IMG/VR virus record: IMGVR_UViG_3300024999_000137
Span: 1 to 54,815 of that record
Origin: a virus
Lineage: Duplodnaviria > Caudoviricetes
DNA: 54,815 nt
Strand: one strand, 5' to 3'
Shown here: positions 1 through 54,815 of the stretch, one piece after another
How positions within the stretch are numbered: position 1 is the stretch's first letter
Layout of the letters: every line of letters starts with the position of its first letter
Translations under genes and position numbers: made by a program
The notes under the pieces: model-generated
What the model was told of the DNA's origin: nothing
Databases searched by the model: none
What the model saw: the letters and a program-made list of their open reading frames with translations, nothing else

Positions 1-383
1 GTCTGGTCCTTGACATACTGCAGGGCATACCCGTTCCGCTCAACGGCCTTGAGACACACGGCCTCGGTCTGGTCCTTGACATACTGCAGGGCATACCCGT
101 CATTTTCCACGGCCTTGAGACACACGGCCTCGGTCTGGTCCTTGACATACTGCAGGGCATACCCGTTCCGCTCAACGGCCTTGAGACACACGGCCTCGGT
201 CTGGTCCTTGACATACTGCAGGGCATACCCGTTCCGCTCAACGGCCTTGAGACACACGGCCTCGGTCTGGTCCTTGACATACCGCAGGGCATACCCGTTC
301 CGCTCAACGGCCTTGAGACACACGGCCTCGGTCTGGTCCTTGACATACTGCAGGGCATCCCCGTTCCGCTCAACGGCCTTGAG
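1..383. repeat. 66-bp coding tandem repeat (~5.8 units)
   Basis: GGCCTTGAG recurs at 45, 111, 177, 243, 309 and 375. Each unit is 22 codons. Confidence 0.97.
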
Positions 384-425
384 GGCTGCATCCAGTGTTA
401 AAATCGCTTCAAATTTTACTCGCAT
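1..425 (-). CDS. DUF4116-like 22-aa repeat protein, 5' part (runs off position 1 and continues at the other window end)
   Basis: ATG at 425 preceded by AAGGAG. Reads MRVKFEAILTLDAALKAVERNGDALQYVKDQTEAVCLKAVERNGYALRYVKDQTE... Missed by the ORF track because it has no stop on this side. Confidence 0.85.
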   Translation of the reverse strand, partial: MRVKFEAILTLDAALKAVERNGDALQYVKDQTEAVCLKAVERNGYALRYVKDQTEAVCLKAVERNGYALQYVKDQTEAVCLKAVERNGYALQYVKDQTEAVCLKAVENDGYALQYVKDQTEAVCLKAVERNGYALQYVKDQ

Positions 426-636
426 CCTTTTTCTCCTTTTTTAGTTGCAGCTCTTCACCGTTCAATTCCTTCATGAGAGCCTTTAGTTGTTTCGACTTGG
501 GGCCGTGCGTGTTGATACACTCCACAACCAGCTTCCTTTTCCCCTCTGCGGCCATGCCGTGAGCCGGGTTGCAGAGGCGAGATATCATTGTCTCTATCCG
601 CGTCAGCCTGGTATTGATTTCCTCTAACGTGGTCAT
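409..636 (-). CDS. hypothetical early protein (75 aa)
   Basis: ATGA overlap with the cro-like gene; GGAGG upstream. Confidence 0.75.
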   Translation of the reverse strand: MTTLEEINTRLTRIETMISRLCNPAHGMAAEGKRKLVVECINTHGPKSKQLKALMKELNGEELQLKKEKKDASKI

Positions 637-857
637 GCCTGCTGCCTCCTCTGCTTGTTTCGCTTTGCAATATACTTTTCAACTTCCCTGTGCAGTTCGT
701 CTTTGGTGCCGGTTTTCCAGACGGAAAAAGGAATTTTCGTGATCTTCTCTGCGGCGACGGCATTTCCGTCGCTCATTCTCGTAGCCGTGTTTATGGCCCG
801 AGAAAACGACACCGGATGCATCCCGATTTTCTCTGCGAGTTCTTTGTGTGTCACCAT
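633..857 (-). CDS. Cro-like HTH regulator
   Basis: THKELAEKIGMHPVSFSRAIN HTH; small; divergent from the repressor; GGAGG RBS. Confidence 0.8.
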   Translation of the reverse strand: MVTHKELAEKIGMHPVSFSRAINTATRMSDGNAVAAEKITKIPFSVWKTGTKDELHREVEKYIAKRNKQRRQQA

Positions 858-886
858 GCCTCCAGGATTAATTATGTGTTAATGAT

Positions 887-1067
887 ATGCTGTCTTGCGC
901 TAATTTTTCGATAACATACCTTGTTAATAACAGGCTGGCAATAAATATTTTCTGGATAAGGGTGAAATGTTAGCGCATTGCGCTAATTGTAGAATTTAAA
1001 CTATTGTTACTTCGTTATAAAAAAAATAACAAAAAAAGCTTGACTCGTTAGCGCAACGTGTTATTGT
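887..1067. promoter_or_regulatory. lysis/lysogeny switch region with operators and repressor promoter
   Basis: Perfect palindrome TTAGCGCA-T-TGCGCTAA at 970-986; half-sites TGCGCTAA at 896-903 and TTAGCGCA at 1048-1055; TTGACT(1040)-16 bp-TATTGT(1062) on the + strand. Confidence 0.75.
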
Positions 1068-1120
1068 TTTAGTGCGGATAAACCGCGTCAAAAAAAATGC
1101 TGGATAATTAAACGGGAGGG

Positions 1121-2221
1121 ATGCAGATGGAGAAATCAAAAGCGCCGGCTTACTTCGCGGCAGCCCTGCGGCAGAAGCTCAAAGAGTCGCCTTTATCACA
1201 AAAGAGGATAGCCAAGGAGATGGGTATGTCTCCGGTGACATTGAGCAGGCTGGCCAATGCCAAGCCGAAACACTCGCCGCACCCGGACAGCGTGGAAAAA
1301 ATAGTCCAGTATTTTGGGACAGAACATATTGATCTTATCAGCCTTGGCCGCGAAATCCTGGAAGGAGCGGCACACGTACCGGAAACGGCGCAGCCGGAGC
1401 TGTCCGTGGACAGCATCGACAACCGGCTGACGAGCGTCGAGCGGATTATGGTGGAACTCAGCCGTGAACTTGATGCGAGAAAAAAAGCTGAACTGAAGAC
1501 GAAAGAATATATGCAGAGATTAGCCACAGCGCAGGAGTTGATGAAAGTAGGGTACTTTCATTGCTCATTCAGCGGGGATGCCACATGGTCGTCGTCTTTT
1601 TATTCCGTTATGGGCATAGATAAAAGCGTGGAGCCGGTTTCATGGGAAAAATTCGTTTCGCTCTACGTCTACAAGAAAGACAGGAAGGCGGCATTCGTCG
1701 CGGTCAAGGGCTACCTGGAAGACAAAACCGTCTCCCAATATCACATAACGTTTAGGGCCTGCCGCCCTTGCGACAAGGAAATCAAAACCTACCGGGAGTT
1801 CGTACAGATAGATCGGGACGCGCAGGGAAAACCGATAGCCCGGTATGGATCAATCTGTGATATAACGAGCGATGTGCTGAAAAGCCAGCTAGTCGGAGAT
1901 TACGAACAGGCGTTTCTCACCCTGTTGGCCGATTCTAATTCATACCTGGTTGTTATCGAAAAGCAGGGCATGACGGTTATCCATCAAAACGAAGAGCATA
2001 TCAGGATAAAGGGAGACTTGATCGGGCAGAAATGCGACGCGTGCCAGGTCGCCGATACGTTTGATACAGGCACGGTCCATAAAGCGGTCAAGGTCATATC
2101 GTGCGCCGACGACGAGACTGTCCAGGTAGCCATTACTTCAATCCCGATATGGGACAGCTCCGGCGCCGTTGTCCGCGCCGTGGTTGTCATGCGCCCGATG
2201 CGACGAGAGGGAGACAAATGA
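1121..2221 (+). CDS. CI-like repressor: XRE-HTH, coiled coil and two PAS domains
   Basis: N-terminal SQKRIAKEMGMSPVTLSRLAN HTH; PAS_3-like RLATAQEL..VG...WS...DR...RDAQGKPIARYGSICDIT; second PAS ending SIPIWDSSGAVVRAVVVMR; position divergent from cro. Confidence 0.85.
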   Translation: MQMEKSKAPAYFAAALRQKLKESPLSQKRIAKEMGMSPVTLSRLANAKPKHSPHPDSVEKIVQYFGTEHIDLISLGREILEGAAHVPETAQPELSVDSIDNRLTSVERIMVELSRELDARKKAELKTKEYMQRLATAQELMKVGYFHCSFSGDATWSSSFYSVMGIDKSVEPVSWEKFVSLYVYKKDRKAAFVAVKGYLEDKTVSQYHITFRACRPCDKEIKTYREFVQIDRDAQGKPIARYGSICDITSDVLKSQLVGDYEQAFLTLLADSNSYLVVIEKQGMTVIHQNEEHIRIKGDLIGQKCDACQVADTFDTGTVHKAVKVISCADDETVQVAITSIPIWDSSGAVVRAVVVMRPMRREGDK

Positions 2222-3255
2222 GCGTAAGGCCGCACCCGACGAAATGGGGAAAAGATCCAGGGCAATGGTGGATTGTTGATACCGGCAGGGGGGGCGACCG
2301 GTTGCGCACCACATTCAGGGGCCAATTCGAGGATGCAAAAAAACTCGAAAACGATATCGTCGCCAACACCAACAAAACAACCCGTATAGCCCAGCACCTG
2401 AAGGTAATCGACATCGTTTTAGATTTCTACCAGCACCACGCGCAAGAGGTATCCCAGACGACTCTTGCCGACGTGCGTGTCGTCTTTTCTAGGCGCATCA
2501 TCCCATTCTTCGGCAGGTACAGGACCATGGAGCTCACGAAAGACATGATATCTGCATATAAGCATGAGCGCGTGGAGATCGGCAAGGTTAAAGCCAGGAC
2601 CGTGAACAAAGAGCTTTCATATTTCAGCAGCTTTTTGCGGTATGCCAGGGAATACAAAGGGGTTGAAACACAGCCAGGGTTCTCAATCACGATGTTCCGC
2701 CGCGGCAAAACAGTATCGCCGCCGGCGAAAGCCGTGTCTCCCAGGGTGATCGATGCCATGGCCGCCGTGATGGAGCCGCAATATCAGCTCATTTTTCTCC
2801 TTATGGCTGATGCCGGCCTGCGGCAGCGGGAGGCGTTGCACCTGACGGCAGAATCAGTAGACGAGCGCAACAAGACGATCCAGGTTTATGGTAAGGGTAG
2901 CAAGTACCGCGCCGTGCCTTTTACCACGGACAGGCTAGAGAATGCGCTGATGGCCGCGTTGGCGAAACGCCCGGCCGGGTATTTGTCGATAAACGAGATT
3001 ACGGGGAAACCATTCTATGGCATCAGGAAGGCACTGCTGAGGGCCGCACGGGCCGCGAATGTCCCGTTCCATATCCACCACCACTTGCTCCGGCATTCGT
3101 GCCTCAGCAACATGGCGATGGATGGAATGAACCCGCACGCCATCCAGCAGATTGCCGGCCATTCAAGTATCGAGACAACCAATAAAATCTATACCCACAT
3201 CAGACATGATTTTGTGCGTGAAGAGGTGGAAAAAATCAGGAGCAAGAATAGGTAG
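2218..3255 (+). CDS. int: tyrosine integrase
   Basis: Catalytic motifs GLRQREA, GKGSK, HLLRHS, AGHSS, IYTH; ATGA overlap with the repressor stop; adjacent to attP. Confidence 0.95.
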   Translation: MSVRPHPTKWGKDPGQWWIVDTGRGGDRLRTTFRGQFEDAKKLENDIVANTNKTTRIAQHLKVIDIVLDFYQHHAQEVSQTTLADVRVVFSRRIIPFFGRYRTMELTKDMISAYKHERVEIGKVKARTVNKELSYFSSFLRYAREYKGVETQPGFSITMFRRGKTVSPPAKAVSPRVIDAMAAVMEPQYQLIFLLMADAGLRQREALHLTAESVDERNKTIQVYGKGSKYRAVPFTTDRLENALMAALAKRPAGYLSINEITGKPFYGIRKALLRAARAANVPFHIHHHLLRHSCLSNMAMDGMNPHAIQQIAGHSSIETTNKIYTHIRHDFVREEVEKIRSKNR

Positions 3256-3435
3256 TTGACACAGTGTCAATTCGATGGCAAAAAAAGTACGCAAAAACAA
3301 AGAGAACTACGCGCTATTATAATTCCTAATCCTGGTGCCGCAGGTCCGATTCCTGCCGGGGGCACCAGCAGTACCAAGGGTTTCAAGACAGAACGGGCAT
3401 AAAGATTTTAGGGGAAAATTGACACTTATTGACAC
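3256..3435. repeat. putative integrase arm-type sites (TTGACAC x4)
   Basis: Inverted pair TTGACAC-A-GTGTCAA at 3256-3270; direct pair at 3419-3425 and 3429-3435; they flank the att core. Confidence 0.65.
3323..3367 (+). mobile_element. attP core = 3' half of tRNA-Arg(CCT)
   Basis: Anticodon loop TTCCTAA (3323-3329), T-arm GCAGG-TCCGATT-CCTGC (3340-3356), acceptor 3' strand CGGGGGC-A-CCA. No 5' half is present. Confidence 0.85.
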
Positions 3436-3571
3436 ATTCGATTTTAGAACATTTCGCAGCAGTACATGAGGCACGGCTTGTCGGTCCCTGTGCAGTGCAG
3501 CCAAAATACAAGATTGCCGGTGATATGGTTTACCCTCCATTTCCCCAAGCATCGAGGGCATGACGTTGTCG

Positions 3572-3952
3572 TCATCGCAAGCGACCATATCCCCAATGGA
3601 ACCCGGTGCCAGGCAGCCAACCGCCAGCCCGGACCCCGGTGAACATCGTTTGCGCCATGACAATGCCGGCAGCGCAAAAAACGTCGGCATAGAGCTGTCT
3701 ATCTGCGGCAAGCCGCTGTTCCATGGTGCCGCCGAGAAAATAAGCAACATCATGCCAGAAGCAGGCACCAGAAAGGTCAACTGCACAACTTTTCCACTCA
3801 TCCGGCCACATGGAGCAGCCATCGGAGAAGAAAACATCGTAGTTGGCAGGATCAGCTTTCTCCATCCGCTCGATGATATCCATCTTGCGGTGATATCTGG
3901 CCAACGCCAGTAGGTCATGCCATGAGATGGGAACTCCGATATACTGTTTCAT
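3572..3952 (-). CDS. prokaryotic phospholipase A2-like protein
   Basis: SDGCS...CFWHDVAY..GG...RLAAD motif with a PLA2-type His-Asp; ATGA-coupled to the amidase. Confidence 0.6.
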   Translation of the reverse strand: MKQYIGVPISWHDLLALARYHRKMDIIERMEKADPANYDVFFSDGCSMWPDEWKSCAVDLSGACFWHDVAYFLGGTMEQRLAADRQLYADVFCAAGIVMAQTMFTGVRAGGWLPGTGFHWGYGRLR

Positions 3953-4515
3953 CGACCAATCCTTGCGAGGCCGGCTACAACGCCGGCAACTATTTCGTTA
4001 ACGAACACGGCACCCTTCTCCGCTTCGGTATCGATGAAATATGGCTCAATGATGATTGCTGGGCAGCGAGTGCCGGAGAGGAAATAGTCAGGTGTGGCCT
4101 GCGGGTCAGGCGGCAGAACCATTTTATACCACCCTTCCTTCTCCCCGCGGTCGCGGAAACCTGTTGCCGCGATGATGCCGCGCTGGACCGCAGTGGCAAT
4201 CTTTTTCCCGGTAACAGATCCAGGACAGTAAAGTGTCTCGCATCCTTGGCCTCCTCCGGCGTTGAGATGGAACTCAATGGCGACATTCGGGCCGATCTCG
4301 TTTACCAGCTCAACTTTCCTCTTCAACGGCACTGAGCATACCAAGTGCGCTTGATGGCCGTGCAGCGACAGCAGCATCACCAGGCGGCCGGCCATGGCCG
4401 CAGCTACGGCATATTCGGTCAGCGTTCCGTTGCTGGCCCCCTGGGCATTCGGATGGTGTCCGGCACTGACGGCTATTTTCATATTCGGTCGCTCTTCCGG
4501 CGCGGGCAGCTTCAT
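3949..4515 (-). CDS. endolysin, N-acetylmuramoyl-L-alanine amidase (Amidase_3)
   Basis: AVSAGH, LTE, IEFHLNA, GCETLY, PAIIIEPYFID motifs. Start at 4515 (TAATG overlap) or 4482. Confidence 0.9.
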   Translation of the reverse strand: MKLPAPEERPNMKIAVSAGHHPNAQGASNGTLTEYAVAAAMAGRLVMLLSLHGHQAHLVCSVPLKRKVELVNEIGPNVAIEFHLNAGGGQGCETLYCPGSVTGKKIATAVQRGIIAATGFRDRGEKEGWYKMVLPPDPQATPDYFLSGTRCPAIIIEPYFIDTEAEKGAVFVNEIVAGVVAGLARIGR

Positions 4516-4793
4516 TATGGCGAGCCTCGATGCGCGATTGCCCATATTTTATAGACCGTTCCAGCTCCAAGAAGTAAAGCAAATCCGGCTACGACAAGGG
4601 TTAGAATTGACCGCCTTATCGTTTTTTTAGAATCTTCCATGATGGAGTTCATGTTCTCATAAAACCTTATCGCAGCATCCATCCTTTCCGGCGGAATACT
4701 ATAGCGGCAACTGATGGCATGATTAGTCGTTATGGCCTCCGCGATGGCAATAGCATCGGCATCGGTCAGCACACGTTTTCTTCGTTCTGTCAT
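4515..4793 (-). CDS. single-TM holin-like lysis protein
   Basis: C-terminal hydrophobic helix SILTLVVAGFALLLGAGTVY; directly upstream of the endolysin. Confidence 0.6.
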   Translation of the reverse strand: MTERRKRVLTDADAIAIAEAITTNHAISCRYSIPPERMDAAIRFYENMNSIMEDSKKTIRRSILTLVVAGFALLLGAGTVYKIWAIAHRGSP

Positions 4794-5017
4794 TATTCAA
4801 CCTTTTCCTTCTTGATTGATCGCATTTTACTCTTAACGACTGGAATCATGGCGCAGACTACGGCCACAGCAGCGCCAATGAACTCAACGCCCAGTTGTTG
4901 CTGTTCCTGGGTGAGGTCAACTCCCCTTGATGCCAGATAGGAGGCGACAACACCCATAATTATCACGGCCAAGACACGACCACGACTTGCGGATTTTCCG
5001 ATTGAATCTGTCATCAT
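4793..5017 (-). CDS. putative holin (2 TM)
   Basis: Two hydrophobic helices and a basic C-terminus; lies in the lysis cassette. Confidence 0.65.
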   Translation of the reverse strand: MMTDSIGKSASRGRVLAVIIMGVVASYLASRGVDLTQEQQQLGVEFIGAAVAVVCAMIPVVKSKMRSIKKEKVE

Positions 5018-5157
5018 TCCACCTTTGGCAATACAGAATTATTCATACTGCCCCTGTGACAAGCCAGACATATCTGCCATTGGTTTGTGCAGCTGGCACA
5101 GGGGCTGATGTAGCCCATCTCTTTCAGGAGCTTATCGGCAAGTTCGAGATCTATCAT
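5014..5157 (-). CDS. 47-aa Cys-rich microprotein (CxxC-x6-CxxCH)
   Basis: MIDLELADKLLKEMGYISPCASCTNQWQICLACHRGSMNNSVLPKVE; ATGA overlaps at both ends; below the ORF-track cutoff. Confidence 0.65.
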   Translation of the reverse strand: MIDLELADKLLKEMGYISPCASCTNQWQICLACHRGSMNNSVLPKVE

Positions 5158-5540
5158 GGGGAGACTGAGATTGTGACTTTCTTTTCAGGATTAACGTAGA
5201 AATTAATGGGTTTGACGATACGATCATGGGCCACCCACTTTACTTCAGTTGAATAATCACTTTCGTAACCATAGACATCATAAGCTGTGGCAGCAAAATA
5301 GTAGGTTGTTCCAACAGTAAGATTCCCTACTGAACCCTCAACATGACCGTCCACCATTGTGCCCATTTTCTGGTCAACGTCTAAAGTATACTTTTTTGAC
5401 ACCGTGCCATAGTGAATCTTATACCCGGCAAGACTTGTCTCTGTGTTGGGAGACCAGGAAAATTTGGCATCGGCAGCCAACACGGGAGAACAGGGCACAA
5501 AAGAAATAGCGAATAACAGTGATACGATAAATTTTTTCAT
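5154..5540 (-). CDS. secreted fibronectin type III domain protein
   Basis: Signal peptide MKKFIVSLLFAISFVPCSPVLA; WSPNTE..LAGYKIHYG...TYYFAATAYD..G.ESDYS Fn3 pattern. Confidence 0.85.
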   Translation of the reverse strand: MKKFIVSLLFAISFVPCSPVLAADAKFSWSPNTETSLAGYKIHYGTVSKKYTLDVDQKMGTMVDGHVEGSVGNLTVGTTYYFAATAYDVYGYESDYSTEVKWVAHDRIVKPINFYVNPEKKVTISVSP

Positions 5541-5548
5541 AATTCTCC

Positions 5549-7420
5549 TTACTCGAAAACTGATTTTAGAATGTTGCCGGAAGTCCCGCCGCTCAGATCA
5601 AGCACATCGTTTGTCCCGCCGACGAAGCCTTTGATTGTGGCCGACTTACCAGGCCAGCCTTTGACAGTCTTTGCCCCGGTATCAGCTAATCCGGACAAAT
5701 CCAGCGTACCGGCCATAGCCCCTTGCAGATAGATCTCAGCCCCGGCCCGCAGGTTGTAGCCGGTCCATGGATAGTCGGTCCAGGCGTTATAAGGGAGTGC
5801 TCTTGTGCCGTTGCCGCCATCAGCAGAGGCAACGTTGAAATAGAGCCCGCCAGGGTACTCATAGGCACCGATATCCGGGATGGTAAGCACGCTGGTGCCA
5901 TTGATATCCGTTGCCGGTGTGGCTTGATCGTGGATGCCGGCGATGATTGTTCCGGTGTTGATTGCTGGAGAGTTTGCTTGCAAATTGTAGTCAGTTGTCG
6001 AAACAAATAGGGGGTCAGCACTTAAAATATTAGTCACATTTTGCACGTCTGCTATCGCTCCCACTCCTCCCTGTACAATACTGTGATCAATGGTAATGTC
6101 ACCATTCGGACTTCCATCGATCTCGCTAACCCCATTACCCCAGTAGATATCATTGGCAAACGATGTGCCGTTGACATAGGTAACAGTGGCGTAGGTTTTC
6201 AGGCTGTTTCCTGACACAAGCGCAGTATTGTTGGTATACGTATTGTTCCCCCCTGTTACGGTATGGGTCTCAATACAACTGACTGCCCCACCAGATCGTG
6301 CCGCAGTATTTTCCACAAACAGACACCTATTCAAAACACTTGACTTTTCAGCTTCATCACTGCCGCCGAAATCAATTGCTCCCCCATCCATGCCTGATGC
6401 ATTGCGCCAGAATTCTGATCGTTGGCAACTCCCGTGTGCTCCAAAACTGTATTTCAACGCCCCACCTGCCGAATAGCCAAGGGTGACAGAATTTTCATTC
6501 AAACGGCATTGGTCGAGATGCCCGACAACCCCAGATCCAAAAAATATTATGGCCCCACCCTGCTGCTGACACGTATTGCGCTCCAGCGTACTACTGGTAA
6601 CGATGTGCTCTCCCACAGATCCGACATGGACAGCTCCACCGGATGTTACCGCTGTATTATCAGATAGGATTGAGTCCGTAATAGTCAACACGCCGCTGTC
6701 TATTTTTACTGCTCCCCCAACAGACGCATGATTGCCAAGCAGGGAGCACCCGATTAAGCTGACATCAGCAGTAAATCCTATTGGAGTATATAGACAGCCA
6801 CCATTCCTACTTGATATGTTGCCGATAAAATCAGAGTTAGAGATAATCATATCGGCTGACGATGCGTGTCGAATACAGCCACCGTCCTTATCTTCCTCTA
6901 CGTTGGTATTGATATTATTGTTGAATTTTGTCCTGATGATGTTTACAGATGTAGAAACATTAGGTGATACGGAAACCATACCAGATACTGCCAGCGTAGT
7001 GCTGTTATTTTGGCAGTTATTGATTTCGCAATCCTCAAGAGTTATTTCCGCCCCGCCGTTGAAATACGAGAACGGCGCAATAGTCAGACTATATAATGCT
7101 TGGGCTTTGACTCGGCGCCATGCAACACTTAACACAGCAGATCCGGACTGGAACAGATGGTGTGTATCTGCCCCATCTATAGTCGCTACACCTTCATACC
7201 CTGCTATTTCGATATGTCTGGCAATATTCCATAGCAAAATTGATTGTGTGGAATACACCTCCGGCAAGTAAAACGTCAAATTCGGTAGCAAATAAATAAT
7301 TGCATCCACGTTAGCCGTCCTGGCGTAAAGAAAAACAGTCTCCAGATTACCAGCTGTCGCTGGCGTTGCATACGGCGCTATAGGATTTGCCGGTTCCGCT
7401 GCTGCATAATATATTGTCAT
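5549..7420 (-). CDS. right-handed beta-helix protein (pectin-lyase-like / POMP repeat, choice-of-anchor-Q-like)
   Basis: Repeated N..A...GGA(I/V) motifs; DPLFV..DYNLQANSPAINTG...PDIGAYE. Confidence 0.8.
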   Translation of the reverse strand: MTIYYAAAEPANPIAPYATPATAGNLETVFLYARTANVDAIIYLLPNLTFYLPEVYSTQSILLWNIARHIEIAGYEGVATIDGADTHHLFQSGSAVLSVAWRRVKAQALYSLTIAPFSYFNGGAEITLEDCEINNCQNNSTTLAVSGMVSVSPNVSTSVNIIRTKFNNNINTNVEEDKDGGCIRHASSADMIISNSDFIGNISSRNGGCLYTPIGFTADVSLIGCSLLGNHASVGGAVKIDSGVLTITDSILSDNTAVTSGGAVHVGSVGEHIVTSSTLERNTCQQQGGAIIFFGSGVVGHLDQCRLNENSVTLGYSAGGALKYSFGAHGSCQRSEFWRNASGMDGGAIDFGGSDEAEKSSVLNRCLFVENTAARSGGAVSCIETHTVTGGNNTYTNNTALVSGNSLKTYATVTYVNGTSFANDIYWGNGVSEIDGSPNGDITIDHSIVQGGVGAIADVQNVTNILSADPLFVSTTDYNLQANSPAINTGTIIAGIHDQATPATDINGTSVLTIPDIGAYEYPGGLYFNVASADGGNGTRALPYNAWTDYPWTGYNLRAGAEIYLQGAMAGTLDLSGLADTGAKTVKGWPGKSATIKGFVGGTNDVLDLSGGTSGNILKSVFE

Positions 7421-7422
7421 GA

Positions 7423-7500
7423 TTATTCCCCCCACCCAACACCAGGCAGAGCGACCTGCACCCACACCAGCAACACAGCTATCAATCGTTTCATCATCAT
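7423..7500 (-). CDS. orphan signal-peptide ORF (25 aa) out of frame with the beta-helix gene
   Basis: GAGGTGGG RBS; MMMKRLIAVLLVWVQVALPGVGWGE*; ends just after a G6 run (7428-7433). Confidence 0.55.
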   Translation of the reverse strand: MMMKRLIAVLLVWVQVALPGVGWGE

Positions 7501-7523
7501 ATCATCCCACCTCAGTTTCATAA

Positions 7524-7658
7524 TCAGCGATAAACGACCACGCCGACCGCAGCGTCAGTCCCCGGCTTGTTTGCCCGATAGATACCCGGCTTGTCAGTGC
7601 TCACCGGATTTTCACCGGCTGTCATCCCACCGGGCAGGAAGCCATAGCGGATAATCAT
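7524..7658 (-). CDS. 44-aa paralog of the C-terminus of the upstream 100-aa gene
   Basis: MIIRYGFLPGGMTAGENPVSTDKPGIYRANKPGTDAAVGVVVYR versus GVYRANKPATASAVSVAV; ATGA overlap. Confidence 0.65.
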   Translation of the reverse strand: MIIRYGFLPGGMTAGENPVSTDKPGIYRANKPGTDAAVGVVVYR

Positions 7659-7957
7659 GGATTTGACGCCGAAGCAACAGCCACGGACACGGCACTTGCC
7701 GTTGCTGGTTTGTTTGCTCGGTAGACCCCGATTGCCGTGATCTGCCTGGTGTTGTTTTCCGTGTCGAGTACGGCACCTCCGCCGCTGGCAAGGGTCTGGA
7801 AATCTTCGTCACCCTCGCCATACTTCACCTCGATGGCCACCTCTTCGCCTACGGACAGCCCGTGGGCGATGAATGACACGGGGTGATTCACCGTGATAAC
7901 CGTGACTGAAGCGGATATTTCCGCCTCCGTCTTTGCTGCGATAATCGTTTTCGGCAT
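7655..7957 (-). CDS. small beta-rich putative virion protein
   Basis: AAGGAG RBS; composition and location in the structural operon. Confidence 0.7.
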   Translation of the reverse strand: MPKTIIAAKTEAEISASVTVITVNHPVSFIAHGLSVGEEVAIEVKYGEGDEDFQTLASGGGAVLDTENNTRQITAIGVYRANKPATASAVSVAVASASNP

Positions 7958-8018
7958 GTATCTCTCCTTGATTTATTGTTGCTTCAGCTTATTGCCCGCT
8001 CTCGCGAGTTTAAACATT

Positions 8019-11000
8019 TTATTGTTCCCGTGCTCTTTCCGCCCGTGACGGCCTCGTCATCTTCTTCACTGCCGCCCTGATTGAGCTTGGCTTGATCATA
8101 ACGATGTCCGGCCTTCCAGACCGTCGCACCTTCTCGTTGTACGCCTGGATATCGGCCAGGATGCCGGCCCATTCCGTCAAGGTCTGCTTCTCCGGGTTCT
8201 GGAGATAAAAGCGGCGGATTTCGGCATAGATTACGGTCCTCTTGTCGCTGTACCGGTCTACCACCTCTTTCTCATTCCACTGTTCTTCCCTCTTCGACGA
8301 AAGAGAAGAGGGATTGAAGGAGAAGAATCGGATCACCGCGTCAACCCCGTCGCCTTTCACCGGGGTGTCACCGTAGAACACCGGCATGTTCGTTGCCGTG
8401 GTAATCCCCTCCCGGTACTCCCGCGCCGCTTTGATCGGGGAGCCCAGCCCGGTCGGCAGCATCTTCTCTGCGCCCTTCATGATGTCGCCATGGAAGACAT
8501 CCTTCATCCCCCGGTACTCATCGAGGAAGACGCTCGCCGGGGCACCAAGCAGTTCGTTGACAGTAGTCGGTATAGCAAAGTTGATCTGCAGCGAGCCTTT
8601 CAGGTTCACTCCGCGCCCGCCCAAGCCCGCCACTCCGTGCCGCATCCACTCGCCGCCGCCGAATACCTCATCCGCCCATTTGTAGAGATCCTCTTCCGGG
8701 TCATCGAAGCCAAGGGCAAGGCCAAGGCCCTGGAGAAGAGGAGCCGCCGCGCTGGCCCCAACCCCGGACAAGATCGCCGGCGCAAGCAGCATGTGCGAGA
8801 ATGCCTTCCAGTCCCTGCGGTTGAACCCGAGATCGAGCATGGTCAGCATGTAGTTGTGGGAGAATTTCTGAAAGGTGTAAGCTGCCCTGATCAGGGTCTG
8901 GCCAGGCCCCTTCCCTTGAGCGAAATACGGCAGGGTCGCCTTGCCGTAAGTGCCATGGGATTTATCGGAAACCTCTTTCGCCAGGGCAAGAGCGTCCTCC
9001 TTGCTCATCCCATTGTCCTGCTCGGAGATGGCCTTGTAGGCCCCATAGATGGTTGCCGCCCGGTTGAACTTCTCCGTTGCCCCGAACATGAACATCGCGT
9101 AGCGCATGAGAGAATCGTAGGCATTGCCGAACTTGCCCCTGACGGCCTGGTATGCCTCCTGGTTGAATTGCGCCTCATCCCAACCCCTGGCGCTGATCTC
9201 CTCGAATATCGCCTTGTCATCCGAGAGAAGTTCGCCGCCCGTCCGGAACTTGCGGTAATCGTCAGCCGCCCGGGCGATGTGCTTGAAGGCGTCGGCGTAT
9301 GGGATTTTGCCGATGCCGTGCATGACTGCCGGCACGGCCATGACCATGTTCGTCAGGTTTACCGCCGCAGAGCTTACCCGGAAGCCAAGGAATTTCAAGA
9401 CAGCCAGGCCTTTGACGGTGCCCAAGATGCGGTCATAGGCTTCCTCGTTGCGCAGGTAGTGCTGCATGTGATGCATGACATCATGGTAAGCGTTCTTCTG
9501 TGTGGTCGGGCTCAGGCGCCGCTTATTGACCATCGCGACATAGTCCTCCCACTTGGCGTCGTCTCCATTGATCAGCTTGAAATCCTGCCATGAGATATCC
9601 CGGCCCGTGATAGCCAGGACCATATCTCGGGCCACATCGCGCTTGGCGATACCGGAGGCCATCCCCCTGGCATACTGCGCGGCAGCCTTCAGCGGATCTT
9701 CCTCGAAACCTTTCCAGTATGACGAGTGGTCCCGCTGAATCATCGAGGACCGGAAGCCGCGGGCCTTGAAGATGCCGGCAATCTGGTTCGTCACCGTCTT
9801 GTTCAGTTCCCTGGCCACATCGCTCTCGTTGTCTTTCGCCGTGGCCTCCTGCATAACCGCGTCCACAGCCATTACCAGCTTTGCGGCCTCAAAAACATCT
9901 TCAGAAACGCTTTCGTCTTTGGCAATCGTGACGTGATACCCTTGGGCCTCAAGCTCGCGATTCCGACGCATCATCGGGGTGGCATAGTTGGCCTTGTCCT
10001 TTATCCAGGCCATTTCCTTGGAATCGTCCTTGTAATTGTAAGCGTGGACATCGAAGTGCTCGCGGATGCCGTCCTCGCCCTTCTTGGTGGCGATCAGGGC
10101 GAAGCTGCCAGGGTCACGATGCCTCGGGAAATATGTCCCGCGCAGGTCGCCCATGGCCGCCAGCGCCATGGTCAGGGAGACCTCCACCTCATCCTCGCCT
10201 GGGGTATATTTTTTCACCACCAGGTCAACCCGCTTCGATGCGTCGACGAGCGCCTTCGTCGGGCCGTGCAGCTTGGTATGGGGATGATTCCACAAAATGT
10301 TGATGAGGTCCGGCCTTACCACGGCCTCGATCTTGACATAATGGTTGGCGTCCTCCTGGGTGTCGAACCAGCGGATAACACGCCCTGCCTCATTGTCCCA
10401 CACCGCATATGGCTTGGGCGCGGAGATCTTGACCTTCGGAGTGTCCACGCCGTTTGCCGCCGCCTCGTCCATCAAGGACCGCATCTGCACGGCCAAGTAG
10501 TCGAACCCCCGGTTGAATGATTCTCGCACGGAACGCCACACCTTGATTGTCTCCGAAGCAAAGCCAAGCTTGACGAGATCGGCCTCGCCGGCGTCGAGCA
10601 TTTCTGTGATGGCGTCAACCTCTTCAAGGTTCTCCTTCTCCACTTTCCCCTTCGGGCTCATGAGCTTCCATGTTCCGTCCTCGGCCATCTCGATCTTCCA
10701 GCCCTTGCCGGTACGATCTGCCTCAAGGAGTTGCGCCGCCAGCTTGCGATATTCTGCTGGGTTGCTGTCCTGCAGGGCCTTGAGCTTTTTAATTACGTCG
10801 CCAAGAATGTCGTTTTCAACCGCCACCTTCCGCTCGGTCTTGGAGAGTACCGCCTTCATGTACCGCCCTGCCGCCTCTACCTTCTTGAAATAATGCTCAG
10901 GGGTGGAAAACCAGCGGTCAAGGATGACATTGCTGTCCCGGTCGTAATGTTTTGACTTAATCATCCCGGTGGCGATCTCTTGCTGGTCCTCCTCAACCTG

Positions 11001-14000
11001 CTCATCAATATCTGTCTTGCGCGGCTTGGTCCCCTTCGGTGGCGTGTCGTCAGGTTTTTTAGGGAAAAGATCATGGTCGATGGTGATGGCGCCGCGCTCG
11101 TTGCCAAGCGGCGATTTCTGGTATGCCTTCTTGGCCTCCATGAAGAGCTTGCCGACGTGCTGCCGGAAGCTGGCCCATGCCTCGCCAAGGTGCTTCTTCA
11201 TCGCCCTGGTGAAGTCCTGGAATTTCCTGGAGCCGTCCGCATAAACCATATTTCCCAACCGGTGAAGATGGTCCTTGGCCGCGGCGAACGTCTTGCCCTT
11301 GACGATGACCTTGACGAGATCCTCCAGGATGAAGGCCCGCCCGGTTTCGCTGAGGAAATTGTCTCCTTCTTCCTTGCGGTTATTGGCCTCCAGGATCAGC
11401 AGCCGCCACCGGTTCGGGTCGAGATCCTTGGTCCGGCTGTCGTCCGCCGCAAGCTCTGCGGTGATCTCGTTAAGCCGTTGTTCCTTGCCGGCAAGCTCCT
11501 CTTCCCCTGTGAATCCTTCGCCGCCTGCCGCTTGCAGCTCTTCAAGCCGGATCTTGGCAATGTCGCGGTTGGCGTCGTTGTTTTTACGCATGGCAGCGAT
11601 GTTGCCTATCTGGTTGTTTAACCGCTGGACAAAACCGGCCGGGCTGAAATTGTCAAAATCGGTCTTGGAATAATACGTGCTCAACTTGTACAGCAGCGCC
11701 GTGGATACGGAGTCCACCGTGGTTCCGTCCGGGACGATGGTAAAGGAAGCTCCAAGCGGCTTGCCTGTCTTGTCTACGGCGGTTGACATCTCACCGAAAA
11801 TACCGAACCCTCGATACTCTATATCCATGAACGCATATTTGCGCGGCGAAGAAGGGTTCTTGAAGAATCTTTCAAATATGTCCTGGATAGAGTCAACGGC
11901 CCCCTCCCTGGTCAGCCGCGTTTCCTCATCCCACGCCTTTTTCGCCTCGGCGTTTGCCTTCTTGTGCTGCTTGTCGCCCTCCTCGCCTTCCTGGTATTTC
12001 TCCCTGGAGATCTCGACGAACGGCGCACTCTTGTAACCCGCCCCCCCGACCACGATATCAAAATGCCCCTCTTGTTTCTCCACCACGGCCTTGCTGTAAA
12101 TGGCCAGTGATTCCTCGATCTGATCGTAAAGCCCACCTGGAGCCAGCAGGTCTTGGTACTGCTCGGCATCCCTGGCGATGGTGTTGCGCTGGCGGTTCTT
12201 TGACTTGCGGATCGCCTTGAGCTTCTTCACCTCGCTGGACAGCTTTACCTGTTCCATGATGCGGGGATCTCCGGAAGCCGCCGCTTTCATCTCCGCCGCG
12301 CTGGCAGCCTCGCCGGTGATGTCCTCCACTTCGCGTCCCGATTCCTCGTTGAAATCCCGGAGCGATTCGACAACCACGGCCTTGCCTTCGATGATCTGCC
12401 AGCGCCTGGCGTCGTATGTCTCCTTGGTGGCGTAGCGGTTGATTGTCACCTCGAAGCCGTCAGGATCTGCGTTGAAGAACATGTTACCCTGTCGGAGAAT
12501 GCGGCCTTCACGCTGTTCAAGATCGCTCGGCCGCCATGGTGCGTCGATGTGGTGCAGGGCAACAAGTCTATTCTGCACATTCATGCCGGCGCCCATGAGC
12601 TGGGTTGACCCCATGAGGATACGGACATGGCCGGTTCTGACCTTCTCCATCAGGTCATCCTTTTGCTTGTCGGTGTTGGCGTCGTGCATGAAAGCTATCT
12701 GGTCAGGGCGGACGCCCATTTTGATCAGCTTCGCCTTCATGTCGTCGTAAACGCTGAACTCCGATTTCAGCATATCGAGAAACCCCGGAGGAAAGGCGTC
12801 GAGCTTTTCCATGGCGGCAATGTCGCCGCGCTCCGCCGCGTCCATCAGCTTCTGGTATGCCTCCCGCTGCTTGGCCACGGCCTTCTTGGGCGCCGACATA
12901 TCGAGGAAAACAAGCTGTGTGCCCTTCTTGGCGTCCCGCTCTTTATAAATGTCGAAGATTTCCCGCACTGCCCGGTTCACCTTGCTGCCCGGCTCATCCG
13001 GCGCACTCGGGTCAATCAGCCGCATATCCAAGGCTGCCTTGGTGGCGTCCGTGGTGAGCTTGAGCATGTTGTCTTTCTTTCGGTCCTTCGGATCCATGTT
13101 CTCGGCCCGCAAGATGACGGCCTCCATGTAGGCCCCCTGGATCTCGCTGCGATCCACGACAATCCGCTGTTGGGTGCCGCCTTTCATCTTCGGGATAGGC
13201 CAGCGCAGGCCCATAGCCTCGGCCATGGCAACAAGCTTTTTCTGCGAAACGACATCCGCGAAGGTCATATACAGGCTCATCAGCTCCGGCATATTGACAA
13301 ATTTGCGGAAGCGGGTCTTCTCCGCGTACCTCACCCCGGTTGCGTCAAGTTCCCAATCAGTATCCCGTTCCGCAAACACGTCGGACCAGGCGTCAAACGA
13401 GGCGATGCGCCGCTGAACCAGGGTGTCGTACTGCATGAACCGCTGCATGGAAAACATTTCCGCCAGGCTGTTGCTGACCGGGGTGCCGGTGGCGAGAAAC
13501 ACCCCCCGCCCCTTGTTGGCCTGCTGGATGATGCGGGCTTTGATGAACAGGTCGGTCGCCATCTGCGAGCCGGTGGTGTTGCCCAAACCTGGCGTTGACC
13601 CCTTGCGGGTGGCAAAGCCTAAGTTTTTGAACTCGTGAGCCTCGTCAACGAAAACGGCATCAACCCCCATCTCCTTGAAGTCCATCACCGTGTCCTGCTG
13701 CTCGGCGATAACCTTGAGCTGGTCTTTCAGCTTGTCCCGTTTGTTCTCCATCTGTTTGACGATGCTGCGCGGCGCCGCATCCTGTGCCGCCTCCCGGATG
13801 GCCGCTTCATATTCGGCGATCTGCTCACGGATATATTCGCGATGCTCTGCGGCCGGCACACCTATTTTCTTGAAAGAAGAGTGCGCCACAATGACCGCGT
13901 CCCAATTACCCGTTGCTATCCGGGAGAAAAGCTTCTGCCGTTTCCCCTTGGCGAAGTCAGACTTGCCGGCTGCCAGGATATTGGCTCCTGGGTAAAGCCG

Positions 14001-17000
14001 GTAAAAATCAGCGGCCCATTGTTCAATCAGATGGTTCGGCACGACGAAGAGCGGCTTGTTGACCAGGCCCATCCTCTTCATCTCCATGGCTGTGGCGACA
14101 AAGGCAAAGGATTTTCCTGCGCCTACGACGTGGTCAAGCAGCACCATGCCGTCCTGGATGGCCCGCCATACCGCATTTATCTGATGCACCCGCAGCTTGA
14201 TACTTTTCGCCATACCGGAAAATGTCATGTGCCCGCCGTCAAATTTCCGTTTGGCATGGGTGTTGTAAAGATCGTTGTATATCCTGCCATAGGTTTTCCG
14301 ACGCTCTTTCGACCCCGGCCCGTTCCACAACCATTCCTCGAACTTGGCCCGGATCTCCCCGGCTGCGCTGTTGGCCGCCATGGTTGCCTCGATATCGTTC
14401 TTGCCTTCCCAGTTACGAATGACGATGGACGAGTTTGTGATTAACTTCTCCATCAACGTCTCGGCCCCCATGTGCTCGGTGCCGTGCTCTTTGCTCTTGG
14501 CCCGGTTCCCGGCAGAGACTGAGGCAAACCACCGACCCAGCTTGTCGTTGTATTTTGCGACAACCTGGCCGTCCAGGAGATGATCGGCGAATGAGTCAAA
14601 GACCTCCTGCGTCAACCAGGGCGAAGACATGAAGGCCCGGATATCTTCCGGGGCGATATCTTCAGGCTGCACCTTCTTGAGCGCCTCGACGTTCTCCCGG
14701 AAACGCGGGTCATTGATGGCTGCCTGTTTGGCGGCTGACAGTTTCGCCTTCACGTTGCCGGAAAGGTACTGGTCCTTGGTGACGTAGCCGTCTTGCGGGT
14801 CTTCATAGATCGCGTCGCCAAGCTCGTTGACAAGGTACTCTTCCGATTTGCCGGTGAGCTCCATCATCCGGGCCATGTCCACCGTACCGGATTCGTTCAG
14901 ACTGACGAGCAGGGCATCCGTGCCATTTTCAACTTTCTTGATCTCTTTATCAGGGTTGATTACCCGGTCAAAGAATATGGCGGCCTTGTCCGCCGACGGG
15001 CCGCGCTTCTTCTCGCCTGTCTTCTTGGCAACCGCCGCCGTGATGCCGATGTCGAAATTTTCCTCTAGGGCGAGGAGACGCGGATAGTCTGGATCTGCAG
15101 CCAGGGCCGACTTGTTGCCCTGCATGTGAAAGAAGCTGTGCTCCGCGACAAATGCGTCGTATTTCTGGTTGAGCGTTTGCCGTAGCCGGTCCATCCTGGC
15201 GCTGTTTCCTGCTACGCTGGACTCCTCACTGATCAGGTCGGACAATGCATTTCTGACCGGGATGGCGGCCTTTACCTTTTTTTGCTGCTCCGCCGTGAGA
15301 ACAACGTCGGCCTTCTCCCCGGCTTTCCACCTGGTAGGCGGTCCGGACACGGCGGCCCCGTTTTCGTCTGGCATCCGCATCCGCACGGCCCCGCCCTTGG
15401 CAATGAAGAATCCATTGACCTTGGTCCCCTGGGGAATGTCGCTGTCTGCCTTGATAGCCACGGATGGATCAATGAAAGATGTGGTCTTGGTGAAGATGCC
15501 TTCCGGTAGCGACTTGATGGCCTCGGCCAGGTCGTCGGCCAGGTTGCCGCCCTCCCTCGGGGAAAGCGTCGGCAGGTCTGCCCGGTACATGGAACCCTGA
15601 CGGGTCATGGAGCCAAGCATCATGTGTGGATTTGCCGCGAAGTATTGGCTTACCGGGATGGGCTCGCCGCCGTTCTGGTCAGGCACGGTCGTGGTCTTGA
15701 CCCACTCGTTCGCGCCGATGGCTGCCGCGTCCCATTCAAGAGGGGCCTGGCGTTTCTGGAAAAATACGATGTCGGTGGTGACGGTGGTGCCGGTGTTGCC
15801 AAGAAAGGCGGTATCGGGCAGGCGGATGGCCCCGAGAAGTTCAGCATGGCGGGCCATCCATATGCGGTCATCCATGGCACCCTTGTCCATCAGGCTGTTC
15901 GACACGACCATGGCCGATATGCCGCCAGGGCGCAGGGCATGAATTGCTTTGGAGAAAAAGAAGTTGTGCAGGCTCTGGCGTAAAGGCTCACCGTTGATCC
16001 CGAGAGCGGTAAAGCCTTTGTCACGAACCTTCAGCTCGGAAAACGGCGGGTTGCCGATGGCGAAGTCAAAGGAACCTTCCTTGAGGGAAACATCCTGGAA
16101 GCCGATGGGGGCTGAGATATTGGCGTTGGGGTAAAGCAGCTTGGCGATGCCGCCCGTGATGATGTCCAGCTCTACGCCGGTGACGGTGGTGCCGCTGCGG
16201 AAAGAAGAAGGCATGAGGCCGACGAAGTTGCCGGCGCCCATGGAAGGCTCAAGCATCCGGCCGCCGCGCACGCCAAGACGCCGCACGGCTGAGTAGATCG
16301 CGTCAACCACAACAGGGGAGGTGTAAAAGGCGGTGCGCGAAGAGCTTCTTGCTTCCTCGAACTCTTCGCGGGTCAGGAGTTTTTCAAGCTCACGCCTCTT
16401 GCCGGCGAGGCTTTCGTTCTGGGTGTTGAATATGCCGTTGAGCCCGCCCCATCCTGAATAGAGAGCGAGCTTGCCCTGCTCTGCGGCGGTAGCTTTACGG
16501 CCAGCGGATTGCAGGGTCTTCATGAGGCCGATGGCCCCGAAGTTGTCGCTTATCCGGCGAGACTGGCCCCGCTTGTAAAGGGCCTCGATGTCTCCACTGG
16601 TAATCCGGTAATTGCCGGCTACGCGACCATCAAGCCCGGTTCCATCAAGGTTTTCGGGTACATCGTCTGCCTGATCTCCGCCATCGCTTCGGCTTCCGTC
16701 AGCCCCCCGGCCATCAAGCCCTGCATCTCCAGGAAGGCCAGCTCCGCCGCCGCCTGCATTATCTTGATTTCCCTTTCCGTTGCCAGGTGCGGCTGCTTCT
16801 GGCGAGACTGTGACCACTTCGTCAGGATTACCCGGAAGATCTTGCTTTGGTCTATCGGCTCCCTGTTGTCCATTTTTTTTGTCCCCCTTCTCTTTAATAT
16901 CAGATGTTTCCGCCTGGTTGTCAACAGGTTCCGATGTCCAAGCCCCTTGTTTTTCACTCACCCACGCCTTGGCATACGGGCGGATATTGGCGCCGAAGTT

Positions 17001-20000
17001 CTCCACCAGGAACTTGACGAGATCGGCCAGGCTTTTGCCCGCCTGCCGGAACTTATCAAGAGCTGCCTCGAAGTGCGGCTTTGCCTTCAGGTAGGTGTCC
17101 TTGTCGATGTTGCCTGGGAATGACTTGAGCGAGGCCCCGCCGAAAAGCTCATAGAGCCCGTTGATGGCCTCGCCCACGCCTTCAGCCCCGGCTTTGGCTG
17201 CCTTGGCCGCGATGTCTGCGGCTGATTGGGGTGATGGGGAGGCTTTCTCGTTCGGGTCGTAGTTCTTGAACTTGTCCCGGATATCCGGATGAGCATCAAG
17301 AACTTCCGTCGGAACTTCCGCCCCTCTCCGCAGGTAAGATATCAGCTTCTTCCTGGTTTCGGAATACCCTAAGCCGCCAAAGCCTCTTGCTGGTTTAGGC
17401 GGTTTGCTGAACGAGAGTAACGCCCTGATAGCGCTTATCCTTCTCGGCGTCCTGTACGTGCCAACCGGCATAATTGCCGCCGCAGGATTACCGCCTGCCG
17501 TGATGATAACCGGGCGATCCTGATCTTTACCAACCAGGCGTATGTCATATATGTTGCGCCCGGCATCAACCAATTGCCCGACTACAAAATCAAGCTTGTC
17601 TGCGTCGAGGATGACCGCCCCATCGCCTTCACCCTCGGCGACGTAAACCCTTCCGGACTTGGACAATACAATCTTTTCCCGGTTATCCTCATCTACAAAT
17701 GGTACATTCTTGTCAATGTGCAATGCCACATTGAGCGGCTTATCGCTGTCCAGCTTGGCATAAAATTCGTTCTGCCCGCCCTTCGGCATATTGTAGATGT
17801 TATTGCCGGCGTGTTTTGCTGCGACAGATGCGGCCCGGTCGCGCAACTCTTTGCTGACAAACTCTTCTCTCAGGTGGAAATGACCGTCAGAAAAACCTTC
17901 ACCTTCGGCCATGAAGGCCAACTGTTGGTCCTTGGTAAGAAAAGGCACGCCCTTGGCCATGCTTATTTTCTGGCGATGAACCAGGAGAAGGTCGAGGTCG
18001 CGCATCTTGTCTGCTTCCGCGATTACTTCATTCTTGGCTGGACTCGCCTTCTCAGACGGTGCCGGTACTGTTTCAGCGCGTGGCTGATCAAATTTGTCGA
18101 TTTCTTCCTTATCCGCTAAACGGTAATCACCAGGGGACCAATGCCTACTTTGATCAGCAAGCCTGATCCTTCCGTCTGCTTGAATATGGGCAACTATGCC
18201 AGGCTTGAGGAAATAGCTATTTTCTGGAGTAGGTTCAATAAGGTCGCCTATCCTGAATTGCCGGACTTCAACTTTTTTTGTCTCCGTCTTCCCCTCAGCC
18301 GCATCGAACATGCCGTCAAGCGCATCCATGGAGATGGCGGTGATCTCGTCGTCAATGGCAGGCTTCTCCCTCAGAACGGGAGCAACGCCACCGCTTCCCC
18401 CCGGAGCATCCGCCGCACGGCTATCCTTCTCTCCGCTGGCGGCAACAGGCGCAACAGGATCTTTTCCCACAGATGGAGCTTCATCGGCTTTGTCCTTTTC
18501 TCTCGTAAGATTATATTGTCGCGGCCCTGGACCTGTGTAATCCCTTAAAATGGCATAACCGAACAGGCCTGTTTTTAGCGAGTAAACATCAAGGGATGTT
18601 CCCTTGATGGCTTTTTCTACATCCTTATCAGTTACCCGTGGAGTTTCAAAACCTCCTTCAATAAATCCTTTTTCTGCGGATATCTTAAATAGCCTGTCAA
18701 AAACCTTCTTCGCCTCTGCCTTCTCTTTGGCTGTGCGGTCCTGCAATGTAGGCTGGATATTCTCCTCTGCAACTTTTGCAACAATCGTTTCACCGGTCAA
18801 GTCGGCCAGGGCGGCCCGCACCTCGGCCTCCCGCTTCTTCGGGAACATCCACCCTTGGTGAATCTTGTTCCACATGCCGCGCAGGCCGTTCTTGTTGAGC
18901 CTGTTCTTGTGGGTGAATGTTTCGCCGACGACGAGGATTGATTTCTCGGAAAGGGGCTTGATTGATAGGGGGGCCTTGGACCCAGCCAAGCCTGGGGATG
19001 CGGGATACTCTGCGCTGTCCTGGGTGCGATCCGTTGCCGGAGTCGTGGGGGCTTCTGGTTTGGATGCGGGATTTTCGGCCAACTTGACCGGGCTGACTGT
19101 CGGGAAAACAAACTCGTTCTTGTCGGGAGAATGGCCCTGCGCCGCATGCTTGCCTATCGTCTCCGCAGGCAAAGTCACAGATGTAACCTTGCCGTACTTG
19201 GCAGCCTTAGACTTGTCCGTGGTCCACCATTCACCGCCATTGTTGTTGTCATCGCTCTCGCCCCGGTACAGCGTTACCTGCTGGCCTGGCTTGATGTTGT
19301 CCCATGTGGCTGGTGCATATTCTTCAGATTGCCGCTGTGTGGCATCGGCAACTTCCGGGGAGGTCGTTGGCTCAGGGATATCGTTCATTGGGGAAGCGGC
19401 CGCTTCATGGGCTGCCTCATCTATGGCTGTCGGCCTTGCGGCTTTGAGGGCGGCAAAGAAACGATCTCTTGCATCCTCCTTCGGTTGCGCCGGTTGCTGC
19501 TCAGCAACTGGCGTCTGCTCACCAGTTTCTGGCTTCGGCTGCTTCTTGCCGGTGAAACCTTCCTGGAAACTGCGGATCGAATTGTCTCGGACAGTGGCCC
19601 GGCCAAGCTCTTCGTTGCTGCCGGCGATGTCGGCAAACAGCTCTTCCCCGCCCTTGACGACCTGGTAATTGTCGGACGGCTCCGGCACCTTGCGGTTGGA
19701 CTCCTGGGCGGCCATGCCGGCCTCGAAGCTGAAAAGCTTGGCCTCGTTGTCGGAGATGGCCGGGGACCCAGCCTGCGCCGGTGCTCCTGGCTGATCACGG
19801 TACACCTGTTTCTTGGCGTTCTTTACCTGGTTGTACTGGTTGGCCCGGGCCTGTGCCGCTGCTTCGTCTTCTGCCGAATATGCAGGGCCGGAGAAGAGAG
19901 GTTTCCCTGTCGAATCAACAGCGGTAGGCCTTACCTTGGTGCCGGCCAGGTCGGCAAGCTCGCGTTTCGCTTCCTCCAGGTTGAAGCGCATCCGGTCCGT

Positions 20001-21047
20001 GCGGGCCTTCTCCGGGATCTTCTCCAGGTTGCGTATTTTGTTGCTCCAGAATTGAGCGTCCTTCTCCTGCGCCTTCACCGGCTTTTCCGGAAAAGCTGCT
20101 TCCACCGTGCCGAACAGGGGGCCGGAGATTGCGCCGGCCGCGAATGAGTTGAGATAACCGGACATGGCTTCCTTGTCGGCCATGTCCGTCTCGGGATGGT
20201 TTACCTTTTCGTTCAGGACGCCGATGAACTCCTGAAAAACTTCCTGCATGCCTTCCTTGCCGGAAGCCTTCGGGATTTCCTTCCCGGCCCTGCGCAGGAA
20301 AGCCTTCATCCCCCGGACGGCCTCGACGGCATCCTTGACGCCCTTCGGCTTGCTGGCCCCCATCACCCGGGTGATGAGCTGGCCGGACGGGCTGATCACC
20401 TCTGACAATCCCGAGATGGCCCCAAACGCCGCGGCGGAATACGGGTTTGCCTGATCAACCCCGTATTTCTCGGCATCGTCGGCCCACATGCCGCCCGCTT
20501 CCATGGCGCCGACCCCGGAAACGATACCCGCCTTGACGCCGGCATCCCGCATGCCTTTCTTGGCCAGCTGCTTCGCTGTCCTCTTCGCCACACCTTCGGC
20601 AAGCTGCCTGGCCACTTCTCGCTTCAGGCTACTCTTCAGCACGGTGCGGCCGACAATGCCAGCCACCCCGCCACCAGCGGCAGCGAAAACGCCGGCCTCG
20701 ATCATGGACGGCGCCAGCTTGCCAACGGTCCCCATGGCCCATTTGCCGGCGTCGCCCACTGAGCGGATATCTTCCACCCGTGCAACATCGATAGGGTTGA
20801 GCGCCGCCTCCTTCATGTTGCTTTCGTAGCTGGCGAATCCTGCGTCCCGTATCGTGTCTGAGCCGATGGCGTCACCGGCCAGGCCAACCGCACCCCCCAG
20901 CAGACCCTGGACTTCATCGACTCCGGATTCAAACCCGCGCCGGATGTTCGACTTGGTGGCTATGTTATGGTCGCGCTGCGCTTCGGCGTCGGCCTGCTCA
21001 AACAATTCATTAAAGTCGATGCCGTCCAGGAATTTTGTGTCCATCAT
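8019..21047 (-). CDS. giant polyvalent internal virion protein with DarB-like N6-adenine MTase and SNF2 helicase
   Basis: MLEPSMGAGNF and IGNPPF (MTase); DHVVGAGKS, DEAH, ATGTPVSNS, WRPSDLEQREGRILRQGN (SF2 helicase); last gene of the ejection-protein cluster. Confidence 0.92.
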   Translation of the reverse strand: MMDTKFLDGIDFNELFEQADAEAQRDHNIATKSNIRRGFESGVDEVQGLLGGAVGLAGDAIGSDTIRDAGFASYESNMKEAALNPIDVARVEDIRSVGDAGKWAMGTVGKLAPSMIEAGVFAAAGGGVAGIVGRTVLKSSLKREVARQLAEGVAKRTAKQLAKKGMRDAGVKAGIVSGVGAMEAGGMWADDAEKYGVDQANPYSAAAFGAISGLSEVISPSGQLITRVMGASKPKGVKDAVEAVRGMKAFLRRAGKEIPKASGKEGMQEVFQEFIGVLNEKVNHPETDMADKEAMSGYLNSFAAGAISGPLFGTVEAAFPEKPVKAQEKDAQFWSNKIRNLEKIPEKARTDRMRFNLEEAKRELADLAGTKVRPTAVDSTGKPLFSGPAYSAEDEAAAQARANQYNQVKNAKKQVYRDQPGAPAQAGSPAISDNEAKLFSFEAGMAAQESNRKVPEPSDNYQVVKGGEELFADIAGSNEELGRATVRDNSIRSFQEGFTGKKQPKPETGEQTPVAEQQPAQPKEDARDRFFAALKAARPTAIDEAAHEAAASPMNDIPEPTTSPEVADATQRQSEEYAPATWDNIKPGQQVTLYRGESDDNNNGGEWWTTDKSKAAKYGKVTSVTLPAETIGKHAAQGHSPDKNEFVFPTVSPVKLAENPASKPEAPTTPATDRTQDSAEYPASPGLAGSKAPLSIKPLSEKSILVVGETFTHKNRLNKNGLRGMWNKIHQGWMFPKKREAEVRAALADLTGETIVAKVAEENIQPTLQDRTAKEKAEAKKVFDRLFKISAEKGFIEGGFETPRVTDKDVEKAIKGTSLDVYSLKTGLFGYAILRDYTGPGPRQYNLTREKDKADEAPSVGKDPVAPVAASGEKDSRAADAPGGSGGVAPVLREKPAIDDEITAISMDALDGMFDAAEGKTETKKVEVRQFRIGDLIEPTPENSYFLKPGIVAHIQADGRIRLADQSRHWSPGDYRLADKEEIDKFDQPRAETVPAPSEKASPAKNEVIAEADKMRDLDLLLVHRQKISMAKGVPFLTKDQQLAFMAEGEGFSDGHFHLREEFVSKELRDRAASVAAKHAGNNIYNMPKGGQNEFYAKLDSDKPLNVALHIDKNVPFVDEDNREKIVLSKSGRVYVAEGEGDGAVILDADKLDFVVGQLVDAGRNIYDIRLVGKDQDRPVIITAGGNPAAAIMPVGTYRTPRRISAIRALLSFSKPPKPARGFGGLGYSETRKKLISYLRRGAEVPTEVLDAHPDIRDKFKNYDPNEKASPSPQSAADIAAKAAKAGAEGVGEAINGLYELFGGASLKSFPGNIDKDTYLKAKPHFEAALDKFRQAGKSLADLVKFLVENFGANIRPYAKAWVSEKQGAWTSEPVDNQAETSDIKEKGDKKNGQQGADRPKQDLPGNPDEVVTVSPEAAAPGNGKGNQDNAGGGGAGLPGDAGLDGRGADGSRSDGGDQADDVPENLDGTGLDGRVAGNYRITSGDIEALYKRGQSRRISDNFGAIGLMKTLQSAGRKATAAEQGKLALYSGWGGLNGIFNTQNESLAGKRRELEKLLTREEFEEARSSSRTAFYTSPVVVDAIYSAVRRLGVRGGRMLEPSMGAGNFVGLMPSSFRSGTTVTGVELDIITGGIAKLLYPNANISAPIGFQDVSLKEGSFDFAIGNPPFSELKVRDKGFTALGINGEPLRQSLHNFFFSKAIHALRPGGISAMVVSNSLMDKGAMDDRIWMARHAELLGAIRLPDTAFLGNTGTTVTTDIVFFQKRQAPLEWDAAAIGANEWVKTTTVPDQNGGEPIPVSQYFAANPHMMLGSMTRQGSMYRADLPTLSPREGGNLADDLAEAIKSLPEGIFTKTTSFIDPSVAIKADSDIPQGTKVNGFFIAKGGAVRMRMPDENGAAVSGPPTRWKAGEKADVVLTAEQQKKVKAAIPVRNALSDLISEESSVAGNSARMDRLRQTLNQKYDAFVAEHSFFHMQGNKSALAADPDYPRLLALEENFDIGITAAVAKKTGEKKRGPSADKAAIFFDRVINPDKEIKKVENGTDALLVSLNESGTVDMARMMELTGKSEEYLVNELGDAIYEDPQDGYVTKDQYLSGNVKAKLSAAKQAAINDPRFRENVEALKKVQPEDIAPEDIRAFMSSPWLTQEVFDSFADHLLDGQVVAKYNDKLGRWFASVSAGNRAKSKEHGTEHMGAETLMEKLITNSSIVIRNWEGKNDIEATMAANSAAGEIRAKFEEWLWNGPGSKERRKTYGRIYNDLYNTHAKRKFDGGHMTFSGMAKSIKLRVHQINAVWRAIQDGMVLLDHVVGAGKSFAFVATAMEMKRMGLVNKPLFVVPNHLIEQWAADFYRLYPGANILAAGKSDFAKGKRQKLFSRIATGNWDAVIVAHSSFKKIGVPAAEHREYIREQIAEYEAAIREAAQDAAPRSIVKQMENKRDKLKDQLKVIAEQQDTVMDFKEMGVDAVFVDEAHEFKNLGFATRKGSTPGLGNTTGSQMATDLFIKARIIQQANKGRGVFLATGTPVSNSLAEMFSMQRFMQYDTLVQRRIASFDAWSDVFAERDTDWELDATGVRYAEKTRFRKFVNMPELMSLYMTFADVVSQKKLVAMAEAMGLRWPIPKMKGGTQQRIVVDRSEIQGAYMEAVILRAENMDPKDRKKDNMLKLTTDATKAALDMRLIDPSAPDEPGSKVNRAVREIFDIYKERDAKKGTQLVFLDMSAPKKAVAKQREAYQKLMDAAERGDIAAMEKLDAFPPGFLDMLKSEFSVYDDMKAKLIKMGVRPDQIAFMHDANTDKQKDDLMEKVRTGHVRILMGSTQLMGAGMNVQNRLVALHHIDAPWRPSDLEQREGRILRQGNMFFNADPDGFEVTINRYATKETYDARRWQIIEGKAVVVESLRDFNEESGREVEDITGEAASAAEMKAAASGDPRIMEQVKLSSEVKKLKAIRKSKNRQRNTIARDAEQYQDLLAPGGLYDQIEESLAIYSKAVVEKQEGHFDIVVGGAGYKSAPFVEISREKYQEGEEGDKQHKKANAEAKKAWDEETRLTREGAVDSIQDIFERFFKNPSSPRKYAFMDIEYRGFGIFGEMSTAVDKTGKPLGASFTIVPDGTTVDSVSTALLYKLSTYYSKTDFDNFSPAGFVQRLNNQIGNIAAMRKNNDANRDIAKIRLEELQAAGGEGFTGEEELAGKEQRLNEITAELAADDSRTKDLDPNRWRLLILEANNRKEEGDNFLSETGRAFILEDLVKVIVKGKTFAAAKDHLHRLGNMVYADGSRKFQDFTRAMKKHLGEAWASFRQHVGKLFMEAKKAYQKSPLGNERGAITIDHDLFPKKPDDTPPKGTKPRKTDIDEQVEEDQQEIATGMIKSKHYDRDSNVILDRWFSTPEHYFKKVEAAGRYMKAVLSKTERKVAVENDILGDVIKKLKALQDSNPAEYRKLAAQLLEADRTGKGWKIEMAEDGTWKLMSPKGKVEKENLEEVDAITEMLDAGEADLVKLGFASETIKVWRSVRESFNRGFDYLAVQMRSLMDEAAANGVDTPKVKISAPKPYAVWDNEAGRVIRWFDTQEDANHYVKIEAVVRPDLINILWNHPHTKLHGPTKALVDASKRVDLVVKKYTPGEDEVEVSLTMALAAMGDLRGTYFPRHRDPGSFALIATKKGEDGIREHFDVHAYNYKDDSKEMAWIKDKANYATPMMRRNRELEAQGYHVTIAKDESVSEDVFEAAKLVMAVDAVMQEATAKDNESDVARELNKTVTNQIAGIFKARGFRSSMIQRDHSSYWKGFEEDPLKAAAQYARGMASGIAKRDVARDMVLAITGRDISWQDFKLINGDDAKWEDYVAMVNKRRLSPTTQKNAYHDVMHHMQHYLRNEEAYDRILGTVKGLAVLKFLGFRVSSAAVNLTNMVMAVPAVMHGIGKIPYADAFKHIARAADDYRKFRTGGELLSDDKAIFEEISARGWDEAQFNQEAYQAVRGKFGNAYDSLMRYAMFMFGATEKFNRAATIYGAYKAISEQDNGMSKEDALALAKEVSDKSHGTYGKATLPYFAQGKGPGQTLIRAAYTFQKFSHNYMLTMLDLGFNRRDWKAFSHMLLAPAILSGVGASAAAPLLQGLGLALGFDDPEEDLYKWADEVFGGGEWMRHGVAGLGGRGVNLKGSLQINFAIPTTVNELLGAPASVFLDEYRGMKDVFHGDIMKGAEKMLPTGLGSPIKAAREYREGITTATNMPVFYGDTPVKGDGVDAVIRFFSFNPSSLSSKREEQWNEKEVVDRYSDKRTVIYAEIRRFYLQNPEKQTLTEWAGILADIQAYNEKVRRSGRPDIVMIKPSSIRAAVKKMTRPSRAERAREQ
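16619..16873 (-). CDS. nested +1-frame gene (84 aa) inside the giant gene
   Basis: GAAGGGGG RBS and A-rich spacer before ATG 16873; helical protein-like product while the host frame is a G/D-rich linker. Confidence 0.6.
   Translation of the reverse strand: MDNREPIDQSKIFRVILTKWSQSRQKQPHLATEREIKIMQAAAELAFLEMQGLMAGGLTEAEAMAEIRQTMYPKTLMEPGLMVA
18371..18484 (-). CDS. second nested +1-frame micro-ORF (37 aa)
   Basis: AAGGA RBS; MKLHLWEKILLRLLPPAERRIAVRRMLRGEAVALLPF*; coincides with a low-complexity linker of the host frame. Confidence 0.35.
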   Translation of the reverse strand: MKLHLWEKILLRLLPPAERRIAVRRMLRGEAVALLPF

Positions 21048-21152
21048 TCACTCGCGTTTTGGGTTAACGGTTAGCTCGTTATTGTCTGGGCACGATAATT
21101 TATTTATCCGCGACTTACAACAATTAACACGGCCATGCGCCTTTTTTACCCG

Positions 21153-22664
21153 TTACCACCGATTGTAAACATCACGCGCCGCCCGGCCCACAGCGTTAAG
21201 CCCCTGTCTGGCCCTCTCGAATGGCGACGAGACAACCTTCCCTGCCTCCTCCAGGCTTTGGCTTGCCGCGCCCACCGCCTCGCCAACCACACGCCGGTAT
21301 GGCTTCGGCGGCCCGGCAATCTCTTCTTCAGGCTGCGGCTTCTCTTTCTCGCCGGGCTCCGTCTTGCCTTTGCCGCCGCTCCGCGCTGCAAGCCGCTCCG
21401 CCATGGCCTTGTCACTTTTCCACAGGCTCTTGATGGCGGCCTTCTGGCTCTCCTCGTCCATGCCGCTCAACTTCTGGATGATCTGCTCTTCCCGGTAGTC
21501 GTCATAATTCATACCGGGGTTCATCCACTCATACACCCTGCGGTTTTTGCCGTTCCTGATTTTCTCCGCGATCTCCGGGGTGACGGGAGTTGTGCCGCCC
21601 ATGGTGTGCTCTTCGTAGGAATCCTTTTCCGCCTTCTGGATCAGCTCCGCTTTCTGGTAAGCGGTCATCGGTTTGTTGGCCCCGCTTCCTCCTGATCCCT
21701 GATGAAACACGCCGTCCTCGTCGTAATAGCTGTCACCCTTGTAATACGGCTTGTTTGCGGCTCGCTTCCCTTCCTTCAGCTTGTACTCGTTGGACCGTTG
21801 TTCCACCTGGTAGTCGTCAAAGTCCTGCATGGGCTTCTCAACCACATCTTTCGACCCCTTGCGCTGCTCAAAGCGCACGATGCTGCCGTCATTCTTTTTC
21901 TGAAAATAAAACCGGCCGACGATATTGTCGTTTTTATCGAGGAGGTCTTTCGCATTTGCCATCTGCTCGGCGTTCCAATCGCTCACGGCCTGCGCCCTGG
22001 TCACTGAATCGACCAGGAACTTGTCGCCCTGCAAATAGGCATTTATCTGGTCCATCCCTTGCTGCAGAGTCTTTTCATTTTTCGGCAAATAAATGGGAGC
22101 GCCGGTGTCCTCGTCTTTCCCATAAATGATATGCCCGTTCGGGCTTGCCTCTACGGCCGCCATGAATTGTGGGTTGTCTTTCGAGATTTCAGCCCTTTCC
22201 TGCGGTGAGCGGTCAGCTATGTACTTCCCACCGTCCACCCTGCCGAAAATCTTCAAGCCGTTTGGCAGCTTCGGGTTTATGCTTTCCATGGTCCTTGACG
22301 CCCCATCGAGGTCGCCGTTCTTCAATTGCTGCTGCGCAAATGCCGCATGGCTGGCGATCTCTCCCTTTGTCTTTTCCATGGTGGCCACATCGAGGCCAAG
22401 CTCTTGCGCCTTCAGCCCGATGTGTTCGCTCTTCGCCATGTTGTCGGCCTCGGCGTTGTAGTCTGCCGAATTCTGGTCAGGCAGCCTGCCAGCCGCATAA
22501 TCGCCAGCGTATGCGGCCCGTCTCTTCTCTATGTCATTCTGCCGCTGCGCTCCTTCGAGCTGCACGGCGTTGAGCCTTTCCCGCGCGCCGTTATCCTTGA
22601 TGGTCTTGAATGACTGAGCGAGATTCATCCAGTCTGAGGCTTCAGGTGTTCCGTAGCTATCCAT
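21153..22664 (-). CDS. putative internal virion / DNA ejection protein
   Basis: 503 aa, helical and charged; lies between the small ejection genes and the giant gene. Confidence 0.7.
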   Translation of the reverse strand: MDSYGTPEASDWMNLAQSFKTIKDNGARERLNAVQLEGAQRQNDIEKRRAAYAGDYAAGRLPDQNSADYNAEADNMAKSEHIGLKAQELGLDVATMEKTKGEIASHAAFAQQQLKNGDLDGASRTMESINPKLPNGLKIFGRVDGGKYIADRSPQERAEISKDNPQFMAAVEASPNGHIIYGKDEDTGAPIYLPKNEKTLQQGMDQINAYLQGDKFLVDSVTRAQAVSDWNAEQMANAKDLLDKNDNIVGRFYFQKKNDGSIVRFEQRKGSKDVVEKPMQDFDDYQVEQRSNEYKLKEGKRAANKPYYKGDSYYDEDGVFHQGSGGSGANKPMTAYQKAELIQKAEKDSYEEHTMGGTTPVTPEIAEKIRNGKNRRVYEWMNPGMNYDDYREEQIIQKLSGMDEESQKAAIKSLWKSDKAMAERLAARSGGKGKTEPGEKEKPQPEEEIAGPPKPYRRVVGEAVGAASQSLEEAGKVVSSPFERARQGLNAVGRAARDVYNRW

Positions 22665-22675
22665 TCGTTATCCCC

Positions 22676-23011
22676 TTATGATAAAAAGTATGCGCCAAGA
22701 CCAATCAGGGCGCCTATGCCAGCTCCCCACCACCCAGCGGACGATCCAGTAGACGCCCCTGCCGCTGCACTTCCGGCCGCAGTTGTTCCGGCCGCCGCCG
22801 TACTGGAAGCGGTAATGCTTGTCGCCAATGATGCGCCGGCCACAGCTCCGCCTCCGGCATTCATTGCGGCCCCGCCAGCAGTTTTCCCCGGTCCTGTCGT
22901 TTCAGTCTTCGATCCCTTATCCATTGACCCGAAAGAGCCGGACGCCGTATTGTATGCGTTGGTGGCCCGTGCGGCCAGGTCGGGAGTTTCAAACATTTTT
23001 TCCACTGCCAT
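22676..23011 (-). CDS. Gly/Ala-rich glycine-zipper ejection protein
   Basis: C-terminal GWWGAGIGALIGLGAYFLS hydrophobic GxxxG helix. Confidence 0.7.
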   Translation of the reverse strand: MAVEKMFETPDLAARATNAYNTASGSFGSMDKGSKTETTGPGKTAGGAAMNAGGGAVAGASLATSITASSTAAAGTTAAGSAAAGASTGSSAGWWGAGIGALIGLGAYFLS

Positions 23012-23736
23012 TACAAAGACCCCCTTGCCGTGGTGATCGCGGTATTGAGTTTATTGAATGATTCGTCATCCGCCGATCTCTTGGCGGTAGTCATGGCGGA
23101 ACCTGACGCCTTTGCGCGGGCCAGGTTCGCCGTGGTCATCATGTTGCGGTATTCGCTCGACCCGGTATCAACTCCGCTCCTCAGCGCGTCCCGCTTGGCG
23201 ATGCTGTTTGCCTGAGAAAACCCCTTGGCAACATCGGCCTGCGCCTCTCCCACCCGTTCGCCGACGTTCACCCCCTGCTGCGCTGAAGTCAGCAGCTGTC
23301 CTGATGCATCAAGCATCTTCCTCGCGGCTTCCGTCTTGAGCGGGTTAAGGCTGATCTCGGAATCAAGCGCCATCTGCTGGGCCTTCGTCTGCGAAGGGAT
23401 GAGGGATAGCTGTGCTTCCGATGTCGCCTTTTGCGTGGCGAGATTCGACAGCTCCGTCTCCGTCTGCGAAGGCAGCAGCGTCGTGTTGGCCTCGGTCGCC
23501 TTCCTTTCATAGTCCTGGCCGTAATCCTCCCAGGCAGCGAAATACTTCTCCGCCATAGCCTGCTGGTCCTCGGCAATGGCTGCCATGCGTTTGTTGTACT
23601 CGTAATCGACGGTTACCGTGCTTGTGCTCCCCCCGCCCTTGCACTCGGCCACATCACCGCCGTACATAAAGGAGTCTTCCTCCAACGTCTCCCATGTGGA
23701 GATATCGATGGTCACGCTGTTGTAGATTTTCTTCAC
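23011..23736 (-). CDS. internal virion protein with N-terminal leader ending in CKGGG
   Basis: GTG start at 23736 (GTGA overlap, GAGGTG RBS); Ala/Gln-rich helical body. Confidence 0.7.
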   Translation of the reverse strand: MKKIYNSVTIDISTWETLEEDSFMYGGDVAECKGGGSTSTVTVDYEYNKRMAAIAEDQQAMAEKYFAAWEDYGQDYERKATEANTTLLPSQTETELSNLATQKATSEAQLSLIPSQTKAQQMALDSEISLNPLKTEAARKMLDASGQLLTSAQQGVNVGERVGEAQADVAKGFSQANSIAKRDALRSGVDTGSSEYRNMMTTANLARAKASGSAMTTAKRSADDESFNKLNTAITTARGSL

Positions 23737-24161
23737 GCTTTCACCTCTTTGGTGTATTCGGTATAGCTTTTGTCGAATCCGAACTCCGCCATCCATGAGG
23801 ACATGCGGCGTAAGGTGTAGGTTTTGATCTTGCTGCAGCCAATCTGCGCGGCATACCGCTCAAGGAATTCGTGCGTCGTCTTTGTGAAGGTGAGCGGCTG
23901 GACATCAGGGCTGCACCATGCGTGGTCAACGATGAGGTGGAGCTGCGCCGGGCAGGTGTTAATTTTCTGGATGCGCGTGGTGATGAAGCCGTCCAGCTCT
24001 TCGTTGACCGCCCATATCACCAGGCCGCCAGACAGCACCTCCCTCATGATCCTGGCCAGGTCATCGTCGCCGTTGGCATATTTCAGTGCTTCCAGGAATC
24101 CGCGCCGGATCTGCGGCCATTGATCGGCCAAGAGCTTGTTGTGGTCAAGTAAGGGGATCAT
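23733..24161 (-). CDS. GNAT-fold virion-associated acetyltransferase-like protein
   Basis: LERYAAQIGCSKIKTYTLR..W...GF..SYTEYTKEV pattern; typical position before internal virion genes. Confidence 0.6.
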   Translation of the reverse strand: MIPLLDHNKLLADQWPQIRRGFLEALKYANGDDDLARIMREVLSGGLVIWAVNEELDGFITTRIQKINTCPAQLHLIVDHAWCSPDVQPLTFTKTTHEFLERYAAQIGCSKIKTYTLRRMSSWMAEFGFDKSYTEYTKEVKA

Positions 24162-24309
24162 GAGTGGCTCCTTGTCGCGGTACCGTCAGCTTGTAGATGA
24201 TCTTGATTTCTTCCGCCGCGAACCCGCCAGGGCTGGCCGGGTTGATATGCCCGGTCGCTTCGTTGGAAAAGTCACTTTCAAATCCATTGGCCGAATAAAA
24301 TATGCTCAT
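24145..24309 (-). CDS. hypothetical protein (54 aa)
   Basis: ATGA overlap with the upstream gene; fills the operon gap. Confidence 0.45.
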   Translation of the reverse strand: MSIFYSANGFESDFSNEATGHINPASPGGFAAEEIKIIYKLTVPRQGATHDPLT

Positions 24310-24512
24310 GGTTTCCGACGCATCAATAAAAAACCCATTACCAGCCATCCCAGCACACTCTTAATCGCGGCAATGTCGTTGACGTTTTTGTCAATATGGT
24401 CCGCAACCTCGGCAACTGTCATGCGGCCAAACACCTTTCCGAGTGGGTGTTTTTCAATGACAATCTTTGCCTTTTTTTCCTCGCTTGCTACGACTTTAAT
24501 TTTTACGGTCAT
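24306..24512 (-). CDS. hypothetical protein (68 aa)
   Basis: ATGA overlaps on both sides. Confidence 0.65.
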   Translation of the reverse strand: MTVKIKVVASEEKKAKIVIEKHPLGKVFGRMTVAEVADHIDKNVNDIAAIKSVLGWLVMGFLLMRRKP

Positions 24513-24892
24513 GCAATCACCACTGTGAAAGTTTTGTCCAGATAGGGGAAGCAGGTCACGGTTATTTGGTATTCGCCAGGCGTGTCAAATGTCAGTTCAC
24601 AACTGCCGCCTATCACCTCTTGCTGCAATGACTCGACCGACACAAAGGCATGTTCAGGTATCAGACTGATAGTTACCGCCTCATCGACTGCGGCGGATGT
24701 CTTGTCGATTACCGATAATTGCACCGGCTTATCAGCAACTACGCCATTGTTGATATAACTGGTGGAATCATTGCCGATATCGCTCTCGATATATGATTCA
24801 CCAGCTCCGAACTGCGATTCTATTTGATCATCAGGGCAATAAACTGTTCTGATGATTTCACCTGTTGTGATGTTGTAGATATGTGCTCTCAT
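24509..24892 (-). CDS. tail fibre assembly/accessory protein
   Basis: IYNITTGEIIRTVYCP N-terminus; FDTPGEYQITV..FPY C-terminus; follows the tail fibre. Confidence 0.65.
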   Translation of the reverse strand: MRAHIYNITTGEIIRTVYCPDDQIESQFGAGESYIESDIGNDSTSYINNGVVADKPVQLSVIDKTSAAVDEAVTISLIPEHAFVSVESLQQEVIGGSCELTFDTPGEYQITVTCFPYLDKTFTVVIA

Positions 24893-27800
24893 CGTTTGCA
24901 CCCTATCAGCGTTAAACTTCTGCTGCCAGCCTGGACACCTGCGCTGCTAGTGTAAATTTTCAAATAATATGCCGTAGCATTTGGGCCTGGACTATCGGTC
25001 AACGAGAAAGTTAAAATTCCGCTCCCGCCATACACTAGATTAGGGAAATAAAATGCTGCTGAATAAAGCAGAGATGCACCTCTGTATAGATATATTGTCC
25101 CGACAATTGCTCCTGAACTTCCTACTCTACTTGATCCAACTATTGAGACAGGGACATCAAAGCCTGTCGTTATAGAGCAAGTCTGGACGGTTGTAAGCAC
25201 TCCACTTGTCAAAGACAAATTTGCCTCAGTAAAAGCCGCTACCGGAATAGTGGCCGCATTCCCGGCAATCTTCAGCGTCGTAACATTGGCATCGATAATA
25301 TTGGCTTCGCCAATTGAAGCGATGCCCATATTGGCATTGGCAATAGTTGCAATGGCAATCTTTGCCCCGGTGACTATTGCGTTTTTAAGGTTGGCCACAT
25401 TGGCTATGATTTCATTCGTACCAACATGATTAGCAAAAACCTGACCTGCCCCTAATTGAGCAGCAAGAACAGTTCCTGTTGTAATTTTACCTCCCTGAAT
25501 TGTAGTAGTTTGATTATTAATTCGGGAGGCGGGATCATATGCCCAGGCAGCCACATCTGTGGGAGACATGCCTAAATTAACGGCTGTAGCCCCTGTTATC
25601 AGGACGTTAACGGCTACTCCCAACTTCGTGTAATAATCTTCTACATAGTCTCGTAACTGGGTATCCGGGGAAATAGCCGTGGCTACAGTTGGGGCACTCC
25701 AAACCAATAAAGTAGTGCTGAGGTAACTATAGAGTGCGTCACGGCTGGCCTGTAGGGCGACCACGGCAGCGTCGGCAGAAAGCCCGTAAGCAGTTGCCTG
25801 AGTAATGACACTATCAAAATTACCTTCTTCACCTGGCCACTGTACCCGCCACAGTGCTTTTTCCTGAGCCGACAACCAACCATCAGCGCTCATGTTGGTT
25901 ACTGCAGTCATGGCATCCGCAGCATTACTAGCTACGGTTTCCGCCAGAGTGCCGGCCACATGAGTAGTGTCATTGGCGGTATGGGTGGCAGTCACATCGG
26001 CGCCGTTCTCAGGCTTATCCTCGCCACTTACGGAAGACCACACCGCAGTCAGTGCTGCGGCATCTACCAATGTTTTTGTGACTGCGTAGATTTTATTAAG
26101 CAGTGTCTGCCGAGCGGCATACACATCAGCAAATTTAGCCTGGAAAGTGCTACCAACAATCACCGTATTGCCAAGCAGACTGGACCAGAGCGTTGGAGTG
26201 GTAAGGGTTGCCAGGTAAGTAGTCAGAGCTGTGACCACTGTGTCATAGGCTGTCTTCTCCGTGGTGATTCCGTAAATTACGGCTTGGGCATCAATGCCGG
26301 CTTGTTCCGCTACAAGCACATCCCTATCCCGAATCACCCGTGGTTTTTCATCAATGGTTAACAGGTCATTGCTTACAATTTCTGCTAAGGAGAATAGTGC
26401 ATCATCTGCTGCATCCTGTGCAGCGATAGCCGCATCCTGGGCTGTGCTTGCTACTAAAGCAGCAGCAGCGGCCGCCAAAGCTGCATCATCAGCAGTTGTC
26501 TGAGCAGCAGTGACCAAGATCTTGGTCTTATCATAGATCTTGTTGAGCAGGGCCTGTCTGGTAGCGTAGACTGCATTGAAAGCGGTCAAGAATTCTGATC
26601 GCACAATTATGGTGTTACCCGTTGTGACAGACCACAGTACTGGAGCAGTCAGGGTAGCCAAATAGGCAATCAAAGATGTAATAGAGGTATCGTAGGCTGC
26701 CTTTTCCGTGACTATTGAATAGGCAGTAGCTTGGGCATCAATCCCTGCCTGCTCTGCCGTTAACTGATCACGCAACTGAATAGCCGCTGGCTTCTCTACT
26801 GGGGTAAGCAAGTCTTCATCAGCAATGTCAATCAGGATATTATTGGCTGCAGTGGCATCAATCTGGGCAGCATCTGCTGCTGCCTGAGCAGTATCGGCGG
26901 CAAATTGTGCCCGTAAAATTGCAGTATCTTGAACTGATTCCCATGCCGTGCCAGTCCACCGGTGCAGCAGATTATAGCCAGTATTATCAACGGGGGCTGT
27001 CGTGGTAGGGATATACTGTGCCTGCCAGTGGGTCTCGGCTTCGGTCAACGAATCCAATTCAGTGACTGTTTGACGGGCCAACAAGATACCACTTACCCCA
27101 TCGCCCAGATAACTGGCATTACCCAGTGTAATCTCGGAATAAACCAGAGCACCGTGAGTTACTGCAGTAATCGATGCAGTATGCCCGATACAAATGCGCC
27201 ACCAACCATTACCAAGATCCCGGCTGGTATAATATTCAGGAACACCATTGATACTGCCCGCTACCCCTGTCGTTAAATTATAACTGACACGGCGCAGAGT
27301 ACCAAAGGCACCTGCTACCATGGCCAACCTGGCATAGTTGCGGCCATCTGCTTTGACATCTACTGAGTGCAGATAGAACTTTCCTGTCGTGTATGAGAAT
27401 ACCGGATTGGTTATGTAATGATAGGCGTCAATGGCTGTCTCCTGCAGCTTATCTGCCGTCACTTCGCCGGCGTAATTTGCTGCAGCATCTGGTACAATTG
27501 TTACCCCAGAATTTACTACCCAGTAAGGGTTATCCAAAGCATCTGAGTGCTGGATCCTGTTGTTTGAACCAAGATCAATCCACTGATCATTAATCTGATT
27601 GGCTGTCGGGACATCCACCTGCACGAACACGGTATTCTTGCCGTCTGCCGTAAGCTGGGCAGTATTTCCTGTTGCCTGCGCCGCGTCAGCCAGTACTTTG
27701 GCCTTGGCGTTGATGGCATCAAGCAGGGCCTGCCTGGTAGTGTAAACTGCTGTGAAGGTCGCAATGAATGTTGCCCGCACAATCGTGGTATTGCCGCTGG

Positions 27801-30330
27801 TATTTGACCACAATACCGGAGTGGTCAGCGTGGCCAGATAGGCCACAAGAGCTGACATGGCACTGTCGTAGGATGTTTTTTCAGTAGTGATCCCGAATGC
27901 TGTGGCCTGCGCATCAATGCCGGATTGCTCGGCGACGAACACAGCGTGTTGCTGAATAATCGGCGGCTTCTCTACCGGGGTAAGCATGTCCTCGTCGGCG
28001 ATGTCGTTTAGGGCCAAATTGGCCGCGGTAGAAGCGGTTACCGCCGTATTCGCCGTGGATTGTGCAGTTGCCACCAGATCAGCCAACGAGACATCCCCGG
28101 CATAAATTGCCACATCGTCAAGGATATAATCTTCCTGGTTCGACAGGTAGGATCGTATCCTTACCAAGTTGAGAACTGTGGAGGCTACCATCAGCGGATA
28201 GGGACCATATACCACCCCATCCATGACCACTGTAGCCTCACCGGCCAGGCAGTTCACCTGCAGCATCAGATCATGCACCACATTCACAGCGCATGATGCA
28301 ATTGTGATGTCGGCACCTACTGAATTACGATACTTCAAGGCACCGGCTGTCACAGCCAGGGTGAAGGTGGTGCCAAGATCTCCAGAGAGGAGCGGGATAC
28401 CTGAATAAAAAGCCGCTGATGTCCCGCCGATGGATTGATATTTGAACCGGCAGGTGAAAATTACACACGGTGTAGGGGTAATGGCTTTATCAATGGAGAC
28501 TCCTAACCCACCGACATCATCCAGGGAGCGCAAGGCGTAACCGACACCAGAGAGTCCCGTAACGCGGGAGAGTGTGGAGGTAGCAAAGCCGACTGTCCAA
28601 CGAGAAGAGAGATCAGGCACCAGATCATAGGCATCAAAGGACTCAGCAAACAATAGTTCTGCTTTTGAAAGCAAACTCTGTGTTACCAGTGTACTGACCG
28701 CCACCCCACCAACTGTAGTGCCGGCCGGTGCCCCGGCAGTGGATGCCAAAGTCCAGTCACTGGCTGTGTAGCTGCCAGTTTCTCGACCTACGGTACAGGC
28801 CCAGATTTCATCAGCAGTTTTGCGCCAGAGATCCCCGGCGTCATAAGGTGGCGTGGGCTGCACCACGAACACCCGGCGTTTTCCGTCCGCCAGATCAAAA
28901 GCATCTTGAGCCAGGGAAAGTGCCTGAGCAGTGGAATCATTGGTCACATCCCATACATAGGTAGTGCCGTCCAGGGCATAGCGATAAGCCAGACCGCCTA
29001 CCCGATCATAGTAGAGATCCCCGAGGTGCAGAGTCCTGGTATCCGGATCAAGCCAGGTAGATTCCGGGGCAGCCGCCGAACTCGGGACCACATCACCAAA
29101 CCAAATCTCCACCTGACCGTCGAGTTGGTCCTGCAGTGCAGCGATATCAGTAGCATAAGTCACAACATCGACGTAATTTGTGATGACCCAACTTTCAAGA
29201 CCAGTATTCAGCTTTACCCATTCTTCACTATTGATATCGGCCAGCGATACGGGAATGCCGTTGATATTGCCATTGTAATTAATGGTCATGGTAAAATCGT
29301 TGAACTCGGCATTCCCATATGTCGGGCTGGTTGGGTCGCAATCGATCTTGAACCCGCTCACCCCGGTGGAATAGTTGCCGCTCTGCACGGTCCAGGAGAA
29401 AACATCGTGGGCCATCATCTTGTCGGCGCTCACGATTCCGGCGTCCAGCGCATCGGCCTTGATCGTCCCGTCAACGATCATGTTGCCGCGTACCCCGATT
29501 GCCGGCAGTCCGGCTATCGTGCCGATCTGGAAGACAGGCTTGGCTGAATCGAGAGAGGCCGGGTCAACCGCCCCCCAGAAGCTGCCGGCCTGCGGGATAT
29601 GGTTGATGTTCCCGTCCGCGCTCGATGACCAGTAGGCGCCGGAGTAGCTGACGATCTCGCCCATTGGGTACGTCCGCTCATCGTCCCATGGGGAAACAGA
29701 GCTGATAGGCTGAATCACCCGGAATGAATCGGCCACGATATCGAACTGGCTGGCGTATTTCCCGGATTCATCCGTCAGTGCGTCCAGCATCTGGTTTACC
29801 GTTTCGTAGGCCGGTGGGACCACATAGCCGCCCTGCTGGTCTGGCGGTTCCCATGTCGAATACTTTCCGGCATGGCTGACCGCCCGAATCCAGTAATAAT
29901 AGGTGGCCGTGGTGGAGATGGCGTTGTGGTCGAAACTCTCCGTCCCCTTGGTCGCTCCACCCAGCAGGAAGGCCGCGCTGCGCGATTGCTCGCCCACTGA
30001 GCACCACACCTCGTAGTGGTTGATCAGATCCTTATAGTCTGTCGGCTCCGTCCATGTAAGCTTGTTGGAGAAAACCCTGTTCTGCACCTGAAGATTTGTC
30101 GGGGCCTGCGGCACTGCGCCGCTTACCGTCCCGCCGCTCGCCGTTACCGATGGGCTGTAGGAGACAAGAACCGAATCGAGATCCTTGTTGCGCACCACCC
30201 GATCCCGCTCCGTGGCCCGGCCTTCACCTATCTCGATGATCTCCTTCATGGCCGCCAGGAGGTCGTAAAGGGCCGGGTCTATCCCGTTCGGCACATCAGG
30301 GATTGCCGGGAGCTTGATATCACGCGCCAT
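24889..30330 (-). CDS. large tail fibre / host-specificity protein (1813 aa)
   Basis: N-terminal Fn3 (YYYWIRAVSHAG), gpJ-like FDIVADSFRV..VDGTIKAD, internal helical repeats, lectin-like inserts, beta-repeat C-terminus. Confidence 0.85.
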   Translation of the reverse strand: MARDIKLPAIPDVPNGIDPALYDLLAAMKEIIEIGEGRATERDRVVRNKDLDSVLVSYSPSVTASGGTVSGAVPQAPTNLQVQNRVFSNKLTWTEPTDYKDLINHYEVWCSVGEQSRSAAFLLGGATKGTESFDHNAISTTATYYYWIRAVSHAGKYSTWEPPDQQGGYVVPPAYETVNQMLDALTDESGKYASQFDIVADSFRVIQPISSVSPWDDERTYPMGEIVSYSGAYWSSSADGNINHIPQAGSFWGAVDPASLDSAKPVFQIGTIAGLPAIGVRGNMIVDGTIKADALDAGIVSADKMMAHDVFSWTVQSGNYSTGVSGFKIDCDPTSPTYGNAEFNDFTMTINYNGNINGIPVSLADINSEEWVKLNTGLESWVITNYVDVVTYATDIAALQDQLDGQVEIWFGDVVPSSAAAPESTWLDPDTRTLHLGDLYYDRVGGLAYRYALDGTTYVWDVTNDSTAQALSLAQDAFDLADGKRRVFVVQPTPPYDAGDLWRKTADEIWACTVGRETGSYTASDWTLASTAGAPAGTTVGGVAVSTLVTQSLLSKAELLFAESFDAYDLVPDLSSRWTVGFATSTLSRVTGLSGVGYALRSLDDVGGLGVSIDKAITPTPCVIFTCRFKYQSIGGTSAAFYSGIPLLSGDLGTTFTLAVTAGALKYRNSVGADITIASCAVNVVHDLMLQVNCLAGEATVVMDGVVYGPYPLMVASTVLNLVRIRSYLSNQEDYILDDVAIYAGDVSLADLVATAQSTANTAVTASTAANLALNDIADEDMLTPVEKPPIIQQHAVFVAEQSGIDAQATAFGITTEKTSYDSAMSALVAYLATLTTPVLWSNTSGNTTIVRATFIATFTAVYTTRQALLDAINAKAKVLADAAQATGNTAQLTADGKNTVFVQVDVPTANQINDQWIDLGSNNRIQHSDALDNPYWVVNSGVTIVPDAAANYAGEVTADKLQETAIDAYHYITNPVFSYTTGKFYLHSVDVKADGRNYARLAMVAGAFGTLRRVSYNLTTGVAGSINGVPEYYTSRDLGNGWWRICIGHTASITAVTHGALVYSEITLGNASYLGDGVSGILLARQTVTELDSLTEAETHWQAQYIPTTTAPVDNTGYNLLHRWTGTAWESVQDTAILRAQFAADTAQAAADAAQIDATAANNILIDIADEDLLTPVEKPAAIQLRDQLTAEQAGIDAQATAYSIVTEKAAYDTSITSLIAYLATLTAPVLWSVTTGNTIIVRSEFLTAFNAVYATRQALLNKIYDKTKILVTAAQTTADDAALAAAAAALVASTAQDAAIAAQDAADDALFSLAEIVSNDLLTIDEKPRVIRDRDVLVAEQAGIDAQAVIYGITTEKTAYDTVVTALTTYLATLTTPTLWSSLLGNTVIVGSTFQAKFADVYAARQTLLNKIYAVTKTLVDAAALTAVWSSVSGEDKPENGADVTATHTANDTTHVAGTLAETVASNAADAMTAVTNMSADGWLSAQEKALWRVQWPGEEGNFDSVITQATAYGLSADAAVVALQASRDALYSYLSTTLLVWSAPTVATAISPDTQLRDYVEDYYTKLGVAVNVLITGATAVNLGMSPTDVAAWAYDPASRINNQTTTIQGGKITTGTVLAAQLGAGQVFANHVGTNEIIANVANLKNAIVTGAKIAIATIANANMGIASIGEANIIDANVTTLKIAGNAATIPVAAFTEANLSLTSGVLTTVQTCSITTGFDVPVSIVGSSRVGSSGAIVGTIYLYRGASLLYSAAFYFPNLVYGGSGILTFSLTDSPGPNATAYYLKIYTSSAGVQAGSRSLTLIGCKR
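25620..28005 (-). repeat. four ~100-aa internal repeats in the tail fibre
   Basis: I(A/V)xxDxLTxxEKP...AEQxGIDAQA...EKxxYD...YLATLTxPxLWS...GNT.IV...F..VY..RQxLL at ~27700-28005, ~26525-26830 and ~26085-26380, with a degenerate copy at ~25620-25895. Confidence 0.85.
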
Positions 30331-31984
30331 AGAGAACCTCGTCGGGGTTTGACCCTACGCAAACAGAATCGATTATCGCCGTGCCGGACAGGCTCACCTG
30401 CGAGTTCATGCCGCCATACCCGCCGACGATGCGCCGCACAGTCGGCCCGGGTGTGATGGTTTCCGTAAAGACGGCCGCGCCGTTCTCGATCAAGGAGAAC
30501 GTCACATCACCGGTTGATCCATCTTGTGCGATGACCTGGTAATGGGTGAGGGCAAGTTTCTTCTTCTGCTGGAAAACCTTCGACTTCCAGGTGTAAGTTG
30601 CGTCGGCGGCCCCGGCGTCAACCGCATAAACCTTCTTGTCGGCCCCCAGGATGTTGAGATACTCTCCATCGCCGAATGCCGAAGGGATAGCGGTGAGCCC
30701 GGTACTCACGTCGATTACTGCCGCTTCGGCTGCTGTGTCGATGCAGAAGCCGTCCTGGTTGGCATTGAAAAACACATAGATCTTGCCGTCATGGTAGCTG
30801 CAGCGCATATTGGCCGGGCCAAGTGCCTGCCATTGCCGCTTGGTGAACAACGTCCTGGTGATCAGACTCCCAACCCCTTGGGCGATGGCGAACAATCCCC
30901 CTGGCGCAGGGTAGATGACGGAATTTTCCGTAGCGCAGATACCCATGGCAGACTTGCATGGCTGCTTGTCGGCCATGAAAACCTGGCTCAAGCTCGACGG
31001 GTCAAAGCCCTGCAGTGTGCCTGGGCAACCATCCGTAGCGACGACGATGAACCCACCGGCTACGGCTATCCCGACGATGGCGTCGGGGAAGCTGTAGTAA
31101 TATGGCCAGGCATGCGGGTTATTCGGCTCGCACAGGTAAACCTTTTTCCCGGAGAATCCGGCGAGGATGCCGTTCCGGTACGCGACGAGGCCCTTAAGGC
31201 TATCTGGTGGCGGGTTCCATCCTTCCGTCGGCAGTACTTCCAGCAGGTCCTCGTCCGCCGCGTTGTCGGTGAAGGCGGCAAAGTCGAGGGGGAAATCCGT
31301 GTCGCTCTCATCCACATAAGGGACAAGCTGGTATTCGCCGCCGCCGTCTGATCCTGTGTTGAGACGGTACAGCCTGAAACCGGTGATATTGTGGTGGTCG
31401 GAATCGCCACTCGGCTGCGCGAGATCCACGTTCTCCCAGATGACGGTCTGCCCTTCTTCCAGGGTAATATCGCCGGAAGGCGGAGAAGGCGCCGACTCTT
31501 CTCCCCTGGCCGTGATATAGGTGTAGACGTAGGAGACAACCTTGAACGGGTCAGCCCCGGTACTGGCCGGGGTGAGCTGCCAACTCGCCGGAGCTGAGGC
31601 CGGTGTCTCCACTCCCAGCCTGTTCGATACGGTCGGCCAGGTGTCGGCGGTCCCACTGGTGGCAAGCGAGGTGTTCGTCTGCTTCGGCTGCGTCCCATCG
31701 GCATAGAAGATGTGGCCTGGCTCCGTGTCCTCGAAGGACTTCACCACGCTCACGTCATCCGTCCATCCCATCCAGTTTCCGGCAAGACAGTATGCCGTCT
31801 TCAGCGTTCCCGCCTTGGTGAGGGTGGCCCTGGTCAGCAGTCCTTTCATCGGGCCAAGCTGCCCGGAATCAAAGTCGCAGTTCTTGGCGACAACGGCGTT
31901 TTCTTTCGGGATAAGCCGGTCAGAGTACCGCGGCAATCGCGCCTTGAACTGCCTGATAGAAATGGGGGCTTTCAGGTCTGCCAT
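30320..31984 (-). CDS. tail nozzle / tubular protein B-like (stabilization protein)
   Basis: YVYTYITARGEESAPSPPS, NGILAGFSG..YLCEP..PHAWP; podovirus gene order. Confidence 0.8.
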   Translation of the reverse strand: MADLKAPISIRQFKARLPRYSDRLIPKENAVVAKNCDFDSGQLGPMKGLLTRATLTKAGTLKTAYCLAGNWMGWTDDVSVVKSFEDTEPGHIFYADGTQPKQTNTSLATSGTADTWPTVSNRLGVETPASAPASWQLTPASTGADPFKVVSYVYTYITARGEESAPSPPSGDITLEEGQTVIWENVDLAQPSGDSDHHNITGFRLYRLNTGSDGGGEYQLVPYVDESDTDFPLDFAAFTDNAADEDLLEVLPTEGWNPPPDSLKGLVAYRNGILAGFSGKKVYLCEPNNPHAWPYYYSFPDAIVGIAVAGGFIVVATDGCPGTLQGFDPSSLSQVFMADKQPCKSAMGICATENSVIYPAPGGLFAIAQGVGSLITRTLFTKRQWQALGPANMRCSYHDGKIYVFFNANQDGFCIDTAAEAAVIDVSTGLTAIPSAFGDGEYLNILGADKKVYAVDAGAADATYTWKSKVFQQKKKLALTHYQVIAQDGSTGDVTFSLIENGAAVFTETITPGPTVRRIVGGYGGMNSQVSLSGTAIIDSVCVGSNPDEVLYGA

Positions 31985-32619
31985 CAATCCACCCAATCTT
32001 GATCGGCATCTTCAACATAGGCAGCTTCATCCATGTCGGGGAAGAGATTCTTCAGCTCCGCCAGATGCCCGGCGAAGATGCTCATGAATACGTTGAATTT
32101 CGCAAGGTCTCCATTGAGGATGCCGAAGATCTGCGCGGCGGCGTAGCTCCCAAGCAGCGGGACCGTGATGTGGTCCGGGACTACCGTCACTTGATCCGTG
32201 GTCAATGTGAGCGTGTCAGGGGCCAAGAACACGGCGACATCTATCGTTGCGTTGGTGGAGAGCTTCGGCCCGGCATGCAGGACATTCCCCGCGAGGAAAC
32301 AGTCAGTCGGCTGCGGGTCCAAGAATGCCGATCTGCGCTTGGCGACGTAGGATTGCCACGAATCGTGGACCTTGACCGGCTCGCCGTCCCATTCGGCACT
32401 GAGAATTTTCTGCTTGATGCAGGTGGCAGGCATGGTGCCAGTGCAGGTTGAATAGCTGACGGTGACTTCCTCTTCCGAGATCGTCCCCGGCAGATCCACC
32501 CGGCCGGCGACATACTGCAAGCCCTGGTTGATGTACCTGGTGGCGTCCGCGCTGGTGTATTGAGCTGCGGAACAGACGGCGTTCACTTCCGCCAAAATTA
32601 CACTGAGAGCAACACCCAT
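31984..32619 (-). CDS. head-to-tail adaptor (tubular protein A-like)
   Basis: 211 aa between MCP and nozzle; RYINQG and VPDH..PLL.SYAA patterns. Confidence 0.7.
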   Translation of the reverse strand: MGVALSVILAEVNAVCSAAQYTSADATRYINQGLQYVAGRVDLPGTISEEEVTVSYSTCTGTMPATCIKQKILSAEWDGEPVKVHDSWQSYVAKRRSAFLDPQPTDCFLAGNVLHAGPKLSTNATIDVAVFLAPDTLTLTTDQVTVVPDHITVPLLGSYAAAQIFGILNGDLAKFNVFMSIFAGHLAELKNLFPDMDEAAYVEDADQDWVD

Positions 32620-32645
32620 CGGCCTACCTTCTTTTCTTTAGAGGA

Positions 32646-32673
32646 AGGGGACGGGCAACGAAGCCCGTCCCCT
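32646..32673 (-). terminator. hairpin downstream of the major capsid gene
   Basis: AGGGGACGGGC / GCCCGTCCCCT inverted repeat; no clear U-tract on the minus strand. Confidence 0.55.
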
Positions 32674-32704
32674 GGTTAAGTTAAGGGAATCGCTACTCCG
32701 TTAA

Positions 32705-33634
32705 CTACTCTGCGGTGACGCCGGTGTGCTGGCAATGGGCCGCCCGATTCTTGCATACCAGGTTGCCGGACCAGCGGATAAATGCCACCTTCTTGTCGGG
32801 CATGTTTACCTCAGATGCCCACACCGGTTTGGTGAAGTTGAAATCCTCATGGGTCAGCATGTCCAGGAAGCGGGTATTCAGTGACACGATACCCGCAGAC
32901 AGCTTGTTGTCCGAGACAACCGGCTGCCCGCCGAAGAGGATATTGTCGAACCCAGCCGCCGCCAGCTTGGAGTTGGTGAAGCGGGCATTCTGGGTAAGCG
33001 ATGCCTCGAAGGCATCCTTGAGAGCCTCGGTCGCCAGGTACAGATCGGGCTTGCCCTCCATGTTGTCGTCGATGCTGGCGGTCCTGCGGATCTTCTGCAT
33101 GACGGCGAAGCTGATGGCCTCGACAGTGGTGATCTTCTTGGCCGCCCACGGAGCCATGTCATCCTCCTGGATGGTCCCGTATGCCGTGGAGGTCGTAGTG
33201 TTGAACAGATCGGCCAGGCCGTTCATCTTGTTCTCGGTTCGTGCACCGTAGACATCGCCGCCCATGTCGGTGCGGATCTTCTTCTGCGCATTCTTCATTT
33301 TGCCATCAACCATATTGACGATGGCGGCCACGCCGCTATTCTGCTGCTGGTCATCCAGGTCAATGACGATGTTGGCGTAATATGCGGACCACGGGAACCG
33401 GGCCGCATTGTAGATGTTGGTTTTGGTGGTGGACAGCTCGGTGGCTGCGCCGTAGTTGCCACCAGCGGTGTGCGCGTACTCCAGGACAACACGAATCATC
33501 TGGCCACCGGGGATGGTTTTCCCCTTGGACAGAAGTTTGTGCAGCAGGACGTTTGACTTGGTGTAGATGTCGGTTGCCTGCTTCTCGACGTAATCGTCGG
33601 TGATTGCCTGAAGCTCGGTAAGTGAAAGTGCCAT
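32705..33634 (-). CDS. major capsid protein
   Basis: 309 aa after the scaffold; GGQMIRVVLEY, LAAAGFDNILFGG, WSGNLVCKNR patterns. Confidence 0.9.
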   Translation of the reverse strand: MALSLTELQAITDDYVEKQATDIYTKSNVLLHKLLSKGKTIPGGQMIRVVLEYAHTAGGNYGAATELSTTKTNIYNAARFPWSAYYANIVIDLDDQQQNSGVAAIVNMVDGKMKNAQKKIRTDMGGDVYGARTENKMNGLADLFNTTTSTAYGTIQEDDMAPWAAKKITTVEAISFAVMQKIRRTASIDDNMEGKPDLYLATEALKDAFEASLTQNARFTNSKLAAAGFDNILFGGQPVVSDNKLSAGIVSLNTRFLDMLTHEDFNFTKPVWASEVNMPDKKVAFIRWSGNLVCKNRAAHCQHTGVTAE

Positions 33635-33658
33635 GGTATACCATCCTTATGGGTAAGA

Positions 33659-34504
33659 TCAGCCTGCCCGCATCTTGGTGAGGACGGCGGCCATGCTTGA
33701 CCGTCTCGCCTCCCCAGACACCGGGCCTTTGTTGGCTGGTGTTTGCCGTGCGTTTGAGCCGGGCCGTTGCAGCACCGTCTTGGTGCCTTCTGCGCCCTGG
33801 CGTAATTTGTCCTGAGTTGACAGCCCTTTGTCGAACGCCTCTTTCGAGGCAGCCTCAAGCGACTGTCCGGCCTGCATCGCCTTGAAAGCGAAGTAGGCGC
33901 TGAAATTATCGTGCATGGGATTTGACTGCTTGATCGCATCAAGGGAGCCGGACCCTACCAGCTCGTCAAAGTCCGCGTGGTTTTTCTTGAAATTCGTTAC
34001 AATCTCTTCCTGCTTCTGTTTCTGGGTCATCTCGCCGATGTAGCTTGCCGCTTCCTTGCGCCCGAGATCCTTGGACAGCAGGGCCATCTGCTTCAAGCCG
34101 TCGGCCATCGAAATGTCACCTTCCTCCATGGCATTTGCGATTTCCGACACCTTGGCGTCGTAGTCGGGGTTGTCACTCCCGGCCTTGCTGCTTATCTCTG
34201 CAAATGATCGCTGCAGCTCGGCGACCTGTCCGGCCAGATCGGCGTTTGCTTTGCGAAGACCACCTAACTCCTGGCCCTGCTCGCCGAACTTTGAATTGAG
34301 CTGCGCATACCGCTCGGCGTAATCGTCGCCTGCCTTTCCCTTGTCGCCTTCTTCTTTACCACCCGCCTCTCCGGCCCCCTCGTCGTTGCCGACAATCGGT
34401 GTGGCATCAGAATCGGTCTGCAGGCCGTAAGTGTTGTTGTCCGCGCTCACATCATCGTAAGCGACAGACCCGGAAGGGATTGCTTCGTTTTCAGGTACTG
34501 ACAT
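33659..34504 (-). CDS. capsid scaffolding protein
   Basis: Acidic N-terminus; YAQLNSKFGEQGQELGGLRK coiled coil; immediately upstream of MCP. Confidence 0.8.
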   Translation of the reverse strand: MSVPENEAIPSGSVAYDDVSADNNTYGLQTDSDATPIVGNDEGAGEAGGKEEGDKGKAGDDYAERYAQLNSKFGEQGQELGGLRKANADLAGQVAELQRSFAEISSKAGSDNPDYDAKVSEIANAMEEGDISMADGLKQMALLSKDLGRKEAASYIGEMTQKQKQEEIVTNFKKNHADFDELVGSGSLDAIKQSNPMHDNFSAYFAFKAMQAGQSLEAASKEAFDKGLSTQDKLRQGAEGTKTVLQRPGSNARQTPANKGPVSGEARRSSMAAVLTKMRAG

Positions 34505-34583
34505 TTCTTCGCCCTCTCTGCGGTGCCTTTGCTGGGGTGCCTTCTCAGGTCCAGGTCCGGAGTGTCCGCGTTAGGTTTATGGT

Positions 34584-34865
34584 TTAGCCAACCGGCACGA
34601 TGTCGGGGTTGGCTCGTAAAAACTTATTGAGATCCGTCCGCGTCTCGATCTTCGGTGCACTCGGGTCTTGCAGGCTCCCGTTGAGAAGTCCGTCATTGAT
34701 CCATGCTGCGTCATCCCTGAAGACAGCGGGACGGCTGATTATCTTAATCGCCACATCTCCGCATGCCGGGCACACGGTGGCAAACGGACGGTTGTGGATG
34801 CGGTGAACTTCTTCCGAGATCTTCCCGCAGCCCGCGCCCTGACACTCATATTCGTAGGTTGGCAT
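34584..34865 (-). CDS. FmdB-family zinc-ribbon protein
   Basis: MPTYEYEC....CG...CPACG...KIISRP. Confidence 0.85.
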   Translation of the reverse strand: MPTYEYECQGAGCGKISEEVHRIHNRPFATVCPACGDVAIKIISRPAVFRDDAAWINDGLLNGSLQDPSAPKIETRTDLNKFLRANPDIVPVG

Positions 34866-34876
34866 CTGGTTCCGCC

Positions 34877-35161
34877 TTATACCGCTCTCACCACCAGGTA
34901 ATTGACAACCGCATCATCCACACTCGATGCGTCATCGTTGCGGGTAATCGTCAGGGTGTTGGCGGTGCAAACTGCTTTCAACGAGGTGATCGGCGTGCCG
35001 GAATCGTCGCTCTGCAGGGTGACGAACGCCTTGTCGCCGGCCAGGATCTTGCCGTTGGTGATTACCTGGATACCGCCACCGGTGGCCATCTCCACCTCTC
35101 CGGCCGCGATGAATGAATTTGCCAATGGCTGACAACCTGCTGATCCTTTGATATTGCCCAT
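34877..35161 (-). CDS. small beta-rich putative head protein
   Basis: GGAGAGGG RBS; ends VNYLVVRAV; located in the head module. Confidence 0.65.
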   Translation of the reverse strand: MGNIKGSAGCQPLANSFIAAGEVEMATGGGIQVITNGKILAGDKAFVTLQSDDSGTPITSLKAVCTANTLTITRNDDASSVDDAVVNYLVVRAV

Positions 35162-35213
35162 GTTCTTCCCTCTCCGCGCTTTCCGCGCTTATTGATGCTG
35201 CTATTTCAGGTTG

Positions 35214-35249
35214 GAGCCGGGGCCGCCGACACGATGACGGCCCCGGCTC
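35214..35249. terminator. GC-rich hairpin downstream of the portal gene
   Basis: GAGCCGGGGCCG / CGGCCCCGGCTC inverted repeat. Confidence 0.5.
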
Positions 35250-35266
35250 TTCGTTAAGTTTCTCGG

Positions 35267-37255
35267 TTACTGCGCTCCCTGCACCTGCTGCACGGCCTTG
35301 TCCGCCGCAGGCTTGACCGATGGCGGCACGGCTGCGCTCTTCTCTTCGCCTGGATTTGGTTTTCTGGTCTGCGGCTGCAGAAGGAGCTGCTTAAGCTGCA
35401 CGGCTGTCTCCTCGCTCAGGCCAGCGTCGATAAGGATCTGCAAGGCCTGGTCAAGCTGACCTTCGCCCACCCGCTCAAGAACTCCCTTCCAGCCGGGGAA
35501 ATTGAGAGCTTCGAGCAATGCCCGCCTGTCGATGACCCCCATCTTGTAAAGCTCAACCGCCTGCTCCCTGATCTGTACGCTTGTCCTGGCCACCGTTGAC
35601 CCGGACTCAACCACGTATTGGAACTTCCGCCCGGCCAGCATGACGCCGATGATCTCCTGCGGCTGGTCGTCAAGCTCCACCAGCTCCTTGTCCACCCCGA
35701 AGTTCTGCAACATCGAGATGGCGAAACGTCCGCGCATCCTGACGAGGTAGTCAATCGCCCTGATCTTTGCCTGAATCATCACCTCGCCGCGCTCCTGCAG
35801 GGCCATGATCCCGGCTGCCGCAGTTACGCCGTTCGGTGCCTTTCCCCTGGCCGCATCCTCAATCTGGCAAATGCGGTCGAAAAACTGCAAGTAGTTGGAA
35901 AGCTGCTCGAACAGCACCCTCGGCGGGTTTGGAATCTGCAAATACCGAATCCCCTGCCCTGCGGTCCAGGTGGCTGGCTGCAGGATGAGGCCAGGCTTGT
36001 TGGTGATCTGCGAGAGCTTGATGCCGGTATCCTTGGGGACAATCAGCGGCGGCAGCAGTGCCAGCTTGCAATAGGCGTCAATCCTGGCGATCAGCTCATT
36101 AATCCTTTTGAGGATGTCGCCGACCTGCTCATGGACCGCATAGCCCCAGAACATGGACGAATCCTCGAAGGAGTCAGCCTTGCTGAAGGGAAAATGATCG
36201 TACAGGTAGGTTTCCTCGGCAGACCCCATCTCAAGCACCGCGGGGTTGACGTTGGGGTTGTAGCGGTCAACGAGGACGAACTTGCCTTCCCGTGCGATTG
36301 TCACCAGGCGAATGCCGCCAGGATAAACCGGCTGCTCGACCATGATCGGCTCACCGTTTTCATCCACTGCCGGGTTGCCATGCTCGTCAACCTTCGCCGG
36401 GACCAGCTCCGTGGAGTAGTCACGAACCCATACCTCGATGACAAGGGCCTCGCGGGGCCTGCCGTTGAGTCCCTCGGACGCCGACCGCCCGTGGCTGGTG
36501 AAATTGATCGGCAGGTTTCCCGATCCGGCGATTGCCGGCGTGGGCCTGTAGTCCTCCCGCTCACCGCCGAGAAGAGAGTAGTTGTCCTCCTCGCCCACAT
36601 CCTCAACCTCGAAAATCCTCTCGATCTCATCAACCGGCATGGCGTAGGCATGGCAGAAGTACGGCATATCGTCGATGTTGGCGAATACGCCAGGGGCCGG
36701 GAAGGTGCTGAATAGATCGCAGACCACAACATCAGGGGTCTTGCGCTTTGCATCCCACACGGCCTTTTCAATGGTGGACCCGAACGTTTCCATATTCTGG
36801 GCGGACGTGGTAAGCGATGCTCCTTGCTCTGTGTCCGAGTACCACTTCTTGGTCCAGTTGGTCATGAGCACGTCGGCCTGATCGTCGGAGCCGTCCATGG
36901 AGACAACCTCAGCCGTGGGCCTGCGGGCCGTGATGTTGGCCACCGTGCGCTGAATGTTGGCGATCAGCAGGTTGACGACGTTCTTGTGTCGATTTGCCCG
37001 GCTTCTCCCGGAGTTCCACAACGCCCCACGGAACAGGCGATACCCTTCCATCCATCGATCAGGCATCAGCTGGTATTCCCGCCAGGCTACTGAGTTTTGA
37101 AAAAGCTTATAGAAAAACTCGCCGACATCAGGATGGCCGGCCGGGGGGATTTCCCCAAGGTTCCAGCCCTTCGGCGGCGGGGAAACCATCCCGCTCTCCG
37201 CCTGGCCCATCTCGTCGATGCTGATCTGCTCAACCCTCACATCGTCTTCGGTCAT
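35267..37255 (-). CDS. portal protein (P22-like)
   Basis: 662 aa after the terminase; VNLLIANIQRTVANIT..RP, GKAPNGVTAAAGI..LQE patterns. Confidence 0.9.
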   Translation of the reverse strand: MTEDDVRVEQISIDEMGQAESGMVSPPPKGWNLGEIPPAGHPDVGEFFYKLFQNSVAWREYQLMPDRWMEGYRLFRGALWNSGRSRANRHKNVVNLLIANIQRTVANITARRPTAEVVSMDGSDDQADVLMTNWTKKWYSDTEQGASLTTSAQNMETFGSTIEKAVWDAKRKTPDVVVCDLFSTFPAPGVFANIDDMPYFCHAYAMPVDEIERIFEVEDVGEEDNYSLLGGEREDYRPTPAIAGSGNLPINFTSHGRSASEGLNGRPREALVIEVWVRDYSTELVPAKVDEHGNPAVDENGEPIMVEQPVYPGGIRLVTIAREGKFVLVDRYNPNVNPAVLEMGSAEETYLYDHFPFSKADSFEDSSMFWGYAVHEQVGDILKRINELIARIDAYCKLALLPPLIVPKDTGIKLSQITNKPGLILQPATWTAGQGIRYLQIPNPPRVLFEQLSNYLQFFDRICQIEDAARGKAPNGVTAAAGIMALQERGEVMIQAKIRAIDYLVRMRGRFAISMLQNFGVDKELVELDDQPQEIIGVMLAGRKFQYVVESGSTVARTSVQIREQAVELYKMGVIDRRALLEALNFPGWKGVLERVGEGQLDQALQILIDAGLSEETAVQLKQLLLQPQTRKPNPGEEKSAAVPPSVKPAADKAVQQVQGAQ

Positions 37256-37494
37256 CAGGCCCCTCCCTCTCTGTGCCGTTCAACCTTCACCCTGCCGTTT
37301 GCCATGACATACGGCGATTCGCAGTATGGGCAAATCAAATCGCCAGGCACGGCGGCCGGGTGGAACTCTGGCCACCCGTTCCGCTTGATCTCCGGCTTCA
37401 GCCGGAACATGCGGCCTTCCGGCGTCTTCTTCGGGCGGTAATCCCTGGTGGTGACATGGTAGCGGCCTTTGCAGCCTGGGCATACGGTGTCCAT
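37255..37494 (-). CDS. zinc-finger hypothetical protein
   Basis: CPGC...CPYC; TGATG-coupled to the portal. Confidence 0.7.
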   Translation of the reverse strand: MDTVCPGCKGRYHVTTRDYRPKKTPEGRMFRLKPEIKRNGWPEFHPAAVPGDLICPYCESPYVMANGRVKVERHREGGA

Positions 37495-37497
37495 GTC

Positions 37498-37887
37498 CTA
37501 TAGCTCCTGCGTCGTGATGATTTTTTCTTCCACCTCGACGCCTCTCGCCACCAGCTCACCCATTATTCCGGTAAGGACGGTGGTGATGCCTTTGGCCATG
37601 CTCTTCTGTCCAGCGACCAACGGGACGAATGGCGCATTGGTCAAGATGATGATTTTGTCAACCGGCTTGCCCTCTTTATTCCTTTCCAGCCACTTCCTGA
37701 TTGCTCTTGGCACTGTCACGCCCTCGACGACATCAACAGCCGCATCATCGAACCAGAGGCTAGCTGCCTCGCTTGATTCGCTCCATCCAAGCGGTATCAG
37801 ATCGTCGGTGTGGCGGACGTTACCAGGAAGAGTTTCGGAAAATGTCGTCTTGCCGGATTTCGGCGCACCTGTAATCGCTATTCTCAT
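37498..37887 (-). CDS. small P-loop NTPase (nucleotide-kinase-like)
   Basis: RIAITGAPKSGKTT, HTDD, VVEGV...RAIRKW. Confidence 0.8.
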   Translation of the reverse strand: MRIAITGAPKSGKTTFSETLPGNVRHTDDLIPLGWSESSEAASLWFDDAAVDVVEGVTVPRAIRKWLERNKEGKPVDKIIILTNAPFVPLVAGQKSMAKGITTVLTGIMGELVARGVEVEEKIITTQEL

Positions 37888-38165
37888 TTCGCACTTCCCT
37901 TGGCCAGGAGGTCGGCCATGAATCGTCGGTTGTGCTCCTCATGGAGCTGGGCGGCCACATCAACCTCTTCCTCTTCATCCTGCGGGTCATCGAAGGAGGA
38001 AGCCCCTTGCACATCTGCATAGCCGACGCTGCCACTCGTTGGAGTCAGCAGCGGCGCACCGTCACGTTTTGTCTTGTAGACCAGCAAGCCGGCAACCACG
38101 GCACCGGCCAGGGCCAGCAGCCCGCCGACGAGCACCGCAACAATCAGCATCCATCCTGTAATCAT
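37884..38165 (-). CDS. membrane-anchored hypothetical protein
   Basis: N-terminal hydrophobic segment and acidic tail; TGATG overlap with the terminase stop. Confidence 0.7.
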   Translation of the reverse strand: MITGWMLIVAVLVGGLLALAGAVVAGLLVYKTKRDGAPLLTPTSGSVGYADVQGASSFDDPQDEEEEVDVAAQLHEEHNRRFMADLLAKGSAK

Positions 38166-39550
38166 CAATCGTAATCTCCTGTTGGGTCCATAATCACGGC
38201 CATGTTGCCTCCGTCCTGCATCTGACCGGTAATGATCGCCCAATCGCGCTCTGCTTCGGTCATCTGGTCTTCCGGGACAACGGAGTCCATACCAGTCACC
38301 GGGACGGCGAATGTCAGGGCCAGGGAATCCCCGTAGTCCGGGGACCGCTTCAGCCGCTTCTTGATCAAGTCTTTCTTTTCCAGCAGCAGCCTGTCCTTGT
38401 CATCCACCCCATGGCCGATGACGGACAGATCCATCTTGAGCTTGCCGTGATCGGGGATGGAGCCATTGGCCGTGAGCCACAACCGGCAGAGGTCGTACAT
38501 CTCAGCGCGGCGGTTGGCATACTTGATGGGGTCAAGAGCAGCCTCGCCGAACTTGACGCCCATCACATCGAAGCCCATCATCTGCAGGGCCGCTATGACG
38601 CCGGTGCCATAGCCGTAGTCGATGTTGACCTGGTCGGGCTTCAGTTCCTGAATTACCTTGGCCACTCTGGCAGCCATCACCATGTCGTCGCTGGCTGGGG
38701 CAATCTCGATAGGCGGATAGGAATGATCGCCCTGGCGCAGAGTGCAGACCGTTGGATCTCCGGACCAGCCCACATCGACCCCGAGAATCTTCGGCATGCT
38801 TCGGTAGGCCGTGAACGGGATGGTGCGCTTGATGGCGGCAGCGATGACAATGGCGGAAATCAGGACAGAGTCATCGATATCCATGAACTTGCCGTTGATC
38901 TCCTGTTCTACGATCTCTTCCGTCATCTCGGCCACCATCTCATCGATGTCCGATTTCCCGACAAGCGGGTTGTCGTAGGTTGTGAAATGGAAAACGTCGT
39001 GCTCAGGATTCTGCATGGCCTTGCACACCAGCTCGTAATACTTGTGCGGCTCACCCTTGAACCGCTTACCCTTGGGTGTGCCGCCGATGATTGCCACGCT
39101 CTTGGGATTGTCCAGGAGCATGGGGCGGACAGCGTTGTCCCACAGGTACGCGTTGCGAAGGATGATGCCAGCCTCGTTGAGTATGATGAGGTCGTAGCCG
39201 AATCCCTCCCAGTTTTCCGGGCGGTCGGCAGAACGGAAATCACAGGTGCGCTCGTTGATGACGAGCATCCGCTCCTGTTTCTTCCACTGCCAGCAGCCTT
39301 CCGGGAGCTGCTTGAGGATCGGCATGAAATACCGATCCATGTACTTGTCGATGTTGCTGGCGATGGTGTCGCCCCACATGCAGCGGGCGAACGTCCCGTC
39401 AAACAGCCACTCGCAAACCGCTTGAGCCGCTCCCCTGGTGAATCCCAGGCGGCGGCCCTTGTGAACGAGGCGGCGGCGGCTTTCGCTCTCAAAGAATACC
39501 TTGTGCTGCCACGGCAGGTAGGCGATATCGACTGGGTAAGATTTGGCCAT
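38165..39550 (-). CDS. terL: terminase large subunit
   Basis: KGRRLGFT Walker A variant, IILNEAG Walker B, GGTPKG, nuclease motifs LGVDVG and SPDYGDSLALTF. Confidence 0.95.
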   Translation of the reverse strand: MAKSYPVDIAYLPWQHKVFFESESRRRLVHKGRRLGFTRGAAQAVCEWLFDGTFARCMWGDTIASNIDKYMDRYFMPILKQLPEGCWQWKKQERMLVINERTCDFRSADRPENWEGFGYDLIILNEAGIILRNAYLWDNAVRPMLLDNPKSVAIIGGTPKGKRFKGEPHKYYELVCKAMQNPEHDVFHFTTYDNPLVGKSDIDEMVAEMTEEIVEQEINGKFMDIDDSVLISAIVIAAAIKRTIPFTAYRSMPKILGVDVGWSGDPTVCTLRQGDHSYPPIEIAPASDDMVMAARVAKVIQELKPDQVNIDYGYGTGVIAALQMMGFDVMGVKFGEAALDPIKYANRRAEMYDLCRLWLTANGSIPDHGKLKMDLSVIGHGVDDKDRLLLEKKDLIKKRLKRSPDYGDSLALTFAVPVTGMDSVVPEDQMTEAERDWAIITGQMQDGGNMAVIMDPTGDYD

Positions 39551-39653
39551 TACCTAACACTTCTCCATCATGGTATCCACCGCCGGGCGCATTGTCATCC
39601 GCGCCTTGGCATTGTTGGCTTTCCGAAAACAGCCGAAAACGAGAAATGCTCCA

Positions 39654-40097
39654 TCAGCCACGGATAATCCTCCGGGTGAAAACAACCTCGACAGCACCAT
39701 CCACTTCCAGCTTGTCGCTGAAAAGCTTGATGTGCTTACCCAACAGTTCACACCCTTTCATCACAGAGCTTGGGTCGAACTTCCATTCCCCTGTCGGGTT
39801 TCCCTCGCGGTCAAAGACCTGCATCCCCTGTCTGCATCGCTCCACGGTGTCTTTGATCGTCCCGAGGACATATTCCGCCGTAATCTCTGTTTTCTCGGAC
39901 CTTTTTGCCATCAATCGCTGAATTTCGGCCTGAATGTCGGCAATCGTCAACAAACGCTGCCCTTGAGATCTCGCAGTTTTTATGCTGTACCCTGTCCTGA
40001 TTGCCGCCTGCGTAGCGTTTAAATCACATAAATATTCCTCCACAAATCGTCGTTGTTTCAGGGTGAGTTCTCTCGTTGTGCTCTTTTTATCGCTCAT
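39654..40097 (-). CDS. terS: terminase small subunit
   Basis: LTLKQRRFVEEYLCDLNATQAAIRTGYS..TA...GQRLL; ELLGKHIKLF. Confidence 0.95.
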   Translation of the reverse strand: MSDKKSTTRELTLKQRRFVEEYLCDLNATQAAIRTGYSIKTARSQGQRLLTIADIQAEIQRLMAKRSEKTEITAEYVLGTIKDTVERCRQGMQVFDREGNPTGEWKFDPSSVMKGCELLGKHIKLFSDKLEVDGAVEVVFTRRIIRG

Positions 40098-40162
40098 AGC
40101 CTGGTATGTTACCTGCTCAAGCCGTAAAAATTAAACAAAATAATCACGGCGATAACGAGATG

Positions 40163-40236
40163 TTAGCGCAGCACGTTAATTTATTTTTAATTTCGCGTTA
40201 TTTTGTATTGACGTATTAACTCTGGATGAGTAATAT
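40163..40236 (+). promoter_or_regulatory. sigma70 promoter with upstream repressor-operator copy
   Basis: TTGACG(40208)-17 bp-TAATAT(40231); TTAGCGCA-G-CACGTTAA at 40163-40179. Confidence 0.7.
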
Positions 40237-40297
40237 TACATCAAGACCAGGGCAGCCGGGGACGGCAGAGAGAAACCAAAACAGCGAGGAGACGAAC

Positions 40298-40615
40298 ATG
40301 AAGGCGATAGAAGGCAGAACAGAAAACAGGGAAGAGTGGCTTTGCACCTGCGCAGAAGCGGCCGCGCTCATCAAGAAGGCTCCTAAAGGCAGCCGGTTCC
40401 TAATCCATATCAGGATCGACACCCCTATCATCGATGAGGAAGAAAAATTCTTCCGCTCCGGTGCCAGCGCCTTCACCACAGTTTCCCGCAAAGAGGCAAT
40501 CAGGATCGTGACAGGATCGATAACAAGCACGCTGGAAGGCCGTGGAGCCAGGTTGCCGATCAGGAGCTACAGCTTCACGTCCCACCCAAATACAAAAATC
40601 TACTGGATCGGTTGA
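40298..40615 (+). CDS. hypothetical protein (island gene 1)
   Basis: GAGGAG RBS before ATG 40298. Confidence 0.75.
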   Translation: MKAIEGRTENREEWLCTCAEAAALIKKAPKGSRFLIHIRIDTPIIDEEEKFFRSGASAFTTVSRKEAIRIVTGSITSTLEGRGARLPIRSYSFTSHPNTKIYWIG

Positions 40616-40626
40616 GGAGGGAATCA

Positions 40627-40950
40627 ATGATTAGAATACACAACTTTGAAACGACAGCGGATGCGTATGACGCAACGCAGTGCGACCCTGAGGTGAAAAA
40701 AGGCGACATCCTGATTATCGAAAGTGAGCGCGTCATCGGGATAGCCGACACCTGGCCGGTAGCCGTGACGAGAGAGCACGGGGCATTGCATTGGATTTTA
40801 AAAGGGCGGGCCGGACTGTGCTCGGAGATCGAGGACATCGCAGGTGGCCGCGAGTACGAAAAGAAGTTCCGCCCGGTAGAAAACCCTGAAGAAATCTTCC
40901 TCGCCGTAGAAATCGCCCTCGGCATGAGCAGGATATGGGGGTGGTGGTAA
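40627..40950 (+). CDS. hypothetical protein (island gene 2)
   Basis: GAGGAGG RBS; AYDATQCD..VK.GDILII..E.VIG.ADTWPVAVT...GALH. Confidence 0.8.
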   Translation: MIRIHNFETTADAYDATQCDPEVKKGDILIIESERVIGIADTWPVAVTREHGALHWILKGRAGLCSEIEDIAGGREYEKKFRPVENPEEIFLAVEIALGMSRIWGWW

Positions 40951-41033
40951 TGACCTACATCCTCCCCACAATCGGAATAGTGCTGGCAATCGGAATAATA
41001 GCCCTGGCCATCAAGGTGGCCAAAGGAGGATGA
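40950..41033 (+). CDS. 27-aa single-TM peptide
   Basis: MTYILPTIGIVLAIGIIALAIKVAKGG; TAATG and ATGA overlaps. Confidence 0.65.
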   Translation: MTYILPTIGIVLAIGIIALAIKVAKGG

Positions 41034-41236
41034 TCATGGCAACACCACAGGATGAAATCTACATCGTAGTCAGGGAAAGCGAAGGGAAAGAATGGATTGA
41101 CCTCACATCATGGGGATATGTAGAGCTGACAGCGCGAAATAGCGCAGACAATGTTGACGGCACTATTCCGCAGTGGGCCAAGAAAAACCCGATAGTACGC
41201 ATCGCAAAATTCAAACTGGTCGAGATCAAACCATGA
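41030..41236 (+). CDS. hypothetical protein (68 aa)
   Basis: AAGGAGG RBS; coupled overlaps. Confidence 0.75.
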   Translation: MIMATPQDEIYIVVRESEGKEWIDLTSWGYVELTARNSADNVDGTIPQWAKKNPIVRIAKFKLVEIKP

Positions 41237-41328
41237 AAACCATCATCATGAATCTGGCAATCATAGCCCTTATCTATTGCGCGGGGTTCGCGTGGTTGAT
41301 ACAATTGGCCGAAACTGTAGGCAGATAA
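41233..41328 (+). CDS. 31-aa single-TM peptide
   Basis: MKTIIMNLAIIALIYCAGFAWLIQLAETVGR; ATGA overlap. Confidence 0.6.
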   Translation: MKTIIMNLAIIALIYCAGFAWLIQLAETVGR

Positions 41329-41346
41329 CCATCACAGGAGACAATC

Positions 41347-41850
41347 ATGACAAATCTCAGGATTCATAAATGCGGCAGGATAGATATAGTTTCAAGTGGA
41401 TACGAAGACAGGTTCGCCATGTCTACAACATGGGTGATCTTTGAAAAAAATGACATCAGATATAGAATTGACGGGGATAACTTTCAACACATTGCTGCCT
41501 ATGTAGAGCTGGCAGGCATCCAGGCAGACACTGTGACCGCCGAGAAATACGCTGAAATAGCAGAAAAAATACACAGTATCCCATGGAAAATGAGCGCCAC
41601 ATATCGAGATGGGTTCACAACCGGGTCCATCACCACCACACCAGACCGCATCAACGCGGGCATAAAAATGGCTACAGGGTTTACAGGTCTCAACGAGGTT
41701 GGCATTAGCAGGGCCACAGAGATAGCGAATACCCTTTCACACAACGAATGGCTGGTAATCCGTACTGGCCTGGAGAAAATCAACAAATTACACACAGAAA
41801 TAGGCAAACCTGTTGTCTGTTTCACAATCCCCGATGAGAAACAATCATGA
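41347..41850 (+). CDS. hypothetical protein (167 aa)
   Basis: AGGAG RBS. Confidence 0.75.
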   Translation: MTNLRIHKCGRIDIVSSGYEDRFAMSTTWVIFEKNDIRYRIDGDNFQHIAAYVELAGIQADTVTAEKYAEIAEKIHSIPWKMSATYRDGFTTGSITTTPDRINAGIKMATGFTGLNEVGISRATEIANTLSHNEWLVIRTGLEKINKLHTEIGKPVVCFTIPDEKQS

Positions 41851-42551
41851 CAATCATCATAGTAAGAGGCGGATCTGTAAAACTGTCATTTCCTCGCGTT
41901 GATACCAAACCTGACGGGACTATCTGGATAAATGGATCCCCGCTGCTCGGGATTGAAGACCCGGCAGACAAGGCCAAAGCGCTCAAGGCAGTGACGGCAA
42001 AGCGTTTTGGCGATATCGACCCTAAATATTTCACCCGCATGGGAGAAAACCCCAACGGCTTGTGGGCTGGTACGGTCGAAGAATGGCAGAAGCACCCGGA
42101 CAAGCTGAAAGCTGACGAGCAAGCAGCAGTCGAGAAAAAAGAGCAAGAGAAGATTGTAACAGTCTATCTTTCTTCCCGTGGATGGGGCGATTATTCCCCG
42201 TGTGAATGGCGCGGCGATATTACCAGGCCAGATAATGAGATCCTGGCGGAATGCCGGCACGCCCTGGACAGCGGCCATGATGTTGACAAACATGATCAGA
42301 CCGACGAGCAGTTGCTTGACCTCATCAGCAAGGCTAAAAACAAGTGGATCAGCGCCCCGGCCAGAAAAGCAGCACGGGAAAAAGCAGAAGCTGAAGACAT
42401 CCAGCGAAAAATTGATTCTGGATTTTGCTTTGCCTGCGAGACGTGGTGCCATGGGGATTGTGGCCATTACTCCATCGACCCCATGGTAAAAATGCGGCGC
42501 GATTTGAAAACAGCACAGGCCGAAGAGAATTACGGCATCAACGAGGGGTGA
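41847..42551 (+). CDS. hypothetical protein with C-terminal Cys/His motif
   Basis: ATGA overlap; FCFACETWCHGDCGH. Confidence 0.75.
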   Translation: MTIIIVRGGSVKLSFPRVDTKPDGTIWINGSPLLGIEDPADKAKALKAVTAKRFGDIDPKYFTRMGENPNGLWAGTVEEWQKHPDKLKADEQAAVEKKEQEKIVTVYLSSRGWGDYSPCEWRGDITRPDNEILAECRHALDSGHDVDKHDQTDEQLLDLISKAKNKWISAPARKAAREKAEAEDIQRKIDSGFCFACETWCHGDCGHYSIDPMVKMRRDLKTAQAEENYGINEG

Positions 42552-42552
42552 C

Positions 42553-42732
42553 ATGCCAAACGACAAACCAAAAACAGGCCGTCCGCGCGGCACCACCCGG
42601 CAGAGCAACCCGCAGAGAATCCCGTTCTGCTGCCGGCTGTCGAAGGAGGCGATCTCCTGGCTCCGCGAGCACGGGGATCAGGGGCGGACAATAGAGAAGG
42701 CTATTCGGCAGTACCGTGGGCTGCCGGAATAG
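42553..42732 (+). CDS. 59-aa AT-hook plus ribbon-helix-helix-like DNA-binding protein
   Basis: MPNDKPKTGRPRG...PFCCRLSKEAISWLREHGDQGRTIEKAIRQY; GAGGGG RBS; missed by the ORF track. Confidence 0.7.
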   Translation: MPNDKPKTGRPRGTTRQSNPQRIPFCCRLSKEAISWLREHGDQGRTIEKAIRQYRGLPE

Positions 42733-42742
42733 CCCGCCGCCG

Positions 42743-42778
42743 AATGGGAGCACGGCCAAGCGGCCCGTGCTCCCATTT
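42743..42778. terminator. hairpin between convergent operons
   Basis: AATGGGAGCACGG / CCGTGCTCCCATT. Confidence 0.7.
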
Positions 42779-42819
42779 CGATTATCCAGCTCTCCTCCCT
42801 CCCTGATTATCTCTGTCGG

Positions 42820-43368
42820 TCATCTCGGCGGCCGCCACATGCCGCTGTCCACCCCACGCCGCAAAAGCGAGAGCAACTCAGCGGCAATCATCGGCGCAAT
42901 CTCTTTTTCAATCTCATACGCAGGCCTGGCCATCAACGCACTTACCGAAAGCATGTAGGCCGAATGGCCCTCTCCATCGCCGTACTGGAGATGGATCGCG
43001 GCCTTCATCTCTTCCCTGTGCTCTTGCAGGTAGATATCCAGGGCGTGCACATCGACAAAGCCGGAGCTGAACACATTCGGCACCATGCCACCTCGCACGG
43101 GGAAACATTCTCTTTCCCTGTCTATCGGCATTCTGCGCGTCATCTGCTTCCCGCCCTGACGATGGATAAATTCCCTCGGCGGCAGGCAGGCAGATCCCGT
43201 GCATATTTTCTCGATAATTTCGACGATGCTTCTTGCCTGCGCTTTCAGGTATGCGCGGGTACGCTCCGAATCTTCCAGTCTTGCGCGCTCTGTCTTGTTC
43301 TCTATTTTCAGCCGGGATATCTCTTCCCGGTGCCGCCGCTTTTGGTTTCTTCCGTATCGTTTTGACAT
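42820..43368 (-). CDS. hypothetical protein
   Basis: MSKRYGRNQKRRHRE start; abuts the upstream gene. Confidence 0.75.
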   Translation of the reverse strand: MSKRYGRNQKRRHREEISRLKIENKTERARLEDSERTRAYLKAQARSIVEIIEKICTGSACLPPREFIHRQGGKQMTRRMPIDRERECFPVRGGMVPNVFSSGFVDVHALDIYLQEHREEMKAAIHLQYGDGEGHSAYMLSVSALMARPAYEIEKEIAPMIAAELLSLLRRGVDSGMWRPPR

Positions 43369-43572
43369 TTATTTTTCCTTATGGCCGCCAACCAACATCT
43401 CCGCTATTCTCGGCGCGGTCCTCTGCGCGTAGCTCAAGGCAACGTCCAAACTCATACAACGAGCGGCATTGCACCCAGCGGCATACGCGTCACGCAGTGC
43501 CAGCTCCAAGGCCCCGCGCTTATCATCAGGCCAATCAGTATGTTTTTTTGCCATCAGCTCATCCTTGGTCAT
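43369..43572 (-). CDS. hypothetical protein
   Basis: GGAGGAG RBS before ATG 43572. Confidence 0.6.
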   Translation of the reverse strand: MTKDELMAKKHTDWPDDKRGALELALRDAYAAGCNAARCMSLDVALSYAQRTAPRIAEMLVGGHKEK

Positions 43573-44050
43573 GGTTCTTGTCTCCTCCCGTACAAAATTG
43601 AGAGCGGCCCCACTCCAACAGCCACCGGGCATCGCTCTCGTTATCGTCAATCGGCTCCCGGCCCCACTTCGCCCGGTAAGCCGCCATCATCTCCACCTTG
43701 CTGGCGTTCCCTTTGCCTGTGGCAAACAATTTCAGCGTCGAAGATGGGCAATCAGCATACTCGATGCCCATCTTCTCGGCGGTCCCGGCCAAGTAGGCCA
43801 GCATCCCGTTCAGCACCTCGTTGGCTGCCCGGCCCCTAGCGTGAGGCCGCTCGTAGACAATCACGCGGGGTGAGACGCTCCGGCAGATCTCCGACAGCCA
43901 GGCCTCGAACCGGATGAAGATCATCCCCCGGCTGTCTCCCGCCCGCTTCCGGAAATTCTCCACGCCGGACGTGGCCACACCAGACGGCCCGGATGTCGCC
44001 CACCCTGTTTTCGTCGCCATGTCTAGGGCGAGAATTGTGTTCATAGCCAT
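43559..44050 (-). CDS. RuvC-like Holliday junction resolvase
   Basis: ILALDMATKTGWA, IVYE, LKLFATGKGNASK, DDNESDA. Confidence 0.85.
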   Translation of the reverse strand: MAMNTILALDMATKTGWATSGPSGVATSGVENFRKRAGDSRGMIFIRFEAWLSEICRSVSPRVIVYERPHARGRAANEVLNGMLAYLAGTAEKMGIEYADCPSSTLKLFATGKGNASKVEMMAAYRAKWGREPIDDNESDARWLLEWGRSQFCTGGDKNHDQG

Positions 44051-44454
44051 CAGAAGGGGACTTCATCGCTGAATCCAGAGTCTTCCGGCATCGGCGGCTC
44101 TTCCCGGCTCCCTCCCGCGCCATCTCCGCCCTTCGAGCCAAGCATCTTCATCTCCTTGGCCACGATCTCCGTGGTGTATCGCTTATTGCCGTCCTTGTCC
44201 TCCCACTGGCGGGTCTGGATGCGGCCTTCGATGTAGACCTTGGAGCCTTTGCCTAAATATTCCCCGCACACTTCGGCCAGCCTGGCAAATGCTGACACCC
44301 GGTGCCACTCTGTTTTTTCCTGCGCCTGGCCGTCCTTGTCTTTCCATTTCTCCGTGGTAGCCACATTGAAGTTGGCTATCGCCGTTCCGCTCTGGGTGTA
44401 GCGCACGTCCACATCTCCACCTAAATTCCCGATAATGATTGCCTTGTTTACCAT
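44050..44454 (-). CDS. ssb: single-stranded DNA-binding protein
   Basis: [32 protein letters not shown], acidic DEVPF tail. Confidence 0.97.
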
Positions 44455-44500
44455 AACTCCCTCTTTGTTTATGGCTCAAATCGTGCCATGTTTTATTTAT

Positions 44501-44539
44501 AGCTCACTGCCCAATCCAGAAGGCAAGGGACAGTGAGCT
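44501..44539. other. inverted repeat closing the antirepressor cassette
   Basis: AGCTCACTG (44501-44509) / CAGTGAGCT (44531-44539). Confidence 0.45.
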
Positions 44540-44549
44540 CCTCTCTCCG

Positions 44550-44798
44550 TTAAACCGGCTTCTCCATCCCGGCCAGCTCCGCCATACTCCCCAGCCGCAT
44601 ATCGACAAAGGTGGAGAGTACTTCAATGCCGTTCATCAGGCTGTGCTTGATAAAGCCGTTGCCGCGCAGTGAGTTGTCGCTGCCGGCGTCGTCTTCATCT
44701 TCCAGGATTTTTTCTAAAACCTTGCCAATGCCCATCATGGCAGTATTGGCCCGGTTCAGGTCTTCGATAATCAACTTGAGGTCGTTGGACTTGATCAT
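44550..44798 (-). CDS. hypothetical protein downstream of the antirepressor
   Basis: ATGA overlap with ant. Confidence 0.7.
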   Translation of the reverse strand: MIKSNDLKLIIEDLNRANTAMMGIGKVLEKILEDEDDAGSDNSLRGNGFIKHSLMNGIEVLSTFVDMRLGSMAELAGMEKPV

Positions 44799-45583
44799 GC
44801 CGTTGCCCCCTGCGCGAAAACCTGAGCGAGCTTGGCAAGGCCTTTCGGGGTAATTAAGACGTGCTCGGTTATTTTCTTGGTGCCGTCACCTCTCGTTACC
44901 TCAGTGACTTTGTGCTCAACAAGGCCTTGCTGCACCTTGTCCTGATACCCAAGCCACCCTTTGCCGCCAGCCCGACGATAAATCCACTTGGCAACCCCGG
45001 AAAGATACGGGAAGAGGACAACTTGCGGCTGCACCTGCAGAACCTTGGCCGCGTCGGTGATACACATGGAAGATGCTGTAGCTGTAGCAATCAGGTCAAG
45101 GGCCGTGGCCTTGGGCAGGAGGATTTTCTTTTCCTCCTCAAGGTCAAGCACTTTGGTGGTGTAGGTCAGCAGCAGGCCGCGCATGGCTGCAGGATCGTTA
45201 AGGTAGGCCATCGGGTCAATGGTTTGCTTGGCTTGGCGCTCGCAAGCCAGGAAGTACAAACGGGCCTCTTTGCCCTTGTCGTTGCGCTCGACCATGGACA
45301 GTTCTTTGGCCATGTCCAGGGTCAGGTGGTATTCGGTAATCTTCTGCGCCCTGGCTTTTGGGCTTCCCGAAGTTGGGGTGCTCAAGTCTTCCACAACTAC
45401 GAAGTCTTGCCCTTCGGCAAAGCCGAACTGCCCAATGCGGTCTTTGACCCAATCTGTAAACTTCTTTCCAATCTCAAGGAAGGCGTGAAGGTCTCGGGCG
45501 TTTACCGTGTTGGCCTGCTGGCCGTCAATCTGGTCTTTGGTGATGGGGATTAATGCAGTGGTGGGAATATTGACGTTGCTCAT
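44795..45583 (-). CDS. ant: antirepressor (AntA/AntB plus KilAC/ANT)
   Basis: VNARDLHAFLE..F.DW...GF.EG.DF, YHLTLDMAKELSMVERN.KG..AR.YF; C-terminal ITDAAK.LQ...ITPKGLAKL. Confidence 0.93.
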   Translation of the reverse strand: MSNVNIPTTALIPITKDQIDGQQANTVNARDLHAFLEIGKKFTDWVKDRIGQFGFAEGQDFVVVEDLSTPTSGSPKARAQKITEYHLTLDMAKELSMVERNDKGKEARLYFLACERQAKQTIDPMAYLNDPAAMRGLLLTYTTKVLDLEEEKKILLPKATALDLIATATASSMCITDAAKVLQVQPQVVLFPYLSGVAKWIYRRAGGKGWLGYQDKVQQGLVEHKVTEVTRGDGTKKITEHVLITPKGLAKLAQVFAQGATA

Positions 45584-45640
45584 TGGTCTACCTCCGTATA
45601 GGAAGGTTGATAAGACCCAGCTTTCGCCGTCAAAACGAAA

Positions 45641-45716
45641 AATGGGCAGGAAGAGGGGATTGACGTGCCGCTATACGGAGCGGTGAACCTTGCGGTTCTC
45701 CCCCCAACCTGCCCAA
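45641..45716 (-). ncRNA. C4-like antisense RNA (P1 c4 / P4 CI type)
   Basis: Closing stem TGGGCAGG/CCTGCCCA, internal GAACC-GCAA-GGTTC hairpin, and CCGTATA and CGTCAA segments complementary to upstream and downstream targets. Confidence 0.75.
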
Positions 45717-45837
45717 AGAGAGCAAGAATGGATGCGGGCAAAAAAATACCCCCTTGAATAATCTTGGAGGTGGTTTTCTTTCCCACCGTATACCTGGACG
45801 TCAACCCAGTACGCAGTATATCTGCTGCGTTGGCGTC

Positions 45838-45867
45838 ACGATAGTTTATGCTCTGCGACTTTGTCAA
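45838..45867 (-). promoter_or_regulatory. promoter of the c4-ant cassette
   Basis: TTGACA-18 bp-TATCGT on the minus strand. Confidence 0.5.
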
Positions 45868-45891
45868 CATAAAATTTCCTTTGCGCGGCAC

Positions 45892-47214
45892 TTATTGCAT
45901 CGCCAAATCGGCGAATGTCGTTATTTTATCCAACCAGGCCATCTCTACTATCCCGGTCGGCCCTTTTCGCTGCTTGCTTATCTCGATCTCCGCTATTCCC
46001 CTCCTTGGGTTGTCGTGGGCCTTGTTATAAACCTCGTCCCGGTAAATAAACATGATGACATCGGCATCCTGCTCGATTGATCCGGAATCCCGGAGATCGG
46101 ACATCATCGGCCTCTTGTTGGGCCTGGCCTCCAGGCTCCTGTTGAGCTGGGAAAGCGCCAGCACCGGAATGTCCAGCTCCTTCGCCAGGGCCTTCAGCGC
46201 CCCGGAGATCTGGCTGATTTCCCGCTCCCGGCTCTCTGCCTTGTCCCGCATGAGCTGCATGTAGTCGATGACGATCAGCGACAAGCCTGGGTGGCGCACC
46301 ATAAGTTTACGGGCCTTTGACCGGATCTGCATCGGCGTCAGGGCCGGGCTGTCGTCGATGTGGATATCAAGGCCCGCCACCTTCTCCGCCGCCGCTTGCA
46401 GCCTCGGCCAGTCCTCAGTCCGGACATATCCTTTCCGCACAGAGCTCGCGTCAACATGGGCCATCGACGTGATCATCCTCTGGACCAGCTGGCCCTTTGA
46501 CATCTCCATCGAAAACACCCCGACACATTTCCCCTCAGCCACGGCCACGTTCGTCACGATGTTCATGGCCAGTGCTGTTTTGCCCATGCTCGGGCGGCCG
46601 GCCAAGATAATCAGGTCTGCCGGGTGCAGGCCGGCCAGCTTGCTATCCAGATCGGCGAACCCTGTGGCAACACCGGTGATGGGGTCGCCGGTCTGCGATT
46701 TCTCCACAACCCCAGCGAACACGCCAGGGGCCAGCACCTTGACAGACTCAAATTCTCCGGCCCTCTTCGTTCCCCCTACCGAAATCTCAAAAAATGAACG
46801 CTCGGCAAACTCCAGCACATCGGCTGCGATGGCCGGGCCATACGATTGCTCGACTACCTGCTCGCCGGCAACGATCAGCCGCCGCAGGATGGCAGCATCA
46901 ACCACCTGCTTGGCGTGGTATTTCACCATGGCCCCGGCAGCCGGGCAGTCAGTGAGCTGCGCGACATATGCCGGGCCGCCCACCGTATCGATATCCCCGG
47001 CTAACCTTAGCTGATTACAGACGGTGATCATATCCACCGGGCTGTTGCTCTCCGACAATGCGAGGATGGCCGTATAGATGGCCTGGTTCGCCGGGAAATA
47101 AAAACAATCTGGCGTCAAATCGACATCAATCTCAAACAGCAGATCTTCGCGCTGCAGCAAGGCGCCAAGCACATGCTGCTCGCTGTCCTGGTTGTGGGGC
47201 GGGATTCTACTCAT
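45892..47214 (-). CDS. dnaB: replicative DNA helicase
   Basis: PPHNQDSEQ, AGRPSMGKT, FSMEMS, IDYMQL, LSQLNR, DLRDSGSIEQDAD. Confidence 0.97.
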   Translation of the reverse strand: MSRIPPHNQDSEQHVLGALLQREDLLFEIDVDLTPDCFYFPANQAIYTAILALSESNSPVDMITVCNQLRLAGDIDTVGGPAYVAQLTDCPAAGAMVKYHAKQVVDAAILRRLIVAGEQVVEQSYGPAIAADVLEFAERSFFEISVGGTKRAGEFESVKVLAPGVFAGVVEKSQTGDPITGVATGFADLDSKLAGLHPADLIILAGRPSMGKTALAMNIVTNVAVAEGKCVGVFSMEMSKGQLVQRMITSMAHVDASSVRKGYVRTEDWPRLQAAAEKVAGLDIHIDDSPALTPMQIRSKARKLMVRHPGLSLIVIDYMQLMRDKAESREREISQISGALKALAKELDIPVLALSQLNRSLEARPNKRPMMSDLRDSGSIEQDADVIMFIYRDEVYNKAHDNPRRGIAEIEISKQRKGPTGIVEMAWLDKITTFADLAMQ

Positions 47215-48124
47215 GCGCCGCCTCGCTGAAGGTATCGCATCCTTCAGCAGAAGATGCTCTCACCTTCCCCCTCTTTTCGGCGCATCGCTTCTCCAGCCAA
47301 TAGCATTGCCCGCAGGTCAGGACCGGCACTTTTACCGCAGCGGCCGCTTTCGGCTGCGGGGCCTCCTGCAAGTAGCCGGGGAATTTCTGTTTTCCGAAAA
47401 GTGTCTCCGGACGATAAAACTTAGGGTTTGCCTGAAAATATTCATCCTGCAGCTTCGCGTCGATCACTCGCCGGCAATCATCGACCGTGTACCCTTCGCC
47501 GAATCTACCAAGGATTGAAAGCCTACTGCTCTCTGAAAATTTGAAAGACTTTCCGCATTTCTCGTTGAGATACCCGATGACCTCATCAGCCTCGGCTCTG
47601 AGCTTTTCTTTTTTTGCTTTTTTTCCAGCACTCACATCAGGGGCGGGAGCCCCCTGTTCTTGTTCTTGTTCTTGTTCTTGTTCTTGTTCTTGTATTGGGT
47701 ATGGTTTGGGTATACGTTCCAGGAACGTTTGGTGTAACGTTTCGGGAAGGTATGTTAAGTTATTGTAAAAACGATTAAAAAACACATTTGACGGCACGTC
47801 GTGAACGTCCTTTAAATTGCCTAAAAGAACGTTGCGATTCTCCGGCACATTGTACTTCCACCAGGTGTCAATATAGAGCACCCTGGCACCTTTATCGAAC
47901 CCCCAGCCAAGGGCTTGGCAAACGTTCTCGAAACGTTCCCGAAACGTTTCGGGAACCATACCCAAGTCTTCGGCTGCCAAAGCTGGCGAGAAAAGGAATA
48001 TCCCTATCCGGTTGGCTTGGGCAGTGAAAACGTAGAGCGTCACCAGCTTTTCATCCCTTGTCATTTTAAAAATCTTCTCGTCTTTCCAAAATCTCGGGTC
48101 AACTTTTCTGTATTTTTCAGCCAT
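47207..48124 (-). CDS. phage replication initiator (N-terminal HTH, conserved phage C-terminal domain)
   Basis: YRKVDPRFWKDEK N-terminus, (QE)n linker, VIGYLN..C...RPETLFG.KF.GYL; upstream of dnaB. Confidence 0.85.
   Translation of the reverse strand: MAEKYRKVDPRFWKDEKIFKMTRDEKLVTLYVFTAQANRIGIFLFSPALAAEDLGMVPETFRERFENVCQALGWGFDKGARVLYIDTWWKYNVPENRNVLLGNLKDVHDVPSNVFFNRFYNNLTYLPETLHQTFLERIPKPYPIQEQEQEQEQEQEQGAPAPDVSAGKKAKKEKLRAEADEVIGYLNEKCGKSFKFSESSRLSILGRFGEGYTVDDCRRVIDAKLQDEYFQANPKFYRPETLFGKQKFPGYLQEAPQPKAAAAVKVPVLTCGQCYWLEKRCAEKRGKVRASSAEGCDTFSEAAHE
47655..47692. repeat. (TGTTCT)6 microsatellite encoding the QE linker
   Basis: Direct reading of the sequence. Confidence 0.95.
47713..47955. 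other. putative replication origin iterons inside the initiator gene
   Basis: AACGTT at 47921, 47932 and 47943 (11-bp period); (T/A)ACGTT at 47713, 47724 and 47736; AT-rich stretch ~47751-47790 between the clusters. Confidence 0.6.
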
Positions 48125-48226
48125 CGAGACAATCCTATTATCTTGAAAGATGTGGGGAGGCAGCAGCTTCAAAGCTTTCGCTCCACCCTGCCCCATTCAG
48201 CTCCGCTTGTTCCGCATCTACACCTA

Positions 48227-49453
48227 CTATTTTCCCACAAACTCGATATACGGGATCTGCGAGTTTACGATAGCCTCAAGGATGGCCTCGGCCAGATCTA
48301 CATCTTTCTCCATGGCTATCTCCAGCACCGCATACATGGCAGCCATGGCCTCTTCCTTGCGGTCGGAGTCTTCGACTTCATCGGCCGCTGATGCTACGCA
48401 AATGTTGTCAGCTGAGATTTCCCAGCACTCAATGACCGCTGGAGTGGTATTGCTTTCGTTGTTGCACGGGTAAGCTTCTTCCGTCTCATTGTCCGCATCG
48501 TCCTGGTTAAAATACAGACTGCCAGAATAAATTGGCTCAGGATCTTTCACCTTGATCTCGTCTTTCGGCGTAATCTTGATGTTGGCATTTGAGCAGCCCA
48601 GAGTCATGGAGTAATCTACCCATACGAATTCCTGATTCTCGTTCTCTTCAACAGGGCCGTTTAAATCGTCGCTGTGAGGTTTCCCGGCCTCCTGGCTGTC
48701 GGCGTCCGCAATATCCTTGTTCAAGGCAACCACCGTCTTTTCTGCCTCAATGGCGGCCCGTTCCGCCGCAAGTTTCGCCTTCTCTTCCTCCTGCGCTTTC
48801 TTTTCGTCGGCGAGGCGCTTTTTCTCGGCGGCAAGCTCTGCTTTCTCCTGAGCAAGACGCGCTTCCTCTTTCTCCTGGGCTACGGCCCTGGCCCGCATGG
48901 AGAAGAGCAGCTCCAGCGTGCTTTCTTTCGCGGCCTGTGCGACCTCCTCGAATGGGGCGAACTCCTCCGCCGTGATCTGGACAGCCTCGGTAATGGCGAT
49001 CTGCGCCATGATCTCGGCTGCTGCTTTCCCGTAGGCGCCGTTGACCACCTGGCGCATCACGCTGATTTTTTCCATAACCAGAGTCCTGCGCTCTTCCTCC
49101 ATCCGCTTCTTCTCGGCCCGCTCCGCAGCCTTCTCATCGTCAATAACCTGTTTGGCGTCCTTGAGCGGTGTTTCCAGGCTGACGATCTCCCCGATGATCC
49201 GCTTGGCTGTTTCGTCAACATTGCGCTTAAACTCCTTGCGCCTCTTCTCCACCCGCACCCTGACGGTACGCAATTCGAATAGCCCGGTCCTGGCCAGCTC
49301 GTACCCGTCTTTGGTGCGGCAGTCAGGCACCTCGGTATATTTGCTCTTCAGCTCGGCAAGGGCTGTTTCCGTCACGCTCAAGTTAGCCACGGGGAACTCG
49401 CCCTGGCCGCCATCGTCCTCGCCAATATCAATTACCTGCGCTTCTTCTTGCAT
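48227..49453 (-). CDS. coiled-coil protein (DUF1351/Gam-like neighbourhood)
   Basis: GYELAR...LRT.RV.VEK.RKE...AKRI...I..LE.PL pattern; long coiled coil. Confidence 0.7.
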   Translation of the reverse strand: MQEEAQVIDIGEDDGGQGEFPVANLSVTETALAELKSKYTEVPDCRTKDGYELARTGLFELRTVRVRVEKRRKEFKRNVDETAKRIIGEIVSLETPLKDAKQVIDDEKAAERAEKKRMEEERRTLVMEKISVMRQVVNGAYGKAAAEIMAQIAITEAVQITAEEFAPFEEVAQAAKESTLELLFSMRARAVAQEKEEARLAQEKAELAAEKKRLADEKKAQEEEKAKLAAERAAIEAEKTVVALNKDIADADSQEAGKPHSDDLNGPVEENENQEFVWVDYSMTLGCSNANIKITPKDEIKVKDPEPIYSGSLYFNQDDADNETEEAYPCNNESNTTPAVIECWEISADNICVASAADEVEDSDRKEEAMAAMYAVLEIAMEKDVDLAEAILEAIVNSQIPYIEFVGK

Positions 49454-49731
49454 CGTTGCATCTCCATATATTCGTTTAATAATTCGATTATTTTTATTAA
49501 TGGTTCCACGCATGCCTGGTTGAAAAAATCTTCCTGACCAATCCGGTGAACTCCGGGGACATGGCATGTCTCTGAGCACAGGGGAAGGAGCCACGCATCA
49601 TCCGGCTTCTGCCCCATGCCGCTGTTTGTCGCTGTCCGGTGGTGGTGCGGCTCTGATGGTCCAGGGCGCCCGCAGGCCGCACACGGCTTGCGGCGGATGA
49701 AATCTCGGTAATCGTCATTTTTTGCCGGCAT
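49432..49731 (-). CDS. DUF968 / HNH-like putative nuclease
   Basis: PCAACG...HH...GMGQKPDD...PLC...CH...H. Confidence 0.75.
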   Translation of the reverse strand: MPAKNDDYRDFIRRKPCAACGRPGPSEPHHHRTATNSGMGQKPDDAWLLPLCSETCHVPGVHRIGQEDFFNQACVEPLIKIIELLNEYMEMQRCKKKRR

Positions 49732-49930
49732 TGTCCCACCCGCACAGGTCGCATTTCCCGGAAGAGACAGCGGCGCTCCCATTTTGCCTGCCGTTCTTGT
49801 CGCAGGCGAAGCACTGCAGGAGGTAAAAAACCCCGTCCTGGCTGTAAAAGTTTGGGAACCGGTCATTGATATGCTTACGCTCTTCAACCTTCAGTCTTCC
49901 GTCTCCCGTCGTTAATGTTTCCCAGACCAT
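49715..49930 (-). CDS. zinc-ribbon hypothetical protein
   Basis: CFAC...CDLCGW. Confidence 0.65.
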   Translation of the reverse strand: MVWETLTTGDGRLKVEERKHINDRFPNFYSQDGVFYLLQCFACDKNGRQNGSAAVSSGKCDLCGWDNAGKK

Positions 49931-50410
49931 CTATATTTCCTCCGGCATTATTTCTATCATGGCCTGTACTTGCTCCGGGCTCATGCCGCCCATGTATTCC
50001 TCGCCGATATGGCGGCACAGGCCCTTGACTGTTTCCTCAAATTCACCTTGTTCCATGCGCTCAAACGATAGAGAGTGGGGCAACCGCTGCTCGACAAATC
50101 CAACCTTGGGGATTTTCAGGATGATGATTTCACACCCGATCCCGCTTTCGGCCTGCAACGTTTTCAGGACCAGGTGCGGATCTGTATATTGCCTGAACCT
50201 CTCGACATTCTGAATCACCAGCTGCGCGATCTTATGCGCGTACCGGTGATACCATGGCAGGCGCGGCTTGGTCGCGCTGATTAACAGGATATCGCCGACC
50301 TTGTAACCCTTGGCGTTCAACCTGCCGGCGACATAGCTGTTCTCCGGAGCTATCCCGCCCTTGATGACCTTCATCAAAAAACGTTCCGGCCTCTTTTTCG
50401 TTGCCGCCAT
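49931..50410 (-). CDS. DUF1367/NinB-like protein
   Basis: PR...HR, P.SLSFERMEQGEFE pattern. Confidence 0.65.
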   Translation of the reverse strand: MAATKKRPERFLMKVIKGGIAPENSYVAGRLNAKGYKVGDILLISATKPRLPWYHRYAHKIAQLVIQNVERFRQYTDPHLVLKTLQAESGIGCEIIILKIPKVGFVEQRLPHSLSFERMEQGEFEETVKGLCRHIGEEYMGGMSPEQVQAMIEIMPEEI

Positions 50411-51322
50411 TTACGCCGCACCTTTGGTTATCCATCCGGCCGCCTCAGCCAGGTCTCGGTTGTATTTTTTAATCTGCACGATGCCTTTTTCACCGAGGTC
50501 AGCCCGAATGGAAGGCGCATTTTCCGTGAAGATCCTGGTCAGGTCTTTGAGGTCTTTCGCGACATCCATGATCTGGATGTAGTCGCCGATCTCTTTTTTC
50601 TGCACATCAGGTGGAGTCTGGACAGGCTCTCTCTTTTCCGGTTCCGCCCCTGAATTCAGCCACGCGGCCAGGGCCTCGCCGGTTTCCTCGGTAGGCTTGA
50701 ACCAGCTATCGACCGGAAAGAGCTTGGTCCGGTCCTTGTCGCCGCAGGCCATGTGAGAGATGTCCATCTTCAAAACGACGGTGAACTCATAATCAAGGCC
50801 CTCACGCTGCTGCGCCTGCATCCCCAGCTTCTTCGGCACCTGCTTCCCCTTGTCGTTTTGCTCCAGGGCATAGGCTTGCTTGCTGCGGATGGTGGCGATG
50901 ATGTGGCAATCGGCGTTCAGCATGGCGTTAACGAATTCGTTGTGTCTGGGCGTCACTTTTTGCCACGCCGTAAATTCGTTGCCAGGCGTACCGCTCTTGA
51001 TATCAAGGATACCGCCATCGCCGGCCCATTCGTGGGTTATGCTATCGACGATGAGGCAATCGTAGCCGGCAGCGGCAGCCTCCTTGATGAGCTTGGTATA
51101 TTTCTCCGGGGTGTACGGCTCGGTCAGGGGCGCATGGTCGAAAGCGAATTCATCGGCATAGAGCCTGGCGCTATCCTTTTCCGTGTCGATGACGGCAATT
51201 TTCCCGGTAGGGCCGACAAGGCCCCTGGCTATCCTGAGGGCTGAATATGTTTTACCGCTACCGCTCGGACCTTCAATCGCTATCCTGGCCTTCAGCTTCG
51301 TCTTGATCGCCGGTTTAAACAT
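50411..51322 (-). CDS. Sak4-like AAA_24 ssDNA-annealing ATPase
   Basis: GPSGSGKTYSAL, VIDTE, IVDSITHEW.G.GG, QREGLDYEFT. Confidence 0.9.
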   Translation of the reverse strand: MFKPAIKTKLKARIAIEGPSGSGKTYSALRIARGLVGPTGKIAVIDTEKDSARLYADEFAFDHAPLTEPYTPEKYTKLIKEAAAAGYDCLIVDSITHEWAGDGGILDIKSGTPGNEFTAWQKVTPRHNEFVNAMLNADCHIIATIRSKQAYALEQNDKGKQVPKKLGMQAQQREGLDYEFTVVLKMDISHMACGDKDRTKLFPVDSWFKPTEETGEALAAWLNSGAEPEKREPVQTPPDVQKKEIGDYIQIMDVAKDLKDLTRIFTENAPSIRADLGEKGIVQIKKYNRDLAEAAGWITKGAA

Positions 51323-51551
51323 GCTCCACCTTCCCCCGCCGCTCCATCAGGCCCTTGTAAATTTCGTTGCGGAATAATGTCTCAACGGCCTCGATCTCCG
51401 GCACCCTGGTGACGGTGAAAATCTCGTTGCCGACGATCATCTGGGAAATCTCGACATCGCTCTCGCAATACGGCCGTCCTTTGATGACGCACCGCGCTTC
51501 CCGCCCGTCTGGGAGGGTAACTTTGATAATCTCTGCTCTTTCCGGTGTCAT
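51315..51551 (-). CDS. hypothetical protein
   Basis: AAGGAG RBS. Confidence 0.7.
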   Translation of the reverse strand: MTPERAEIIKVTLPDGREARCVIKGRPYCESDVEISQMIVGNEIFTVTRVPEIEAVETLFRNEIYKGLMERRGKVEHV

Positions 51552-51572
51552 ATGTTGTGCTCCTTTTGGTAC

Positions 51573-51836
51573 TCAGATTTTCCTGACGCCAGCTTCTTTC
51601 GTCAGGGTGTTCATGGTCGCGTGGTAATCGGCACTCCACTCGTCATGCCGTTTTGCCCGCTCTTCATTGCTTATGCCGGACCATTTCTCCGGACGGCCGT
51701 ACTTCTTGAAGATTTTCTTATCCGCGCATTTCGCCGCTGTTGCGATGTGCTTGTTTATTTCCTCAGAGTAGGCATGGTCCACCAGCCTCTCTTCAACAGC
51801 GGCTATTGCCTGCTTATCGATGCTAACCTCTATCAT
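51573..51836 (-). CDS. hypothetical protein
   Basis: Fits the operon spacing. Confidence 0.7.
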   Translation of the reverse strand: MIEVSIDKQAIAAVEERLVDHAYSEEINKHIATAAKCADKKIFKKYGRPEKWSGISNEERAKRHDEWSADYHATMNTLTKEAGVRKI

Positions 51837-52083
51837 CCCTATTCCCCCAGTGGTCCCGGTGATATTCTTCTGTCGCGAGACGGTTTATTTCATCCTCGAA
51901 CTCGCCGAGTATCCAGTCATAAACCGCACGAAGTTCTGGAGTGATCGCATCGAGACGCGACACCACGAATTCCCCGTCCTTCTCCGCCAACCCAGTCTGC
52001 GGCTCGCCTGGCTCCATCGGGTGATAATGTCCGATGGCAACCAATGATATGCCGCGCAGGTCTATGTGAACGATCTCTTGCAT
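51823..52083 (-). CDS. hypothetical protein
   Basis: AAGGA RBS; acidic. Confidence 0.7.
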   Translation of the reverse strand: MQEIVHIDLRGISLVAIGHYHPMEPGEPQTGLAEKDGEFVVSRLDAITPELRAVYDWILGEFEDEINRLATEEYHRDHWGNRDDRG

Positions 52084-52167
52084 TGAATCCTTGACTTGCC
52101 CGTCATCGGGCTGTATTTTGTATTTTTTGATTGTTGTGAATTGGCCAAGCCGTGATGGGCTCGGCGT

Positions 52168-52205
52168 GAAGCCCGCCTCTGGGAAAGAGGCGGGCTTCTT
52201 TTATT
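52168..52205 (+). terminator. intrinsic terminator oriented on the + (antisense) strand
   Basis: GAAGCCCGCCTCT / AGAGGCGGGCTTC followed by TTTTATT. Confidence 0.8.
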
Positions 52206-52220
52206 AGAAACTGCCCATCC

Positions 52221-53036
52221 TTAGAAACTTCCCAACAATACGGGCCTGTTCGTTTTTTCCCGCACCATACCTACCGCCGTGGTAAACACGTCTTCTTCCA
52301 CCTTCTCGGGGTTTAACAGGTCGAACCACATAAGCAGCTGGCCGTTGTCGTGAATGCGGTATCTCAGGCGAGCCTTAATCTTGTATGCATCAAAGCCGCG
52401 GTACGGGGAGATGCCGATGATGAACTCTTCCGGGATCTCAATCTGCCCCTTGGCTGTCGTGCCCTTGATCTCTTCATTGTAGGCGAACACATGGGCGCCG
52501 TTGTCCAGCCTGATGGCTGACGCGAACTCAACCTTTTTCTTGGCGACCAGGTTGCGGGAAACCTCAAGGATAGTGGCGGAATCAGGCTCGATGATGTCTA
52601 TGAGGTTGTCTTCGATGAAGGTGGCGAATTCCACCTGGCTCATGGCCTTCTTGTCTTTGCCGGTCCACCGTCTCCACTCCATGGTCTGCTGCAGGGAGAA
52701 CGTGCAGGTGTGATCTTTCCAGCCGGGCGCAAAGCTGCTCGCATGGTAATCAAGCACCGTCACAATTTTCTTTTTGTCATAATCGGCAAAAATAATGCTG
52801 GACCCGGAGCTGAACTGCTCCCAATAATCAAGCAGACTCTGCACATCGTCCACATTGACGTGCCCCGCGCATCTGGCCGGGGTGTCCGCGAATTCCTTCA
52901 GTGATTTAAGCGTTGCCCCCTCGGGGACAATGGCATACTGCATCCTCGGCATTGTTACGGTTTGGACCGGCCCGAGTGACATGCCTGCGTTCAGCACAGC
53001 AGCCATTTCATTGCAACAATCTTTTCCTTCAATCAT
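52221..53036 (-). CDS. DUF2303 (YfdQ-like) protein
   Basis: VLDYH...PGW.DH, EW.RW......MSQ.EFA.FIEDN, IPEEF.I.I.PY.G...ARLRYR. Confidence 0.9.
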   Translation of the reverse strand: MIEGKDCCNEMAAVLNAGMSLGPVQTVTMPRMQYAIVPEGATLKSLKEFADTPARCAGHVNVDDVQSLLDYWEQFSSGSSIIFADYDKKKIVTVLDYHASSFAPGWKDHTCTFSLQQTMEWRRWTGKDKKAMSQVEFATFIEDNLIDIIEPDSATILEVSRNLVAKKKVEFASAIRLDNGAHVFAYNEEIKGTTAKGQIEIPEEFIIGISPYRGFDAYKIKARLRYRIHDNGQLLMWFDLLNPEKVEEDVFTTAVGMVREKTNRPVLLGSF

Positions 53037-53395
53037 TTTGCATTTACCTCCTTGAGTTGAGTAATTTTCGCCCCAGGCACAACTTCCTTCATCTCCTCGA
53101 TCCGTATCTGCCTGGTAACGCCTTCGCGCTCCAGGTTGTTCCCCGGCGTGACGAACATGAATGTCGGCTGCTTTGTTGCTTCCGGCTTGCTCACCTTGAT
53201 TGCGTCCGTGATGAGCACCTGGCTGCTGCCCTCCGGCTTTACCTTGATGGTGAGGGTGAGCGTCCCAACCTTCCCGTGTTTTGCCACCGCCTCAGTCAGC
53301 AGGTTAAGCCCTTCCGACAGTTCCTGGTGACAATTCCCATGCCTCAGATCCGTGATGAAATCAGAGAAGTCCCGTGGTGTTTCATTTGTTTGCAT
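53033..53395 (-). CDS. DUF2303 partner (YfdP-like) protein
   Basis: GK.GTLTLTIKVKP...F.T..NNL.R pattern; directly upstream of DUF2303. Confidence 0.75.
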   Translation of the reverse strand: MQTNETPRDFSDFITDLRHGNCHQELSEGLNLLTEAVAKHGKVGTLTLTIKVKPEGSSQVLITDAIKVSKPEATKQPTFMFVTPGNNLEREGVTRQIRIEEMKEVVPGAKITQLKEVNAK

Positions 53396-53972
53396 CTTTG
53401 CTCCTTGACTGTTGTGAGTACGGCAGCAGTCTTTCAGCTCTGCTCGAATGCCGCAATCTGTTTAATGCCTTTTTCTCTAACTGGCGCACATACTCCCTCG
53501 ATACACAGAGGACCGCGCCGCATTCCCCTAGGGATAATCCTTCTAAAAACCGCATTCTGATCACCTGCGATTCTCTCTTGCTGAGTGTGTCGATGACGGC
53601 AGACAGCACCACTGCCATTTCGGCCATCTCATACTCGCCGGCCGGGTCCACATAGCTCAACGTGCCGCTGCTCACGGTCATGGTCAGCAACGATTCGTCA
53701 TCAATTTTCGGGGTCATGCCGCAGAAATAGGAAGGGAAAACTTCGTCCAACCTGGCATCGAGAGCCTGCGCAACGCCGATTGCCGACTTGCTTACCTTCC
53801 CCGTGTTTTCGTTCTGCGGGGAAGAGGTACCGTTTGCCAGGCTGACGACCTGCCCAGAGCTGCATCCGGCTGCCTTGGCGAGAGCAGCCACGGTCAATCC
53901 TTTTTTTACCCGCAGGCTATGAATGTTCGACTCGTACTCTTTCCATCCCCGGAAACATGCCACCGTGCCCAT
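53382..53972 (-). CDS. XRE-HTH plus sigma70 region-4 regulator
   Basis: LRVKKGLTVAALAKAAG N-terminus; LSKRESQVIRMRF..GLSL.ECG....VSREYVRQLEKKAL.RLR C-terminus. Confidence 0.85.
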   Translation of the reverse strand: MGTVACFRGWKEYESNIHSLRVKKGLTVAALAKAAGCSSGQVVSLANGTSSPQNENTGKVSKSAIGVAQALDARLDEVFPSYFCGMTPKIDDESLLTMTVSSGTLSYVDPAGEYEMAEMAVVLSAVIDTLSKRESQVIRMRFLEGLSLGECGAVLCVSREYVRQLEKKALNRLRHSSRAERLLPYSQQSRSKDANK

Positions 53973-53973
53973 G

Positions 53974-54570
53974 CTAATTTCCCTCCGGCCTGTATCCTTG
54001 GCACACGCAACCAAGTTTTTTGCCCCAATTATCGGCGTACAGAGCGCACCTGACTATCCGCGCTCCCTCCTGGCGGAAACAATGCGATGCCCGCTGGCTC
54101 GCTTTCACCGTCGTCGTCGCCTTCTTTACTGGCCCCTTCTTCCGCATCGCACCAAGTCCCATGGCGCTACGCATCGCGTTTCCGCACGCCACGTTGCAGG
54201 TTTCCTTATTCATCGAGTGAGGCACATCTTTGTACCGGGGGAACGGCTCCCCGCACCATATGCACACGTCGATGCTGTTTGGCTTCAGCCTGCCGGCCTT
54301 CGCCTCGGAGGAATAAAATCGATGCCTGCACGCTCCGCCATTCGCCCACCGCTTATTTTTCCCAACCCGCCCACCGCACCCGCACGGGCATTTATCGCTG
54401 CTCGCTGCGACCTCTTTGGCTTTTTCTACCGCCTCCTGCGGGGTCATCTTCTTGAGCCACTTCCGCATGGTGCAAAGAGTGGCTCCGCCTGATGCCTGCA
54501 TGGCCAGGTAGTGAACAGTGACCATTTCACCGTGGTATTGGTATAGTTTCGCGTGGGCCATGCAGGTCAC
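53974..54570 (-). CDS. Cys-rich hypothetical protein
   Basis: CPCGCG, CIWCG and C..AC motifs; GTGA overlap with the repeat gene stop. Confidence 0.7.
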   Translation of the reverse strand: MTCMAHAKLYQYHGEMVTVHYLAMQASGGATLCTMRKWLKKMTPQEAVEKAKEVAASSDKCPCGCGGRVGKNKRWANGGACRHRFYSSEAKAGRLKPNSIDVCIWCGEPFPRYKDVPHSMNKETCNVACGNAMRSAMGLGAMRKKGPVKKATTTVKASQRASHCFRQEGARIVRCALYADNWGKKLGCVCQGYRPEGN

Positions 54571-54815
54571 GCAGAAATTTCGATTTTGAAAAGTGCCGCG
54601 AGCCGCGTGAACAGGTCAAAGCTGAGCACATACCGCAGGGCATACCCGTCATTCTCCACGGCCTTGAGACACACGGCCTCGGTCTGGTCCTTGACATACC
54701 GCAGGGCATACCCGTTCCACTCAACGGCCTTGAGACACACGGCCTCGGTCTGGTCCTTGACATACTGCAGGGCATCCCCGTTCCGCTCAACGGCCTTGAG
54801 ACACACGGCCTCGGT
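54567..54815 (-). CDS. DUF4116-like repeat protein, 3' part
   Basis: AVCLKAVE.NG.AL.YVKDQTE repeats, ending FDLFTRLAALFKIEISA*. Confidence 0.85.
   Translation of the reverse strand, partial: TEAVCLKAVERNGDALQYVKDQTEAVCLKAVEWNGYALRYVKDQTEAVCLKAVENDGYALRYVLSFDLFTRLAALFKIEISA
54628..54815. repeat. 66-bp tandem repeat (~2.8 units), same unit as the window start
   Basis: GGCCTTGAG at 54660, 54726 and 54792. Confidence 0.97.

What the first reader, a model, noticed from the sequence alone, without database searches (positions are those of the whole stretch)
1121..2221. Phage repressor with tandem PAS sensor domains and no autoprotease: candidate signal-sensing lysis/lysogeny switch
Seen: the CI-position gene has an XRE HTH, a coiled coil and two PAS domains of the type found in bacterial sensor kinases. 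It has no recognisable S24 peptidase and no kinase or GGDEF output. The second PAS keeps a Cys cluster (KCDAC). Known: lambda-type CI is cleaved via RecA; PAS domains bind small ligands, haem, flavin or metal; phage VP882 uses a separate PAS-containing VqmA receptor. Inference: here the sensor is fused to the master repressor, so induction could respond directly to a metabolite, redox state or quorum cue instead of DNA damage. This is the strongest candidate for an undescribed system.
Basis: partly seen in the sequence, partly recalled or inferred. Interest (0 to 1): 0.88.

Follow-up and report, generated by a model that had tools for sequence, protein, structure and literature searches.

The report
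Phage lysogeny repressor with tandem PAS
A temperate phage from groundwater carries, where the lysogeny repressor normally sits, a DNA-binding protein fused to two PAS sensor-type domains instead of the usual self-cleaving domain, so this phage may decide between dormancy and killing by sensing the cell's chemistry directly, though that is not yet shown.

Summary
ORF 1121-2221 (+), probably starting at ATG 1127 (364 aa), has four parts. They are an XRE HTH (Pfam HTH_3, above threshold), a long heptad-bearing helix, a canonical PAS_3 domain (above threshold; AF2 pLDDT about 90) and a second compact PAS. The second PAS is below threshold by sequence and PAS by predicted fold. There is no S24 peptidase, kinase or GGDEF.

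The gene sits where a CI/C repressor sits. It diverges from a cro-like HTH gene across a 263-bp region holding 4 of the window's 5 TTAGCGCA octamers, including the perfect palindrome at 970-986. Its stop overlaps the integrase start, and a tRNA-3'-end-like attP core follows. The 54.8-kb contig is a complete, circularly assembled podovirus-like phage.

Only one same-family relative turned up (229 aa; HTH, helix and the Cys-bearing PAS). So the phage protein is that type plus an inserted PAS_3. No similar protein appeared in 50,697 phage records, and no paper was found on a PAS-fused phage repressor.

Sensing is inference. The phage also has an Ant-family protein, PAS domains may only oligomerise, and HTH_3-PAS proteins exist in bacteria.

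Verdict: a real, rare new variant; function untested.

The parts
1127..2221 (+). Repressor-position gene (364 aa from ATG 1127; the ORF is open from ATG 1121, 366 aa): XRE HTH, long helix, PAS_3, compact Cys-bearing PAS
1166..1327 (+). HTH_3 (Cro/CI-type) DNA-binding domain, residues 16-69
   Evidence: 30.8 bits, cut-off 23. The recognition region is 36% identical over 28 aa to the cro-like protein, E 3e-5.
1406..1540 (+). Heptad-bearing long helix (coiled-coil / PAS N-cap linker), residues 96-140. The motif SVE..LSRELD is conserved in P0094.
1541..1870 (+). PAS1 (PAS_3 type), residues 141-250. It contains C214-x2-C217. This unit is absent from the 229-aa relative, so it looks inserted.
1895..2200 (+). 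PAS2 (compact PAS, PAS_4/PAS_9-like fold), residues 259-360. KCDAC is C305-x2-C308, at nt 2033-2044.
2218..3255 (+). Tyrosine integrase. Its ATG overlaps the repressor stop (ATGA), and the RBS GAGGGAG lies 6 nt upstream.
3333..3367 (+). attP-core candidate: a T-arm-like hairpin plus an acceptor strand ending in CCA. Assembly pieces break here and depth rises about 10-fold.
   Evidence: sequence. ARAGORN and Rfam found no tRNA.
633..857 (-). Cro-like 74-aa HTH protein, first gene of the divergent (lytic) operon
409..636 (-). 75-aa ORF after the cro-like gene; no family found
858..1120 (.). Divergent control region with TTAGCGCA octamers at 896-903 (-), 970-977 (+), 979-986 (-) and 1048-1055 (+). 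These form the perfect 17-bp palindrome at 970-986 and an imperfect site at 1048-1064.
1040..1067 (+). Promoter-like site for the repressor-integrase operon (TTGACT-16-TATTGT, TG-extended). The 1048-1064 operator-like site lies inside it.
   Evidence: consensus scan only
913..941 (-). Promoter-like site for the cro-like operon (TTGCCA-17-TATGTT)
   Evidence: consensus scan only
40163..40179 (+). Fifth TTAGCGCA site (2 mismatches to the palindrome), in the intergenic DNA between the terminase small subunit gene (-) and a cassette of + strand ORFs
44795..45583 (-). Ant-family gene (AntA N-terminal domain plus KilAC domain), a possible alternative route of repressor inactivation

Best explanation
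This is the lysogeny-maintenance (CI/C-type) repressor of a temperate, integrating phage of about 55 kb from groundwater.

Proposed mechanism:
1. The N-terminal XRE HTH binds TTAGCGCA half-sites. These include the perfect palindrome at 970-986 and a weaker site inside the gene's own promoter.
2. Binding shuts the divergent cro-like lytic operon and autoregulates the repressor-integrase operon.
3. The long helix and the two PAS domains replace the S24 peptidase/oligomerisation domain of lambda-type repressors. They hold the dimer (or a higher oligomer) together.
4. They also act as an input module, so DNA binding would be tuned by a cytoplasmic cue (redox state, a metal or Fe-S centre on the Cys motifs, or a small ligand) rather than by RecA-stimulated self-cleavage.

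What is shown and what is inferred:
- Shown: domain make-up, gene position, operator-like repeats, integrase and attP, phage context, rarity.
- Inferred: repressor role (about 0.75), PAS-mediated oligomerisation (about 0.7), signal sensing by at least one PAS (about 0.45).

The confidence given is for the whole statement, sensing included.
For: Architecture:
- HTH_3 and PAS_3 score above the Pfam cut-offs.
- The tandem PAS fold appears in the AF2 model, with tandem-PAS top hits in the PDB (FixL, DosP, LOV-PAS-HK, bHLH-PAS). The ESM Atlas model agrees.

Position:
- The gene is divergent from a cro-like HTH gene whose recognition region resembles the repressor's (36% over 28 aa, E 3e-5).
- Its stop overlaps the integrase start.
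- An attP-like core follows, where pieces of 4 of 4 runs end at 3351-3352 or start at 3338. Depth in that bin is 266 against 23 in X1, and a loose end runs into unlike DNA after 3367.

Operators:
- The window has 5 TTAGCGCA octamers against 1.32 expected; 1 of 100 shuffles reaches 5.
- 4 of the 5 lie in the 263-bp control region, and 5 of 5 lie in intergenic DNA.
- One site lies inside the + promoter-like site.

No other candidate repressor:
- No S24, ImmA-type or further CI-like protein among the ORFs scanned.

Modular input:
- The only relative, P0094, has the same HTH, helix and C-terminal PAS but lacks PAS1. A whole PAS_3 unit was therefore added, as happens in sensor proteins.

Precedent:
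- Fe-S-binding PAS with three Cys in OrpR (PMC8359166, passages).
- XRE plus PAS-like ligand-binding regulators of the MltR/MmyB type (PMC3406030, passages).
- The HTH-PAS haem switch FG214 (bioRxiv 10.64898/2026.03.15.711900, passages).
Against: - No binding, cofactor or induction data exist.
- PAS2 is below the Pfam cut-off. It lacks the 12 residues that carry the first Cys in P0094, and its helical part is modelled at pLDDT 47-55. A pocket there is doubtful.
- PAS1 belongs to the PAS_3 / H(P)(D/E)D..R group, which a 2023 survey calls largely unstudied (PMC10468136, passages). It has YKKDR in place of that motif.
- The phage has an Ant-family gene, which could be the induction route.
- The family has only two known members, so conservation cannot be used.
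- The 4 runs come from one study and show no variants in the gene in the pieces listed (one other letter over 1509-3352 in X2/X3).
- Promoters are consensus matches only.
- The perfect palindrome overlaps neither predicted promoter.
Confidence: 0.42

Rival explanations
1. It is the lysogeny repressor, but the helix and PAS domains are only an oligomerisation scaffold, playing the role of the C-terminal domain of repressors that lack S24. Induction then comes from outside the protein: the phage's Ant-family protein, or a host protease.
For: - An AntA+KilAC gene sits at 44795-45583. It is preceded by a 267-nt leader that folds far better than shuffles (z -5.77, 0 of 200 as good) and ends in a terminator-like stem and U-run. 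This suggests separately controlled expression.
- Solved relatives of the PAS_3 profile include PAS domains with no named cofactor, such as the second PAS of Brucella LOV-HK and structural-genomics entries 3nja and 3mr0. That profile is dominated by kinase sequences.
- PAS2 is truncated in its helical part.
- Repressors without S24 that are inactivated by antirepressors are well known (186 CI/Tum and P22 Ant recalled; VP882 cI/Qtip in PMC12802170, passages).
Against: - One PAS (as in P0094) or the helix alone would be enough to dimerise. The gain of a second complete PAS unit is not explained.
- The ant gene lies inside the early lytic gene block, so it may act only after derepression.
- No CTGT-N8-ACAG LexA box occurs anywhere in the window (0 matches), although the host's LexA motif is unknown.
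Confidence: 0.33
2. It is not the maintenance repressor but another regulator. It could be a CII-like establishment activator that drives its own operon with integrase, or a prophage-encoded one-component regulator of host or accessory genes.
For: - Weak hit to Phage_CP76 (phage CII), residues 12-140, 19.9 bits against a cut-off of 26.
- Weak hits to CII-like PHROGs (phrog_101 E 9e-4, phrog_725 E 0.01).
- A fifth operator-like site lies before a cassette of + strand ORFs of no known family at 40226-42551.
- VqmA-phi of VP882 also regulates a host promoter (PMC12802170, passages).
Against: - The best PHROG hits are transcriptional regulator/repressor families (phrog_2967 E 3e-9, phrog_8, phrog_3).
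- No other repressor candidate was found in the genome.
- The divergent pairing with a cro-like gene that shares its recognition-helix pattern, across repeated palindromic sites, is the classic immunity layout.
Confidence: 0.15
3. The PAS part is a decaying captured fragment of a host sensor kinase with no present function. The working unit would be only the HTH plus helix.
For: - PAS1 is about 26-32% identical to PAS_3 units of long sensor proteins, so capture from a cellular gene is plausible.
- PAS2 has a deletion relative to P0094.
Against: - The reading frame is intact over 366 codons, and translational coupling to integrase is retained.
- PAS1 is modelled at pLDDT about 90.
- GC3 of PAS1 (0.61) matches its flanks (0.63 and 0.65).
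- The same C-terminal PAS is kept in P0094.
Confidence: 0.06

Closest known systems
Lambda CI / LexA-type phage repressors (HTH + S24 autoprotease)
   Same: XRE-type N-terminal HTH; divergent pairing with a cro-like gene; repeated palindromic operators between the two genes.
   Different: No S24 peptidase domain. The C-terminal part is a helix plus two PAS domains, so RecA-stimulated self-cleavage is not expected.
P2 C / 186 CI-type immunity repressors with antirepressor-driven induction (recalled, not tested here)
   Same: The repressor lacks a peptidase and is transcribed in one operon with integrase. The phage also carries an antirepressor-family gene.
   Different: No sequence relation was detected. 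The promoters here are back-to-back rather than face-to-face. The C-terminal domain is PAS.
VqmA-phi / Qtip of vibriophage VP882 (PMC12802170, passages; 10.1101/2021.04.15.439952, search listing only)
   Same: A phage-encoded PAS-containing transcription factor linked to the lysis-lysogeny decision, independent of DNA damage.
   Different: There the PAS receptor is a separate activator. It switches on a small antirepressor, which in turn inactivates a conventional cI. Here the PAS domains are part of the protein at the repressor position. No tblastn match to any of 50,697 phage records at E<=1e-3.
MmyB/MltR family: XRE HTH + PAS-like ligand-binding domain (PMC3406030, passages)
   Same: N-terminal Xre-type HTH joined to a C-terminal PAS-related sensor in one polypeptide; dimer on a palindromic target.
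   Different: Those are cellular regulators of secondary metabolism with a single enlarged PAS-like domain that binds a fatty acid. No such Pfam domain is among the hits here. Here there are two canonical-size PAS domains, a coiled-coil-like linker and a phage immunity context.
Uncharacterised bacterial HTH_3 + PAS_3/PAS proteins (ESM Atlas clusters) and the 229-aa relative P0094
   Same: Same domain order. 5 of 10 listed clusters carry HTH_3 with PAS families (209-652 aa, 51-69 members each). P0094 shares the HTH (33% identity), the helix motif and the C-terminal PAS with its C-x2-C.
   Different: Atlas rows give neither sequences nor context, so kinship and prophage location could not be tested. 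P0094 has one PAS and a C-x10-C-x2-C triad, and it sits on a 1121-bp contig with no context.
Eukaryotic bHLH-PAS factors and tandem-PAS sensors (FixL, DosP, NifL, MmoS)
   Same: Same layout of a DNA-binding or output domain joined to PAS-A and PAS-B. These are the top structural matches.
   Different: Analogy only for bHLH-PAS, because the DNA-binding domains are unrelated. Query-normalised TM is 0.24-0.29 over the whole chain, because the domain arrangement differs. The haem or flavin ligands of those sensors are not implied.
Fe-S PAS sensors OrpR and NreB (PMC8359166, passages; PMC13478379, search listing only)
   Same: Cysteines clustered in the helical part of a PAS domain in proteins of anaerobes. 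P0094 has three (C-x10-C-x2-C), and OrpR uses C52, C61 and C65.
   Different: The phage protein keeps only C305-x2-C308 there (plus C328, and C214-x2-C217 in PAS1). Cluster binding is untested and the triad is incomplete.

Membership tests
XRE / Cro-CI HTH (Pfam HTH_3) | Match to the HTH_3 profile above the curated cut-off | tested here: met
   30.8 bits against 23, residues 16-69. AF2 helices 8-22, 24-33 and 38-46 (pLDDT 67-75).
PAS fold superfamily (first domain) | Match to a PAS-clan profile above the cut-off, and a five-stranded sheet with flanking helices | tested here: met
   PAS_3 29.8 bits against 25.6. 5505 hits at E<=1e-3. AF2 strands 143-149, 154-156, 206-214, 221-232 and 238-247 at pLDDT about 90.
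PAS fold superfamily (second domain) | Profile match above the cut-off | tested here: not met
   PAS_9 19.2 bits against 27. hhalign probability 1.7%.
PAS fold superfamily (second domain) | Predicted PAS fold | tested here: met
   TM 0.77-0.81 to PAS_4/PAS domains over 104-114 residues. AF2 strands 275-280, 283-288, 320-328, 333-344 and 350-360. Both sides of the comparison are predictions.
Lambda CI / LexA S24 repressors | C-terminal S24 peptidase domain | tested here: not met
   No Peptidase_S24 among the 11 Pfam families at E<=1. The C-terminal 260 residues are accounted for by the helix and two PAS domains.
MmyB/MltR-like regulators | Enlarged PAS-like ligand-binding domain of that family after the Xre HTH | tested here: not met
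   No such family among the Pfam hits. The family name and its Pfam model are recalled; the architecture is from PMC3406030.
VqmA family | Sequence similarity to VqmA-phi, and a PAS ligand domain with a separate DNA-binding domain that activates an antirepressor gene | tested here: not met
   No tblastn match in the phage collection at E<=1e-3. That the collection holds VP882 is assumed, not checked. No small ORF module was examined.
Phage CII (Phage_CP76) | Profile match above the cut-off | tested here: not met
   19.9 bits against 26.
Immunity repressor (functional class) | Divergent from the lytic regulator gene, with shared repeated operators | tested here: met
Immunity repressor (functional class) | Binds the operators and confers immunity | not testable with these tools
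   Needs EMSA or footprinting and an immunity assay.
Fe-S or metal-binding PAS (OrpR/NreB type) | Three or four conserved Cys close together in the PAS | tested here: inconclusive
   Two Cys (305, 308) are conserved with P0094. The third Cys of P0094 lies in a stretch deleted here. Further Cys at 328, 214 and 217. Model coordinates could not be inspected.

The most novel reading that the evidence does not exclude
The master repressor of this phage is itself the sensor: a one-protein lysis-lysogeny switch. Redox state, a metal or Fe-S centre on the CxxC motifs, or a metabolite would act on the tandem PAS module to change dimerisation or DNA binding at the TTAGCGCA operators. A prophage of an anaerobic groundwater bacterium would then be induced (or held) by the cell's chemistry without RecA, an antirepressor or a separate receptor. 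The 229-aa relative with a three-Cys PAS would be the simpler ancestral form, and the phage version would have gained a second input.
Probability: 0.33. Interest if true: 0.85.

Novelty: new variant of a known kind. Interest (0 to 1): 0.6.

Why it matters
Known SOS-independent induction routes use separate parts: a receptor plus a small antirepressor (VP882), peptide signalling (arbitrium), or host stress pathways. A repressor that carries its own PAS input would be the shortest possible circuit between cell physiology and the lysis-lysogeny decision. It would come from poorly studied phages of subsurface bacteria, whose hosts are probably anaerobes, where redox shifts are the main environmental variable. 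It is directly testable with one purified protein and a 263-bp DNA fragment. It would also give a compact HTH-PAS-PAS switch of possible use as a genetic tool. If the PAS domains only oligomerise, the finding is still a new structural solution for a phage repressor's C-terminal domain, but of modest interest.

Tried and rejected
Searches for relatives that found nothing useful:
- Word-indexed protein searches found only the query itself: whole protein, P0094, residues 1-125. 'Longer' and 'shorter' lengths were not searched.
- The search for related loci found no relative with the repressor or alignment A1 in viral, genome or metagenome contigs. It also found none with the integrase.
- Alignment A4 was too divergent to search with.
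- A PAS_3-only profile (A5) found 2 viral loci, neither of them HTH-PAS. L002 is a PAS-GGDEF next to an EAL gene on a 250-kb contig. L003 is a hybrid kinase beside a terminase-like gene.
- tblastn against 72,556 plasmids gave 5 records, all PAS-only matches.
- BFVD fold search gave 19 viral proteins at E<=1e-3, mostly kinases or short PAS proteins. I followed one of them, Cellulophaga phage phi19:1 gp108 (240 aa). It lies after the tail genes and has no Pfam family at E<=0.1, so it is not a comparable repressor. The other 18 were not examined.

Sequence comparisons that led nowhere:
- PDB sequence searches with PAS2 gave only designed repeat proteins.
- PDB sequence searches with PAS1 alone gave nothing.
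- PADLOC gave no defence family for the repressor or its neighbours.
- Rfam and ARAGORN found no tRNA at the attP core.
- No RNA holder was listed among the sequencing runs.

Tools not available:
- No whole genome is held for this window.

Other points set aside:
- The 59-bp match to the attP core of actinophage RP3 lies inside the integrase gene. I take it as unexplained or chance.
- GC3 gives no sign that PAS1 was acquired recently.
Full report
WHAT IS THERE. The window is a whole 54,815-base contig. The same 66-bp tandem repeat sits at both ends, at 1-383 and 54628-54815. It encodes DUF4116 repeats of a minus-strand gene that runs off both ends. So the assembly is circular and broke inside the repeat. 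It is a phage:
- terminase small and large subunits, portal, major head protein and internal virion protein;
- a 1813-aa tail protein and an endolysin;
- a DnaB-like helicase, DnaD-like loader, SSB, RuvC, NinB and a Sak4-like protein.
The large terminase is only distantly related to known phages. The best match is 39% identity, to Campylobacter phages; epsilon15-like phages are further off. Four runs of one groundwater-metagenome study hold the region, and three of them may be the source.

THE GENE. ORF 1121..2221 (+) is 366 aa. ATG 1127 is the likelier start, because the RBS GGGAGGG at 1114-1120 touches ATG 1121 and the database gene call is 364 aa. Pfam results are:
- HTH_3, residues 16-69: 30.8 bits, cut-off 23.
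- PAS_3, residues 155-241: 29.8 bits, cut-off 25.6.
- PAS_9, residues 276-358: 19.2 bits, cut-off 27.
- No peptidase, kinase or cyclase domain.
PHROGs gives transcriptional regulator/repressor families for the N-terminus (phrog_2967, E 3e-9).

An exhaustive phmmer search of 1.84 billion representatives gave 5505 hits at E<=1e-3. Of the 150 listed, one is the query and 148 are proteins of 591-3156 aa that match the PAS region. All 7 that I scanned have several PAS_3 domains, and 4 of the 7 have HATPase_c. PAS1 aligns to those units at 26-32% identity. It has the usual landmarks, but YKKDR replaces HPDDR, and a one-residue insertion creates C214-R-P-C217.

AlphaFold2 was run on a 22-row alignment (mean pLDDT 70.6, pTM 0.43). 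It gives:
- an HTH bundle;
- a low-confidence linker;
- one long helix over residues 105-140;
- a PAS fold at pLDDT about 90 (residues 141-250);
- a second, compact PAS (strands 275-288 and 320-360, helix 309-316) at about 80. Residues 281-310 of this domain, which include C305 and C308, are at 47-55.

The best Foldseek matches in the PDB are tandem-PAS proteins: FixL PAS-A/PAS-B (8js5, E 6.9e-12, 246 columns), DosP, Brucella LOV-PAS-HK, the bHLH-PAS factors, NifL and MmoS. Query-normalised TM is only 0.24-0.29, because the arrangement of domains differs. The ESM Atlas's own model of residues 252-366 matches PAS_4/PAS domains at TM 0.77-0.81. Sequence-only tests of PAS2 were weak. A heptad pattern peaks at residues 96-123; 3.2% of 500 shuffles reach it.

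THE ONE RELATIVE. P0094 is 229 aa, a singleton on a 1121-bp contig. It shares three things with the phage protein:
- the HTH (33% identity, E 2e-17);
- the helix motif SVE..LSRELD;
- the C-terminal domain (25% identity, E 3e-11), including DYEQ and the C-x2-C.
It lacks PAS1 entirely. It has 12 extra residues that add a third Cys (C-x10-C-x2-C). The phage protein is therefore this type plus an inserted PAS_3 unit, minus that loop. No further relative was found by any route.

CONTEXT.
- The stop codon overlaps the ATG of a tyrosine integrase (ATGA at 2218-2221).
- After the integrase, 3333-3367 reads like the 3' end of a tRNA: a T-arm-like hairpin and an acceptor strand ending in CCA. ARAGORN and Rfam do not call it.
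- In 4 of 4 runs, contig pieces end at 3351-3352 or start at 3338. Depth in that bin rises about tenfold (266 against 23 in X1). In X1 and X3 a loose end continues after 3367 into unlike DNA. This fits an att core shared with a more abundant host gene.
- On the other side, across 263 bp, a 74-aa HTH gene (633-857, minus strand) heads the block that contains all the early and replication genes. Its recognition region resembles the repressor's (36% over 28 aa, E 3e-5), as with a CI/Cro pair.
- The octamer TTAGCGCA occurs 5 times in the window against 1.32 expected, and 1 of 100 shuffles reaches 5. Four copies lie in this control region, two of them forming the perfect palindrome at 970-986. The fifth lies in the only other divergent intergenic region, at 40163.
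- A promoter-like site for the repressor operon (1040-1067) encloses the imperfect site at 1048-1064. Promoter-like sites for the cro side lie at 941-913 and 911-882. These are consensus matches only, and the perfect palindrome overlaps none of them.
- No S24, ImmA-type or second CI-like protein was found among the ORFs scanned: 36, 14 and 44.

HOW IT MOST LIKELY WORKS. The layout is that of an immunity repressor. A dimer would form through the helix and PAS domains and bind the palindromic sites. That would shut the lytic operon and regulate the gene's own operon with integrase. I put this at about 0.75.

Whether the PAS domains also sense something is open. In favour:
- A complete extra PAS unit was added to a protein that already had a helix and a PAS.
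- The C-x2-C is conserved.
- There are precedents for PAS-based control of DNA binding in one polypeptide: MltR/MmyB, FG214, and a three-Cys Fe-S PAS in OrpR.
- Most structural neighbours come from Thermodesulfobacteriota, which fits a groundwater host in which redox matters.
Against:
- PAS2 lost the loop that bears the third Cys, and it is poorly modelled there.
- PAS_3-type domains are largely unstudied, and the solved ones retrieved have no named cofactor.
- The phage has an AntA+KilAC gene behind a strongly structured, terminator-like leader.
I put sensing at about 0.45. The whole statement, repressor plus sensor, is at 0.42.

COMPARISON WITH WHAT IS KNOWN.
- It is a member of the XRE HTH and PAS superfamilies.
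- It is not a lambda/LexA-type, MmyB-type, VqmA-type or CII-type protein by the tests run (see the membership table).
- Functionally it most resembles repressors without a peptidase that share an operon with integrase (P2/186 type, recalled). In logic it resembles one-component HTH-PAS regulators and, by analogy, bHLH-PAS factors.
- HTH_3+PAS proteins exist in bacteria: 5 of 10 listed Atlas clusters. Their context could not be read.
- PAS proteins occur in viruses: 19 BFVD matches at E<=1e-3, mostly kinases. One followed up was not comparable.
- No match in 50,697 phage records.
- Six full-text searches found no paper on a PAS-fused phage repressor. A 2026 review of SOS-independent induction has no passage on PAS or sensor domains, by term search. 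Subscription journals and bioRxiv supplements were not searchable.

VERDICT. This is a real, rare, new variant of a known kind: a phage immunity repressor whose C-terminal module is a tandem PAS. Its sensing role is plausible but untested, and an antirepressor route is a serious rival.

Noticed in passing
window 8019-21047 (-): A giant 4342-aa ORF inside the structural gene block. It has an Eco57I-type methylase region (residues 1648-1732) and ResIII/SNF2/Helicase_C regions (2283-2854). It matches the PHROG 'DarB-like antirestriction' family at 1780 bits. It is probably an injected anti-restriction protein.
   Followed up: partly
window 45584-45850 (-): The 267-nt leader before the Ant-family gene folds at -103 kcal/mol (z -5.77; 0 of 200 shuffles as good). 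It has a long branched stem followed by a U-run about 40 nt before the ant RBS, which looks like an attenuator or a small RNA. No Rfam family matches.
   Followed up: partly
window 53382-54014 (-): A 210-aa protein that joins an HTH_3 domain (residues 31-70) to sigma-70 region 4 (141-189). Its C-terminus matches the PADLOC model MzaA (E 1.4e-12). It may be a phage late-gene activator.
   Followed up: no
window 1-425 and 54567-54815 (-): A DUF4116 repeat protein built of 22-aa units encoded by a 66-bp tandem repeat (5.8 + 2.8 copies). It spans the ends of the contig, so the assembly is circular and broke here.
   Followed up: partly
window 40226-42551 (+): A cassette of + strand ORFs (129, 112, 68, 167 and 234 aa) with no Pfam or PHROG family and lower G+C (0.486 in 40001-42000). 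An operator-like site (40163-40179) and a promoter-like site (40208-40236) precede it. It may be a moron or lysogeny-expressed module.
   Followed up: partly
window 2925-2983: A 59-bp stretch inside the integrase gene is 84.7% identical to the annotated attP core of actinophage RP3 (E 8e-8). This is unexplained. The likelier attP core of this phage is at 3333-3367.
   Followed up: no
window 4800-6000: Laid contigs of all four runs show very high summed depth (hundreds to over 1000), many variant letters and several skipping joints over the fn3-like gene (5154-5540) and the 3' part of the 638-aa gene. Many related sequences in the samples share this tail-fibre-like region.
   Followed up: no
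L002 3196-4906: A 250-kb IMG/VR contig encodes an EAL protein directly followed by a PAS_3-GGDEF protein. Its PAS is 62% identical to the query kinase PAS. This looks like c-di-GMP signalling genes on a putative jumbo phage.
   Followed up: no
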